A stretch of 64,000 bases of DNA from Bacteroidota bacterium. Lineage in GTDB: Bacteria > Bacteroidota > Bacteroidia > JAHEXY01. Position numbers and translations under genes: made by a program. Position 1 is the stretch's first letter. Each line of letters opens with the position of its first letter. This document shows positions 1 to 64,000 of this stretch, in pieces. Location of the stretch: contig JAHEXY010000015.1 of the NCBI GenBank assembly GCA_023251875.1, forward strand, positions 2,726 through 66,725, read 5' to 3'. A model generated the notes under the pieces. The model had not been told where the DNA came from. It searched no databases and saw only the letters and a list, made by a program, of their open reading frames with translations.

Positions 1-1030
1 TTGGGCGTAAATGCAAAAGCACTAATTTTTGAACGTATTTCATTTTTTCATTCAGCGGCAATTTAAACTGATTGAAAATTCCAGGAACCATTTTCGCTCC
101 TTTATCTTCATGTCCGTGAAATGTCCAGCCTTGTATTTCTTCAAATCTTTTGGTTGGAGGTTTGGCAATGTCATGTAAAATAGCAGCCCAACGCAACCAT
201 AGATTAGAGGTATTTACCGAGATATTGTCCAACACCTTTAGAGTATGAAAGAAATTATCTTTATGACCCTTTCCATTGATGATTTCTACCCCATACAGCT
301 TTTGCATTTGCGGAAAAATAATTTCTAACAAACCCGTTTCAAATAATAATTTAAAACCAACAGAAGGTAAGGGTGATAAAATAATTTTGTTGAGCTCATC
401 CGTAATTCTTTCCATTGAAACAATAGATATACGGTTTTTATTTTCACTTATTGCCTGAAGCGATTTTTTTTCAATTTCAAAACCTAATTGTGATGCAAAT
501 CGAATAGCCCGCATCATTCTCAATGGATCATCAGAATAAGTAATGGTTGGATCGAGTGGTGTGCGTAATACTTTCTTATTTAAATCCTCTATTCCCTTAA
601 AGGGATCTAATAAATCTCCAAAAAATTCTCTTTGGAGATTAATAGCCAACGCATTTATTGTAAAATCTCTTCTGTTTTGATCGTCTGCTAAAGTTCCATT
701 TTCAACAATAGGCTTGCGAGAATCTTTACGGTATGATTCTTTTCTTGCTCCCACAAATTCTATTTCCATATCCTCATACTTGAGCATGGCAGTTCCAAAA
801 TTTTTAAAAATGGTTACTTGGCCTTCAATGCCTAATTGTTTTGCCAATGACTTGGCAATCTCAATTCCGTTACCCAATACTACAACATCAATATCTTTGC
901 AAGGCCTATTTAATAAAGCGTCACGAACAAATCCTCCAATGATAAAAGCTTGTACTTGGTGTTTCTCTGCCACATCAGAAATTATTGTAAATAATTTATT
1001 GGTTATATGCTTTTGCAGGTTTTTATGCAT
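1..1030 (-). CDS. cca: tRNA nucleotidyltransferase / CCA-adding enzyme family (nucleotidyltransferase head + HD domain); C-terminus runs off the window
   Basis: Absent from the ORF track because it is open at the window edge. My minus-strand translation from the ATG (complement of 1028-1030) gives MHKNLQKH..IIGGFVRDALL..DIDVVV..RRDFTINA..PLRMMRAIRFASQLGF..ILHDIAKP..GHEDKG. These are class II nucleotidyltransferase and HD motifs. Confidence 0.8.
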   Translation of the reverse strand, partial: MHKNLQKHITNKLFTIISDVAEKHQVQAFIIGGFVRDALLNRPCKDIDVVVLGNGIEIAKSLAKQLGIEGQVTIFKNFGTAMLKYEDMEIEFVGARKESYRKDSRKPIVENGTLADDQNRRDFTINALAINLQREFFGDLLDPFKGIEDLNKKVLRTPLDPTITYSDDPLRMMRAIRFASQLGFEIEKKSLQAISENKNRISIVSMERITDELNKIILSPLPSVGFKLLFETGLLEIIFPQMQKLYGVEIINGKGHKDNFFHTLKVLDNISVNTSNLWLRWAAILHDIAKPPTKRFEEIQGWTFHGHEDKGAKMVPGIFNQFKLPLNEKMKYVQKLVLLHLRP

Positions 1031-1037
1031 TTTTAAT

Positions 1038-1616
1038 TTATGGCCTTACAATTATTAATTTATTTGTATCATCAAATTTTGCAATAGTTGATGGAATTCC
1101 ACTACCGGTAAAAGATGGCAAATTTACTATATAATCTACCCTGTTCAAAATATCTTGAGATATAGAATGAAAAGAAAGGGGAGTAGGCTGCCCACTCAAA
1201 TTAGCAGAAGTTGATACTATTGGTTTTTCAAAAGCTGTAATGAGCTGTTCACAAAATTTATTTTTAATTATTCTTATCGCTACTGAACCATCAGCATGGT
1301 GAACATTTTTAGCCAAACCCTTTACTTGAGGATAAATAACCGTTAATGGTTTTGGAAATGTTTCTAAAATAGTAATGCTATTTTGACTAAGTTCAGGCAC
1401 ATATTTTTTTAACATTGAAATGCTAGAAACCAGTATGATCAAGCTTTTTTCGGATGTGCGTTCTTTAATTTGGTAAATTTTTTCTATAGCATTTTCATTT
1501 GTTGCATCGCAACCAATACCCCAAACGGTTTCTGTAGGATAGAGTATACATCCATTTTGCTTGAGTTGCGTGATGCATTCATTTAAAATAATATCAATTT
1601 CTTTCTCTAATGACAT
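1038..1616 (-). CDS. tsaC: L-threonylcarbamoyladenylate synthase (YrdC/TsaC type)
   Basis: 192 aa with YPTETVWGIGCDA and STSANLSGQPTP motifs typical of the YrdC domain; 7 nt upstream of cca. Confidence 0.9.
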   Translation of the reverse strand: MSLEKEIDIILNECITQLKQNGCILYPTETVWGIGCDATNENAIEKIYQIKERTSEKSLIILVSSISMLKKYVPELSQNSITILETFPKPLTVIYPQVKGLAKNVHHADGSVAIRIIKNKFCEQLITAFEKPIVSTSANLSGQPTPLSFHSISQDILNRVDYIVNLPSFTGSGIPSTIAKFDDTNKLIIVRP

Positions 1617-2150
1617 CGTATAAAATAATTTTATTGAAAAGAAGATAGCTTATTAACATAAGTAAGTAAATTACAAATTTGAATTACAATATTTTTCAAA
1701 TCAATAAAATAGAAGGAAATTTTGATTTGAATAAAAATGCTCAATCCCTTATGATTGTTCATAACTTTCTTTAAAAAATGATTGGAATCATGTATAATAT
1801 TTTATAATATGCAAACCGTTCTATAAAAAATCGCTATAATTTTCTATTACTTAAGAATAGAAATTATAGAGTTAGCTAGGATTCTCTAACCTAGGTCCCC
1901 AACTGCTCTGATTTGCAGTGAACCCTAAGCCTTCTGAATTTATTCAGATAGATTTTATTATTATTTGTTTTCATAGTGCAAATATGGATCAAGTTTAAAA
2001 CTTGACTAATGGTTGTGTATTCAAAATTGGATAAATTTTTGAAATGTTAGGGTTATGTCAAAAAATTAACTCTGCATTGCGTAATCATTGGTTGACTATA
2101 AATGAGCCAATAATCTTAAAACCAAAAAATCACAAAAAACTTTCAATGCA

Positions 2151-3995
2151 ATGAAAAAACTAACTTTTTTATTTGCCTTTACTTTAGTATTAAGTATTGG
2201 CTTTGCCCAACAAGAGATTGCCGTACCAACAAAACGCACATGTGGTACGGTTGATTATTTAGAAATGCAAAAAAAGAATGATCCTGATGTTGTAGACAGA
2301 ATGGAGCGAATTGAAAAATTTACGCAAGATTTTATTGATAAAGGAGGTAATACTGTTTTTAAAACAGCATCTTCAGTTATTACAATTCCTGTAGTAGTGC
2401 ATGTGGTTTATAAATCATCAACACAAAATATCAGTGATGCACAAATTAAGTCTCAAATAACAGTTTTAAATGCCGATTATCGAAAACTAAATTCCGATTT
2501 TTCATCTGTAGTTCCTTCTGCATTTCAAAGTGTAGCCGGAGATGCGGGAATAGAATTTTGTTTGGCAACAGTTGATCCTAATGGAGCTGCGACCACTGGT
2601 ATTGTACGCAAGTCTACAACAAGTACTAGTTTTTCATCTAACGATTATGTTAAGTATTCATCAAAAGGTGGTGATGATGCATGGCCATCCGATAAGTATT
2701 TGAATATTTGGGTTTGTAATTTAGGAAGCGGCTTATTGGGATATTCTCAGTTTCCTGGATCTGGCTCTACAGCAACGGATGGCTGCGTTATTTTGTATAG
2801 TGCATTTGGTACACAAGGTACTGTAAGCTCACCTTATAATTTGGGTCGTACTGTAACGCATGAAGTAGGACACTGGTTAAATTTATATCATATTTGGGGG
2901 GATGATGGTAGTAGCTGTTCGGGCACTGATAATGTATCAGATACGCCTAATCAATCAAGTGAGCATTATGGCAATCCAACTTATCCTGATTATGATAATT
3001 GTACTTCGTCTGGTAATGGAACCATGTATATGAATTATATGGATTATACTGACGATAAAAGTATGGCTATGTTTTCTGCCGGACAAGCATCAAGAATGCA
3101 AGCTTTGTTTGCATCTGGAGGATATAGAGCTAGTTTACTAACTTCTAGTGGTTGTGGCTCTGCAACCAGTTCAACTGGTTCTACGGGATCTACAGGTAGT
3201 ACGGGTTCTACAGGGGCTACTGGCTCTACAGGAACAACGGGTTCTACTGGTGCTACAGGATCTTCAACTGGTTCTTATTGTACAGGAGCTGCAGCAAGTA
3301 CCGCATATGAATATATTAGCAGTATAACCTTTGGCTCATTAACCAATACTTCGGGAAATAATAATGGTTATGGAGATTATACTTCAAAAACAATTAGTGT
3401 TGCTCCAGGAAAATCATATACAGTTAAATTGCAACCAGGTTTTGCCAGTAAATCTTACACTGAGTATTGGACACTATGGATTGATTACAATAAGGATGGA
3501 GACTTTGAAGATTCAGGCGAAAAAATTGGTTATGGATCAGGTAAATCTTCAATTACTGGAACATTATCTATTTCCTCATCTGCTGCTACCGGTACTACTC
3601 TTATGAGAATTGCAATGAAGTATGGTGCATACGCAACATCTTCGTGTGAATCATTTGCTGAAGGTGAAGTAGAAGATTACACAGTTAATATAAGCTCCAC
3701 TAATGCCAAGGGTTCTAGATTAGAAGACGGAACTACTATGGAACTTAGTTTATTCCCTAATCCGGCTAAATCAGATGTATCTGTAGTAATTAATAATTAT
3801 TCTAGTGAACAACAAAAAACAGTTCTTAGAATGGTTGATACACAGGGTAGGATGGTGTATACCAAAGAATGGGAAAGTACGGAAGGAGAAACCATACAAA
3901 CCATTGATGTTGCTGAAATGGCTGAAGGTATTTATTTCTTATCGGTACAAACAGGAGAAGAAATTAAATTCCAAAAATTGATGGTATCGCATTAA
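2151..3995 (+). CDS. secreted M43 (cytophagalysin/pappalysin-like) zinc metalloprotease with GEVED-type domain and T9SS type A C-terminal sorting domain
   Basis: Signal peptide ending FAQ; HEVGHWLNLYHIWGD zinc site; (S/A/T)TG x12 linker; GEVEDYTV motif; C-terminal LSLFPNPA..GIYFLSV..KLMVSH sorting domain. Confidence 0.85.
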   Translation: MKKLTFLFAFTLVLSIGFAQQEIAVPTKRTCGTVDYLEMQKKNDPDVVDRMERIEKFTQDFIDKGGNTVFKTASSVITIPVVVHVVYKSSTQNISDAQIKSQITVLNADYRKLNSDFSSVVPSAFQSVAGDAGIEFCLATVDPNGAATTGIVRKSTTSTSFSSNDYVKYSSKGGDDAWPSDKYLNIWVCNLGSGLLGYSQFPGSGSTATDGCVILYSAFGTQGTVSSPYNLGRTVTHEVGHWLNLYHIWGDDGSSCSGTDNVSDTPNQSSEHYGNPTYPDYDNCTSSGNGTMYMNYMDYTDDKSMAMFSAGQASRMQALFASGGYRASLLTSSGCGSATSSTGSTGSTGSTGSTGATGSTGTTGSTGATGSSTGSYCTGAAASTAYEYISSITFGSLTNTSGNNNGYGDYTSKTISVAPGKSYTVKLQPGFASKSYTEYWTLWIDYNKDGDFEDSGEKIGYGSGKSSITGTLSISSSAATGTTLMRIAMKYGAYATSSCESFAEGEVEDYTVNISSTNAKGSRLEDGTTMELSLFPNPAKSDVSVVINNYSSEQQKTVLRMVDTQGRMVYTKEWESTEGETIQTIDVAEMAEGIYFLSVQTGEEIKFQKLMVSH

Positions 3996-4019
3996 TATTT
4001 TAAAAGTTTGTTAATAAAA

Positions 4020-4055
4020 AGGTCGGTTCTTTAAAAGGAGCCGACCTTTTGTTTT
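4020..4055 (+). terminator. rho-independent terminator after the M43 protease gene
   Basis: aggtcggttc / gagccgacct stem (one G-T pair) followed by ttttgtttt. Confidence 0.7.
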
Positions 4056-4087
4056 GCCCTAATTTTTTTTTTTTTTACATTTATTAA

Positions 4088-4297
4088 ATGTCGACAAGAG
4101 AAATCATACAAGAAATTAAAAGTTTGCCCTTTGATCAAAGGCTCACTGTAATTGAAAAGGCAATAAAAACGCTTTATGAATCTAAAGAAGTTCAACTTGA
4201 AAAAGCTGCTAAGGCTCTTCTGCGGGACTATAAAACAGATAAAAATCTTACAGTATTTACATCTTTAGATATTGAAAAATTTTATGAAGCGCGCTGA
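4088..4297 (+). CDS. putative antitoxin, small helical addiction-module-component-like protein
   Basis: 69 aa; the N-terminal pattern EIIQEIKSLPFDQRLTVIEKAIKTL resembles the small addiction-module-component family; overlaps the MazF start by 14 nt. Confidence 0.55.
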   Translation: MSTREIIQEIKSLPFDQRLTVIEKAIKTLYESKEVQLEKAAKALLRDYKTDKNLTVFTSLDIEKFYEAR

Positions 4298-4625
4298 AAT
4301 TTGGCTTATTAATCTTGATCCTACTCTTGGTGCTGAGATAAAAAAAACTCGATCTGCAGTAATTGTAAATGCTGATCAATTAGGTAAATTACCCCTTAGT
4401 GTAATAGTTCCAATTACAGATTGGAAACCCCATTATTCTGTAGCACCTTGGATGGTAAAGCTCGTTCCAACTTCACAAAACGGTCTTTCAAAAATTTCTT
4501 CTGCAGATTGTTTTCAGGTTCGTTCTGTTTCACAAATAAGATTTGTTAAAAAGCTTGGACATTTACGAGCAGATCAAATGGATTCTATTGCGGAAGGGCT
4601 TGCCGTAATATTGCAAATCAAGTAG
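4284..4625 (+). CDS. mazF: MazF/PemK-family endoribonuclease toxin
   Basis: MKRAEIWLINLDPTLGAEIKKTRSAVIV..VIVPIT is the PemK/MazF signature. I prefer the ATG at 4284 over the TTG at 4272 in the track. Confidence 0.85.
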   Translation: MKRAEIWLINLDPTLGAEIKKTRSAVIVNADQLGKLPLSVIVPITDWKPHYSVAPWMVKLVPTSQNGLSKISSADCFQVRSVSQIRFVKKLGHLRADQMDSIAEGLAVILQIK

Positions 4626-7198
4626 TGAAGAGGTTATATAGCGATATAACCATATTGTTTTTTTTATTTGTATTAATAGGCTCAGTATGTGCCCAATCAA
4701 AAAATGATATTATTGATCCTGATAATATTAACATTAAATTCCTTGATTTTCTAGTTAAACAACAAATAGATAGTGTAAGAAAAGCGCACAATCTACAACT
4801 TTTATATAATGATTCTATATTGTTCTTAGCTGCGCAGCAGCACGGACAATATCTTTATAAAAACAATAAATTTACCCATTATGAGACGGGAAATTTGGAA
4901 AAATATACTCCTCAAAATCGTGCAGAATATTTTGGAGCTGTTAATTATGGCGTAGGGGAAAACATTATTAAAATATATATCCATTCACCAACAATATATA
5001 AACATGAATCTCATAACAATTCTGTTCCTCACATTGTAGATACATACAATGAAGCAGCTCGAGATATGATGATAGGCTGGGTAAATTCTCCAGGACATTT
5101 TGCCAATATAATTACACCGGATTATAAAATTACAGGCGTATCAATAGTCTTTGACAAAGCAAATAATATTTTATTGGGCGTTCAAACATTTGCGCTTGTT
5201 ACCGCTGAATACCAATTTAAAAATTATCCTGAATATTTTCCTTACGAAAATGCACACATTGAAGAGAAAATAAATAAAGAAGCTATAGTAATACCTAAAC
5301 ATAAAAGACATGCTTGGAATATAAAAGCCGCAAATAGTAAACCGTATTGTTTGCAATGCAATGCGATGGCAATAAATAGAAAGAATCTAAAATTATATAC
5401 TTCAGCTGATTCTCTTTATTTATGTTTAGAAGACCTATCTATGTTAAATCGGTTTTTAGAATTTAGGAAAGATGGTATATTGGCTGAATTTGTTTCTTTT
5501 TCGAGTTCCTTTTCATGTGATTTAAGTCTTGGCAATATTATCCCAAATAGAAGAAATGGTAGATGTATATTTAATGGAAAAATTTCAAAACCAAAATATA
5601 AACGAGAGTTACTCAAAGAGGTTAATAATGCAATTAAAAAAAAAACAATTCAAAATACCGATTGCTATCTAATTAATTTGTGCAAACTTCCTGATAATTA
5701 TTATGCTGAGAATAATGAAATAAATTTATTGTTTCTAAAAAAAAATAGAATCTGTAAAATTGTTGAAACCGATCAAATTTGTGGAGAATTATTTGAAATA
5801 AAACCAGACAGTATTCCCTATATTTTTGATTTTCCATCTCCTTTGGTTTATAAGCCATCAGGGCAAACTAAAATAGTTCGTTTTCAAACTTACTTTGATA
5901 AGAATAGTTACGAATACGACAAAGATTTATTTAAAAAAGTGTTGGATACTTTAATTTCCAATAAATATATTGTCATTAACGCAAATGTCAATGCATTTGC
6001 AAGTGTTGAGGGTTCAGCAGAGGCTAATAAAAAATTATATGCAAAGCGCGCAAATGCAATCTTAAATTATTTTGAATCTTATCAAGATTCTATGATTCCA
6101 TTAAAACTTACTACTGCTGAAAACTGGTCTATATTTTTCAAACAAATTCAATCAACTTCATACGCTTATCTTGCAAATAAAGACACTAACGAAATAAGAA
6201 ATTTTGTTAATGTTACGCAAAATGCCGATTTATTAGAACCTATACTTTCAAAAGAAAGATATGCAAATATCATTTTATATGTACGGCCTAGGATGAAGGA
6301 TTCATTGCAGCTAGCCATAATGGAATATAATGATATTCTAAAAACCGCTATGAAGAATCAATATAATTTAGATGCAAATCAATTAAAAAAACTAGAAACC
6401 ATTCAGTTTTTTATTTTTAATCAAGTTTCTTCCGGAAAATACAATGAGAAAGATATAAAACCCATTCTAAATCATATTTACCCTCCTGACAAAAAAATGG
6501 ATAATCTGTTTTACAATGAATTAATATTTTCTTCGTTGTTTCTTGGTACAAAATATGAGCCAGAATATATGCTTAAGCAGTTATTGGTGTTTAAACAGCA
6601 AATGAAAGGTAATGTAACGCTTGAATATAACTATGACGCTTTGGTAATCAATAATTATTTAAGTCCAATATTTCAGAAAGTTTTTAATTTAGAACTTGTT
6701 GATGATCTTATAAGAAAAATGACGGCTTGGGGTATAGAAAAGGATAAAGTAGAAAGATTAAAATTATTCTTAAATATTGAGAAGGCAAATTCTCAATACA
6801 ATAGATCTTCTGGACTTGCAGTAAAAAAAACAGATCCTTTATTGCTATATATTAAAAATTATTATGATAGTCATGATACAACAGACAATACTAAATTAAA
6901 GTTAGCCAAATATTTTATAGCGTTTAATCACTTTGATTGGGCAAAGGAATTGCTTGAACCATTGGCTTTGCGCGATGATTTTATAGATGAGGCATTAATT
7001 TTGTATACAAAGTTGAAGATTAGTTGCTATAACGATCAAAAAGACTCGTATCAGTTTCTTATGGATATTGCAGAAAAATTACCAGAAAATATGTGGTGTA
7101 GTATGTTTATTGGAGATTGTAATATAAATTCTCAAATATTAGATTATGAACCATTGAAGTTATTATACTGTCAAAAATGTAGGGAGGGAATAAAATGA
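4625..7198 (+). CDS. secreted CAP/SCP (PR-1-like) domain protein with long C-terminal helical region
   Basis: GTG start followed directly by a signal peptide (KRLYSDITILFFLFVLIGSVCAQ). CAP-like motifs GENI and GWVNSPGHFANIITPDYKITGVS. The remaining ~650 aa are unassigned. Confidence 0.6.
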   Translation: MKRLYSDITILFFLFVLIGSVCAQSKNDIIDPDNINIKFLDFLVKQQIDSVRKAHNLQLLYNDSILFLAAQQHGQYLYKNNKFTHYETGNLEKYTPQNRAEYFGAVNYGVGENIIKIYIHSPTIYKHESHNNSVPHIVDTYNEAARDMMIGWVNSPGHFANIITPDYKITGVSIVFDKANNILLGVQTFALVTAEYQFKNYPEYFPYENAHIEEKINKEAIVIPKHKRHAWNIKAANSKPYCLQCNAMAINRKNLKLYTSADSLYLCLEDLSMLNRFLEFRKDGILAEFVSFSSSFSCDLSLGNIIPNRRNGRCIFNGKISKPKYKRELLKEVNNAIKKKTIQNTDCYLINLCKLPDNYYAENNEINLLFLKKNRICKIVETDQICGELFEIKPDSIPYIFDFPSPLVYKPSGQTKIVRFQTYFDKNSYEYDKDLFKKVLDTLISNKYIVINANVNAFASVEGSAEANKKLYAKRANAILNYFESYQDSMIPLKLTTAENWSIFFKQIQSTSYAYLANKDTNEIRNFVNVTQNADLLEPILSKERYANIILYVRPRMKDSLQLAIMEYNDILKTAMKNQYNLDANQLKKLETIQFFIFNQVSSGKYNEKDIKPILNHIYPPDKKMDNLFYNELIFSSLFLGTKYEPEYMLKQLLVFKQQMKGNVTLEYNYDALVINNYLSPIFQKVFNLELVDDLIRKMTAWGIEKDKVERLKLFLNIEKANSQYNRSSGLAVKKTDPLLLYIKNYYDSHDTTDNTKLKLAKYFIAFNHFDWAKELLEPLALRDDFIDEALILYTKLKISCYNDQKDSYQFLMDIAEKLPENMWCSMFIGDCNINSQILDYEPLKLLYCQKCREGIK

Positions 7199-9171
7199 AA
7201 AACCGAATTTCAATAGTTTTATGCATTCTTATTTGTATAGCCGGTAAAGGCTATTCACAATACAAATTCACTACCAAATCAAACAAGGCAATTAAATACA
7301 TTCAAAATGCTATGAGCGCCTTTGATGTGCATAACAATGAAGGCGCAAAACAAGAATTGTTAAAATCTTTAGATGCTGATCCAAATTTTATGGAAGCACA
7401 CATGCTTTTGGGAGATGTGTATGATGATATGAAAGCGTATCAACTTTCTGCCGAAGAATATAAAAAAGCTGTAGCCATTAACCCTGATTTTTTTCCTAAT
7501 AATTTTTTTACACTTGGTAAGGTTGAGCTTTTGTATGGCAATTATATTGATGCAAAAATGCATTTCGAAAAATTTCTTACTTATAAAGGCATTGAAGAGG
7601 TAAGCAAAAAAACAGCACAAAAGGCCATTAAGAATTGTGATTTTGCAATTTGGGCAATGAACAATCCTGTTCCTTTTGCCCCTATTAATTTAGATACAGC
7701 CATTAATACCATTGATGATGAATATTTGCCAGCTATTACTGCCGATGATCAAACATTAATTATTACCAGGCGACAACCAAGAAAGGAAGCCTTATCTAAT
7801 TCATTTTCTCAACTGCAAGAAGATTTTTATTACAGCATAAAAAAAGAGGGTAAATGGACTACTGCTGTAAATATGGGACAGCCAATTAATACACAAGCTA
7901 ACGAAGGTGCGCAATGCATTTCTCCTGATGGGCAGTATATTTTCTTTACTGCTTGCGAAAGATCTGATGGTATTGGAAGTTGTGATATTTATATGTCGAA
8001 AAAAGTGGGCAATAATAAATGGAGCACTCCTGTAAATATGGGAGAAAATATTAATTCGATGAAGTGGGAATCTCAGCCTTCTATTTCTCCTGATGGAAAA
8101 ATATTGTACTACGTGAGCAATCGCCCGGGCGGGAAAGGAAAATTAGACATTTGGAAAACCAATTTAGGGGAGAAAGGAACCTGGGGTAAGCCTATAAATT
8201 TAGGAGATACCATTAATACGTCTGATGATGAAATGTCGCCATTTATACATGCGGATAATCATTCTTTTTATTTTTGCTCAAAAGGGCATGTAGGTATGGG
8301 TGGTTTTGATATTTTTATTTCTCGGATAGATGAAAATGGAAATTGGGGAGAACCTAAAAATTTAGGATATCCCATTAATACATTGGCAGATGAAACCAGT
8401 TTAATTGTAAATTCAACAGGAGAAACAGCCTTTTTTGCTTCAGATAAATTAAAGGGAAAAGGTAAGGTTGATATTTATAGTTTTGATTTATACAAAGAAG
8501 CGCAACCTTTAAGAGTTACTTATGTAAAAGGAAAAGTTACCAATTCAAAAAATGGTTCTGCTTTAGAAGCTAAATTCGAATTGATTGATTTGGCTACTTC
8601 TAAAATCATTATGCAGTCGAGTTCAAATAATGCAAATGGAGAATTTTTAGTTTGTTTACCGGCAGATAAGGATTATGCATTAAATGTTTCTAAAGATGGA
8701 TACTTATTTCATTCCGAAAATTTTTCTTTAAAAGAAGTTAGCTCTATTACAAAACCATTTGAAATGAATATAAAAATGCAGCCTATTGAAGTGGGAGAAG
8801 CAGTAGTGCTTAAAAATATTTTTTTTGAAACAGCTTCGTATGATTTAAAAGATGAATCAAGAGTAGAGTTGAATAAATTAGTCCAATTTTTAAATCACAA
8901 TACAAGCATAAAAATTGAAATTGGAGGGCATACTGATAATGTTGGCGACAAACAATCTAATTTAAACTTATCGCAAAGTCGTGCGCAATCAGTATATAAT
9001 TATTTGGTTGAACATGGTATTGACAAAACAAAACTTACTTATAAAGGTTATGGGGATAATAAACCAATTGCTGTAAATGATACGGATATCAATAGAGCTT
9101 TCAATAGAAGAACAGAGTTTACTATTGTGGAAGTAACCCCTCCCGGCCTCCCCAAAGGGGAGGGGAAGTAA
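7195..9171 (+). CDS. OmpA-family peptidoglycan-associated protein (TPR + TolB-like PD40 repeats + carboxypeptidase-regulatory-like + OmpA_C)
   Basis: ATGA overlap with the upstream gene; repeated W..P.NLG..INT..DE..P patterns (PD40); C-terminal IFFETASYDL..GHTDNVGD..NL.LSQSRAQSV..Y..NRRTEF OmpA motif. Confidence 0.85.
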   Translation: MKNRISIVLCILICIAGKGYSQYKFTTKSNKAIKYIQNAMSAFDVHNNEGAKQELLKSLDADPNFMEAHMLLGDVYDDMKAYQLSAEEYKKAVAINPDFFPNNFFTLGKVELLYGNYIDAKMHFEKFLTYKGIEEVSKKTAQKAIKNCDFAIWAMNNPVPFAPINLDTAINTIDDEYLPAITADDQTLIITRRQPRKEALSNSFSQLQEDFYYSIKKEGKWTTAVNMGQPINTQANEGAQCISPDGQYIFFTACERSDGIGSCDIYMSKKVGNNKWSTPVNMGENINSMKWESQPSISPDGKILYYVSNRPGGKGKLDIWKTNLGEKGTWGKPINLGDTINTSDDEMSPFIHADNHSFYFCSKGHVGMGGFDIFISRIDENGNWGEPKNLGYPINTLADETSLIVNSTGETAFFASDKLKGKGKVDIYSFDLYKEAQPLRVTYVKGKVTNSKNGSALEAKFELIDLATSKIIMQSSSNNANGEFLVCLPADKDYALNVSKDGYLFHSENFSLKEVSSITKPFEMNIKMQPIEVGEAVVLKNIFFETASYDLKDESRVELNKLVQFLNHNTSIKIEIGGHTDNVGDKQSNLNLSQSRAQSVYNYLVEHGIDKTKLTYKGYGDNKPIAVNDTDINRAFNRRTEFTIVEVTPPGLPKGEGK

Positions 9172-9258
9172 ACTCAATTTGTAGTAAAAAACAAGATTTT
9201 TTAACGCAAACTTTCTATGAAAAGTTCTCCCTTCTCTTAGGGAAGGGTTGGGAATGGG
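9137..9258. repeat. two GC-rich hairpin elements (members of a dispersed intergenic family)
   Basis: cctcccc-aaa-ggggagg (9147-9163) and cccttc-n7-gaaggg (9229-9247) followed by ttgggaatggg. They lie between convergent genes. The first overlaps the last 11 codons of the OmpA-family ORF. Confidence 0.7.
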
Positions 9259-9261
9259 CTT

Positions 9262-9957
9262 TTATTCAAAGGTAAATGAAATCAATACTACAGTAGATTT
9301 TAATCTTTCAATAGAATTAGAATAAATAGTATTATCATTTACCAGCATATTTCTTAATCCATACGAAACTTTAATCTCAGGAGAAAATTTAAAATATTCT
9401 AAATAACAATCAATTCCAAAACCGACTTCGGCATAATAATCAAAAGCTTTTAGTTTAATAATTTCATCCCCTTTTCCTGATGTTGATTTTACTTTTGCTT
9501 GAGACCCCATGTCATAGGTAAATTTAATACCTCCTAGTAGATAAGCTCTTCCATTATTTAATCTATCGGATTTGTATTTTATTAAGAAAGGAAAATCAAG
9601 GAATGTTGATTCTACAGGCTTTTGTATTTTTGTATCTTGGCTTTTAAGGGTAAACTCAAGTACTTCTGAAGCAAATGAAAGGGCCGGAATAAATCGAAAA
9701 TCAAGATGGTTGGTAAGTCTAAAGTTTGAAATAATTCCTAAATTAAAACCTGGTTCGCGTATGGCCTCAACAACCAATACTGTATCAGAATTGGGATAGC
9801 TTCTAGTAACCCTAAAATCGGAAATATTTAAGCCTAGTGAAAACCCAAAGTGCATTTGTTTATAATCATAAACAGGTAAATTTAAAACCTTGGGGTTTTG
9901 TGCAAACAGACCAAGGGAGACAAAGCATAATAGATAAACAAGCAATTTCTTCACCAT
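9262..9957 (-). CDS. outer-membrane beta-barrel protein (PorT / OMP_b-brl_2-like)
   Basis: 231 aa; signal peptide ending FAQ; alternating amphipathic strands; C-terminal aromatic-rich strand; sits downstream of ubiE, a position I recall for PorT-family genes in Bacteroidota. Confidence 0.55.
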   Translation of the reverse strand: MVKKLLVYLLCFVSLGLFAQNPKVLNLPVYDYKQMHFGFSLGLNISDFRVTRSYPNSDTVLVVEAIREPGFNLGIISNFRLTNHLDFRFIPALSFASEVLEFTLKSQDTKIQKPVESTFLDFPFLIKYKSDRLNNGRAYLLGGIKFTYDMGSQAKVKSTSGKGDEIIKLKAFDYYAEVGFGIDCYLEYFKFSPEIKVSYGLRNMLVNDNTIYSNSIERLKSTVVLISFTFE

Positions 9958-10042
9958 TCAAATATATCATTTATGTTTTTAATGCCATTCACAATATAAG
10001 ATTCTTGCTAACAACGGTAAAAGATTCAATATATTTTGAATA

Positions 10043-10768
10043 CTAAACTTTTTCTGCAACATAAATAGAAGCAATACCAAAGCTTAATAATTTTTGAATA
10101 GGCTGTTTAAATCCTCCCGATGTCAAATAATTAAGAAAAGGTTTTCCATCAGGAAACATATTAACAGACTCGGGTAAATAGGTATAGGCCGAAACATCTT
10201 TAGAAACCATTTTTCCAATGGTTGGAAGTATATAATGAAAATAAAAAGAATATAATTGCTTAACTGGAAATTGTTGTGGTTTAGAAAACTCTAGTATTAC
10301 AACCTTTCCTTTAGGTTTTAGTACTCTATACATTTCTTGTAAACTTTTTTCAAGATTTTCGAAATTCCTTACTCCAAATGCACAAGTAATGGCATCAAAA
10401 GAGTTATTCTCAAATGGTAAATTTTCAGAGTCTCCATACTGAAGTTGAATAGTAGCATTTAAATTCTTCTTTTCAATTTTTTTGCGCCCTATTTCTAGCA
10501 TTTGTTCCGAAATATCAACCCCAATAATTTGTTTAGGATTTAGTTTCATCGATTCAATTGCTAAATCTCCGGTACCTGTGGCAATATCTAAAATTAGTAA
10601 TGGATTATGTTGTTTGAGCTGTTTGATGGTTTTTTTTCTCCAATAAACATCAATACCAAGAGAAAGAAAACGATTTAAAAAATCATAACGCTTAGCAATG
10701 TTGTTAAACATTTGTGCTACTTGTTGTTTTTTGTTGAGTTCAGATTCTTTGTAAGGTGTTACAAGCAT
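10043..10768 (-). CDS. ubiE: demethylmenaquinone methyltransferase UbiE/MenG
   Basis: [19 protein letters not shown] and [12 protein letters not shown] (SAM motif I); 241 aa. Confidence 0.9.
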
Positions 10769-10870
10769 AAAGTATAAAATAGTGTATAAAGGTACATATT
10801 ATTCAATGTTTACAGCTAACCTTTTTATTAGAATATGTATCTTCATATTTGATTTTAAATAGTATTCTAA

Positions 10871-12289
10871 ATGAAAAATGTATTGATATTTCTTATAGGA
10901 TTGAGTATGTCCATTAGTGTTTCTTGTCAACAACCCAATCAAAAAATAAAAGAGGCAGATTCAATTCAGCAATTAAAATCTCAAATAATAGATACAACAG
11001 TATTTAAAACGGCAGTAGTTATAAATCAAGTAAAATGTATAGCAGATACCAACCAATCGTATGTGCTTTATTTGCCATCTACTTATAATAAAAAACAATT
11101 ATGGCCGATAATATTTTTTTTCGATTCACATGCGGAGGGGGCATTACCTATTGGGAAATACAAAGAACTAGCAGAAAAATATGGTTTTGTTATTGCGTGT
11201 TCAAATAATTCAAAAAATGGACAAGCCGGTGATGAATGCAATGCTATTATTCAAAAATTTATGAACGATGTATTGAATCGTTTTGCTATAGATAATAAAA
11301 GAATCTATACTTCCGGATTTTCTGGAGGTGCAAGAGTTGCCGCTATTGCGGCAATGACGCGAAATGAAATTGTAGGCGTTATTGGTTGTGGTGCTGGCTT
11401 TCCGAATACAAACGGAAATAAAAGTGTAGAAACTTCATTTGAATTTGTGGGTATAGTAGGCAATGGAGATTTTAATTATACTGAACTAAAGCGACTCGAT
11501 AATTCTTTACAAGAAAAAAATATTCCTCATCAATTGCTTGTTTTTAATGGTAAACATGAATGGCCTGCTATAGGTACTATGGAACAAGCCTTTTGGTGGC
11601 TTGAGTGTAACTCTATGCGAGAAGGAAGAAGATCAGTAGATCAATCCATTATTACTAGTGTTAAACAAATGCTTATGACTGAAATTTCAGCAAACGAAAA
11701 AATAAAAAATAAAGCAGAATTGTATTTCTCGTACTTAAAAGCGGTAAATTATTTACATGAATTGGATGATATTTCTCAATATGAAAATAAAGCAAATGAA
11801 TTAAAGAATTCCGGGCAATTGCAGCAGATGCTGCAACACATGCAAGAATTGGAAAAGGCAGAAGCTTCTTTGCAACAACAATACGCATCTGCTTTTGCTT
11901 CTCAAAATTGGGATTGGTGGAATAAAGAAATTGATAAGATGTTTCAGATTTCCAAGAATACTTCCAATGCCGAGCAAAGTGTTATACACAAAAGATTAAT
12001 TAGTTATTTAAGTTTGGTTGCTTACATGTTTTCTACAAAGGCTATTCAGGTAAATCAATTAGCAGATGCTGATTTGTGTTTGAGAATTTATGAAAAAGTA
12101 GATCCTGAAAATTCAGAGCATGCTTATCTATTTGCAGAAGTATATATGAAACAAAATAATGCTAAAAGAGCAATTGAATATCTTCAAAAAGCAGTAAAAC
12201 TTGGGTTTAATGATAAAGACAGGCTTTCAAAAGATCCTGTTTTTAGTTCTTTAAATGGGCAAAAAGAGTTTGATGATTTGATGCGCTAA
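10871..12289 (+). CDS. secreted alpha/beta-hydrolase (esterase / PHB-depolymerase-like) with C-terminal TPR-like helical domain
   Basis: Signal peptide; GFSGGARVA nucleophile-elbow-like motif; C-terminal helical repeats. Confidence 0.55.
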   Translation: MKNVLIFLIGLSMSISVSCQQPNQKIKEADSIQQLKSQIIDTTVFKTAVVINQVKCIADTNQSYVLYLPSTYNKKQLWPIIFFFDSHAEGALPIGKYKELAEKYGFVIACSNNSKNGQAGDECNAIIQKFMNDVLNRFAIDNKRIYTSGFSGGARVAAIAAMTRNEIVGVIGCGAGFPNTNGNKSVETSFEFVGIVGNGDFNYTELKRLDNSLQEKNIPHQLLVFNGKHEWPAIGTMEQAFWWLECNSMREGRRSVDQSIITSVKQMLMTEISANEKIKNKAELYFSYLKAVNYLHELDDISQYENKANELKNSGQLQQMLQHMQELEKAEASLQQQYASAFASQNWDWWNKEIDKMFQISKNTSNAEQSVIHKRLISYLSLVAYMFSTKAIQVNQLADADLCLRIYEKVDPENSEHAYLFAEVYMKQNNAKRAIEYLQKAVKLGFNDKDRLSKDPVFSSLNGQKEFDDLMR

Positions 12290-12383
12290 GCGTGTTTTTA
12301 TATTCTAAAAAGCAGAGCTAAAATAATTCTGGTTTTCGAAATATCTTCGAAACGCTTACTTGTGTGTCAGGCATGATTATAAG

Positions 12384-12596
12384 CTATAGGGTGTAAGTCC
12401 CGAATGAGCGTTGCAGTACGTTTCGTTCTTCAGCACCGATGTTAGACAGATTATTAAATGTTTTACTATCAAGTTGCGAAAGCAAGCTGCGTAGTTGGGG
12501 AACTATTTTATTGTGATCTAGAAAGCTCCAATAGGCACTAGTAGTTACTGCAAACCCATTGGGCACATTAATTCCTTGTATGAAATTATTTGTAAG
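12384..12596 (-). pseudogene. about 70-codon remnant of the N-terminus of a PEP/pyruvate-binding (PPDK_N) enzyme
   Basis: GINVPNGFAVTTSAYWSFL..L..LD matches the start of PEP-synthase-like ATP-grasp domains. It is bounded by stops, has no continuation, and is visibly more GC-rich than its surroundings. Confidence 0.5.
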
Positions 12597-12942
12597 CTAT
12601 TTGGTTCATTGCAAAATATAATTGTGCTTTTGCAACTGTTTCGTGGCTCGGACTACAATTAATTATAATCAAATAACCACCAAGCGGTGAAATTTTCCAA
12701 TCAGCGATCAAATTTTCACCATTGAAACGATATACTCGTTTAAAATTTTTTTCGAATGAAATATTTAGTGCAGCGCAAGCCTGAAATGCTCTATTAAGAG
12801 AGCTGCTTATTTCTTCCGTATCTTTAATATTCAACATTTCTAATATATCGCTGATAAAATAATTTAGCCTGGTTTCAAAAAACCATTGACGGTTGTTATG
12901 TTCATTCATCATGTCTTGTAAATAATCATACAGCTTCAGCAT
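12586..12942 (-). CDS. small protein whose C-terminal half resembles the DinD (DNA-damage-inducible protein D) family
   Basis: [41 protein letters not shown] resembles the DinD pattern A..AC....D..LSRYACYL...NGD.....A.AQ.YFA. It overlaps the cbpA-like stop by 17 nt. Recognition is from memory only. Confidence 0.4.
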
Positions 12943-13855
12943 GAGAAATATTTTTAATGGTTGATAATTCTTTAAACAATTCTATTTCTTTTGGAGTAAG
13001 ATTTTTGGGTAGTTTAATATTTACCTTGGCATACATATCTCCGTAATTATTATCCTTATCATATCTTGGCATTCCCTTTCCTTTTAATCGTAAAATCTTT
13101 CCATTTTCTGTTTCTTTGCCTATACTTATTTTTATTGGGTTACCTATAGTATTGACATGGATTTGACCACCAAGTATGGCTGTATATAAATCAACAGGAA
13201 TATCACAATATAAATCATCTTCCTTTCTTTTGTAGTGTGGGTGTTCTGAAACATGAACCGTTATGTATAAATCTCCATTGGGCCCATTGTTTATTCCTTT
13301 GCCACCTTTACCTTTTAGCTTTAAAACCTGACCATCTTTTATCCCGGGTTTAGTTTTTAGCTGTAATTTCTGCTTGTCTAATTGTAATTGACGAGTGGTT
13401 CCGGAATAGGCTTCTTCAAGCGAAATTTGCATCTCAGCATTGTAATCCTGTCCTTTGAATGATCTTTGTTGACTTCGTTCATCATCATAAAATCTGCCAC
13501 CGAAAATATTCTCAAAAAAGTCAGAGAAATTACCTTCATGGTACTGTTCTCCTGTTTTGTAAGAGTTATTCCTGTATTTCGACCAGTGGAAATCTTGCCC
13601 TTCTCCTCCCTGTTGTGCTGATTGCTGATAATATTTCCAATTTTCACCCAGTTCATCATATTTTTTTCGCTTTTCGGCATCGCCTAATACTTCATTCGCT
13701 TCGTTGATTTCTTTGAATTTTTCTTCAGCTGCTTTGTCATTAGGATTTTTATCGGGATGATATTTAACAGCCAGCTTTCGGTATGATTTTTTTATCTCAT
13801 CCGTTGTGGCAGTTTTATCAAGGCCTAATATTTTATAGTAATCTTTAAAGTCCAT
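12926..13855 (-). CDS. cbpA: J-domain co-chaperone, CbpA type (no zinc-finger domain)
   Basis: [25 protein letters not shown]-domain with HPD; G/F-poor linker; two DnaJ C-terminal beta domains; no CxxCxGxG repeats. Confidence 0.85.
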
Positions 13856-13885
13856 ATTAAATTTAAAGTGATAGTTGATCTTCTT

Positions 13886-14728
13886 TCATAAAAAATAAGC
13901 AGGAATTGATTTATGATTATCAGGTAAGGCAAGCAAAGGAACGTGTGTATGAAAGGCCATTTTTTTGCTAATGCTTTTATGAAATAAATATTCCATTAAA
14001 CTATAACGATGAGGAATAATGGCTACCATATCTGCTTTGTGATCTTCAACAAATTTATTGATACCTTCCACCAAATCATCTTTCTCCGGGAAACAATAAA
14101 AATGTTCAACATCATTTAGTTTGTTATCTACCCTCATGCTCAACATCGCTTCTTCTACAGAAACGGGTTCATTTCTCTGTTTTACATTCAACACATATAG
14201 TTGAGAACCATAACCTTTTATAAAATCTTTTAAGACCTTGAGGATGTGCATATCTGTTCGCGAATCATAATCACAGGCAAAAACAATTTTTTCAGGCTTT
14301 TTATATTTTGCATTTTCAGGAATAACAAGTACCGGTATTTTAGCCTTTCGTAAAGTTGTTGTGGTAACACTACCCATTAATACTTCGCTCAGTTTGCCTG
14401 CCCCCTTCATTCCCATAACAATTAGATTAGCATTTTTTTCTTCTTTAAGTATTTCACTAACTGCTGATCCTGTTTTTACCAAATAGTTAACCACAACAAC
14501 TGATTTTTTCATTAGTTGTTCTACTTCCTTCTTTAAACGTATTTCTATTAAGTTTTGAAGTTCATCAGGGCTTATTACCATTACCGGAACTTCAGAGATA
14601 GGTATTGGAAGTTGGTAAATATGTAGTAAACATACCTGTGCTTTTATTTCTTTTGCTAGATTAACAGCATATACAGCAGCATTGCTTGCTGCTTCAGAAA
14701 AGTCTGTTGGAACAAGAATTGTTTTCAT
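13886..14728 (-). CDS. tandem-domain universal stress protein
   Basis: Two Usp halves (ILVPTDFSE..; ..GMKGAG..GSVT; second half IVFACDY..). Confidence 0.85.
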   Translation of the reverse strand: MKTILVPTDFSEAASNAAVYAVNLAKEIKAQVCLLHIYQLPIPISEVPVMVISPDELQNLIEIRLKKEVEQLMKKSVVVVNYLVKTGSAVSEILKEEKNANLIVMGMKGAGKLSEVLMGSVTTTTLRKAKIPVLVIPENAKYKKPEKIVFACDYDSRTDMHILKVLKDFIKGYGSQLYVLNVKQRNEPVSVEEAMLSMRVDNKLNDVEHFYCFPEKDDLVEGINKFVEDHKADMVAIIPHRYSLMEYLFHKSISKKMAFHTHVPLLALPDNHKSIPAYFL

Positions 14729-14741
14729 CTGTAGATAATTT

Positions 14742-14818
14742 GTTTTTTATAAGTCATATGGTATACGTCATGCTATCTTCATCAGTGTTTGCGCATCGTT
14801 CGTGCATGACTATTTCAT
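14742..14818 (+). repeat. 77-nt element, copy A (inverted partner at 18429-18505)
   Basis: My hand alignment gives about 83 percent identity to the reverse complement of 18429-18505. Contains internal stem gtcatgc (14767-14773) / gcatgac (14804-14810). Confidence 0.8.
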
Positions 14819-15134
14819 TGTGCTTCTTTTTTAAAGAATATGAGTCAATATTTTTTTTGAAAAATGATCTTTGACAAAGGCATATAGTATGATTTTTAAA
14901 TAATCGTTAAAGCAAAGATGATTTTTATTATACAAGAACTAAATGAGCGCAATTATAGAGGAGTATGATCTTAGTCAGGTTAATACATGAGTTTTAAAAG
15001 ATCTTACATTTGATAAATGAGTATTGGTATAAAAATAACTTTGTATTGATAAAAAAAACCAAGGAGATTTATGCTATTACAATATTTTATACTTCATATT
15101 GGTATGGCTAAACATGATTATTTTTAGTTAATTT

Positions 15135-18100
15135 TTAAAACGTTCTATTGATTCCAATTATCCAGCGAAACTGAATATAATCAGGCGAAACTTTTGGAGT
15201 AGCATTGAGAAATAATGGAAAATCAAATCGTATGGTAAGTGGTTTTGCTTTTTGTAAAACGCCCCAATTTTTAATTGTTAACGCAGTTCCAATACCCGCA
15301 TCTGCTCGTAAGCTTGCCATTTTAAAAATACTGGATTCATAATCATAATTGATGATGCCTGCATCACCAAATAAATAAGTATTGAGCTTTAATCGTTTGG
15401 TTATTTGGGGATGAAAATTAAATAGTTTATCAAATTCCAATTCCGCATTTACAGCAACTCCTGTATTGCCTTTATAGGTAAGATACACTTGACCGTCTTT
15501 TGATTCATAGGGTGCCAAATAACCTGCATAGCCACGTAAATTTAAGCCTCCGCCATACTGAAAATGATTGGTTGAAATACCATAGCCATTCCAGTTATTG
15601 GAAGCATTACTATCCCAATTGTTATCAAAAAAACCAACGGAACGGGTGTATTTATTTTCCATCATTTCTTCTTGATTGCCCCCACTTAAAAACAAGGCAG
15701 ACTCATCAGGAACTTTTGAACCGCTTCCCAATTGCATAAATGTACGTGTGCGGAATAATAACTTTCCCAGATTGGTTTCATTAATTACTGTTAATGATAA
15801 TTGCGCATAATCATAGGAACTTCCAATGGTAGATGAGCGAAGTTTTAAAGCCATATCTCCTTTTCCATTTTTATACGTATAAGAATGTCCTAATCCCACA
15901 ATAATAGAATTGTTGATTTTATTTACTTGCCATTCGCTTGGGTACAATAAATAATTTAAAGCAGTACTATCGGCTCTCCACATGCTTTTAAATGCTACCG
16001 ACAAATAATTCTTTCCCGTATCGTCCTTTTTATTGAGCGTAATTTGATGCAGGTTTAAACCATCTAAAAATCGACTTGCAAGATACAAGCGTGTATTCTT
16101 GCTCAATTTATTAAGGGCTGTATTGTAATTAAAACGGTAAGAAATATAATTTGAGGTTTTATTGCTTACTTCTGAATAGGCTGCTTGTTGCAGCATACCA
16201 CTATTAAACCAGATATTGGCGTCAAATCTATGAAAGTATTCCAAGTAATTTCCATTTAAAGCTACTCCGTATTTAAAACCATCAAATCCGTTATACCAAA
16301 CATCGGGACGAAGATATAAATCATAATTGCGCCAAGTAGGCGTATTGATAATCTGTGAATCGAAATGAAAATGAATAGGTGTTTTTTTACTGTTGTTGAG
16401 CATATAGCTATCGGCAAGGCGTTGTGTAGGATCAATAATAACATTTGAAATACCACCGGGAATTTTTACAGTTGCAGTATAGGTGGGATTGAGCACATCC
16501 CATCCATACCATTTAGGTAATATTGTTGCATTTGTGTTTTTTGTAAACCAAGTATTGGGAATATAAAAATCATAAATAGAATCTTTTTTAGAAATTACTC
16601 TTAAGTCAATTGGCATTTGCATGCGGCCTTTGCGTTTGAGCGTAATTTCATATTCTCCTTTATTATTTCCTTTTTTTACTGATTTAACGGCATAGTCAAT
16701 TCGCTTTGATGTTTCAATCCATTCGTCAAAAAACCAATTTAAATCAACATGCGTAAATTGAATTATAGAATTTCTAAAATCTTCAACATAAGGATGGCAA
16801 ATTTTCCATTGATAAAAATAATGTTGCATGGCTTTTAAAAAAAGAGAATCTCCTAATACATATTGCAAATTGTAGAGCATGCTAGCCGTTTTGTAATATA
16901 CCATTCCATATCCTCCACCATGTGCAAGGGCGCCATTATAACCATCAGAATGCGTATTAAGTGTTGCTTCACTCATAGTAATGGCATCTTGCATGTATGA
17001 AGAAAATACTCTAGTATCAATAACTTTTTGGCGTTCTAAAAATCTATTGGCATAATTAGATTTTGGAATTCCTGTAAGCAGTGTATCTCCATCAATTTTT
17101 ATTAATGACCAGGCTGTTAAAAATTGTGTAAAACCTTCATCAAGCATAGCACGATAGGTTTCGTTGCTACCCACTTGGCCAAAAAACCAATTATGACCAA
17201 TTTCGTGTGCAAGCACCCCATGGTAATCCGGATAGCGGCCACCACAAAGCGTAATCATGGGATATTCCATTCCATCTCTAGCATCGGCCACCACAATTTT
17301 TGGATAGGTATACATGCCAAAATCTTGAGAATACGTTTTAATTACATCTGCAATAAAAGTGGGTGCATCTTGCCAGTAGGCTGCATGAGGCTCTTCAACT
17401 AAACAAATACATCGTATGCCATTGCAAAAGGCTTCTCCTATTCGGTATGTAGGATCGGCAGTAAATGCAACATCGTGCACATTATCGGCATGGTATTTCC
17501 ATGTTTTTCGCTCTTTGGCATCATAGGGAATAATTACAGAAGGTTTTTCTTCCCAAGGTTTGTATTTAAAATTGCTGATATCCAGTTTTGCTCTTAAATC
17601 GGCTGGAAGTACTTCGTTTTCATTTAAAAGAGTTCCCGTACATTCCACAATAAAATTACCGGCAAAAGTAAGTTCAACATCAAAAGATCCAAAGTCGCCA
17701 TAAAACTCACGACCTAAATGTTGGTCGGTATCCCATCCTAATTTGCGATCGTATACAGCAATTCTCGGATACCAATGCACACCATTGTAATGGTTAAAGC
17801 TATAGGCATTCCAAACCGTATTTCTTCTTCGCATTCCTCCTCCATCAAAGTAGGATTTAAAACTAGCTTGAAAAGTAGCTTGACTATTAGGAAATAAAGG
17901 CTCTGGAAGATACACCTTCATAACAGTATTATCCAATTCCATTTTTACGGGTTTACCATTAACCGTCATGGAAATAATGTCAATACCTTTTTTTTGAGCT
18001 TCCCATTTTCCGTAAACGGGATAATTATGATTGGCTTTATACAACTGGTCATAATAGGAGCCGGGCTGAAAAGCATTGTTATACATGTGAAAGTATACGA

Positions 18101-18428
18101 ATGTTAATGTATCAGGTGAGTTATTGGTATATATTAATTCTTCTGTAGCATCAGTAATATTGGTAGTTTCATCAATATTGGCCTTTAATTTATAATAAAC
18201 ATCTTGTTGCCAATAGCCTTCAAACGGTTTTCTGTTTTTCCAATAATTGGGATTATTAGGATTTTGGTATGAATTAGTTGGAATGGTATTGGGCTCAATA
18301 GTTTCTTCAATAATTGTAGGGTTTAGAAGTATAGTTGTATCAATGTTTTGAGGAAATGAAAATATAGAAAATAGAATTAGTAAGACTAAAAGACAAAATG
18401 ATTTTACATTTAGTAAACAATTTCTCAT
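15135..18428 (-). CDS. M1-family zinc metallopeptidase fused to a C-terminal Omp85-type beta-barrel
   Basis: HEIGHNWFFGQVGSNETYRAMLDE is HEXXH-X18-E. C-terminal motifs GGGLNLRGY, FGDAGII, RADAGIGTAL, LTIRFDFPL and a terminal ..IGINRTF match Omp85/BamA barrels. I prefer the start at MRNCLLNVKSF (18428) because it is followed by a signal peptide; the track start at 18518 reads through the repeat. Confidence 0.8.
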   Translation of the reverse strand: MRNCLLNVKSFCLLVLLILFSIFSFPQNIDTTILLNPTIIEETIEPNTIPTNSYQNPNNPNYWKNRKPFEGYWQQDVYYKLKANIDETTNITDATEELIYTNNSPDTLTFVYFHMYNNAFQPGSYYDQLYKANHNYPVYGKWEAQKKGIDIISMTVNGKPVKMELDNTVMKVYLPEPLFPNSQATFQASFKSYFDGGGMRRRNTVWNAYSFNHYNGVHWYPRIAVYDRKLGWDTDQHLGREFYGDFGSFDVELTFAGNFIVECTGTLLNENEVLPADLRAKLDISNFKYKPWEEKPSVIIPYDAKERKTWKYHADNVHDVAFTADPTYRIGEAFCNGIRCICLVEEPHAAYWQDAPTFIADVIKTYSQDFGMYTYPKIVVADARDGMEYPMITLCGGRYPDYHGVLAHEIGHNWFFGQVGSNETYRAMLDEGFTQFLTAWSLIKIDGDTLLTGIPKSNYANRFLERQKVIDTRVFSSYMQDAITMSEATLNTHSDGYNGALAHGGGYGMVYYKTASMLYNLQYVLGDSLFLKAMQHYFYQWKICHPYVEDFRNSIIQFTHVDLNWFFDEWIETSKRIDYAVKSVKKGNNKGEYEITLKRKGRMQMPIDLRVISKKDSIYDFYIPNTWFTKNTNATILPKWYGWDVLNPTYTATVKIPGGISNVIIDPTQRLADSYMLNNSKKTPIHFHFDSQIINTPTWRNYDLYLRPDVWYNGFDGFKYGVALNGNYLEYFHRFDANIWFNSGMLQQAAYSEVSNKTSNYISYRFNYNTALNKLSKNTRLYLASRFLDGLNLHQITLNKKDDTGKNYLSVAFKSMWRADSTALNYLLYPSEWQVNKINNSIIVGLGHSYTYKNGKGDMALKLRSSTIGSSYDYAQLSLTVINETNLGKLLFRTRTFMQLGSGSKVPDESALFLSGGNQEEMMENKYTRSVGFFDNNWDSNASNNWNGYGISTNHFQYGGGLNLRGYAGYLAPYESKDGQVYLTYKGNTGVAVNAELEFDKLFNFHPQITKRLKLNTYLFGDAGIINYDYESSIFKMASLRADAGIGTALTIKNWGVLQKAKPLTIRFDFPLFLNATPKVSPDYIQFRWIIGINRTF

Positions 18429-18505
18429 GTGAAATAGCCATGCACTATACGTGCGCAAACACGAATGAATATAACATGGCGTATACCATATGACTTTTAA
18501 AAAAC
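18429..18505 (-). repeat. 77-nt element, copy B (inverted partner of 14742-14818), abutting the M1 peptidase ATG
   Basis: See copy A. Its internal stem is gccatg / catggc, i.e. compensatory relative to copy A. Confidence 0.8.
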
Positions 18506-18615
18506 AAATAATACACATATGAATGAAATAAGCTTTTTACAAAAATAGAATTATATTTTTATGTCAGCCCAGATGAGTAGGAATTGTTTTCGAATAGAAA
18601 AAAATAAAAGTAGCA

Positions 18616-20466
18616 TTATCGAATTAAGGAAACCAAGCCTCTATAGGTAAAAGCTTGTTGACTGGTATTGATAACGGTAATTAAATATTGATAAGCATCT
18701 TCAACAGCTTCATTGCCTTGAATGGTTTTTCCATCCCATGGTTTTGCTATATCTGTAGTAGTATATATATCACTGCCCCACCTATCGTATATTCTCATTT
18801 CGAAAGTTTTAATAAATTCTCCTCGAGCAATAAAATAATCATTGAGTCCATCGCCATCAGGCGTAAATGTATTAGGGATAAAAAAGTTAAAAGGGTCTTT
18901 TATTTCCACATGAACGTATTCAATGATGGTATCAATACAACCCATACTATTTAATACAACCAATGAAACAGCATAAGTACCCGAATCGCTATACGTATGA
19001 ATTGGATTTTTTTCTGTAGAAGTGATACTATTATCTCCAAAATCCCAAAATAGTACACTATCAGCTGATGTTGAATGAAAATTTACAACGGTATCCGTTT
19101 GGTAATCGTATAAAAAACTAGAAACAAAAACGAGTGAAGATATAGCTACCATATCACTATCAGATCTTCCACAACTATCGGTTACATATACCATATAATT
19201 GCCACCTTTGGCATAAATCATTGAATCATTTAATGCATAATTATTCCATCTAATTGAGTATTTATTATTAGTGGCTCCATTTATATCTGCACTAAGTAAA
19301 ATACTATCTCCAGAACATATATTGGTATCGGGCATTGCAACCACACTTAATATTGGAGCATCAATAATATTTAGGTCTACACTAAAAGCAACAGAGTCAG
19401 AACATAATTTATTGATGATATTGATAATTATTGATTCAGTTGGTTCTACATTACTATCAATAAAGGTTGAAATAGTAAGTGTTATAGTATCTTCACCTGA
19501 AGGAAAAACAATACTATCAGGAATTAAACTATAGTCTATTCCATTTTGGGCAGTACCATCAATAGTCAGTTGAACCACTTGAGCTGAATCTAATACACCT
19601 GATCGGGTAAATATTAATTGTGATTCAGAACAACCTTCATACATACTGCTATCATCAGCTGCTTCAGAAATAATATAAGCTGCTGAAACACCGCTTGCAA
19701 AACTACCCGCTTCTAAAAACACACCTGAATCAAGGGCATCATCACCCGCATCTGCAACAGCAATTTTGATGTGATAGGTTTCACACGGAATCACATCCAT
19801 TTTAGCTTCTAATACAGTAGTAAAACCATCAAATTGCACCGTTTTCCCCGTTGGGTTTTCATTGTCGAAATAATAAACAGAATTTTTATTGTTATTAACA
19901 TTGTTAATAGTAACAGGTGTTGTGGTATTAGGAATAAGAGCCATGTTTTGAGTTCCGGTAATACCCGGACCACTAATAAAAAAACCAAACACATCATTAT
20001 AGCTTGAATTAACATATTCCATGTATTCTTCAGATCCAAAAATATATTTAAATTTTACCTGAGTGGTGGAAGGAATAAAATCAAACTCTAACACAGAAGC
20101 ATCTTCAGTAGCACTAGTAGTTAAATTATCAAGATCATTATCTCCAGGGCCTCCCCACATGGTTGAAGTACTTCCGCTATTATTCGGGCCCGGAATACCA
20201 CTAATATTACCTGAGGTTACTACTATTCCACTATCAATACCAAGGTTTGAATTGGTACCATCAAAATGACCTATTGCAGCACTTTGCCCATTGTATGTAA
20301 TATTACTCACTTGAATACCTGAACCCAATAATACATCTGAAACCAATTGCTGAACGGTATAAGAGCTATCAACAACAATTTGAGCTTTTACTGATTGAAT
20401 AAAAATTCCCCAACACAAAAAAGCACAAATAAAAATGTATTTTTGAAAAAAATTAGAGGGAAACAT
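18616..20466 (-). CDS. secreted choice-of-anchor-L-like / PKD protein with T9SS type B (gliding-motility-associated, CHU_C-like) C-terminal domain
   Basis: N-terminal LLGSGIQVSNITYNG..GIDSGIVVTSG..FGSEEYMEYV..NDVFGFFISGPGI; PKD-like FWDFGD..NPIHTY; C-terminal FIPNTFTPDGDGLNDYF..IYDRWG. Confidence 0.8.
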   Translation of the reverse strand: MFPSNFFQKYIFICAFLCWGIFIQSVKAQIVVDSSYTVQQLVSDVLLGSGIQVSNITYNGQSAAIGHFDGTNSNLGIDSGIVVTSGNISGIPGPNNSGSTSTMWGGPGDNDLDNLTTSATEDASVLEFDFIPSTTQVKFKYIFGSEEYMEYVNSSYNDVFGFFISGPGITGTQNMALIPNTTTPVTINNVNNNKNSVYYFDNENPTGKTVQFDGFTTVLEAKMDVIPCETYHIKIAVADAGDDALDSGVFLEAGSFASGVSAAYIISEAADDSSMYEGCSESQLIFTRSGVLDSAQVVQLTIDGTAQNGIDYSLIPDSIVFPSGEDTITLTISTFIDSNVEPTESIIINIINKLCSDSVAFSVDLNIIDAPILSVVAMPDTNICSGDSILLSADINGATNNKYSIRWNNYALNDSMIYAKGGNYMVYVTDSCGRSDSDMVAISSLVFVSSFLYDYQTDTVVNFHSTSADSVLFWDFGDNSITSTEKNPIHTYSDSGTYAVSLVVLNSMGCIDTIIEYVHVEIKDPFNFFIPNTFTPDGDGLNDYFIARGEFIKTFEMRIYDRWGSDIYTTTDIAKPWDGKTIQGNEAVEDAYQYLITVINTSQQAFTYRGLVSLIR

Positions 20467-20564
20467 AAAAAAATATCATTAAAAAGGGAACACAAAGGTA
20501 AGGTAAAAATGTTGAATTATGAAGTGGTTTATACACTTTGATCACCACAGAAACAAAAATTCGT

Positions 20565-21341
20565 ATGGAAACCATGAATCAACTTTATCGTTTTTCGAAC
20601 AGAGTAGAAAACTATGTAAAATACCGTCCGGGGTATCCGCAGAGTTTGGTAGATTTTTTTGATGAAATTGGTATCTGTGGAAGTGAAAAAACAATTGCTG
20701 ATATAGGCTCTGGCACAGGCATTTCAGCAAAATTGTTTTTAGATAAAAAATGTATTGTTAATGGTATTGAGCCCAATAAAGAAATGCGTGAGGCAGGAGA
20801 ACATTTTTTATCTGAATATCCTCAATTCAAAAGTATAAATGCAACAGCAGAAACTACTACTCTAAAAGATCAATCTGTTGATGCTATTGTTGTAGCTCAG
20901 GCTTTTCATTGGTTTGATAAAGAAAAATGCAAAATAGAATTTAAACGCATTTTAAAAAAGAATGGTTATGTATTACTTATTTGGAATGACAGAGTAACTG
21001 ACCGTACAAATTTTTTAAAAGCTTATGAACAATTGCTTTTAGATTATGCAATTGATTACAAAGAAGTAAATCATAAAAATATTGATATAAATAAAATTGA
21101 GGATTTTTTCTCCACATTTAAAAGTGTTTACAAAACCGAAAAATTAGTTTTTGAAAATTACCAGATATTTGACTATGAAGGGTTGGAGGGTAGATTACTG
21201 TCTTCTTCTTATGTTCCTTCAAAAGGTCATGAGAATTATGAGCATATGTTAATTGAACTTCACAAAATATTCAATAAATACAATGAAAACGGGAAAGTAA
21301 AATTTGAATACGAAACGCTTGTTTATGCTCTAAAAATTTAA
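20565..21341 (+). CDS. class I SAM-dependent methyltransferase
   Basis: IADIGSGTGISAKLF motif I; I prefer the ATG at 20565 over the TTG at 20538. Confidence 0.8.
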   Translation: METMNQLYRFSNRVENYVKYRPGYPQSLVDFFDEIGICGSEKTIADIGSGTGISAKLFLDKKCIVNGIEPNKEMREAGEHFLSEYPQFKSINATAETTTLKDQSVDAIVVAQAFHWFDKEKCKIEFKRILKKNGYVLLIWNDRVTDRTNFLKAYEQLLLDYAIDYKEVNHKNIDINKIEDFFSTFKSVYKTEKLVFENYQIFDYEGLEGRLLSSSYVPSKGHENYEHMLIELHKIFNKYNENGKVKFEYETLVYALKI

Positions 21342-21349
21342 TGAACTAT

Positions 21350-21424
21350 AGACCTGTCAGGTTTGATAGATGCATTGAAGTTTTATATTATATGCTTATG
21401 ATTCTATTAAAACCTGACAGGTCT
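21350..21424. terminator. long-loop hairpin between methyltransferase and TatD genes
   Basis: agacctgtcaggtt (21350-21363) pairs perfectly with aacctgacaggtct (21411-21424); followed by tatttt. Confidence 0.45.
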
Positions 21425-21441
21425 TATTTTAAAATAAAAAA

Positions 21442-22209
21442 ATGATTTTAACAGACACCCATACACATTTGTATTCAGAACAATTTGATGCCGATAGAAA
21501 TCAAGTTGTTGAAAATGCCATTAAACAAGGTGTTTCAAAATTATTTTTGCCCAATGTAGATAGTGCTAGTATTGAAGGTATGATGCAATTATCAAAAGAT
21601 TTTCCAGAAAATTGTTTTCCCATGATGGGCTTGCATCCTTGTTCGGTAAAAGAAAATTACAAAGAAGAATTAAAAATAGTAGAGCAATGGTTGGCTAAAG
21701 AAAAATTTTATGCTGTTGGAGAAATTGGTATTGATTTGTATTGGGATAAAACTTTTGTGAATGAACAAGTAGCTGCTTTCTTATATCAAATTAATATTGC
21801 AAAAATAAATAACCTTCCTATCGTTATTCATTCACGAGATTCGATGCAATTGATTCTTGATTTGATGCAGCCATTAAAAAATGAATTAGCCCATGGAATT
21901 TTTCATTGTTTTGGTGGTACAATTGAGCAAGCAGAACAAGCAATTGCATTAGGCTATAAATTGGGCATTGGGGGAACTGTAACCTATAAAAATTCAACTC
22001 TGCCCCAGGTGCTTTCAAAAATTGATCTTAAACATATTGTTTTAGAAACGGATGCTCCTTATTTGCCTCCAGTCCCTCATAGAGGAAAGAGAAATGAAAG
22101 TGCGCATGTTTTTTTAGTGGCTCAAAAATTGGCTGATGTATATCAACTTTCACTTGAGGAAATTGCAAGCATTACTACAAAAAATGCGGTGGATACTTTT
22201 GGAGTTTAA
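21442..22209 (+). CDS. TatD-family metal-dependent hydrolase
   Basis: LTDTHTHL start, GEIGIDLYW, VIHSRD, ETDAPYL motifs. Confidence 0.9.
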   Translation: MILTDTHTHLYSEQFDADRNQVVENAIKQGVSKLFLPNVDSASIEGMMQLSKDFPENCFPMMGLHPCSVKENYKEELKIVEQWLAKEKFYAVGEIGIDLYWDKTFVNEQVAAFLYQINIAKINNLPIVIHSRDSMQLILDLMQPLKNELAHGIFHCFGGTIEQAEQAIALGYKLGIGGTVTYKNSTLPQVLSKIDLKHIVLETDAPYLPPVPHRGKRNESAHVFLVAQKLADVYQLSLEEIASITTKNAVDTFGV

Positions 22210-22210
22210 T

Positions 22211-22298
22211 TGGCTTTCTAAAAATCATCATTTATTTTCCTTCTCTCTTGGGAGAAGGCCAGGATGAGGGCATGAAAAATACAATTTTTAGAAAGCCA
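22211..22298. repeat. composite element: 14-bp perfect AT-rich inverted repeat enclosing a GC-rich hairpin; probable bidirectional terminator
   Basis: tggctttctaaaaa (22211-22224) / tttttagaaagcca (22285-22298). Inner ccttctc-tcttgg-gagaagg (22239-22258) followed by ccaggatgaggg. Lies between convergent genes. Confidence 0.7.
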
Positions 22299-22303
22299 TT
22301 ATA

Positions 22304-23497
22304 CTAAGCCCTTCTTTTTTTCTCTTTTATAATTAGATTCAATTCTCTACCTGTTTGCCCCGCTATTGAAGTATTTTCTTCAGCTCTGCGAATTAAATAG
22401 GGCAACACTTCTTTTACGGGGCCATAAGGCACATATTTTACTACATTATATCCTGCTTTGGCTAAGTTATAAGATATATGATCACTCATGCCGTATAGCT
22501 GAGAAAACCATACATGCGGATTGGTTTTACTTATTTGATGAAGTTTAAGAAGTTCCGTTAAATAAAGGCTACTCCGTTCATTATGAGTGCCGGCAAAAAG
22601 AGCAATCTTATTTATATTTTCAACACAATATTTTAATGCTAAATCAAAATCTTTATCCGTAGCTGTTTTGTTTTCTTGTATGGGCGATTGATACCCTTTT
22701 TGTTTTGCTCTTAACCGTTCTTTTTCCATATAAGCACCTCTCACTAACTTTAGAGCCAATATATAGCCTTCTTTTTCTGCTTTGCTATGCGCTTGCTTTA
22801 AAAAAGCCAATCTATCCCAACGATACATTTGTAAAGTATTGTAAACACATGGCCATTGTTTATTATAGAGCTGCATCATTTCAGTAGCCATATCATCAAT
22901 GGCATCTTGTATCCAAGTTTCTTCTGCATCAATCATAACAGGCACTTTAGTATCAAATGCTGCTTGACAAATGCTTTTTACTCTTGTTTTTGCCTTATTA
23001 AATTCTTGTTGTTCTATTTCAGTTAAACTAGATTTGGCACTTGCTTTCTTTAATAAATCAAAACGAGCAAGGCCAGTTACTTTAAAAACAGCAAATGAAA
23101 TAGTGGTTTTGTTTTGAGATGCTTTAAATATTGTAGCAATAATTTCTTTTGCAGTTGCATCAAAAACAAATTCAGATTCCTTGCCTTCAACAGAATAATC
23201 TAAAATACTTTTAATACCATATTTATCCAACATTTTTACTGTATGATCACATTCGCTTAATGATTCTCCTCCACAAAATTGTTTATAAATAGTTGGTTTA
23301 ATCATCCAACTTATTGGAAAATGAAATGTAGAAGCCAATCCGGTTGAGAATTTACCAAATTTCACCAACGATGGACTTGCCATCATTTTAAAAAGCCAAT
23401 AGGCTTTTTCTAAATCATTATTTGATTTGGCAGAAAATGCTATTTCAGTATTTTCAAAAGATATTTCGGGATAAGTTTCTATAGCTTCTAGAATCAT
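22304..23497 (-). CDS. proline dehydrogenase family protein
   Basis: FAGTHNERS, LYGMSDHISYNLA, YVPYGPVKEVLPYLIRRAEEN motifs; start preferred at MILEAIE (23497). Confidence 0.85.
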   Translation of the reverse strand: MILEAIETYPEISFENTEIAFSAKSNNDLEKAYWLFKMMASPSLVKFGKFSTGLASTFHFPISWMIKPTIYKQFCGGESLSECDHTVKMLDKYGIKSILDYSVEGKESEFVFDATAKEIIATIFKASQNKTTISFAVFKVTGLARFDLLKKASAKSSLTEIEQQEFNKAKTRVKSICQAAFDTKVPVMIDAEETWIQDAIDDMATEMMQLYNKQWPCVYNTLQMYRWDRLAFLKQAHSKAEKEGYILALKLVRGAYMEKERLRAKQKGYQSPIQENKTATDKDFDLALKYCVENINKIALFAGTHNERSSLYLTELLKLHQISKTNPHVWFSQLYGMSDHISYNLAKAGYNVVKYVPYGPVKEVLPYLIRRAEENTSIAGQTGRELNLIIKEKKRRA

Positions 23498-23632
23498 AAT
23501 GAGCACAAAATTAAGGAATTTATAGTACAAAAACACATGATTTTGCGCATACTTCTTACTAAAATTGTAAACGGTATTATTTTATTTAATTATATTGTTG
23601 TTCTTTAATGAAATAGTTATAATACAAATTTT

Positions 23633-25372
23633 ATGAAAAAGACAGGCGCATTTTTAGCAGTTTATGCATTAGAACAAATTGGTGTAAAATATACATTTGG
23701 TATTCCCGGAGTGCATAATACAGAATTGTATGATGAATTAAATAATTCAGAAAAAATAAAACCCATATTGGTTACGCATGAAGGTTGCGGTGCATTTATG
23801 GCCGATGGTGTTTCAAGAACATCTACTTCAACTATTGGTGCAATGGTTATTGTGCCCGCTGCAGGATTAACACATGCCATGAGTGGCATTGCAGAAGCAA
23901 AATTAGATGGTATTCCTATGATTGTTATTTCAGGTGGAACAAGAAGAGATACAGGGAGAGCTTTCCAGTTGCATCAAATTGATCAGGGAAGAATGATGGA
24001 TGGGATGATAAAAAAATATTATTGTGTAAGTAAGTATGAAGAAATTATTCCCATGATTTATGAAGCCTATGAAACAGCTATTTCTGGTGAACCAGGACCT
24101 GTATTTGTTGAAATACCTGCCGAATTTCAATTGTTTGCCGGAGAAGTAAATGAATTAATGCCTTATAAAGCCCAAAAGAAAAAATTTAGTTTTGATGAGA
24201 ATAAAATAAAACAAATTGTTGATTTGCTAACGCAGGCTAAAAATCCGGGCATTTTTGCGGGATGGGGTGCTGTTCATGCAACAGACGAATTAATTCAACT
24301 GGCAGAAAAAATTGTTGCCCCTGTTTCTACTACTGTACAAGGCTTAAGTTCATTTCCTGCAAATAATATTTTACATACAGGTGTTGGTTTTGGGCCTGCA
24401 TCAGTGCCTGCTTCACAAAATGCATTTGCTAATTGCGATTGTTTACTAGGTATTGGAACACGTTTTGGAGAATTAGCTACTGGAAGTTTTGGTGTAAAAA
24501 CTCCTGAAAATCTTATTCACATTGATATCAATCCTGATGTGTTTGATAAAAATTATAAAACTAAAGTTTCTCTAGAAGGAGACTCAAAACAAGCTTTACA
24601 AGCTATTTTAAAAGAATTAGAAAATAGAAAATGGAATTCTTCAAGAAATAGTAATGCTATTGGTAGCGCAATTCAAAAAGATAAAAAGGATTATTTTTCA
24701 ACTTGGACAAAAGAAAAAAAGAAGGATGTAGTTTCTCCGGGATATTTTTTTAAATCATTGCGCACTCAAGTAGACCAAGATGCTTTATTGGTAGTTGATG
24801 ATGGTCAGCATACATTTCTTGCTGCAGAATTATTTCCGGTTAGTCAATCAAGAGGATTTATTTCTCCTACTGATTTTAATTGCATGGGATATTGTGCTCC
24901 TGCAGCTATTGGTGCTAAATTGGCCAATCCTGATAAAATGGTGGCAGCAATAATTGGTGATGGAGCTTTTTTAATGACGGGCATGGAAGTGTTAACTGCT
25001 GTTACACAAAAGTTGGGCATCATGTTTTTTATTTTTCACGATGGAGAATTAGGTCAGATTTCACAATTTCAAGAAACACCATTAAATCGTAAAACATGTA
25101 CCGTATTGGGTGATTATAAAGTAGAAGGTTTTGCATTAGCAACCGGAGCAGAATTTTTAGCCATGCAACACGATGATGAAATTGATAGTGTTATTAAAAA
25201 AGCCATAGGATTTTCTAAAGCAAATAAACCGGTTATCATAGATGTAAATATCGACTACTCGCAAAAAACTTTTATGACAAAAGGAGTTTTAAAAGTAAAC
25301 CTGCAGCGTTTTCCTCTAAAAGAAAAAATACGTTTTATTTCAAGGGCCATTAAAAGACATGTATTGGGATAG
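23633..25372 (+). CDS. thiamine-diphosphate-dependent enzyme (acetolactate-synthase-like fold; specific function unknown)
   Basis: N-terminal GIPGVHNTELYD, central domain, C-terminal IGDGAFLMTGMEV ThDP motif. No ilv neighbours. Confidence 0.8.
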   Translation: MKKTGAFLAVYALEQIGVKYTFGIPGVHNTELYDELNNSEKIKPILVTHEGCGAFMADGVSRTSTSTIGAMVIVPAAGLTHAMSGIAEAKLDGIPMIVISGGTRRDTGRAFQLHQIDQGRMMDGMIKKYYCVSKYEEIIPMIYEAYETAISGEPGPVFVEIPAEFQLFAGEVNELMPYKAQKKKFSFDENKIKQIVDLLTQAKNPGIFAGWGAVHATDELIQLAEKIVAPVSTTVQGLSSFPANNILHTGVGFGPASVPASQNAFANCDCLLGIGTRFGELATGSFGVKTPENLIHIDINPDVFDKNYKTKVSLEGDSKQALQAILKELENRKWNSSRNSNAIGSAIQKDKKDYFSTWTKEKKKDVVSPGYFFKSLRTQVDQDALLVVDDGQHTFLAAELFPVSQSRGFISPTDFNCMGYCAPAAIGAKLANPDKMVAAIIGDGAFLMTGMEVLTAVTQKLGIMFFIFHDGELGQISQFQETPLNRKTCTVLGDYKVEGFALATGAEFLAMQHDDEIDSVIKKAIGFSKANKPVIIDVNIDYSQKTFMTKGVLKVNLQRFPLKEKIRFISRAIKRHVLG

Positions 25373-25665
25373 GAAAAAAACGTTATCTAAATCTCCTTTC
25401 ATTTATAAAAATATAGTTTTGTTGTTTTTTCGATTGTGTATTGCCTCTTCATTTTGTAATTAACTGATGGTTAGCTTTCTGGCTTCTGTTGGTAAATAAT
25501 CTAAGTAAAAAAATCTACGTAATAGCAAACCATTTTTGTTTGTATCAGATTGCTTTCCGCAATAGCTTTATTAAAAAATTGTTGGGTTAGAATGGTTGAG
25601 ACATACTATTTTTATTGGAAGTTTTAATGTAATATGGTTTCGTAATTATTTGAATTAAATGGTTT

Positions 25666-25673
25666 TATATTTG
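25666..25673 (+). promoter_or_regulatory. candidate Bacteroidota -7 box (TAtaTTTG) upstream of the giant gene
   Basis: Exact TAnnTTTG match 118 nt upstream of the ATG; no other support. Confidence 0.3.
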
Positions 25674-25790
25674 AATTGTGCAATTAAAGCGTAAAAACTA
25701 AAACAGACAAACCGTAAATAAAATATTGGCTAAACACTCTCATTTAAAATAACTTTAAAGCTAATATATATACTCCTCAAATTATTTTTT

Positions 25791-28700
25791 ATGAAAAACA
25801 GTCTTTTTTCAAAAACACAAAGTGTAATTATTTTCTTTTTTATTATTAACTCTTTTCTTTTTTCTTCGGTATTGGGTGCGGCTTTGAGTGGTACTTATAC
25901 TATTGGAGGAACTTCTCCCAATTATTCAACAATTGCATCAGCTGTAAGCGCTCTTACTAGTAATGGTGTTTCTGGGGCGGTTACGTTTAATATTAGAACA
26001 GGAACATATACTGAACATATTAGCATTACGGCTATTTCAGGAGCTTCCTCCACTAATACAGTAACATTTCAATCTGAAACGGGTGTAAATACAAATGTTG
26101 TGCTTACTTATGCTAGTAGTGCAAGTAGCAGTACTGATTATGTTTTGCAGCTTGATGGAGCAAGCTATTTGAGGTTTAAAAATATGAGTATTCAATCAAC
26201 AGGAGGATCAGTTATCTATATTAAAAATAGTGCCTGTTATAATGTATTTGATGGAGATATTATTACAGGAGTAACAAGTGGTACTTATAAATATATAGTA
26301 TATACATCTTCTGCAACAAATAGCCAAAACAATCAGTTTACCAATAATACTTTTCAAAATGGAAGTTATGGTTTTTACTATAATGGAAAAAGTTCTTCGT
26401 ATGCATCGGGCTTAGTTGTCTCCAATAATACTTTTAGCGGACAAAGTTCTTCTCCTATTGATTTTATTTATGTAAACTCTCCTACTATTTCTCAAAATAT
26501 TATAGGTGGCACTAATAGTAATAACAATAATAATGGCGCAATTGAAATACATACGAGTTCTGGAACACTTCAAATAGATAAAAATAAAATAACAGGAATG
26601 TTTAGATATGGAATTCTTCTCAATAACAACACAGGCACTTCTTCTAGTTATGGATTAGTTGCAAATAATTTTATTCAAATAGGAGGCTCAACAACATATT
26701 CATATTATTGTTATGGCATTTATGTGGATGGGCAAACTTATACCAAATTTTATCACAACAGTGTAAATATTACAACTGGATCAGGAAGTACATTAGATGT
26801 TAGTAAAGCAGCCTTGTATTTTGATAATAGTTATACAACGAGCTATCTTAATTTTTATAACAATATTTTTGTAAACAGTGCTGGTGGATATGTTGTGTAT
26901 GCAGAGGCCTTGCCAACCAGTTCAGTTTGCAATTACAATGATTTATACACAAGTGGAGCTACTTTGGCTTATTCAGTAAGTGCAGCCAAAAATACAATTG
27001 CCGATTGGAGAACGGCTTCTGCATTTGATGCCAATTCTTTTAATGTTGATCCTTCTTATACTAATTCTACCGACTTACATGCAGCTTCTTCAACTCTATG
27101 TGATGCGGGCACGCCTGTATCAGAAGTTACAACTGATATTGATGGAGCAAGCAGAAGCACAACAACGCCTGATATTGGTGCTGATGAATACCAAGTATTA
27201 ACGGATGATGCAGCTCTTTTATCTTTTACCAGCCCTACTATTCCTTTTGCAGCAGGATCACAAACTGTAAAAGTTACTTTATTTAACAATGGCGTTAATG
27301 CCATTACAAGTGCTACTATCGCATGGACAGTAAACGGAGTTTCTCAAACCAATTATTCATGGTCGGGTTCTTTAGCTTCCGGAGCAAGCACAACAGCAAC
27401 ATTAGGAAATTATACTTTTAATTTAGGAACGGCCTATACCATTGTAACAACAGTAAGTTCACCAAACGGACATACAGATACAAAAAGTACTAATAACGCA
27501 ATTACATCAAGTTCGCTTTATGCAGGTTATAGCGGAACTTATGAAGTAGGTACTTCATCAGGTTATACTTTTACAACACTAGCAAATGCTATTACTGCAT
27601 TACAAAATGGAGGTATGGTTGGTGCTGTAACATTGAGTCTTCAATCACAAACTTTTAATGAGCAAGTAAGCATTGCACAAATTTCCGGTTCTTCATCAAC
27701 TAACACCTTAACAATACAATCTAAATCAGGAAATAATACCGATGTAACTCTTAGTTATACAGGAACTATAACTAGTAGCAATAATTATATAGTGCAATTA
27801 AATGGTGTAGATTATACAACCATAAAAAATATTAAAATTCAAAATACAAATACATCATATTCAAAAGTGATAGAATTTACCAATAACGCTAATTACAACA
27901 CCATTAACAACTGTTTAATTTATGGCGGCACAACAGGTACTTCAGATAATCTTATACTTGTTTATTCAGGGTCTTCTTATTTGAATGAAAATAATTCAAT
28001 TACCAATAATACAATTCAAACCGGTTCAGTAGGTATTTATTTTGCCGGTACAAGTTCTACTTATTCATCAGGCATTACCATTACCAATAATAACATATCA
28101 AATGTTAAGTCTAAAGCAATAAATGTAGCTTATCAAAATGCATGTAACATTTCTCAGAATATTATTAGTGGTTATTCCTATACTTCGTTTTATGGTATTT
28201 ATATTGCCAATAGTAGTAATGGTTTAAGAATAGAAAAAAATAAAATTACCGGAGGATATGGTTATGGAATTTATTTAAGCAGTGTAAATGGTAGCTCTAG
28301 TGATTATGCATTGGTTGATAATAATTTTATTCAGATTGGAGGAACATCAACTTGCAAGGGAATTTATTTAAGCAGCAACACCTATCTTAAACTATATTAT
28401 AACAGTATTAATATTACCGGAACATCAACTTCTACATCAGGTTATGCAACGCCATTGTATTTAAACAGTAGTTTCGCTAACATTCAAATTAAAAACAACA
28501 TTTTTGCCAATACAGGTGGAGGCTATGCCATTTATTCTGCAACAACAACCAATACTTCTTCAATTTGTGATTACAATGATTTATATACCAGCGGAAGCAA
28601 TTTAGCTTATTGGTCGAGTGCAAATAGAACAGATTTAGCCGCATGGAGAACGGCATCATCATTAGATGCAAATTCGGTTTCTGCAAATCCAACATTTACG

Positions 28701-31700
28701 TCTAGTACAGATTTACATGCCTCTGCAAGTGCAATCAGTAATGTAGCAAGTGCAGTTACAGAAGTAACAACTGATATAGATGGAGAATCAAGAAATGCGA
28801 CAACGCCAGATATAGGTGCTGATGAGATGCCTTTATCTGCAAATGATGCTGGACTATTAGCTTATACTTCGCCCATAGTTCCTTTTGCAGCAGGTTCACA
28901 AAATATTTCTGTTACACTTTTAAACAATAGCGGATCAACACTTACAAGTGCAAAAATTAATTGGACAGTAAACGGAGTAGCACAAACTCAATATTCTTGG
29001 TCTGGCTCAATTACTGCAGGAAGCAGTTCTGCCATTACTATTGGCACTTATTCATTTACACTAGGTACAGCTTATTCAATAACGGCAACCGTTAGTTTAC
29101 CCAATGGAAATACTGATATAAATAGCGCCAACGATGCCATTACAACAAGTAATTTATATGCAGGTTACAGCGGAACATATACAATAGGAGCTTCTGCTTG
29201 TACTTTTTCTAGCCTTACAGATGCTATTACAAAAATTCAATATGGAGGTTTGTTAGGTGCTGTTACTTTAAATATGAAAAGTGGAACCTATAACGAGCAA
29301 GTAAGTATTTCTCCTATTCCGGCCGCATCATCTACAAAAACACTTACAGTACAATCTGAAACCGGTGTTAATACTGATGTAGTAATTTCGTACGCAACTA
29401 CAAGTTCAAATAATTATGTTGTTCAATTAAATGGCGCAGATTATATTTCATTTAAAAACCTAACTATCCAAAGTACCGGAACAAGTTCTGCTCGTGTGGT
29501 ATGTTTAACAGCTGTTGCTGATAATAATACTTTTGATGGCAATAAATTAATTGGAGTACAAAATGTAGGTTCCGTTATTTATTGTTCAGATGCCTCAACT
29601 AGCCAAAATAATACGTTTAGAAATAATACTGTGCAATATGGCGATTATGGTATTTATTACTACGGACAAAATTCATCAAAAGCAGCAGGAATTAGTATCT
29701 CAAACAATACCATTCAAGATCAAAATTCTGCAGGTATTTGTTTGTACTATGTAAGTGCTCCTGTTATTTCATCTAATATTATTAGTACATCAAGCAATAG
29801 TTATTCATACAGAGGCATTAAAATGAGTTTATGCAGCAATGGTTATCAAGTTCAACAAAATAAAATTAGTGGAGGTACCGGATATGGTTTAGATTTTTCT
29901 TATGCTAATGGAATTTCATCTAGCTACGGATCTATTGCAAATAATTTTATCGAAACAGGAGCTTACATTAGTGGTTCTAATATCTACCCTGCTTATGGAA
30001 TCAATTTAGATCATTGTGATTATATTAATCTTTATTATAATGCAGTTAATGTAGTTGCTAGCAATCCTTCTACCAATAATTATGCGCTTTATACTGATCA
30101 TGGATCTTATCAAAATTATAAAAACAATATTTTCAAAAACAATGCAGGTGGTTATGCTTTGTATTGCAATGCATCGGGTGTTATAAGCAGTAGCGATTAT
30201 AACGATTTGTATTCTAGCGGAAGCGCTTCTGTGTATACTTATTTAAATGGAACAGCTTATGATGTAATTTCTAGCTGGAGAACCGGCTCTGGATTCGATT
30301 CACATTCATACCAAGTAAATCCTCAATACACATCAGATACTGATTTACATATTAACCAACCGGCATTAAATGCAAAAGGAAGTACCATTTCAGGATATAC
30401 AACGGATATTGATGGCGAAACAAGAAATACATCTACACCTGATATTGGTGCTGACGAAAGAGAAGGATTTACATCATTAACGGATGTTGGTGTTACGGCA
30501 CTTGTTTCTCCTTCTGTAGCCAACGGATTAAGTGAAACTGTTGCGGTAAAAATTAGAATTGAAAATTTAGGTAGTACAACAATATCAGGAAGCCTTAGTG
30601 TTGGGTATATTCTTAATGGTGGCACTCAAGTAACAGAAAATACTGGAAGCCTTTCTCTTAATCCGGGTGATAGAACAGATTATACATTTACAAATGTTCC
30701 AACAGGATTGGCTGCATTAAAATCTCTTTCTGTAAAAGCATTTACCATGCTTTCATCTGATGCAAATTATGCTAATGATACTTTAACAACTGACTTAGAA
30801 TGGCTGCCGGATTTACTAGTAACAAGCATTAATACAGCAAGCTCTTTTACGCTTGCGCAGACAATTGATTTAACTTGGATAGTTTCAAATAATGGAAATG
30901 GTAGTACAGGTTCTAATACTTGGTATGATCATGTTTGGTTATCGAGTGATGAAGATTTAAGACAGAGCGATGATGTATTATTAACTACAGTTGGCAACTT
31001 AACCTATTTACAAGCCGGGCAAACCTATACACAAACAGCCAGTATTGCTATACCAACTGGCGTAGCTTCCGGTAATTATTATTTATTTGTTACATCAGAT
31101 ATGTACGATGCTTATTGCGTTGGGGGAACTTGTTATGATGGAGTAGATAGAGATTCTCATGGCCACACTAATTGTAACGTAGTAGATGAAATTTATGATG
31201 ATAACAATTATGCCTCTGCACAAATTGTATTAACTACCCCTCCATCAGCTGATTTAAATGTTACTTCAGTAGCCGTACCAAGTTCTGCTTATAGCGGAAC
31301 AAGTGTTACAGTAAATTATACTGTACAAAATAAAGGAGCTGCTGCAATAAGCAGTGGTTCATGGACGGATTATATTTATGTAAGCTCATCAACAACATTT
31401 GATGCAAGTACTGCAACTTATGTTGCTAGTGTTTCTAACGCAGCAAGTTTATCGGTAAATGCTTCATATAGCATTGCACAATCAATTACAATCCCCAATG
31501 CTATATATGGTAATTATTATGTTTATGTTGTTGCAAATGCAAATGCGGGTGTAACAGAATATACCAATACCTATTCAAATACTAGTACTAGTAATACAAT
31601 GGCTGTTACATTAACACCTCCTGCTAATTTGGTACCCCAATCCATTACATGTGCAGCAAGTGCAAATTCAGGCCAATCTTATTCTATAAGCTGGACTGTA

Positions 31701-34700
31701 AAAAACAATGGAGCCAATGCACCCTATGAATCATTGTGGAATGATAAAATTTATATTTCTACTTCAAGTTCTTTTGATGCAAGTACTGCAACTTTAATTG
31801 GCACCTATTACAAAACTAGCGGAACTTCTCTTTCTGCTACTTCTTCTTATACAGCATCAGAATCCTATACTTTACCCAATGGAATAAGCGGAAATTATTA
31901 CGTGTATGTGGTGGTTGATGCAGATAATAATGTTTACGAATATACAAGCGATAATGATAATACATTAAAAAGTACAAGTACTGTTGCCATTGCATTATCT
32001 GCTTCGCCTGATTTAACAGTTACATCTTCTACCGTTGATGCTACGGTATATGCCGGCTATACAACTACACTTTCGTGGAATGTAAAAAACCAAGGTACAG
32101 CTGCTGCTTCATCATGGATCAATGGAATTTATCTTTCTTCAGATAACACAATAGATGCATCTGATGTGCTTCTTGATACTATTACTACTTCAACTAGTTT
32201 AGCAACAAATCAAACTGCAACATTAAGTGCAACTATAAATCTTACTGATCTTACAATAAGCGGAGCTTATTATATAATTGTAAGTGCCGATTATAACAAT
32301 GCCATTTATGAATACAATGGAGAAACCAATAATTCATTAGGAAAAGCTGTTACCATGAGCTGGAAATATGCCGACTTAAACATTACAAGTTTTACAGCTA
32401 ATGCAACAGCAAATTCAGGTGGAAGTATAAGCGCCTCATGGCAAGTACAAAATGCAGGAACAGGATATACATACAAAACCTATTGGTATGATTATGTTTA
32501 TTTGTCTACCAATAATACGTATGATGCTGCCGATACAAAATTAAAAACATCACTAAGATATGGAACATTAGAAGCATCGGCTTCATATTCTCAATCATCA
32601 GTTAGCATTGATATACCTGATGGTCTTTCTTCAGGAACCTATTATTTAATTTTTGCTGCAGATGCCATACACATGGTAACGAATGAAACATCTACATCTA
32701 ATAATTATTTAGCAAAAGCAATAACCATTAGTGCAACTACTCCTTCTGATGTAATTGTGAGTAGCGCTACCGTACCAACATCAGTTTATGCAGGTCAAGA
32801 ATTAACAATTCCGTATACTGTAACCAATCAAGGTACAGTTGCAACACAATACAGCAGTTGGTATGCCGGGGTTTATTTGAGTAACAAAACAGATTTATCT
32901 GATTACAATATTAAACTTGCACAACAAAAAGGAAACGTAATATTAAACCCTGGCGCATCCTTTACGGGCAGTATCACTATTACAGTTCCATCTTATCTTT
33001 CGGGAAATAATTATTTAATTGTAATGGCCGATTGTAATGATAAATTATATGAAGGTTCAAATGAAGGTAATAATTTAAAAGCATGCTTAACAAATATACA
33101 AGTTGCAAGTCCGAGTGATTTAACGGTAACAGCAATAAGTTTACCTTCATCCGTTATATTGGGTAATACAGCCAGTGTTTCTTACACCATTAAAAATAAT
33201 GGAAGCAGCACAGCCGTTGGCGCTTTAAGAGATATTACATATTTATCTTCAAATAATTCTTTAGATGCAAGTGTTGATCAACTGATCAATTACAACGATC
33301 AAACTATTTCATTGGCTGCCGGAAGTTCTGCTTCATACACCATGAGTGGTGCAGTAACAGGTATTATGCCGGGAAATTATTATGGCATTTTAAATACAAA
33401 TGCTTTAAATACCATTAGCGAAACAAATACTTCTAATAATACTTTAACAACAAGTTCAACTTCTGCAGTAGGTGTAAATGCTTTAACATTGGGTACTGCA
33501 AGTTCCAGCAACTTGCAAATAGATAATAATGTTTATTATAAAGTTGATGTAAGTGTAAACCAAGATTTGATGTTAACGCTTACTAGTAACCAAACAGATG
33601 GCTATAATGAAGTGTATGTTGCATACAATAGAATTCCATCTACAACTGATTATGATTATAAGCAATCTGTTGCAGCCATTAATCAACAAGTATTGGTTCC
33701 ATCCACACAAGCGGGATCCTATTACATCATGATTAAAACAATATCTATGTTTTCATCAACACAAACGGTTTCTGTATTGGCGCAAGCATTATCGTTTCAA
33801 ATTTTAAGCATCGATCCAAGTACAATAGGGCAGGGGGTAGTAACGTGTACATTAAAAGGAGCCGGTTTTAGAACAGGTATGCAAGTTTATCTTAAAAACT
33901 CAAGCAATGTTATTGTCGCTACCGCTGAAATTAGAGAAGAAGTAAGCAGCATGGAATTTAGAATACGTTGGTCTCTTGCAAGTGTTGCATTAGGAACATA
34001 TAATGTAGTTGCAGTTAATACAGATTTAAGTACTGCTACTCTTACCAATGGTTTAACAGTGGAGACTGCTACAGATTATAATATTAGTTATACAAAATAT
34101 ACACCAAGTGAAATTAAACATGGAGCATCAGCCTTTTATACATATACAATTAAAAATATGGCAAATATAGATGTGCCTTATCTTGTTGGTTATTTTATGA
34201 TTGATTCTACGGTTGAAGTTTCAGAAGCAAAAATAAACGGAGAAGTATATCAATCATCACTCATTAATCCAACTACTGGAGAAGCTACTTATTGGTTCGA
34301 TGGCTCTGGGAAAAGATTTATTCCATTTCATTTAAAAGACCTACAACCTAACGAAGAGGTAAGTATCGATTTTACATTTAAGAATTTTGAAGAAGATACA
34401 TTTAGTGTTTATTTTATGTATAAAGCAATCAGTAAAGCAACAAAAATTAATTATGCATTAGCAGAAGCTGATTCAATGAGAAGTAATATTATTAGAAACG
34501 TTTCTTATTATTCTCCTATTCTTGGTGGTGATTTGATTAGTTTTTTATATGATCAAATTAATGCCCGTAAATTTTACCTTGCTTATTTAACTAAAATTAA
34601 TGATGTACTTCCGGAAGATACCGTTGGTATTACTTATACAAACAATCTTAGTCTTGCAGTTATATTGAACTCTAAATTAAATGCAACACAAGCTTTAGGT

Positions 34701-36944
34701 TGTGATTTTGCAGAGAATGTTGAAGAAGATATTGATGCATTACTTGAATCGGTTTCAGAAATTCCATTTGAAGCAATGAGTGAAGTTACTCCTGTTACTG
34801 GATTATTTTCGGATAATACATCGGATGTAGTTGTTTCGGTTGCTGTAATTGGAGGCTTAGTTGTTGTTGGGTATGTAGGTTCTGAAGTAGGAATAGCAGC
34901 CGTATTAGCAGTAGGTTCTGTTGCTGGAGTTGGCCTTGGTTTATATGCTATATACCAAACAATGGATGGTATTTCTCCGTGTGATGATGATGATCATTAT
35001 ACAACCAGTGATTTACTTGATGATGTAAAAGATCAATTACCTTCTATTCCTTGGCCAAATGGAGGTGATAAAGATGGTAAACTTATTGGCTATCCTGTTG
35101 ACCCCAATGAAATCTCCGGCCCATCAGGCTTAGGCTCTAAACAATGGGTTTCAATAAATGATAATTTAAACTATACTATTTATTTCGAAAACGATTCTGA
35201 TGCTACAGCACCGGCTCAACAAATAGTAATAGCACAACCTTTAAGTTCTCATGTTGATCCTTACAGTGTAACATTAGGAAACTTTGGTTTTGCAAATATG
35301 AATTTTTCTGTACCTGCAAATAGTATTACTTATTCTACAACACTTGATTTAGTTGATACTTTAGGTGTTGATGTAAATGTTAGTGCAGGTTTGGATATTG
35401 TAAACAACCAAGTATTATGGACTTTCCAAGCTATTGATCCTAATACAGGAAAAGCACCTATCGATCCTTCAAAAGGAATTTTACAACCGGATGATGCAAG
35501 TGGTGTTGGACAAGGTTTTGTTTCTTACTCCGTAAATCCAAGTGCATCATGCAATACAGGAGACTCAATAAATGCTACTGCTGAAATTACTTTTGATGTA
35601 AATGAACCGGTATCTACCAATATGCATTTTAATGTTGTTGATGCACATGCTCCTGTAACAACCATGAGCGCATTAGCAACAAGCTATACTACTCCATCCT
35701 TTACTTTAAATTGGAACGGGATTGATGATAGCAGCAATGGAGTAGGGATAGAAAATTATGATGTGTATGTATCACATAATGGCGCTGCTTATGAATTGTA
35801 TTCAGAAAATACTTCTGCAACTTCAGTAGCCTTTACCGGAAGTTCATCTGATGTAAGCTTATCGTTTTATGTAGTAGCAATGGATAGTGTAAGCAATCAA
35901 GAAACAAAATCTGTTGCAGATATTAGCACTTCTATTGGTAGTATAACGGTTACTTCACCTAATGGAGGAGAAGCGTCTTGTGCATCTAGTTCAAGAACCA
36001 TTACTTGGTCTGCAAGTAATGTGAGTAGTTTTAATTTGTATTATTCTACTAATGGAACATCGTATACAAGTATTGCAAATAATGTGAGTGGTAATTCATA
36101 CAACTGGACTTTACCATCTGCCTCCGGTACTTATTATGTAAAAGTTAGTAATGCCTCTAATGAAGCCATGTATGATGTTTCAAATGCAACTTTTACCATT
36201 AATGCATTACCATCACCTACTATTACTTCTAGTACTGGAACAACTAGTTTTTGTACATCGGCTACTTTAACATCAAGTGCTGCTACTAACTATAGTTGGA
36301 GCACAGGAAGTACAGCATCTTCCATTAGTATTACTGCAAGCGGAACTTATACCGTAACGGTTACCAATTCAAATGGCTGTTCGGCAAGTACAAGTAAAAC
36401 CATGAGTAAAACTTCTGCTCCAACAGCTAATTTTAATTTTACTACTTCTGCAAAAACAGCCACGTTTAGTAATACCTCAACCAATGCAAGTTCTTATAGC
36501 TGGAACTTTGGTGATGCTGCAACAAGCACTTCAACTTCTCCTTCTCATACGTATAGCGCAGCAGGAACCTATAGCGTAAAACTTATTGCTACAAATAGTT
36601 GTGGAAGTAATTCAAAAACTAGGTCAGTTACTGTAAGTTCTTCAAAAACATCGGGTATCGATGAAGTAAGCATAACTGAAGAAGAAGTGTTATGGTTGTA
36701 TCCAAATCCATCTTCTGATATTGCAAATATTGATGTGAATGTTGAAAATGAAGAAAGTGATGTTGAAATAAATGTAATTGATTTAACGGGTAAAATAGTT
36801 GAGAAATTATATTCCGGAAATCTTTCTAATGGAAAATATGCTTATCAATGGAATGCCGGAAAATACAATAGCGGCATTTATTTAGTGATGGTTAAAATTG
36901 ATGATCAAATGTATCAAAAACGTTTGGTTGTAGTTAAAAATTAG
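25791..36944 (+). CDS. giant (3717 aa) T9SS-secreted multidomain surface protein: 3 beta-helix modules, CARDB array, PPC-like, DUF11-like, FN3-like, PKD, type A sorting domain
   Basis: Single 11,154-nt ORF with a signal peptide. Three ~545-aa modules each end in TDIDG.SR..TPDIGADE plus an Ig-like domain. About 10 CARDB-like repeats follow (NxG...W.D.VYLS patterns). PKD motif WNFGD..HTY. C-terminal LYPNPS..GIYLVMV..RLVVVKN. Confidence 0.9.
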   Translation: MKNSLFSKTQSVIIFFFIINSFLFSSVLGAALSGTYTIGGTSPNYSTIASAVSALTSNGVSGAVTFNIRTGTYTEHISITAISGASSTNTVTFQSETGVNTNVVLTYASSASSSTDYVLQLDGASYLRFKNMSIQSTGGSVIYIKNSACYNVFDGDIITGVTSGTYKYIVYTSSATNSQNNQFTNNTFQNGSYGFYYNGKSSSYASGLVVSNNTFSGQSSSPIDFIYVNSPTISQNIIGGTNSNNNNNGAIEIHTSSGTLQIDKNKITGMFRYGILLNNNTGTSSSYGLVANNFIQIGGSTTYSYYCYGIYVDGQTYTKFYHNSVNITTGSGSTLDVSKAALYFDNSYTTSYLNFYNNIFVNSAGGYVVYAEALPTSSVCNYNDLYTSGATLAYSVSAAKNTIADWRTASAFDANSFNVDPSYTNSTDLHAASSTLCDAGTPVSEVTTDIDGASRSTTTPDIGADEYQVLTDDAALLSFTSPTIPFAAGSQTVKVTLFNNGVNAITSATIAWTVNGVSQTNYSWSGSLASGASTTATLGNYTFNLGTAYTIVTTVSSPNGHTDTKSTNNAITSSSLYAGYSGTYEVGTSSGYTFTTLANAITALQNGGMVGAVTLSLQSQTFNEQVSIAQISGSSSTNTLTIQSKSGNNTDVTLSYTGTITSSNNYIVQLNGVDYTTIKNIKIQNTNTSYSKVIEFTNNANYNTINNCLIYGGTTGTSDNLILVYSGSSYLNENNSITNNTIQTGSVGIYFAGTSSTYSSGITITNNNISNVKSKAINVAYQNACNISQNIISGYSYTSFYGIYIANSSNGLRIEKNKITGGYGYGIYLSSVNGSSSDYALVDNNFIQIGGTSTCKGIYLSSNTYLKLYYNSINITGTSTSTSGYATPLYLNSSFANIQIKNNIFANTGGGYAIYSATTTNTSSICDYNDLYTSGSNLAYWSSANRTDLAAWRTASSLDANSVSANPTFTSSTDLHASASAISNVASAVTEVTTDIDGESRNATTPDIGADEMPLSANDAGLLAYTSPIVPFAAGSQNISVTLLNNSGSTLTSAKINWTVNGVAQTQYSWSGSITAGSSSAITIGTYSFTLGTAYSITATVSLPNGNTDINSANDAITTSNLYAGYSGTYTIGASACTFSSLTDAITKIQYGGLLGAVTLNMKSGTYNEQVSISPIPAASSTKTLTVQSETGVNTDVVISYATTSSNNYVVQLNGADYISFKNLTIQSTGTSSARVVCLTAVADNNTFDGNKLIGVQNVGSVIYCSDASTSQNNTFRNNTVQYGDYGIYYYGQNSSKAAGISISNNTIQDQNSAGICLYYVSAPVISSNIISTSSNSYSYRGIKMSLCSNGYQVQQNKISGGTGYGLDFSYANGISSSYGSIANNFIETGAYISGSNIYPAYGINLDHCDYINLYYNAVNVVASNPSTNNYALYTDHGSYQNYKNNIFKNNAGGYALYCNASGVISSSDYNDLYSSGSASVYTYLNGTAYDVISSWRTGSGFDSHSYQVNPQYTSDTDLHINQPALNAKGSTISGYTTDIDGETRNTSTPDIGADEREGFTSLTDVGVTALVSPSVANGLSETVAVKIRIENLGSTTISGSLSVGYILNGGTQVTENTGSLSLNPGDRTDYTFTNVPTGLAALKSLSVKAFTMLSSDANYANDTLTTDLEWLPDLLVTSINTASSFTLAQTIDLTWIVSNNGNGSTGSNTWYDHVWLSSDEDLRQSDDVLLTTVGNLTYLQAGQTYTQTASIAIPTGVASGNYYLFVTSDMYDAYCVGGTCYDGVDRDSHGHTNCNVVDEIYDDNNYASAQIVLTTPPSADLNVTSVAVPSSAYSGTSVTVNYTVQNKGAAAISSGSWTDYIYVSSSTTFDASTATYVASVSNAASLSVNASYSIAQSITIPNAIYGNYYVYVVANANAGVTEYTNTYSNTSTSNTMAVTLTPPANLVPQSITCAASANSGQSYSISWTVKNNGANAPYESLWNDKIYISTSSSFDASTATLIGTYYKTSGTSLSATSSYTASESYTLPNGISGNYYVYVVVDADNNVYEYTSDNDNTLKSTSTVAIALSASPDLTVTSSTVDATVYAGYTTTLSWNVKNQGTAAASSWINGIYLSSDNTIDASDVLLDTITTSTSLATNQTATLSATINLTDLTISGAYYIIVSADYNNAIYEYNGETNNSLGKAVTMSWKYADLNITSFTANATANSGGSISASWQVQNAGTGYTYKTYWYDYVYLSTNNTYDAADTKLKTSLRYGTLEASASYSQSSVSIDIPDGLSSGTYYLIFAADAIHMVTNETSTSNNYLAKAITISATTPSDVIVSSATVPTSVYAGQELTIPYTVTNQGTVATQYSSWYAGVYLSNKTDLSDYNIKLAQQKGNVILNPGASFTGSITITVPSYLSGNNYLIVMADCNDKLYEGSNEGNNLKACLTNIQVASPSDLTVTAISLPSSVILGNTASVSYTIKNNGSSTAVGALRDITYLSSNNSLDASVDQLINYNDQTISLAAGSSASYTMSGAVTGIMPGNYYGILNTNALNTISETNTSNNTLTTSSTSAVGVNALTLGTASSSNLQIDNNVYYKVDVSVNQDLMLTLTSNQTDGYNEVYVAYNRIPSTTDYDYKQSVAAINQQVLVPSTQAGSYYIMIKTISMFSSTQTVSVLAQALSFQILSIDPSTIGQGVVTCTLKGAGFRTGMQVYLKNSSNVIVATAEIREEVSSMEFRIRWSLASVALGTYNVVAVNTDLSTATLTNGLTVETATDYNISYTKYTPSEIKHGASAFYTYTIKNMANIDVPYLVGYFMIDSTVEVSEAKINGEVYQSSLINPTTGEATYWFDGSGKRFIPFHLKDLQPNEEVSIDFTFKNFEEDTFSVYFMYKAISKATKINYALAEADSMRSNIIRNVSYYSPILGGDLISFLYDQINARKFYLAYLTKINDVLPEDTVGITYTNNLSLAVILNSKLNATQALGCDFAENVEEDIDALLESVSEIPFEAMSEVTPVTGLFSDNTSDVVVSVAVIGGLVVVGYVGSEVGIAAVLAVGSVAGVGLGLYAIYQTMDGISPCDDDDHYTTSDLLDDVKDQLPSIPWPNGGDKDGKLIGYPVDPNEISGPSGLGSKQWVSINDNLNYTIYFENDSDATAPAQQIVIAQPLSSHVDPYSVTLGNFGFANMNFSVPANSITYSTTLDLVDTLGVDVNVSAGLDIVNNQVLWTFQAIDPNTGKAPIDPSKGILQPDDASGVGQGFVSYSVNPSASCNTGDSINATAEITFDVNEPVSTNMHFNVVDAHAPVTTMSALATSYTTPSFTLNWNGIDDSSNGVGIENYDVYVSHNGAAYELYSENTSATSVAFTGSSSDVSLSFYVVAMDSVSNQETKSVADISTSIGSITVTSPNGGEASCASSSRTITWSASNVSSFNLYYSTNGTSYTSIANNVSGNSYNWTLPSASGTYYVKVSNASNEAMYDVSNATFTINALPSPTITSSTGTTSFCTSATLTSSAATNYSWSTGSTASSISITASGTYTVTVTNSNGCSASTSKTMSKTSAPTANFNFTTSAKTATFSNTSTNASSYSWNFGDAATSTSTSPSHTYSAAGTYSVKLIATNSCGSNSKTRSVTVSSSKTSGIDEVSITEEEVLWLYPNPSSDIANIDVNVENEESDVEINVIDLTGKIVEKLYSGNLSNGKYAYQWNAGKYNSGIYLVMVKIDDQMYQKRLVVVKN
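25884..30460 (+). repeat. three tandem, diverged ~1.64-kb coding modules inside the giant gene
   Basis: Module starts at the (L/Y)SGTY(T/E)(I/V)G motifs near 25884, 27528 and 29165. Each ends at DIGADE (near 27171, 28806, 30441). Confidence 0.8.
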
Positions 36945-36964
36945 AATATAAAAATAAATCCAAA

Positions 36965-37005
36965 CCCCTCCTCTCTGCCTATGGTGGAGGGGGGTAGGGT
37001 AAGGG
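36965..37005. repeat. GC-rich hairpin element (same family as 9137-9258)
   Basis: cccctcc (36965-36971) / ggagggg (36986-36992) followed by ggtagggtaaggg. Lies between the convergent giant gene and radical SAM gene. Confidence 0.7.
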
Positions 37006-38073
37006 TTAAAATAGACTTAACTGACCATTAAAGTCATTTCTAAAAATGCTACAATTTAGAGATTTTATTTTTCTACCTTTCATATATTTTGCTTTTGCAA
37101 TTTTGAACATTTGTTGTATTGATTCAGCCACTTTTCCATCTCCTCCCATTCGTTTTCCAAAACGACTGTCGTTTAACTGTCCGTTATGGCATTCAGCAAT
37201 TTGATGGAGTACTTTTTCTGCCCTGTCCGGAAAATTTTTCTTTATCCAATCGGTAAATATTTCTGCAATGGATCCGTTTAAACGAACAATTGTATATCCG
37301 GCAGAAACAGCTCCATTCTCTGCAGCTTGTTTGATTACTTCAGGTACTTCATGGCTATTGAGTCCGGGAATAATGGGGGCAACCATTACATTTACAGCTA
37401 ATCCTGCTGCAGATAATTCTTTTACGAGATTTAATCTGTTTTTATAGGTAGAAGTTCTCGGTTCTAATCTTTGTCTTAATGATTCGTCAAGAGAAGTAAT
37501 GGTAACATTTATGTGTACTAAATCAAGTTTATTAAGTTCTTTCAATAAATCAATGTCACGAAGAATAAGTGCATTTTTAGTAATGATGCTTACGGGATGT
37601 TTAAATTTTAGTAATACTTCTAATATTTTTCTTGTAATTTCTAATTTTCTCTCAATAGGTTGATAACAATCTGTATTGCCCGAAAGCATAATAGGATAAA
37701 CTTCCCATTGGGGATGTTGTAATTGTTTTTCTAAAATTTCAGGAGCATTTTGCTTAATTACTATTTTTCTTTCAAAATCTAATCCCGCACTAAACCCCCA
37801 GTATTGATGAGAATTTCTTGCATAGCAATAAATACATCCATGCTCGCAACCTTGGTAAGGATTCATCGAATAACCAGTTGGAATATCAGGGCTTTCAACT
37901 TTGTTGATAATCTTTTTAGGATTTTCAAAATAGTACTCCGTTTTAGAATTACTCATCCATTCTTCATCTAAACCCTCAATATGTTCTGTAACATATTTGT
38001 CTTTTAAATAAGGATTGTGTGTGTTCACTTGCGCTCCACGGCCTTTAAAATACGATGATTCATTTATTGACAT
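37006..38073 (-). CDS. radical SAM protein, PA0069 / SplB-like family
   Basis: CEHGCIYCYARNSHQYWGF contains the CxxxCxxC cluster; 355 aa. Confidence 0.85.
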   Translation of the reverse strand: MSINESSYFKGRGAQVNTHNPYLKDKYVTEHIEGLDEEWMSNSKTEYYFENPKKIINKVESPDIPTGYSMNPYQGCEHGCIYCYARNSHQYWGFSAGLDFERKIVIKQNAPEILEKQLQHPQWEVYPIMLSGNTDCYQPIERKLEITRKILEVLLKFKHPVSIITKNALILRDIDLLKELNKLDLVHINVTITSLDESLRQRLEPRTSTYKNRLNLVKELSAAGLAVNVMVAPIIPGLNSHEVPEVIKQAAENGAVSAGYTIVRLNGSIAEIFTDWIKKNFPDRAEKVLHQIAECHNGQLNDSRFGKRMGGDGKVAESIQQMFKIAKAKYMKGRKIKSLNCSIFRNDFNGQLSLF

Positions 38074-38331
38074 AAAATTGATCTTACAAAAAAATATTGG
38101 TTCTAGTCTAAAATTTGACTGATAGCTATGGTTTTCTAATGTAAGCTACCTGGGTTTTCATCAGTCAGTTTATAGACTAGAGCCAAAATATTCATGCAAG
38201 ATAAATGATAGTCTATGGTTATTGCTATTTGTTGAAAAACATTTTTTGAAGAAACTCACCCATACTAAATTGATTTCTTACCCCCGCAAGAATAGATAAT
38301 TTAGCATTGATGGGTGAGTTGTAGGCTTATT

Positions 38332-46864: not shown

Positions 46865-47295
46865 CCACAGAGACGCAGAGTCACAGAGAAATGTACTCTT
46901 TTAATAGAAATATTTTAAGTGGAATAATATTAGATTGCTCAATAGAAGTACATAAACATTTAGGTCATGGACTATTAGAGTCTGTTTATGAATTGTGCTT
47001 ATGTGAAGAATTAGCCAGAAGAAAGGTTAATTTTAAACGTCAAGTATACCGTCCTATTATTTACAAAGAAAAAGAATTAGAGGCAGATTTTAGAATAGAT
47101 ATTTTAGTAGAAGATGAAGTAATTATTGAGCTAAAATCTGTAGAAAAAATATTACCAGTTCATCAAGCCCAACTTTTATCATATTTAAAACTTGCAGACA
47201 AAAAGCTTGGGGTATTATTAATGTTCCTAAATTAGTAGATGGCTTTAAGCGCATGGTTAATGGATATTAACCTCTGTGCCTCTGCGTCTCTGTGG
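46865..47295 (+). mobile_element. 431-bp cassette bounded by 24-nt inverted repeats and carrying a GxxExxY gene
   Basis: ccacagagacgcagagtcacagag (46865-46888) matches the reverse complement of ctctgtgcctctgcgtctctgtgg (47272-47295) at 23 of 24 positions. It starts 17 nt after the SPFH stop and ends 11 nt before the zinc-ribbon ATG. Confidence 0.45.
46891..47235 (+). CDS. GxxExxY protein (PD-(D/E)XK nuclease-fold family), probably C-terminally frameshifted
   Basis: GHGLLESVYE motif plus D..VEDEVIIELK (D-ExK-like). Start taken at MYSFNRN, just inside the left repeat. The conserved-looking tail LVDGFKRMVNGY lies in another frame. Confidence 0.75.
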   Translation: MYSFNRNILSGIILDCSIEVHKHLGHGLLESVYELCLCEELARRKVNFKRQVYRPIIYKEKELEADFRIDILVEDEVIIELKSVEKILPVHQAQLLSYLKLADKKLGVLLMFLN

Positions 47296-47306
47296 TAAAA
47301 TATATT

Positions 47307-48437
47307 ATGGAAAATCCAGACGAAAAAATTTCACAAACCAATAATGATGTTAAATGCAAAGATTGCGGAGCGCATTTAAAATTTGCTCCCGGAACTTCTC
47401 ATTTAAAATGCGAATATTGCGGAGCTGAAAATGTAATAGAAACTTCAAAAGATCCTGTTAAAGTTGAAGAAATAGATTTTGAGAAATTTATTGCAGCAAA
47501 TGTTGAAGCGGCCGATACACAAGAAGTAAATACCGTAAACTGTAAAAGTTGTGGAGCAACAACTACATTAAAGCCAAACGTAACTGCCGATCATTGTCCA
47601 TTTTGCGATACACCACTTGTAGTAGAAAAAGGTAGCACCACAAAAATTATCAAACCCAAATATGTTTTACCTTTTAAAATAGAACAAAAATCTGCCTTTG
47701 ATAATTTTAAAAATTGGGTAAATGCCTTATGGTTTGCTCCCAACGATTTAAAAGCTTATGCATATAATGCAGATAAGCTTAATGGCATGTATTTACCCTA
47801 TTGGACTTATGATTCCAATACAACAAGCTCCTATACCGGCCTAAGAGGAACCTATTATTACGTAACAGAAACATATACCACAACTGAAAATGGGCGTTCG
47901 GTTACACGCACACGCCAAGTTCAAAAAACAAGCTGGACTCCGGCTTGGGGAAAAGTAAGAAATGCATTTGACGATGTATTGGTGCTTGCCAGTAATTCAC
48001 TTCCCGAAAAATATACTAGAGAACTAGAGCCTTGGGATTTACAAAACATAGCAGCGTTTAACGAAAAATACTTGAGTGGTTTTAGAACCGAATGTTATCA
48101 GGTTGATGTGAAAACCGGATTTGAAAAAGCAAAACCCATCATGGCTGAAACCATTAGAGAAACGGTAAGAAGAGATATTGGAGGAGATACCCAACAAATA
48201 GAAACACTAAATACTTCATATAACGATATTACCTTTAAACATATTTTACTTCCGATTTGGTTAAGTGCCTATCGCTATAATGAAAAAGTTTATCGTTTTA
48301 TGGTAAACGGCCGCACGGGTGAAGTGCAAGGCGAAAGACCATACAGTGCCATTAAAATTGCATTATTGGTTATTGCAATATTAATTGCATTAACTGCCAT
48401 AGCTTATTTTTATTTTCAAAGTCAGCAGGGAAAATAA
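47307..48437 (+). CDS. double zinc-ribbon membrane-anchored protein (YdjG-like partner of the SPFH protein)
   Basis: CKDCGAHL..CEYCGAEN and CKSCGATT..CPFCDTPL; conserved LLPIWL..YRYN.KVYRFMVNGRTGEVQGERPYS; C-terminal TM helix. I prefer the ATG at 47307 because the track GTG lies inside the repeat. Confidence 0.7.
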   Translation: MENPDEKISQTNNDVKCKDCGAHLKFAPGTSHLKCEYCGAENVIETSKDPVKVEEIDFEKFIAANVEAADTQEVNTVNCKSCGATTTLKPNVTADHCPFCDTPLVVEKGSTTKIIKPKYVLPFKIEQKSAFDNFKNWVNALWFAPNDLKAYAYNADKLNGMYLPYWTYDSNTTSSYTGLRGTYYYVTETYTTTENGRSVTRTRQVQKTSWTPAWGKVRNAFDDVLVLASNSLPEKYTRELEPWDLQNIAAFNEKYLSGFRTECYQVDVKTGFEKAKPIMAETIRETVRRDIGGDTQQIETLNTSYNDITFKHILLPIWLSAYRYNEKVYRFMVNGRTGEVQGERPYSAIKIALLVIAILIALTAIAYFYFQSQQGK

Positions 48438-48553
48438 TGATGTATTTTAAAAATTAAATCTCTTTGATGAACAAATCGAATAAAAAGCAATGTGCAAAAA
48501 ATGTACGTTGCAAATTGTACTTACTTAGTAATATTTACATTTTACATTGAAAG

Positions 48554-49537
48554 ATGAACAAAATTGAAATCTATAAAACAAAGGATGGTCAGCCTGCTAT
48601 AGAAGTGCAATTCAAGAACGATACCGTTTGGTTATCATTAAATCAAATATCCGATCTGTTTTTTAGAGATAAATCAGTGATATCTAGGCATATAAAAAAT
48701 ATTTTTAAAAGTGGGGAATTAGATAAACATTCAGTTGTTGCAAAAAATGCAACAACTGCAATTGATGGTAAAATATATGAGGTTGAATTTTTTAACTTAG
48801 ATGTAATTATCTCTATTGGATATCGCGTAAATTCAAAGCAAGGCACTCAATTTCGTATTTGGGCAACCCAACGTTTAAAAGAATACCTAGTAAAAGGTTA
48901 TACATTAAATCAGAAACGCTTAACTGAGTATGCTCAAAATTTAAGTGAACTTGAAAAAGCGATAAAATTAATTCAACAATCCGGCAAAATTGGAGAATTA
49001 AATGTAGTTGAAGCAAAAGGACTTTTGGATATTATAACTAACTACACACAGAGTTTTGTCCTGCTTAATCAGTATGATAGTAGCAATTTACAGGCAAAAC
49101 AACTGAATGTAAATATTACTTATGAAATAAATTATGCAGAAGCTGCTATTGCAATAAAGGAATTAAAAACCCAACTTATTTCTAAAAAAGAAGCAACAGA
49201 ATTATTTGGCAATTCTAAAGATGAAAGTTTTAAAGGCATTTTAGGCAATATTGTGCAAACATTCGATGACCAATATTTATATCCAAGTATTGAAGAGCAA
49301 GCAGCACACCTATTATATTTTGTTATTAAAAATCATCCTTTTTCAGATGGCAATAAACGCATAGGAGCTTTTCTTTTTGTTTGGTTTTTAGAAAAAAACA
49401 AACACCGTTTTAAAAAATCAGGTGAACTTAAAATTAATGATAATGCCCTTGTTGCCTTAGCTTTGTTGGTAGCTCAAAGTAATCCTACAGAAAAAGAGCT
49501 AATGATAAAATTGATCATTAATTTAATTAATGGCTAA
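48554..49537 (+). CDS. RhuM-family N-terminal domain fused to a Fic/Doc-family domain
   Basis: The N-terminal ..VWLSLNQISDLF.RDKSVISRHI.NIF..GEL.....VAKNATTA.DGK.Y.V.FFNLDVIISIGYRVNS..GTQFRIWAT pattern is RhuM-like. C-terminal HPFSDGNKRIGAF is a Doc-type Fic motif. Confidence 0.8.
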   Translation: MNKIEIYKTKDGQPAIEVQFKNDTVWLSLNQISDLFFRDKSVISRHIKNIFKSGELDKHSVVAKNATTAIDGKIYEVEFFNLDVIISIGYRVNSKQGTQFRIWATQRLKEYLVKGYTLNQKRLTEYAQNLSELEKAIKLIQQSGKIGELNVVEAKGLLDIITNYTQSFVLLNQYDSSNLQAKQLNVNITYEINYAEAAIAIKELKTQLISKKEATELFGNSKDESFKGILGNIVQTFDDQYLYPSIEEQAAHLLYFVIKNHPFSDGNKRIGAFLFVWFLEKNKHRFKKSGELKINDNALVALALLVAQSNPTEKELMIKLIINLING

Positions 49538-50300
49538 AAATAACAAGAATAATAAATCTCAACTAATCTTGCGCTACTTTATAAAACTAAGCTTTAAAGG
49601 CACAAACTACCACGGTTGGCAAGTACAAGATAATGCGGTATCTGTACAATCAGTTTTAGATCATGCGCTCTCTTTATTGCTTAAAGAAAATATAGTAAGT
49701 ACAGGTGCCGGACGTACAGATACCGGAGTACATGCAAAAGAATTTTATGCTCATTTTGATACTATAGAAGAAAAAAAAATTGACACCAATTTAATTGGTC
49801 GATTAAATATTTTTCTTCCTAAAGACATTACTGTATTTTCTATTTATTCTGTTAATGAAAAACTACATGCTCGATTTGATGCTATTGCAAGAACATATGA
49901 ATACCACATTCATTTAAAAAAAGATCCTTTTCTTGACCAATTATCAAACTACGTTTATAAAAAATTAGATGTTGCAAAAATGAATGAAGCAGCCCAATTA
50001 TTAGTACAGTATAAAGATTTTAAATGTTTCAGTAAATCAAGAACTCAGGTTAATAACTTCATTTGTGACATTAAAAGCGCAGAATGGAAACAAGAAGACC
50101 ATCGTTTAATTTTTACCATAAAGGCAAATCGTTTTTTAAGAAACATGGTAAGAGCTATTGTGGGTACTTTATTAGAAATAGGTTCAGAAGAAATTACGAT
50201 AGAAGATTTGAAAAAGATAATTGAAAGTGGCGATCGTTCTAATGCAGGTGAATCTGTTGCCGCTTGCGGGTTGTATCTTACAAAAATTGATTATCATTAA
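49530..50300 (+). CDS. truA: tRNA pseudouridine(38-40) synthase TruA
   Basis: YHGWQVQ and GAGRTDTGVHA catalytic motifs. The true start may be the TTG near 49569 rather than the ATG at 49530. Confidence 0.9.
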   Translation: MAKNNKNNKSQLILRYFIKLSFKGTNYHGWQVQDNAVSVQSVLDHALSLLLKENIVSTGAGRTDTGVHAKEFYAHFDTIEEKKIDTNLIGRLNIFLPKDITVFSIYSVNEKLHARFDAIARTYEYHIHLKKDPFLDQLSNYVYKKLDVAKMNEAAQLLVQYKDFKCFSKSRTQVNNFICDIKSAEWKQEDHRLIFTIKANRFLRNMVRAIVGTLLEIGSEEITIEDLKKIIESGDRSNAGESVAACGLYLTKIDYH

Positions 50301-50305
50301 ATTTA

Positions 50306-50392
50306 AAATTTTCTGAAAATTGTGGTCTTTAATTCCTCTCCCTTAATCTCTCTCCAAAGAGGGATATAATAATGACAATTTTCAGAAAATTT
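50306..50392. repeat. composite element: 18-bp perfect AT-rich inverted repeat enclosing a degenerate CT-rich / aaagaggga module
   Basis: aaattttctgaaaattgt (50306-50323) / acaattttcagaaaattt (50375-50392). Lies between convergent truA and the phosphatase gene. Confidence 0.7.
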
Positions 50393-52405
50393 CTAAACCA
50401 ACTTCACTCCAATTAAGCAAACATCATCAACCTGATCAAGCGAAGCTTTCCATTTTTCAAAAGTTAAATGAAGTTCATGGCGTTGTTCCTCCATTCCTTT
50501 ATCACTAATAGAAATCAAAGTCTCTTTTAATCTTTTATAGGTATATTTTTTTCCTTGCTCTCCGCCAAATTGATCGGCATAACCATCTGAAAAAATGTAA
50601 ACAATATCTCCCTTTTGAACAGGAATTTCATTATTGGTAAAAAATTTAATTTCATTTTCTATAAATGCTCCTACAGCATGTCTATCTGCTTTAAATTCTG
50701 TAAGCTGTTTGTTCCTTACTAAATACAAAGGATTGTAAGCTCCTGCATATTCTAATGTCATTTTTTCCTTATCAAAACAACAAAGCGCAATATCCATTCC
50801 ATCTTGAAGCATTACTTCCTCTTTTCTACTTTTGTTTAAGGTATAATTTACTGTTTTATTCAAATGATTTAAAATATCACTTGGCTTAGTCAGTTTATAT
50901 TCGTTTACAGCTTGGTTCAATCCATTGTATCCTACAATACTCATTAAAGCTCCGGGTACACCGTGTCCGGTACAATCAACAGCAGCAAATAATATTTTAT
51001 TTTCGGTAGTAGCCATCCAATAAAAATCTCCACTAATAATATCCTTAGGTTTAAACAAAATAAAAGATTCATCAAGGTAATTTTTAACCAATTTCTTAGA
51101 TGGGTAAATAGCTTCTTGTATTCTTTTTGCATATTGAATGCTGTCTAAAATATCTTTGTTCTTTTGTTCAATTAAAACATTTTGCCTTGATATTTCTTCA
51201 TTTTGACCCGAAAGTAATTGATTAGCTTTTTGTTTTTGTCTAAATCCGCTATAAATAACAAAAGATAACATAAGCACGAGGATAAATCCCCCTGAAATAG
51301 CATACAAACGAAACATGCTTAGTTCATTTTCTTTTGTAAGAATGGCATTTTCCTTTTGTGTGCGTTCATTTTCTCTTTGAGTTTTTTCATTTTCATACTT
51401 TGCTTCCAATTCAGCAGCTTGCTTCCCTTGAGCTATATTTAATAAGGAATCTTTTACACTGCTATATATAGTATGGTATTTATAAGCACGTTCATAATTT
51501 CCGGAAGCAGCATAAACCGTTGATAATTTTTCACAGGCTGATTTATAGTAATCATTTGAGCCGGTTTCTTTCGACAACATTAAACTTTTATTTAATGTTT
51601 CAATAGCCGATGAATATTGTTTCATGCCATAAAAAATATCAGCAATATTATTTAAGGTATTGGCAACTCCTGCTTTATCATTTAATTCTGTTTTTAATGC
51701 GAGCGCTCTATTTAAAAAATCGATTGCTCTTTTATTTTCTTTCATAATAATATAAACCATTCCTATATTATTAAGGCACTTGGCTATTCCCTCTTTATTC
51801 TTAAGCTCTTCCATTATTGCCATCGATTTGTTATAATAATCAAGGGCGCTAAGATAGGCTTTTTTATTTTGTGCAACAGTTCCAAGATTAGTATAACTAC
51901 TTGCTATTCCCCATGCATCACCTAGCTCTTGCTTTATTTTTAAAGAAGCTAAATAATATTCTTCCGCTTTATCATAATTTTCTTGCTGAAAAAATATAAT
52001 ACCAATATTGTTATATGTTTTTAATAAAGTATGTTTATCATTAATTTCCTCAAATATTTTTATTGCCTTTAAATAATAATCAATTGAAATGGTATATTTT
52101 TCTTGGCGATAATAGGCTACTCCCATAAAATGATATGCTCTAGCCAAACCTAATTTATAATTAAGGGATCTGGCCAATTCCACAGCTTGCTGAGAATATG
52201 GTAATGCTGAATCCGGTATGGTTTTATTAAACTTTTCACTTATATCGTTTAATACAATAACCTTATTGGTATCCTCATTACATTTTTTTAAGACCAATTT
52301 CAAGCTATCTATTTCTTTTTGTGCAAATAGATGAGCAACCAAAAATAGTAAGGAAACAAGTATAGCTAACTTTTTGTATATCATATCTAAAAATACATTC
52401 TTCAT
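50393..52405 (-). CDS. TPR-repeat sensor with one TM helix and a C-terminal PP2C/SpoIIE-type serine phosphatase domain
   Basis: About 7 TPR units, a coiled coil, a TM segment, then ISGDFYW..AVDCTGHGVPGALMS..SDG. The start is uncertain (52405 or 52384). Confidence 0.8.
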   Translation of the reverse strand: MKNVFLDMIYKKLAILVSLLFLVAHLFAQKEIDSLKLVLKKCNEDTNKVIVLNDISEKFNKTIPDSALPYSQQAVELARSLNYKLGLARAYHFMGVAYYRQEKYTISIDYYLKAIKIFEEINDKHTLLKTYNNIGIIFFQQENYDKAEEYYLASLKIKQELGDAWGIASSYTNLGTVAQNKKAYLSALDYYNKSMAIMEELKNKEGIAKCLNNIGMVYIIMKENKRAIDFLNRALALKTELNDKAGVANTLNNIADIFYGMKQYSSAIETLNKSLMLSKETGSNDYYKSACEKLSTVYAASGNYERAYKYHTIYSSVKDSLLNIAQGKQAAELEAKYENEKTQRENERTQKENAILTKENELSMFRLYAISGGFILVLMLSFVIYSGFRQKQKANQLLSGQNEEISRQNVLIEQKNKDILDSIQYAKRIQEAIYPSKKLVKNYLDESFILFKPKDIISGDFYWMATTENKILFAAVDCTGHGVPGALMSIVGYNGLNQAVNEYKLTKPSDILNHLNKTVNYTLNKSRKEEVMLQDGMDIALCCFDKEKMTLEYAGAYNPLYLVRNKQLTEFKADRHAVGAFIENEIKFFTNNEIPVQKGDIVYIFSDGYADQFGGEQGKKYTYKRLKETLISISDKGMEEQRHELHLTFEKWKASLDQVDDVCLIGVKLV

Positions 52406-52618
52406 CTTGCAAAAATACAATGATTTCCTTAAGGTCAATCTAAATTGCTTGTAATAATTATTCTATAATACCCCTCCTTTTCATTTAAAAGAGTCTTATT
52501 TCAAAAAAAATACAAAAGTCTAATAATCAATATTTTAAATTCTTGATCCACATCTCAAACATTTATTAAATACTTATAAACGTCTTAAAATGTATTATTT
52601 ATTGGCTTCAATCAATAT

Positions 52619-52626
52619 TAATTTTG
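52619..52626 (+). promoter_or_regulatory. candidate -7 box (TAatTTTG) for the downstream nine-gene operon
   Basis: Exact TAnnTTTG match 79 nt upstream of the ATG at 52705. A TTG at 52602-52604 sits at shorter-than-ideal spacing. Confidence 0.35.
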
Positions 52627-52704
52627 CAGAACTTTTTTAAGCGCAGGCTTGATCAAGCCCCTTTTTTGATAAATAAGAATGATCATTTAATAATTAGACT
52701 GAAA

Positions 52705-53346
52705 ATGTTCAAGATTTCAAACAAAATTAAATTTTTTAAAATCTTATTTTTTTCAATCATTTTTATCTTATTCCTTGTTGGATTTGTTGCTTACAAATTT
52801 AGTCCTTATAAACACTCAGAAAACTATCCCTATAAAAATGTAGTTGATAATACGGTAATTATTAATGAACCTATTGATAGCGTGTATAGAATGTTAGGTC
52901 ATTCGAGTTACGCAAGACAGTGGTCGGTATTTGTACATCATATTACACCACTTAATCCAAATGAAGTTACAGATGGAACGCCTGGATCTATAAGAAGATG
53001 CTTTGCACAAGAAAATGAAAACGGAATTGTTTGGGATGAAGAAATATTGATTGTTGAACCCAATAAAAGAAGAAGGCTTAGCATTTTTAATACAAAAGGA
53101 TTTGAATCTGAATCGAATGATATACTAACAGAACAGTTGTATGAAAAAATTGATTCCAATACTACAAAACTAACCTTTATTGTTTTTAGAGATGAGAACA
53201 AAGAGATGGAATGGTGGAAACAAGCACTTTTGTATTACATAGCCTACAACATGAAAACCGTATTCGAAGAAAATATGGAAAATATAAAATATTTAGCAGA
53301 AGAAGGTGCTAACTATCATAGAAGGCATGAGTTAAAAACAAATTAA
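52705..53346 (+). CDS. membrane-anchored SRPBCC (START / polyketide-cyclase-like) ligand-binding protein
   Basis: N-terminal TM helix (FFKILFFSIIFILFLVGFVAY), then a ~150-aa helix-grip-like pattern. ATG at 52705 preferred over TTG at 52624. Confidence 0.55.
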   Translation: MFKISNKIKFFKILFFSIIFILFLVGFVAYKFSPYKHSENYPYKNVVDNTVIINEPIDSVYRMLGHSSYARQWSVFVHHITPLNPNEVTDGTPGSIRRCFAQENENGIVWDEEILIVEPNKRRRLSIFNTKGFESESNDILTEQLYEKIDSNTTKLTFIVFRDENKEMEWWKQALLYYIAYNMKTVFEENMENIKYLAEEGANYHRRHELKTN

Positions 53347-53395
53347 TAATGTAAGTTCAATTTTATCTTTTCTTAAAGAAAATTGCCCCACAGCA

Positions 53396-54712
53396 ATGAG
53401 TACAACAAGTGAGAAAGCTACAAGAGTAGTCAAAAATATTATTAAGTCGCAAGAAATAAGCGAGCTATCCAATAATTTAAGGCAAAAGCCTTTGCAATTA
53501 TTAGAAGACTATCCTGTTATTCCTCCTAATGGCCATTATACTGCCGATGGGCAAAAAAAGAGAATTGACCTCATTGAAAAACACAAAGGCATTTCTATTG
53601 ATTATTTAAAAGGAGACAAGCAATTTAAAGAAAATCATTTACTACAAGGAAACATTGAGCATTATATTGGAATGACTCAGGTTCCAACCGCTATTATTGG
53701 CCCTGTGCTTGTTAATGGCTCAAAAGCAAACGGATATTATTTTGTTCCATTAGCAACAACAGAAGGTGCCTTAGTGGCATCATATAATAGAGGAATAAAA
53801 GCAAGCCGTTTAGCAGGAGGTATTACTTCAATTTGCCTTCTTGAAGGTGTGCAACGCAGTCCCATTTTTAAATTTTATTCAGTAGTTGAGGTAGGAAATT
53901 TTTTGGTTTGGTTTTTAGAAAATTTAGAAAATTTCAAAAAAATTACATCACAAAATAGTAATTATGCAAAGCTCGAAGATGTAAAAACAAATATTGAAGG
54001 TTGTAACATCATTTTCACTTTTGAATTTACTACAGGTGATGCTTCTGGGCAAAATATGGTTACCATATGTACCGATGCCATTTGTAATTTTATTATTGAA
54101 AATTCTCCCATTAAACCACACACTTGGTATTTAGAATGTAATTATTCTGGAGACAAAAAAGCTACTTCACTTTCCTTTAACAATGTAAGAGGAAAAAAGG
54201 TCACTACAGAAGTTATCATACCCAAAGAAATAGTTAAGGATGTACTCAAGTCAACTCCCGAAAAAATGGTTGATTACACCTATTCCTCAACGTTAGGAGC
54301 TGTTCAATCGGGCTCTATTGGTGCTCAAGGGCATATTGCTAATGGGCTTGCTTCACTTTTTATTGCTTGTGGGCAAGACGCTGCATGTGTATCAGAAGCT
54401 TCTATTGGCGTAACACGAATGAATTTAACAGAGGCAGGTGATTTATATGCTGCACTTACTTTACCCAATTTAATTGTAGGTACTGTAGGTGGAGGAACCA
54501 GCCTTCCTACTCAAAAAGAATGTTTACAAATTATGGATTGTTACGGAGCCGGTAATGCCAAAAAATTTGCAGAAATATGTGGAGCACTTCTTTTAGCCGG
54601 TGAACTTTCAATTATTGCAGCTCTTTCTGATGGGCACTTTGCCAAAGCACATAGATTGTATGGCAGAAAAAGGCAATCCAAAACAAGTGCAGAATTAGGA
54701 ATTAAAAATTAA
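53396..54712 (+). CDS. class-I-type HMG-CoA reductase catalytic-domain protein (divergent paralogue)
   Basis: TTEGALVAS, TGDASGQNMV, SGDKKAT, CGQDAAC, GTVGGGTSLPTQ, LAGELS..AL.DGHF. All four class I catalytic positions (E, K, D, H) are present. Confidence 0.85.
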   Translation: MSTTSEKATRVVKNIIKSQEISELSNNLRQKPLQLLEDYPVIPPNGHYTADGQKKRIDLIEKHKGISIDYLKGDKQFKENHLLQGNIEHYIGMTQVPTAIIGPVLVNGSKANGYYFVPLATTEGALVASYNRGIKASRLAGGITSICLLEGVQRSPIFKFYSVVEVGNFLVWFLENLENFKKITSQNSNYAKLEDVKTNIEGCNIIFTFEFTTGDASGQNMVTICTDAICNFIIENSPIKPHTWYLECNYSGDKKATSLSFNNVRGKKVTTEVIIPKEIVKDVLKSTPEKMVDYTYSSTLGAVQSGSIGAQGHIANGLASLFIACGQDAACVSEASIGVTRMNLTEAGDLYAALTLPNLIVGTVGGGTSLPTQKECLQIMDCYGAGNAKKFAEICGALLLAGELSIIAALSDGHFAKAHRLYGRKRQSKTSAELGIKN

Positions 54713-54721
54713 GAATCACAA

Positions 54722-55720
54722 ATGACAACTGAGCTAGTAGAACAAGAAAAAGTAGTTGAGCAAATAATTAATAAAAAAACAAATATTGATTATAGTAAAA
54801 ACGATGCATCATTTGCTGAACGTTTTTATATTTATCAAAAAGAACGTTTTCCTTTTTTAGCGCATGGTTTGCTTATTGCTGCTTTTACTTTTTCTGCTGT
54901 TTCTTATTCAAGAATATGCAGAAATGCAGAAGGATTTATTTCTCTTACAACTTATTTAGTAGGCGCTTTTATTGCCGTTTCTCTTTTTTTTCTGCTAAGA
55001 ATATTTGATGAATTTAAAGACAAAGAAGAAGACGCTCAAAACCGCCCTTATTTACCTGTACCAAGAGGTTTAATGAAATTAAGTGAACTTAAAGTAATTG
55101 GAATCATAACTGCTGTATTGCAAGTTGCTGTTTTATCATTTACATATCCTCAATTATTGCCATTGTATTTTTTAGCCTTTGGTTATTTATCATTAATGGG
55201 TGTTGAATTTTTTGTTCCTACTTGGCTCAAACAACATACCTTTTTATATGTTACATCACACATGGCCATTATTGCACTCATTGATATTTTTTCAAGCGGA
55301 CTCGATTGGAGAATAGATGGCGTAAACGCTCCTGCCGGTTTGGGATTCTTTATTGCTGTATCATACATGAACGGTATGGTAATTGAATTTGGAAGAAAAA
55401 TGCGTGCCCCCGAAAATGAAGAATCTAATTCATACACCAAAATGTTGGGCATCAAAAAAGCCATTTATTCTTGGATAGCTTTATTATTTGTTACTCTCTT
55501 ACTTAGTATTATTGCATCAGTATTTGCAGGGTATGGCGTATTAGCAATAAGTATTTTAAGTGGTGTTTTTATTTTATGTTCCTTAACAGGAATATTTTTT
55601 CTATTAAAACCTTCTATTAAGTCTTCAAAGTATGTAGAATACGCATCTGCAGTATGGACGCTCAGCATGTATCTTACTTTAGGAGGAATTCCAATGCTGA
55701 CTAAATTATTGTTCTCATGA
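54722..55720 (+). CDS. UbiA-superfamily integral-membrane (prenyl)transferase
   Basis: About 8 TM helices; Asp-rich loop FDEFKDKEEDAQNRPYLPVPRG after TM2, as in UbiA enzymes. Confidence 0.65.
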   Translation: MTTELVEQEKVVEQIINKKTNIDYSKNDASFAERFYIYQKERFPFLAHGLLIAAFTFSAVSYSRICRNAEGFISLTTYLVGAFIAVSLFFLLRIFDEFKDKEEDAQNRPYLPVPRGLMKLSELKVIGIITAVLQVAVLSFTYPQLLPLYFLAFGYLSLMGVEFFVPTWLKQHTFLYVTSHMAIIALIDIFSSGLDWRIDGVNAPAGLGFFIAVSYMNGMVIEFGRKMRAPENEESNSYTKMLGIKKAIYSWIALLFVTLLLSIIASVFAGYGVLAISILSGVFILCSLTGIFFLLKPSIKSSKYVEYASAVWTLSMYLTLGGIPMLTKLLFS

Positions 55721-58362
55721 TAAAATGCATTACCGATATAGATCATTCTAAGCAATTACTTTCAGAAGAAATAGGCGGAAAAGCTAAAAATCTTTTTCAC
55801 CTAAAGGAATTAGGAATGAATGTTCCTAAATGGATGGTTATTCCTCAAGAATCTCTTTTAACTCTTATTCCCGATAATCTAATTACGAAAAAAGATAACA
55901 AACAAATTACAGAGTATATTGAAAATTTATGGTTAGGTGAAGCTTTTCATATTGAAGTGAAAAATTATTTCAACTTTTCAGAAAACCCCAATTTATATTT
56001 TGCCGTTCGTTCATCAGCCATTGATGAAGATGGAAGTGAGTTTTCTTTTGCAGGTCAATTTGAATCTTATTTATATGTTACCTATGCTGATTTAGAAGAA
56101 AAAATAAAACAAGTATGGTGTTCTGCCTTTTCAGAAAGAGTTTCAAATTATCGTAAAGAAAATAAACTAAAACACCAATTGGGTATTGCCGTTATCATAC
56201 AAGAAATGGTAAATGCAGAAGCCGCAGGAGTAGCATTTGGCATGAATCCTACAACGGGAGATAGAAAATCTCACGTAATATCAGCAGTATATGGTTTAGG
56301 TGAAGGACTTGTTTCAGGAGAACTAGATGCGGATGTTTTCTCTGTTAAAAATAATTTCATTGAAAAACTAATTGTAAAAAAAGAACATGCCATTGTTCAA
56401 AGCAATACGGGTAATGGAGTAACAAAAATAAATATTGAGCTAAATAAACAAAATAGCGCCTCCCTAAGCGACAAACAAGTTCTAGAGATCTCTAAAATAC
56501 TGGAAAAATTAAATGCAGCTTTTGTAAAACCACAAGACATTGAATTTGCAGTAGCACATGATCAAATATATTTATTACAAGCCAGGCCCATCACTAATTT
56601 AAATAAAGTTGCTGATACAAATGGAGAAGTAATTGTATGGGATAATAGTAATATTATTGAATCCTATCCGGGTGTTACAACCCCTTTAACCTTCTCATTT
56701 ATCATTAAACTTTATGAAGCGGTTTACAAACAGTTTTCAAGTTTAATGGGTGTAAGTGAAAAAGTAATTGAAGCAGAAAGCCATACCTATGCCAATATGC
56801 TAGGTTTAATTGAGGGTAGGGTATATTATAATTTATTGAGTTGGTATAAAGTATTACAACTTTTTCCGGGTTATTCAGTTAATGCTGAATTTATGGAAAA
56901 AATGATGGGTGTTAAAGAACGTTTTAACCTTGAACAAAAAAATAAGCTATCTAAGTTTCAAGCCTATAAAAGTCTTTTCATCATGGCCGCTAAAATGATT
57001 AAAAGCCTTATTACGCTGCCAAAACAGAGAGATCAATTTTTAAAAGATCTTGATGTTACTATGAAGGAATACAATGCCATCAACTTTGATGAATGCCGTC
57101 CTGATGAATTAATGCACCTGTATTTTAAATTAGAAAATACTTTATTAAAAAAATGGAAGGCTCCTCTCATTAATGATTTCTTTGCCATGATCTATTATGG
57201 TAGTTTACAAAAATTAATTACCAAATATAATATTGAACACAAGGGAAATTTACATAATGATTTATTGTGTGGAAGTAATGATATTATTTCTACAGAGCCG
57301 GTACATCGTTTATTAGAAATATCTACTACTATTATCAATTCAGCTGAAAGCAAAAAACTGTTTTTAGAAAAAGATGCCAACCAAATTTTAATAGAGCTTA
57401 AAAAGGAAAAATACAAACAGGTTGCTGTACTCATTAATGAATACATTCATAAGTTTGGAGAACGATGCGTAGGCGAATTAAAATTAGAAACCATTTCATA
57501 CAAACAAGAGCCCGCTTATCTGGTTAACATTATCAAATCATACGTTGCCCAAAATGTTACAAAACGTATTGCAGAAAACAACATAGAAGAAGAACTCAGA
57601 AAAAATGGAGAAGCATCTGTTAAAAAAGCATTAAAAAACAAACCGTTTAAAAAAGCATTTTTCAATTACTGGTTACGCGTTACACGCACGCTTGTAAGTA
57701 ATAGAGAAAATTTGCGTTATGAACGCACTCGTGCATTTGGTGTTGCCAGATCCATTTTTAGTGCCATTGGAAAACAATTTTATGCCGAGAGTATCATCAA
57801 TCAATCCAGAGATGTTTTTTATTTAACCAAAGATGAAATCTTCGATTTTATAAAGGGAACTTCCTCTAACCGAGATTTAAAATCATTAATAACTATTAGA
57901 AAAAAAGAATTTGAATTTTATCAAATTATGCCTGCCACTGCCGAAAGAATAAAAACGTATGGCATGGTTTACCAAGGAAACGATTTTTATAAAAATGCAT
58001 ATGCCCAAACGGAATTAAAGGGGGATTTAAAAGGTATTGGCTGTTGCCCAGGACAAATAAAAGGAAAGGTAAAGATTGTAAGAAATCCAAATGAAGTAAA
58101 CACATTAAATGGAGATATTTTAGTTACAGCAAGTACAGATCCGGGATGGGTAACATTATTTCCAACTGCCTCTGCCATACTTGTTGAAAGAGGAAGTTTA
58201 TTAAGCCACTCTGCTATTGTATCAAGAGAAATGGGTATCCCGTGTATTGTGGGTATAACGGGATTATTAAACACGCTACAAACCGGTGATGAAGTAGAAT
58301 TAGATGGAAGTACAGGACAAATTAAAATATTAAATAAACAATCAAAGATTGAAACCCTTTAA
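55717..58362 (+). CDS. PEP-synthase-like phosphotransferase with rifampicin-phosphotransferase-type architecture (N-terminal PPDK_N ATP-grasp, helical middle, C-terminal swivel-His domain)
   Basis: IGGKAKNLFHLKELGMNVPKWMVIP, AVRSSAIDED, IEFAV..IYLLQARPIT; C-terminal TDPGW..ILVERGSLLSHSAIVSREMGIPCIVG. No TIM-barrel PEP/pyruvate domain follows. Confidence 0.85.
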   Translation: MIKCITDIDHSKQLLSEEIGGKAKNLFHLKELGMNVPKWMVIPQESLLTLIPDNLITKKDNKQITEYIENLWLGEAFHIEVKNYFNFSENPNLYFAVRSSAIDEDGSEFSFAGQFESYLYVTYADLEEKIKQVWCSAFSERVSNYRKENKLKHQLGIAVIIQEMVNAEAAGVAFGMNPTTGDRKSHVISAVYGLGEGLVSGELDADVFSVKNNFIEKLIVKKEHAIVQSNTGNGVTKINIELNKQNSASLSDKQVLEISKILEKLNAAFVKPQDIEFAVAHDQIYLLQARPITNLNKVADTNGEVIVWDNSNIIESYPGVTTPLTFSFIIKLYEAVYKQFSSLMGVSEKVIEAESHTYANMLGLIEGRVYYNLLSWYKVLQLFPGYSVNAEFMEKMMGVKERFNLEQKNKLSKFQAYKSLFIMAAKMIKSLITLPKQRDQFLKDLDVTMKEYNAINFDECRPDELMHLYFKLENTLLKKWKAPLINDFFAMIYYGSLQKLITKYNIEHKGNLHNDLLCGSNDIISTEPVHRLLEISTTIINSAESKKLFLEKDANQILIELKKEKYKQVAVLINEYIHKFGERCVGELKLETISYKQEPAYLVNIIKSYVAQNVTKRIAENNIEEELRKNGEASVKKALKNKPFKKAFFNYWLRVTRTLVSNRENLRYERTRAFGVARSIFSAIGKQFYAESIINQSRDVFYLTKDEIFDFIKGTSSNRDLKSLITIRKKEFEFYQIMPATAERIKTYGMVYQGNDFYKNAYAQTELKGDLKGIGCCPGQIKGKVKIVRNPNEVNTLNGDILVTASTDPGWVTLFPTASAILVERGSLLSHSAIVSREMGIPCIVGITGLLNTLQTGDEVELDGSTGQIKILNKQSKIETL

Positions 58363-59494
58363 GATTGAAATGAAAATATACCCCAAGAACCCAATGAAAA
58401 AAGAACAATTAAGTAAAGTCAACTTTGAAATTATCCGTTATGCCAACTGTTGGGAAGATGTAGATATTTTACTTGAAGGTTTAAATGCTGAACAAGGCAA
58501 AAAAATACTATCAATTGGTTCAGCTGGTGACAATAGTTTTTCATTACTTATTACCAATCCGGAAACGGTTGTTGTTGTGGATATAAGCAAAGTTCAACTC
58601 TATTTAATTGAACTAAAGAAAGCCGCTTATCTGCATTTAACCTATTTAGAGTTTTTGGGGTTTCTTGGCTTTAGAGAATGGCCTAACAGAATAAAACTAT
58701 TTCATACTCTAAAAACTAGTTTAAGTGAAGATGCCAAAGCGTATTGGGAAAATCATATTACAGATATTGTAAATGGCATAATTTACTTGGGTAAATTTGA
58801 AAACTATTTTCATTTATTCCGTACAAAACTACTTCCTTTTATTCATTCAAAACAAACAGTAGAAAATTTATTTGAACAAAATTCAGCAGAAGATCAAAAT
58901 TCATTTTACAATCAACATTGGAACAATTGGAGATGGAAATTTTTATTCAATATCTTTTTTAGTAAAACTGTAATGGGTCGTTATGGAAGAGATCCTCAAT
59001 TTTTAAAACATGTAGAAATACCCGTTAACAAAGTAATATTAAACCGAACAGAAAACCATCTTAAAAGTGAACAAGTGGCTAACAACCATTTTTTACATTT
59101 TATTGTAAAGGGGTATTTCAAAAAACAATTACCCCACTATGCAAGAAGTGAGAATTTTGAGGTCATAAAAGAAAATTTGCACAAGCTTGTTTTAATAGAA
59201 GGCTTGGCAGAAGATGCATGCAAGCGATATGGAAAATTTCATTATTTCAATTTATCCAACATTTTTGAATACATGGATAAAGAAACTTTTAGAAAAGTGG
59301 CAAAAAATCTTATCCATTATAGTGAAGCCAATGCAAAATACGCCTATTGGAATTTAATGGTGCCAAGAGATATGTCTTCTGAATTTCCAAATGAAGTAAA
59401 AGCAAATAATGAATTGTCTCAACAATTAACTGAAAAAGACAAATGTTTTTTCTATAGTAAATTTCAAATATGCGAATCATTATATAATGAATAA
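58349..59494 (+). CDS. BtaA-like (DUF3419) SAM-dependent 3-amino-3-carboxypropyl transferase family protein
   Basis: YANCWEDVDILLEGL...KILSIGSAGDNSFSLL...VVVVDISKVQLYLIELK matches the BtaA/DUF3419 N-terminal signature. The start could instead be one of two downstream ATGs. Confidence 0.75.
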   Translation: MKPFKIEMKIYPKNPMKKEQLSKVNFEIIRYANCWEDVDILLEGLNAEQGKKILSIGSAGDNSFSLLITNPETVVVVDISKVQLYLIELKKAAYLHLTYLEFLGFLGFREWPNRIKLFHTLKTSLSEDAKAYWENHITDIVNGIIYLGKFENYFHLFRTKLLPFIHSKQTVENLFEQNSAEDQNSFYNQHWNNWRWKFLFNIFFSKTVMGRYGRDPQFLKHVEIPVNKVILNRTENHLKSEQVANNHFLHFIVKGYFKKQLPHYARSENFEVIKENLHKLVLIEGLAEDACKRYGKFHYFNLSNIFEYMDKETFRKVAKNLIHYSEANAKYAYWNLMVPRDMSSEFPNEVKANNELSQQLTEKDKCFFYSKFQICESLYNE

Positions 59495-59524
59495 AAAATA
59501 GACTTTTATAAGTATTAAAAAAAC

Positions 59525-60196
59525 ATGTTAACAAATTTAACCATAGTAGCTTCCATTTTTCTCAGCTTGTTTGCAACAGGAGAATTACTGTATCATAAAC
59601 TTAAAATTAAAGCAGAAATCAGCAGAAAATTTGTTCACTTATTTACAGGCGTATTTACATTTTTACTTCCTGAACTTATAGGCGATCATCGCATTGTATT
59701 TTGTCTGTGCTTAAGCTTTGCAATGCTATTATATGCAAGCAAAAAATATGGTTTTTTAAAATCAATTAATGCCATTGATCGTCCATCACAAGGTAGTTTA
59801 TGGTATCCCTTTATTATTTATGCATGTTATTATTTCTATTCTATTTCTAATGAATATATTTATTTCTATTTACCCATCTTAATACTTGCAATAGCTGATC
59901 CATTAGCAGCCTTGATTGGTAAAAAATGGCCAAAAGGAAAATATACAATCGGTTGTCATACTAAAACTGTTGTAGGCTCTGCGGCATTCTTATCAAGTGC
60001 TTTTATTATTTCTTTATCTATTCTGCTTATGCTTACTCCTGTTCCATTAATAATTTCAATAGCTATTGCATTGGCAATTGCCATTTTCACTACTATTGCT
60101 GAAGCATTAAGTAGAAATGGACTCGATAATTTTACCATTCCTGCGGCTTCGCTATTGGTATTACTTATTATTGAAAAATTTACAGAATTATTTTAA
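59525..60196 (+). CDS. CTP_transf_1 family membrane protein (phytol / dolichol / polyprenol-kinase-like)
   Basis: SRKFVHLFTG, AIADPLAALIGKKW, KTVVGSAAF, GLDNFTIP motifs; about 6 TM helices; 223 aa. Confidence 0.7.
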   Translation: MLTNLTIVASIFLSLFATGELLYHKLKIKAEISRKFVHLFTGVFTFLLPELIGDHRIVFCLCLSFAMLLYASKKYGFLKSINAIDRPSQGSLWYPFIIYACYYFYSISNEYIYFYLPILILAIADPLAALIGKKWPKGKYTIGCHTKTVVGSAAFLSSAFIISLSILLMLTPVPLIISIAIALAIAIFTTIAEALSRNGLDNFTIPAASLLVLLIIEKFTELF

Positions 60197-60207
60197 AAAT
60201 AAATAAA

Positions 60208-61278
60208 ATGCAATTATCTAATCAAGAAAAAAATACTGAAACTCTTTTAAAAATTGATTCAACTTATAAAATTGTTTCTACTCATCCTGGAGAAATTTAC
60301 TTTGAACTTTTTAAAAACTTTCCCAGTAAAATATATTCTGAAGAAGAATTACGTTTTAAACAAACCGAATCGGTAAGCTCAGATCATTTAGTTGGATGTT
60401 ATCTTTTATTTAGAAATGAAGAAATTGTAGGAAGATTTGCATTGTATAACAATCTGCTCTTATTTTACAACAATAAAAAAGCAGCATGCATTGGAAGCTA
60501 TGAATGTATTAATGAAGAAGAAGCCAGTAAGGCCTTATTAGGATTTGCAAGGCAAGAGGCTCAAAAAACAGGAGCAGAATTTTTAATTGGCCCCATGGAA
60601 GGTTCAACATGGAATAATTATAGATTTAGTAATTACAATTACCATCCTAATTTTTTTCTTGAACCTTATCATCATACTCATTACAACCAACATTTTATTG
60701 ATAATGGCTTTGCCTGTATTGCAGAATATGAATCAACGCTAGCCCCTAAGTTTTCTATTAATACAAGCAAAGTAAATGCACTTGAAAAAGATTTAAAATC
60801 AAAGGGATTAACATTTCGTAAACTAGATATTACTAATATAGATACTGAATTATTAAAATTAGCCTATTTTAGTAATGAAGCTTTTAAAGAGAATTTTCTT
60901 TACACCCCAATTAACCCAAATGTATTTGTAGAAAAATATAAAAAAATAATTCCCTTTATTAATCCTGAATATGTGTGGATGGCAGAAGAAAGTAATGGTA
61001 ATTTAGTTGGTGTTCATTTTTGTTACGATTCAAAATACCAACATCAAAAAACCTTAGTAATAAAATCATTGGCCAGAAGTAAAAATAAAAATTACAATGG
61101 CCTTGGAAACTATTTGGCAGCAAAGCTTATTAACAAAGCATTTAATGATGGCTATGAATACATGATATATGCATTTATGCAAAAAAACAATACTTCAGTA
61201 ATGAAATTATCGGATGAATTAAAAGCCGTTGAATATAAAAGCTATTCCCTTTACGGAACATCGCTACATCATCCATAA
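60208..61278 (+). CDS. hypothetical protein, possibly a double GNAT-like acyltransferase fold
   Basis: The weak pattern only (..VGRFALYNN.., ..LVGVHFCY..LGNYLAAKLINKAF..GY) suggests a GNAT-like fold; nothing decisive. Confidence 0.35.
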   Translation: MQLSNQEKNTETLLKIDSTYKIVSTHPGEIYFELFKNFPSKIYSEEELRFKQTESVSSDHLVGCYLLFRNEEIVGRFALYNNLLLFYNNKKAACIGSYECINEEEASKALLGFARQEAQKTGAEFLIGPMEGSTWNNYRFSNYNYHPNFFLEPYHHTHYNQHFIDNGFACIAEYESTLAPKFSINTSKVNALEKDLKSKGLTFRKLDITNIDTELLKLAYFSNEAFKENFLYTPINPNVFVEKYKKIIPFINPEYVWMAEESNGNLVGVHFCYDSKYQHQKTLVIKSLARSKNKNYNGLGNYLAAKLINKAFNDGYEYMIYAFMQKNNTSVMKLSDELKAVEYKSYSLYGTSLHHP

Positions 61279-61330
61279 ATTTAAAATACCCTAATAAAAT
61301 AAAAGAACTCAACAACCCAACCCTCATTGT

Positions 61331-62890
61331 ATGTTCCCAACCCCTGATCCCCTTATTTTTAACGAGGTGAAAAACGTAATTGAATATCTTCATGTAAATG
61401 CTCGGGAATATCCCGATAAAGTGGCCATTCAACACAAAGGCCGCTTTATTACCTATGCTTCTTTAGAAGAAGATGTGTTGCAAACAGCAGCCTATTTCCA
61501 AACCAAAGGTATTCATAAGGGTGATAGAGTACTCGTTTTTGTGCCCATGTCAATTGATTTATACCGTATTGTTTTAGCATTATTTAAAATAGGTGCCACT
61601 GCAGTATTTTTAGATGAATGGGTGAGTAAAGAACGAATGGAACTTTGCTGTAAAATTGCAGAATGCAAAGCATTTATTGGAATATGGAAAGCAAGACTAT
61701 TTTCTTATTTTTCTGAAGAACTAAGAAAAATACCCATCAAATTACGAGTTGATTATGAAAAAGTAAAAACCAAACCTACTTTCAATTATAAAACCGATCC
61801 TAACGACACCGCATTAATTACATTTACAACGGGCAGCACAGGTACTCCCAAAGCCGCTAAACGTACCCATTCTTTTTTACTTGAACAATTTAATGCTTTA
61901 ATAGAAGAAATTTATTTAACACCGGATGCCATTGATCTTACGATGTTGCCTATTTTTGTGCTTTGTAATTTAGGAATTGGCAGCACAACCATAATCCCTG
62001 AATTTAAAGCAAGCAAGCCCGATTCTCTTGATCCTGCTCAAATATTTAAACTCATTCAGCAACATAAAATAAATAGAATTTCGGCTTCACCATTTGTGAT
62101 TAAAAAAATGGCTACATATGCATTAGAAAACAATGTTGAAACAACTAAGCTAAAATATATTTTTACCGGTGGAGCCCCTGTTTTTCCTAAAGAAGCTCAA
62201 CTTTATGAAAAAGCATTTTCACATTCAAATGTTGAAATATTATACGGCTCAACAGAAGCTGAGCCAATCAGTAAAATAAATATTAAAACTTTAATTGAAC
62301 ACAAAACAGACCTATTAAAAAATGGCTTACTTGTAGGCAAACCTACACCCCTTATAAATGTTAAAACAATTAAAATTACTAACGAAGTTATGAAATGTCA
62401 TACCCCCGAAGACATGAACTTACTCGAAGTTTCAAAAAAAGAAATTGGAGAAATAGCCGTAAGCGGCAACCATGTATTAAAAGAATATTACAATAATGAA
62501 GAAGCCTTATTACGAAATAAAATTTTTATAGGAAAAGAAGTTTGGCACCGAACAGGTGATTCAGGATATTTAGATGATGATGGATCTCTATATCTTACCG
62601 GACGTTGTAATCAAATCATCTGGAAAAACGATCAATTGATTGCTCCTTTTTTATATGAAAATTTTCTTCAAACCATTGATGGCGTTGAAATAGGAACTGT
62701 ATTAGACCTCAACAATAACTTATCTATTATTATTGAATTATCCGCTAAAGCTGATAAAAATTATATTGAACAAGAAATTAAAAAGGCAGAAATGATTTAC
62801 GATGCAATTTTATTTGTTCCCAAAATTCCTCGCGATCCCAGACATAATTCAAAAATTGAGTATGCTAAACTTTTTGAACAAGTAAAGTAA
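61331..62890 (+). CDS. AMP-dependent synthetase/ligase (fatty-acid / acyl-CoA-ligase family)
   Basis: ITFTTGSTGTPKAAKRTH (AMP-binding motif), YGSTEAEP, HRTGDSGYLDDDGSLYLTGR. Confidence 0.85.
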   Translation: MFPTPDPLIFNEVKNVIEYLHVNAREYPDKVAIQHKGRFITYASLEEDVLQTAAYFQTKGIHKGDRVLVFVPMSIDLYRIVLALFKIGATAVFLDEWVSKERMELCCKIAECKAFIGIWKARLFSYFSEELRKIPIKLRVDYEKVKTKPTFNYKTDPNDTALITFTTGSTGTPKAAKRTHSFLLEQFNALIEEIYLTPDAIDLTMLPIFVLCNLGIGSTTIIPEFKASKPDSLDPAQIFKLIQQHKINRISASPFVIKKMATYALENNVETTKLKYIFTGGAPVFPKEAQLYEKAFSHSNVEILYGSTEAEPISKINIKTLIEHKTDLLKNGLLVGKPTPLINVKTIKITNEVMKCHTPEDMNLLEVSKKEIGEIAVSGNHVLKEYYNNEEALLRNKIFIGKEVWHRTGDSGYLDDDGSLYLTGRCNQIIWKNDQLIAPFLYENFLQTIDGVEIGTVLDLNNNLSIIIELSAKADKNYIEQEIKKAEMIYDAILFVPKIPRDPRHNSKIEYAKLFEQVK

Positions 62891-62981
62891 ATAATTTATT
62901 TCAATTTTATTGGTAGAATTTGTTTAGTATATTTTTTTTTATACTTTACCTACAAACTAAACATCTAAACACCAATAATCT

Positions 62982-64000
62982 ATGAAAAAATATCTACTCT
63001 TATGGGCATTTACTAGCCTTGTGAATTTAGTAAATGCCCAAGCCTCGCATCCTTGGCCCATGTTTCATAACAATGCTCACCACTCAGGATATGCAAATGT
63101 TTTAGGTCCACAAACTGCAACTATAAAATGGAAATACTACGTTGGTGTTGGGGGAATGAACTTTGCAGGAAATAGTATTGCTATTTCTAAAACAGGAACC
63201 ATTTACGTTGGAGGGCCCAATATTATTACTGCTTTAGATAAAGATGGAAATTTAAAATGGTCACACTTTTATCAAAGTGCACAAGGACCAGCTCTTTCAA
63301 AAGATGGAAATTCTATATACATAGTTGCTGACAGTACCATGATTGCTTTAGATTCTTTGGGCAATGAAAAATGGACATACAAAGCTGGAGGTTCCATGAT
63401 ATTTGGGGTTACTATTTCTGATGATGACAGCGTACTTTATCAGGGCTGTTGGGATAAAAATGTATATGCAATCAATGCTAGTGATGGAACTGTGAAATGG
63501 AAATACCTTACTTATGGTTGCGTTTCATACCCCGTTACTATTGCTACAGATGGAACTATTGTAGTAGGTGGGGGCGATGCCCATTGTGGCTCTGATTCTT
63601 TAATTTACGGTTTAAATACAAACGGTACATTAAAATGGAAATACAAAACCAGTAGTTTAAGAAACGGCTCGCCAGCCATTGGCCCTGATGGATATATTTA
63701 TGTTGCTTCAGGCCCCACATTGTACGTTTTAGATAATGATGGAAATTTAAAATGGTCAGTAGGAAGTATTAATGATGAAATTGCAGGTATTATTACACCG
63801 GCAATTTCTTCAGATACGGCTATCGTTTTAGGAACAAGTAAAGGGTTAATAACTTCTATTAACGGTACCACACATGCAAGTAATTGGACCTATCAAACGG
63901 ATGATGATCCCAATCAATCAGGGTTTTATGGCGTTATTGGATTTCCTGTTGTGGATAATAAAGGAACTACTTATGTGGGTGCTGTAGATTATAATGTTTA
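62982..64000 (+). CDS. secreted PQQ-like / BamB-like beta-propeller repeat protein, 3' end beyond the window
   Basis: Absent from the track because it is open-ended. My translation gives MKKYLLLWAFTSLVNLVNAQ.. with repeated DG(N/T)LKW(K/S) blades. Confidence 0.7.
   Translation, partial: MKKYLLLWAFTSLVNLVNAQASHPWPMFHNNAHHSGYANVLGPQTATIKWKYYVGVGGMNFAGNSIAISKTGTIYVGGPNIITALDKDGNLKWSHFYQSAQGPALSKDGNSIYIVADSTMIALDSLGNEKWTYKAGGSMIFGVTISDDDSVLYQGCWDKNVYAINASDGTVKWKYLTYGCVSYPVTIATDGTIVVGGGDAHCGSDSLIYGLNTNGTLKWKYKTSSLRNGSPAIGPDGYIYVASGPTLYVLDNDGNLKWSVGSINDEIAGIITPAISSDTAIVLGTSKGLITSINGTTHASNWTYQTDDDPNQSGFYGVIGFPVVDNKGTTYVGAVDYNV

What the first reader, a model, noticed from the sequence alone, without database searches (positions are those of the whole stretch)
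52619..62890. Nine-gene co-directional operon that looks like an undescribed lipid / isoprenoid head-group pathway
Seen: nine + strand genes with gaps of 49, 9, -4 (ATGA), -14, 30, 11 and 52 nt, preceded by an exact TAatTTTG -7 box. Gene order: TM-anchored SRPBCC ligand-binding protein; class-I-type HMG-CoA reductase paralogue; UbiA-family membrane transferase; 881-aa swivel-His phosphotransferase; BtaA/DUF3419-like SAM aminocarboxypropyl transferase; CTP_transf_1 phytol/polyprenol-kinase-like protein; GNAT-like protein; acyl-AMP ligase. Established: HMGR-type enzymes reduce a CoA thioester by four electrons to a primary alcohol. VTE5/dolichol-kinase relatives phosphorylate isoprenoid alcohols with CTP. 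UbiA enzymes transfer (poly)prenyl diphosphates. BtaA makes the homoserine ether head group of betaine lipids. Inference: acid activation (ligase), reduction to an alcohol (HMGR-like), two phosphorylations (CTP kinase, then swivel-His kinase), alkyl/prenyl transfer (UbiA), then aminocarboxypropylation and acylation of a head group. I do not recognise this combination as any characterised pathway.
Basis: partly seen in the sequence, partly recalled or inferred. Interest (0 to 1): 0.85.

Follow-up and report, generated by a model that had tools for sequence, protein, structure and literature searches.

The report
Conserved fatty-alcohol lipid pathway operon
This is a real, widely conserved eight-gene operon whose "HMG-CoA reductase" is actually a fatty acyl-CoA reductase, and which most likely turns a fatty acid into a phosphorylated fatty alcohol and builds from it an undescribed polar (probably ether-type) membrane lipid.

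Summary
The operon is real, but it has eight genes, not nine. All eight family assignments hold; two of them hold only through orthologues.

Seven genes (reductase, UbiA-like, Rph/PPDK-like, DUF3419, polyprenol-kinase-like, GNAT-like, AMP-ligase) are collinear in all 52 complete loci of 80 fetched. These loci span five orders of Bacteroidota, and 306 species genomes hold a relative.

The "HMGR paralogue" carries every published diagnostic residue of FcrA, the HMGR-derived fatty acyl-CoA reductase characterised in 2025 (Ser684→Glu, Lys735→small, Leu862→Phe, catalytic tetrad kept). It is therefore not a mevalonate enzyme.

In other phyla the same module recurs with gene fusions:
- AMP-ligase–(ACP)–FcrA
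- FcrA–APH kinase, in 49 of the 150 nearest representatives
- DUF3419–FcrA–APH

These fusions support the order ligase → reductase → alcohol kinase. The later steps are inferred: a second phosphorylation by the swivel-His enzyme, transfer by the DGGGPS-like UbiA enzyme, a SAM-derived aminocarboxypropyl head group, and N-acylation.

Accessory CdsA, CDP-alcohol transferase, MMPL and SRPBCC genes point to a membrane lipid. No paper describing the cluster was found.

The product is unknown.

The parts
52619..52626 (+). TAATTTTG, a Bacteroidota-type -7 box candidate, 79 nt upstream of the likely ATG of gene 1
   Evidence: The sequence is read. The motif is not enriched in the window (82 found against 119 expected), so it is positional evidence only.
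52646..52659 (+). Short GC hairpin followed by a T-run in the putative 5' leader, between the -7 box and the ATG; function untested
   Evidence: Terminator-like site GGCTTGATCAAGCC + CCTTTTTTGA.
52705..53346 (+). g1: single-TM-anchored SRPBCC (START-like) lipid-binding protein, 213 aa. It is an accessory member and sits between the GNAT and ligase genes in other loci.
   Evidence: Nine of 10 orthologues hit Polyketide_cyc2 (best E 6.5e-10); the window copy is sub-threshold. It is found in 10 of 80 loci. The ATG start comes from gene calls.
53396..54712 (+). g2: FcrA-type (class-I-HMGR-derived) fatty acyl-CoA reductase, 438 aa
   Evidence: Pfam HMG-CoA_red 375 bits, but TIGR00533 scores 323, below its cutoff of 442. 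The catalytic residues E559/K691/D767/H866 are kept. The FcrA signature is invariant in 66 orthologues: S684->E, K735->S/A/T, L862->F. It falls in the clade that excludes canonical HMGR.
54722..55720 (+). g3: divergent UbiA-superfamily membrane transferase, 332 aa; closest fold is archaeal DGGGP synthase
   Evidence: Pfam UbiA 44.3 bits against a cutoff of 34.2. D96/D100/D104 and D188/D195 are invariant. AF2 model pLDDT is 79.6; the Foldseek top hits are 7bpu and 6m31 (E 4e-5, TM 0.59-0.67).
55717..58362 (+). g4: Rph/PigC-type swivel-histidine ATP-dependent phosphotransferase, 881 aa (ATP-grasp + Rph_4th substrate domain + mobile His domain). It lacks the PEP/pyruvate TIM barrel.
   Evidence: Pfam PPDK_N and PEP-utilizers, plus Rph_4th. 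The best PDB relatives are the rifampin phosphotransferases deposited as 'PEP synthase', 5hv2 and 5fbs. His831 in LSHSAIVSRE is invariant in 71 orthologues. The start overlaps g3 by ATGA.
58370..59494 (+). g5: DUF3419 / BtaA-family SAM-dependent enzyme, 374 aa; putative 3-amino-3-carboxypropyl transferase
   Evidence: Pfam DUF3419 211 bits, full length. The motif S-x-[GA]-S-A-G-D-N is invariant. It is fused to FcrA in P0243 and P0303.
59525..60196 (+). g6: polytopic membrane protein, 223 aa; a distant CTP_transf_1 / polyprenol (phytol, dolichol) kinase-like protein and the putative fatty-alcohol kinase
   Evidence: Four of 30 homologues hit PF01148, best E 2e-6. JGI names are phytol or dolichol kinase; the UniRef name is diacylglycerol/polyprenol kinase family. 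The AF2 model has pLDDT 92.5 and is all-helical. Its distribution is complementary to the APH kinase fused to FcrA in other phyla.
60208..61278 (+). g7: 356-aa protein with a C-terminal GNAT acyltransferase domain and an uncharacterised N-terminal half
   Evidence: Pfam Acetyltransf_1 27.9 bits against a cutoff of 20.7. Thirteen of 23 orthologues hit it. The family is also present in the Spirochaetota and Rhodothermales variants.
61331..62890 (+). g8: acyl-AMP/CoA ligase of the PRK09274/OleC-related subfamily, 519 aa
   Evidence: Pfam AMP-binding 161 bits; NF006754 365 bits. The A3 loop and Lys508 are invariant. The family is fused to FcrA in 10 of the 150 nearest representatives.

Best explanation
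The operon encodes a pathway for a fatty-alcohol-derived polar membrane lipid.

Proposed steps.
1. g8 activates a long-chain fatty acid. This rests on family assignment.
2. g2 is an FcrA-type, HMGR-derived reductase. It reduces the acyl thioester by four electrons to a fatty alcohol. The family is biochemically characterised; membership here is shown by its diagnostic residues.
3. g6, a dolichol/phytol-kinase-like membrane protein, phosphorylates that alcohol. This is inferred from FcrA-kinase fusions elsewhere and from the complementary distribution of g6 and those fusions.
4. g4, an Rph-type swivel-His enzyme, adds a second phosphoryl group or phosphorylates a neighbouring hydroxyl (inferred).
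5. g3, a DGGGPS-like UbiA enzyme, joins the activated alkyl chain to an acceptor hydroxyl, giving an ether-type lipid (inferred).
6. g5, which is BtaA-like, adds a SAM-derived 3-amino-3-carboxypropyl (homoserine) head group, and g7 N-acylates its amine (inferred).
7. g1 (SRPBCC) handles the hydrophobic intermediate. In some genomes an MMPL exporter and a CdsA/CDP-alcohol transferase pair extend the pathway.
For: Synteny.
- Seven genes are collinear in 52 of 52 complete loci out of 80, across Flavobacteriales, Cytophagales, Sphingobacteriales, Chitinophagales and Saprospirales.
- 306 species genomes hold a relative, and the flanks are not conserved.

FcrA identity.
- The catalytic tetrad plus E/small/F at human positions 684/735/862 are present in all 66 orthologues.
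- This matches the published FcrA signature. [quoted passage not shown]
- Canonical S-K-L sequences fall outside its clade.
- No HMG-CoA synthase or mevalonate kinase appears in any of 91 contexts.

Fusions, counted among the 150 nearest representatives at 50% identity.
- 49 are FcrA-APH kinase.
- 10 are AMP-ligase(-ACP)-FcrA.
- 2 include DUF3419.
- One 1498-aa protein is ligase-ACP-FcrA-APH.

The same module in other phyla.
- L084: [DUF3419-FcrA-APH]-UbiA-PPDK.
- L085: [ligase-FcrA]-formyltransferase-UbiA-PPDK-MMPL-DUF3419.
- L086, L087, L092 and L093 are further variants.
- L090 has a DAG-kinase-like gene, CdsA, DUF3419, a CDP-OH transferase and FcrA.

Alcohol kinase. Three unrelated kinase types sit beside or are fused to FcrA in different lineages: APH, g6-type and DAGK_cat.

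An amine intermediate. A different amine-modifying enzyme accompanies DUF3419 in different loci: GNAT here, a formyltransferase in L085 and a methyltransferase in L024.

Lipid context. True CdsA plus CDP-OH_P_transf genes lie inside the cluster in about 7 Bacteroidota loci, with MMPL downstream in 3.

Active enzymes. The catalytic motifs of g3, g4, g5 and g8 are invariant. The closest fold to g3 is the archaeal ether-lipid synthase DGGGPS.
Against: - Nothing here is experimental, and no lipid of this kind is known to me from these genera.
- A saturated alkyl diphosphate is not a known donor for UbiA enzymes, which normally ionise allylic diphosphates or PRPP.
- g6 could be a cytidylyltransferase rather than a kinase. 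The window protein itself reaches no Pfam threshold, and Foldseek found no PDB match.
- Some variants lack UbiA (L086, L090) or the PPDK-like enzyme (L090), so steps 4 and 5 are not universal.
- FcrA is absent next to the cluster in 5-6 Bacteroidota loci (L032, L049, L061, L075, L077).
- DUF3419 is assigned by family only. Only BtaA is characterised and no structure exists.
- The chain-length specificity of this FcrA subgroup is untested. It has Phe, not the Trp of the assayed subgroup, and no Lad domain.
- I could not scan the host genomes for a second, canonical HMGR.
Confidence: 0.45

Rival explanations
1. Alkyl-phosphate head-group route. The fatty alcohol is phosphorylated, and the alkyl phosphate itself is the lipid anchor. 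It would be CDP-activated or alkylated on its phosphate by DUF3419 to give alkyl-phospho-homoserine-type lipids. The UbiA enzyme would use an ordinary donor (polyprenyl diphosphate or PRPP, as in DPPR synthase) on this acceptor, rather than transferring the alkyl chain.
For: - CdsA/CarS and CDP-alcohol transferase genes occur with FcrA and DUF3419 where UbiA is absent (L086, L090), and also inside about 7 Bacteroidota clusters.
- The UbiA family includes a lipid-phosphate-accepting PRTase, and 8j8j is among the fold hits.
- This route avoids the chemically unprecedented saturated alkyl diphosphate donor.
Against: - It leaves the universally linked Rph-like phosphotransferase without an obvious role.
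- The best fold matches are DGGGPS and UbiA rather than the PRTase.
- The CdsA and CDP-OH genes are accessory, present in about 7 of 80 loci.
Confidence: 0.25
2. A secreted or signalling lipoamino acid rather than a bulk membrane lipid. FcrA makes a fatty alcohol, DUF3419 makes its O-alkyl-homoserine ether, and the GNAT N-acylates it. The kinases and the UbiA enzyme would tailor or prenylate the product, and MMPL would export it.
For: - FcrA-DUF3419 fusions suggest consecutive steps.
- GNAT, formyltransferase and methyltransferase alternate beside DUF3419.
- The distribution is patchy, 306 species genomes, which resembles an accessory trait.
Against: - The kinase fusions are far commoner than the DUF3419 fusions, 49 against 2.
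- Links to CdsA and CDP-alcohol transferase point to phospholipid-like chemistry.
Confidence: 0.15
3. g2 is the housekeeping class-I HMG-CoA reductase of a mevalonate pathway encoded elsewhere. The operon would then make a prenylated (isoprenoid) product, with g6 acting as a prenol kinase.
For: - There is a strong Pfam HMG-CoA_red hit with the catalytic tetrad intact.
- From general knowledge, not tested here: many non-Bacteroidia Bacteroidota use the mevalonate pathway.
- g6 homologues are named phytol or dolichol kinase.
- A UbiA enzyme is present.
Against: - The HMG-carboxylate-binding Lys735 is lost and Ser684 is Glu in all 66 orthologues. These are the changes that accompany loss of HMG-CoA activity in FcrA.
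- The score is below the TIGR00533 equivalog cutoff.
- The family is fused to fatty-acid-type AMP ligases with ACP and to kinases.
- No mevalonate-pathway gene appears in any sampled context.
Confidence: 0.05
4. A chance juxtaposition of unrelated genes, or simply a fatty-alcohol / wax-ester supply module.
For: FcrA was discovered in wax-ester synthesis.
Against: - The genes are collinear in 52 of 52 complete loci across five orders and recur with fusions in other phyla.
- No WS/DGAT gene is seen in any context.
Confidence: 0.02

Closest known systems
FcrA, the class-I-HMGR-derived fatty acyl-CoA reductase (Grossi et al., ISME J 2025, PMC11948995)
   Same: g2 shares the fold, the catalytic Glu/Lys/Asp/His, and all three diagnostic pocket changes: Ser684->Glu, Lys735->small residue, Leu862->bulky aromatic. 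It lies in the clade that excludes canonical HMGR.
   Different: - It has Phe instead of Trp at position 862.
- It has no N-terminal Lad alkyl-carrier domain; a separate SRPBCC protein may play that part.
- It is not linked to a wax-ester synthase. It is embedded in an operon of kinases, UbiA and DUF3419 that the paper does not mention.
Plant/cyanobacterial phytol salvage: VTE5 (CTP-dependent phytol kinase), VTE6 (phytyl-phosphate kinase), VTE2 (UbiA-family homogentisate phytyltransferase)
   Same: The logic is the same: lipid alcohol, then monophosphate, then diphosphate, then a UbiA-family transferase. g6 belongs to the same distant kinase superfamily as VTE5.
   Different: - The alcohol here is made de novo from a fatty acyl thioester and is probably not allylic or isoprenoid.
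- The second kinase is a swivel-His Rph-type enzyme, not a VTE6/DUF92 protein.
- The acceptor is unknown.
Archaeal ether-lipid synthesis: DGGGP synthase (UbiA family), CarS, CDP-alcohol transferases
   Same: - The closest solved folds to g3 are DGGGPS 7bpu and 6m31.
- CarS-like or CdsA-like genes and CDP-alcohol transferase genes accompany the module in several lineages.
   Different: - There is no GGGPS and no isoprenoid synthesis genes in the cluster.
- The hydrocarbon chain comes from FcrA.
- g3 has only about 16% identity to DGGGPS and gives no sequence-level PDB hit.
BtaA/BtaB betaine-lipid (DGTS) synthesis
   Same: g5 is a full-length DUF3419/BtaA-family protein (211 bits). One related locus has a methyltransferase right after it (L024).
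   Different: - There is no BtaB in the window.
- The amine appears to be acylated (GNAT) or formylated rather than trimethylated.
- The acceptor is probably not plain diacylglycerol.
- g5 has not been compared directly with an assayed BtaA.
Rifampin phosphotransferase Rph and prodigiosin ligases PigC/RedH
   Same: The three-part architecture is the same: ATP-grasp, substrate domain (Rph_4th) and swivel His, with no PEP/pyruvate barrel. The His is invariant.
   Different: It scores below all the equivalog cutoffs. It is embedded in a lipid operon, and its substrate is unknown.
Myxobacterial ElbD ether-lipid enzyme (FadD-ACP-FarA reductase-PlsC-like), and the Ger/PlsA route
   Same: The ligase-(ACP)-reductase fusions that deliver fatty alcohol for ether lipids parallel the AMP-ligase-ACP-FcrA fusions.
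   Different: - The reductase family is different (SDR-type FarA against HMGR-type FcrA).
- ElbD and Ger involve no kinases, no UbiA and no DUF3419.
- Ger makes ether bonds by reducing esters, and only anaerobically.

Membership tests
FcrA (HMGR-like fatty acyl-CoA reductase) | Class-I HMGR fold with the catalytic Glu559/Lys691/Asp767/His866 (human numbering) | tested here: met
   Pfam 375 bits. All four residues are invariant in 66 orthologues.
FcrA (HMGR-like fatty acyl-CoA reductase) | Ser684->Glu, Lys735->small residue, Leu862->bulky aromatic (PMC11948995; the paper prints Lys795) | tested here: met
   E / S,A,T / F in 66 of 66 orthologues, including the window. Phe is present rather than the Trp of N. 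pharaonis FcrA.
FcrA (HMGR-like fatty acyl-CoA reductase) | Placement in the monophyletic FcrA clade, separate from characterised HMGR | tested here: inconclusive
   In a crude NJ tree, human HMGR and all S-K-L representatives fall outside the clade that holds g2 and the Q-type sequences.
FcrA (HMGR-like fatty acyl-CoA reductase) | Reduces acyl-CoA of C14 or longer to the alcohol with NADPH; no activity on HMG-CoA; insensitive to statins | not testable with these tools
   This needs an enzyme assay.
Canonical HMG-CoA reductase (mevalonate pathway) | The HMG carboxylate-binding residues Lys735 and Ser684, and an equivalog-level score | tested here: not met
   Lys735 is lost and Ser684 is Glu. 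TIGR00533 scores 323, below its cutoff of 442.
UbiA superfamily | Pfam UbiA above the gathering score, two Asp-rich motifs, and the polytopic all-helical fold | tested here: met
   44.3 bits against a cutoff of 34.2. DExxDxxxD (96-104) and D188/D195 are invariant; the second motif has unusual DxxxxxxD spacing. Foldseek hits DGGGPS, ApUbiA and AfUbiA with probability 1.00.
DGGGP synthase | Orthology to the archaeal enzyme and use of GGPP + GGGP | tested here: inconclusive
   It is the best fold match, but TM is only 0.59-0.67 with 16-17% identity. The NCBIfam PRK12884 score is far below its cutoff. The substrates cannot be tested here.
PEP synthase / PPDK | The PEP/pyruvate-binding TIM-barrel domain (PF02896) in addition to the ATP-grasp and swivel domains | tested here: not met
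   Only PPDK_N, Rph_4th and PEP-utilizers are found. All the PEP synthase equivalog cutoffs are missed.
Rph/PigC-type swivel-His phosphotransferases | ATP-grasp + substrate domain + mobile domain with the catalytic His | tested here: met
   The architecture is shown. His831 is invariant. The Rph and PigC equivalog cutoffs are not reached, so this is a family member and not an orthologue.
BtaA / DUF3419 | A full-length DUF3419 domain | tested here: met
   211 bits, covering profile positions 6-384 of 385.
BtaA / DUF3419 | SAM-dependent 3-amino-3-carboxypropyl transfer to a lipid hydroxyl | not testable with these tools
   There is no solved structure and no assayed sequence to compare with. The activity is inferred from the family only.
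CTP_transf_1 / polyprenol (dolichol, phytol) kinase | A match to PF01148 or the kinase subfamily | tested here: inconclusive
   The window g6 has no hit. Four of 30 homologues hit PF01148, best E 2e-6. The g6 profile weakly hits a CdsA-like protein at 1.5e-4. Foldseek against the PDB finds nothing. The sources' names are phytol or dolichol kinase.
SRPBCC (Polyketide_cyc2) | A match to PF10604 | tested here: inconclusive
   Nine of 10 orthologues match, best E 6.5e-10, but the window copy does not.
GNAT acyltransferase | A match to PF00583 above the gathering score | tested here: met
   27.9 bits against a cutoff of 20.7, residues 250-333. Thirteen of 23 orthologues match. The N-terminal 200 aa are unassigned.
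Adenylate-forming acyl ligase (ANL) | The AMP-binding domain with the A3 loop and the A10 lysine | tested here: met
   161 bits. TxTxGSTGxPK and Lys508 are invariant. Whether it forms acyl-CoA or only acyl-AMP was not tested.

The most novel reading that the evidence does not exclude
Bacteria may possess a previously unrecognised, oxygen-independent way to build ether-type lipids from fatty acids.

In this reading an HMGR-derived reductase makes a fatty alcohol. Two successive kinases convert it to an alkyl diphosphate: a dolichol-kinase-like membrane enzyme or a fused APH kinase, followed by an Rph-like swivel-His enzyme. A DGGGPS-like UbiA enzyme then transfers the saturated alkyl chain to an acceptor. 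This would be a fatty-acid-based mirror of archaeal ether-lipid logic. The lipid would be capped with a SAM-derived, N-acylated homoserine head group.

That would add a new donor class to UbiA enzymology. It would also give a candidate gene set for orphan alkyl-ether lipids in aerobic bacteria and sediments.
Probability: 0.22. Interest if true: 0.88.

Novelty: new variant of a known kind. Interest (0 to 1): 0.68.

Why it matters
**A reusable annotation correction.** Most bacterial "class-I HMG-CoA reductases" of this type are fatty acyl-CoA reductases. Here, and in hundreds of Bacteroidota genomes, they are being mis-annotated as mevalonate enzymes.

**A conserved downstream pathway for FcrA alcohols.** The FcrA paper left open what FcrA does outside wax-ester synthesis. 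This module, with its very common FcrA-kinase fusions (49 of the 150 nearest representatives), says that a phosphorylated fatty alcohol is a widespread bacterial intermediate. No known lipid pathway uses such an intermediate.

**Relevance to bacterial ether lipids.** The known bacterial ether-bond enzymes (PlsA/Ger, ElbD, AGPS) do not explain all alkyl-ether lipids. Ger worked only anaerobically. A kinase/UbiA route would be compatible with oxygen.

**It is directly testable.** Cultured carriers exist (Dyadobacter soli, D. jiangsuensis, D. luticola, D. psychrotolerans, Sphingobacterium alkalisoli, S. olei, Parapedobacter, Botryobacter ruber). Deletion plus lipidomics and a few enzyme assays would settle it.

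Tried and rejected
**Literature.**
The term sets included DUF3419 + HMGR, BtaA + UbiA + Bacteroidetes, mevalonate + Bacteroidetes, 'HMG-CoA reductase-like', UbiA + HMGR + PEP-utilizing, an operon term set, FcrA, and glycerol ether + Bacteroidetes.
- Only the FcrA paper was relevant.
- The Lipocone paper mentions UbiA and HMGR, but in unrelated neighbourhoods.
- The FcrA paper and the one supplementary file held as text do not mention Bacteroidota, kinases, UbiA or DUF3419.

**g6.**
- A profile search against PDB sequences gave nothing.
- A Foldseek search with a confident AF2 model gave nothing below E 0.39.
- The kinase assignment therefore rests on weak Pfam hits in homologues, on the sources' names, and on distribution.

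**Profile or single-sequence searches against PDB sequences.** Searches for g1, g7, g3 and g5 gave no usable hits.

**My first residue mapping of g2.** I first mapped human Lys735, Arg590 and Asn755 onto g2 by eye, and the mapping was wrong. I redid it with an explicit alignment to the human catalytic domain, whose numbering I checked against known residues.

**The cationic-substrate idea.** I considered that the Ser684->Glu change meant a cationic substrate of the carnitinyl-CoA type. I dropped this once the FcrA paper gave an experimentally grounded reading of the same substitutions.

**The -7 box as promoter evidence.** The motif is under-represented, not enriched. The sigma-70 scan is at background.

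**Rfam.** There is no riboswitch or RNA family near the operon.

Full report
**1. Observation**

Between 52624 and 62890 the + strand carries eight ORFs, not nine.

- The next + strand ORF (62982 onward) is a secreted PQQ/BamB-like beta-propeller. It never accompanies the cluster elsewhere. It is probably the miscounted "ninth gene".
- Gene calls on identical metagenome contigs start gene 1 at ATG 52705 (213 aa) and gene 5 at ATG 58370 (374 aa). The TTG start that overlaps the "-7 box", and the -14 overlap, are therefore probably artefacts of the longest-ORF rule.
- TAATTTTG is at 52619-52626. TAnnTTTG occurs 82 times in the window against 119 +/- 12 in shuffles, so only its position speaks for it.
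- A small hairpin plus T-run (52646-52659) lies between it and the ATG.

**2. Families**

- Pfam and NCBIfam confirm HMG-CoA_red, UbiA, PPDK_N + PEP-utilizers (+ Rph_4th), DUF3419, GNAT and AMP-binding.
- The window's gene 1 and gene 6 reach no threshold themselves.
- Nine of 10 gene-1 orthologues hit Polyketide_cyc2/SRPBCC.
- Four of 30 gene-6 homologues hit CTP_transf_1. JGI and UniRef name them phytol or dolichol kinase, or diacylglycerol/polyprenol kinase family.

**3. Synteny**

- A profile of the UbiA-like protein found relatives in 306 species genomes. The 80 best loci are all Bacteroidota-like: Crocinitomicaceae/Fluviicola and other Flavobacteriales, Dyadobacter, Cyclobacteriaceae, Spirosomataceae, Sphingobacterium, Parapedobacter, Ferruginibacter, Saprospiraceae.
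- tblastn with the window's proteins shows the order reductase-UbiA-PPDK-DUF3419-g6-GNAT-ligase in every locus long enough to hold it. Fifty-two of 80 loci have all seven genes, and all 52 are collinear. No locus is rearranged.
- Clustering all flanking ORFs shows that nothing outside these seven families is broadly conserved.
- The SRPBCC gene is an accessory member. It occurs in 10 loci, usually between the GNAT and ligase genes.
It is a discrete, mobile, selected module.

**4. The "HMGR" is an FcrA**

- g2 scores below the TIGR00533 equivalog cutoff (323 against 442).
- An exhaustive search of 1.84 billion representatives showed that its nearest relatives share a DA[AS]GQNM motif instead of the canonical DAMGMNM.
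- I aligned g2, 66 full-length orthologues and the representatives to the human catalytic domain. I checked the numbering against known residues.
  - The catalytic Glu559, Lys691, Asp767 and His866 are invariant.
  - Ser684 is Glu in 66 of 66.
  - Lys735, the salt-bridge partner of the HMG carboxylate, is Ser, Ala or Thr.
  - Leu862 is Phe.
- Grossi et al. (ISME J 2025, PMC11948995) characterised exactly this kind of protein as FcrA.
  - The Ca. Promineifilum enzyme reduces acyl-CoA of C14 or longer to fatty alcohol with NADPH.
  - It does not reduce HMG-CoA and is not inhibited by simvastatin.
  - The paper names Ser684->Glu, loss of the conserved Lys, and Leu862->bulky residue as the distinguishing changes.
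- In a crude NJ tree, human HMGR and all five "S-K-L" representatives fall outside the clade that contains g2.
- None of the 91 genomic contexts I looked at contains HMG-CoA synthase, mevalonate kinase or a decarboxylase.
- g2 is therefore best read as a fatty acyl-CoA reductase. The "housekeeping mevalonate HMGR" rival is unlikely, although I could not scan the host genomes for a second copy.

**5. Fusions and distant variants**

Among the 150 nearest representatives at 50% identity:

- 49 carry a C-terminal APH/EcKL-type kinase domain.
- 10 carry an N-terminal AMP-ligase domain, some with a carrier-protein domain.
- 2 carry DUF3419.

One 1498-aa protein is ligase-ACP-FcrA-APH.

| Locus (source) | Gene order; square brackets mark fused proteins |
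|---|---|
| L084 | ligase (cut), [DUF3419-FcrA-APH], UbiA, PPDK-like |
| L085 | [ligase-FcrA], formyltransferase, UbiA, PPDK-like, MMPL, DUF3419 |
| L086 (Spirochaetota) | [FcrA-APH], PPDK-like, g7-like, ligase, [CDP-alcohol transferase + CarS-like] |
| L087 (Rhodothermales) | g7-like and PPDK-like, divergent from ligase, DUF3419, MMPL, [FcrA-APH], UbiA |
| L092 | MMPL, DUF3419, [FcrA-APH], PPDK-like (cut) |
| L093 | PPDK-like, UbiA, ligase, DUF3419, [FcrA-APH] |
| L090 (Gemmatimonadota) | DAG-kinase-like, CdsA, DUF3419, CDP-alcohol transferase, FcrA |

Two further contexts did not carry the module. L088 has an FcrA-kinase fusion among nucleotide-related genes, and L089 has a lone FcrA.

- Fusions normally join consecutive steps. 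The order ligase -> FcrA -> kinase is therefore well supported.
- DUF3419 acts close to these steps.
- The g6-type membrane kinase (Bacteroidota) and the fused APH kinase (other phyla) are complementary. This is my main reason to call g6 the fatty-alcohol kinase.
- The two Bacteroidota loci that lack g6 (L061, L075) also lack FcrA.

**6. The remaining enzymes**

- **g4.** It has the Rph/PigC architecture without a PEP/pyruvate barrel, and an invariant swivel His831. It is an ATP-dependent phosphotransferase for a bulky substrate, not a PEP synthase.
- **g3.** It keeps the DExxDxxxD motif and a second Asp pair. Its AF2 model (pLDDT 79.6) matches archaeal DGGGP synthase best (7bpu and 6m31, E 4e-5, TM 0.59-0.67). 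After that come ApUbiA, AfUbiA, UBIAD1 and the membrane PRTase.
- **g5.** It is a full-length BtaA-family protein with an invariant S-x-[GA]-S-A-G-D-N motif.
- **Amine modification.** An amine-modifying enzyme of changing type accompanies g5: GNAT in most loci, a formyltransferase in L085 and a methyltransferase in L024. This fits a free amine such as that of an aminocarboxypropyl group.
- **Lipid context.** About seven Bacteroidota loci have a true CdsA (128 bits) and a CDP-alcohol phosphatidyltransferase inserted in the cluster. Three have an MMPL exporter downstream. All of this points to an envelope lipid.

**7. Mechanism**

- Shown, or close to shown: a selected seven- or eight-gene module, and an FcrA-type reductase.
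- Strongly inferred: fatty acid activation, reduction to fatty alcohol, and phosphorylation of that alcohol.
- Inferred:
  - a second phosphoryl transfer by g4;
  - UbiA-catalysed transfer that forms an ether-type lipid;
  - a BtaA-like aminocarboxypropyl head group;
  - N-acylation.
- The weakest link is chemical. UbiA enzymes are known to use allylic diphosphates or PRPP, not saturated alkyl diphosphates.
- The main rival keeps the alkyl phosphate as the anchor. It would be CDP-activated, or O-alkylated by SAM on its phosphate, and the UbiA enzyme would use a conventional donor.

**8. Comparison and novelty**

- The reductase is a new member of a family described in 2025.
- The kinase-kinase-UbiA logic resembles plant phytol salvage (VTE5/VTE6/VTE2).
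- The UbiA/CarS/CDP-alcohol set resembles archaeal ether-lipid synthesis.
- The ligase-ACP-reductase fusions resemble ElbD.
- g5 resembles BtaA.
- No known pathway combines these, and none uses a phosphorylated fatty alcohol.
- Ten literature searches found no description of the cluster. The FcrA paper does not mention UbiA, kinases, DUF3419 or Bacteroidota.
- I rate it a new variant of a known kind: a lipid-biosynthesis operon with a new combination and a probably new intermediate. It is of real interest to lipid biochemists and directly testable in cultured Dyadobacter or Sphingobacterium.

**9. Dead ends**

- Foldseek and PDB profile searches for g6, g1, g7 and g5 gave nothing.
- The sigma-70 scan is at background.
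- Rfam finds only a tRNA-Cys in the window.
- My first by-eye mapping of human residues was wrong and was replaced by an explicit alignment.

Noticed in passing
P0297, P0292, P0314, P0277, P0374 and others; loci L084, L086, L087, L091-L093: FcrA (HMGR-like reductase) fused to an APH/EcKL-type kinase is very common: 49 of the 150 nearest 50%-identity representatives, in Spirochaetota, Rhodothermales and unnamed metagenome lineages. One 1498-aa protein is AMP-ligase + carrier protein + FcrA + APH. This implies that 'fatty alkyl phosphate' is a widespread intermediate. The FcrA paper does not discuss it.
   Followed up: partly
L011 9174-9977, L054 8668-9977, L013, L029, L050, L068, L031: In about 7 Bacteroidota loci a bona fide CdsA-like cytidylyltransferase (PF01148, 128 bits) and a CDP-alcohol phosphatidyltransferase are inserted inside the cluster. 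They lie either between the reductase and UbiA genes or between the PPDK-like and DUF3419 genes.
   Followed up: partly
L090 (Gemmatimonadota CP070823.1, locus 6242-16285): This is a different FcrA/DUF3419 neighbourhood without UbiA or the PPDK-like enzyme. It holds a DAG-kinase-like gene, CdsA, DUF3419, a CDP-alcohol transferase, FcrA, a MacB-type ABC transporter, an Orn/DAP/Arg decarboxylase and a FemAB-like protein. It may be another unknown lipid head-group pathway.
   Followed up: no
L011 14428-15938 and L054 17011-18524: A HipB-like HTH plus HipA toxin-antitoxin pair, together with other genes, is inserted between the PPDK-like and DUF3419 genes. It splits the otherwise compact operon in two MAGs.
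   Followed up: no
L068 7410-8696: The FcrA gene is split into two adjacent ORFs (282 + 139 aa) in one Flavobacteriales MAG. This is either a frameshift/pseudogene or an assembly error.
   Followed up: no
window 52646-52659: A terminator-like hairpin (GGCTTGATCAAGCC) followed by CCTTTTTTGA lies in the putative 5' leader of the operon, between the -7 box candidate and the ATG of gene 1. It could be an attenuator, or it could be chance.
   Followed up: no
window 50393-52438 (- strand): A divergently transcribed 681-aa protein has TPR repeats, one TM segment and a C-terminal SpoIIE/PP2C phosphatase domain, directly upstream of the operon. It is not conserved beside the cluster in other genomes.
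   Followed up: partly
window 25791-36944 (+ strand): A giant 3717-aa ORF has beta-helix, five CARDB, DUF7619 and PKD domains and a T9SS Por_Secre_tail. Several other T9SS cargo proteins lie at 2151-3995 and 18616-20466. These mark the window as Bacteroidota.
   Followed up: partly
window 39887-41554 and 43196-45019 (- strand); 45347-45418: Two RHS-repeat ORFs lie next to the only tRNA gene of the window (tRNA-Cys). A RhuM/Fic-domain protein follows at 48554-49537. This may be a polymorphic-toxin or island-like region.
   Followed up: no
P0267, P0285: FcrA-type (DAxGQNM) sequences are also recorded from eukaryotes: Corallochytrium limacisporum and the crinoid Anneissia japonica, where it is annotated 'HMGR 1-like'. 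This is either horizontal transfer or contamination.
   Followed up: no
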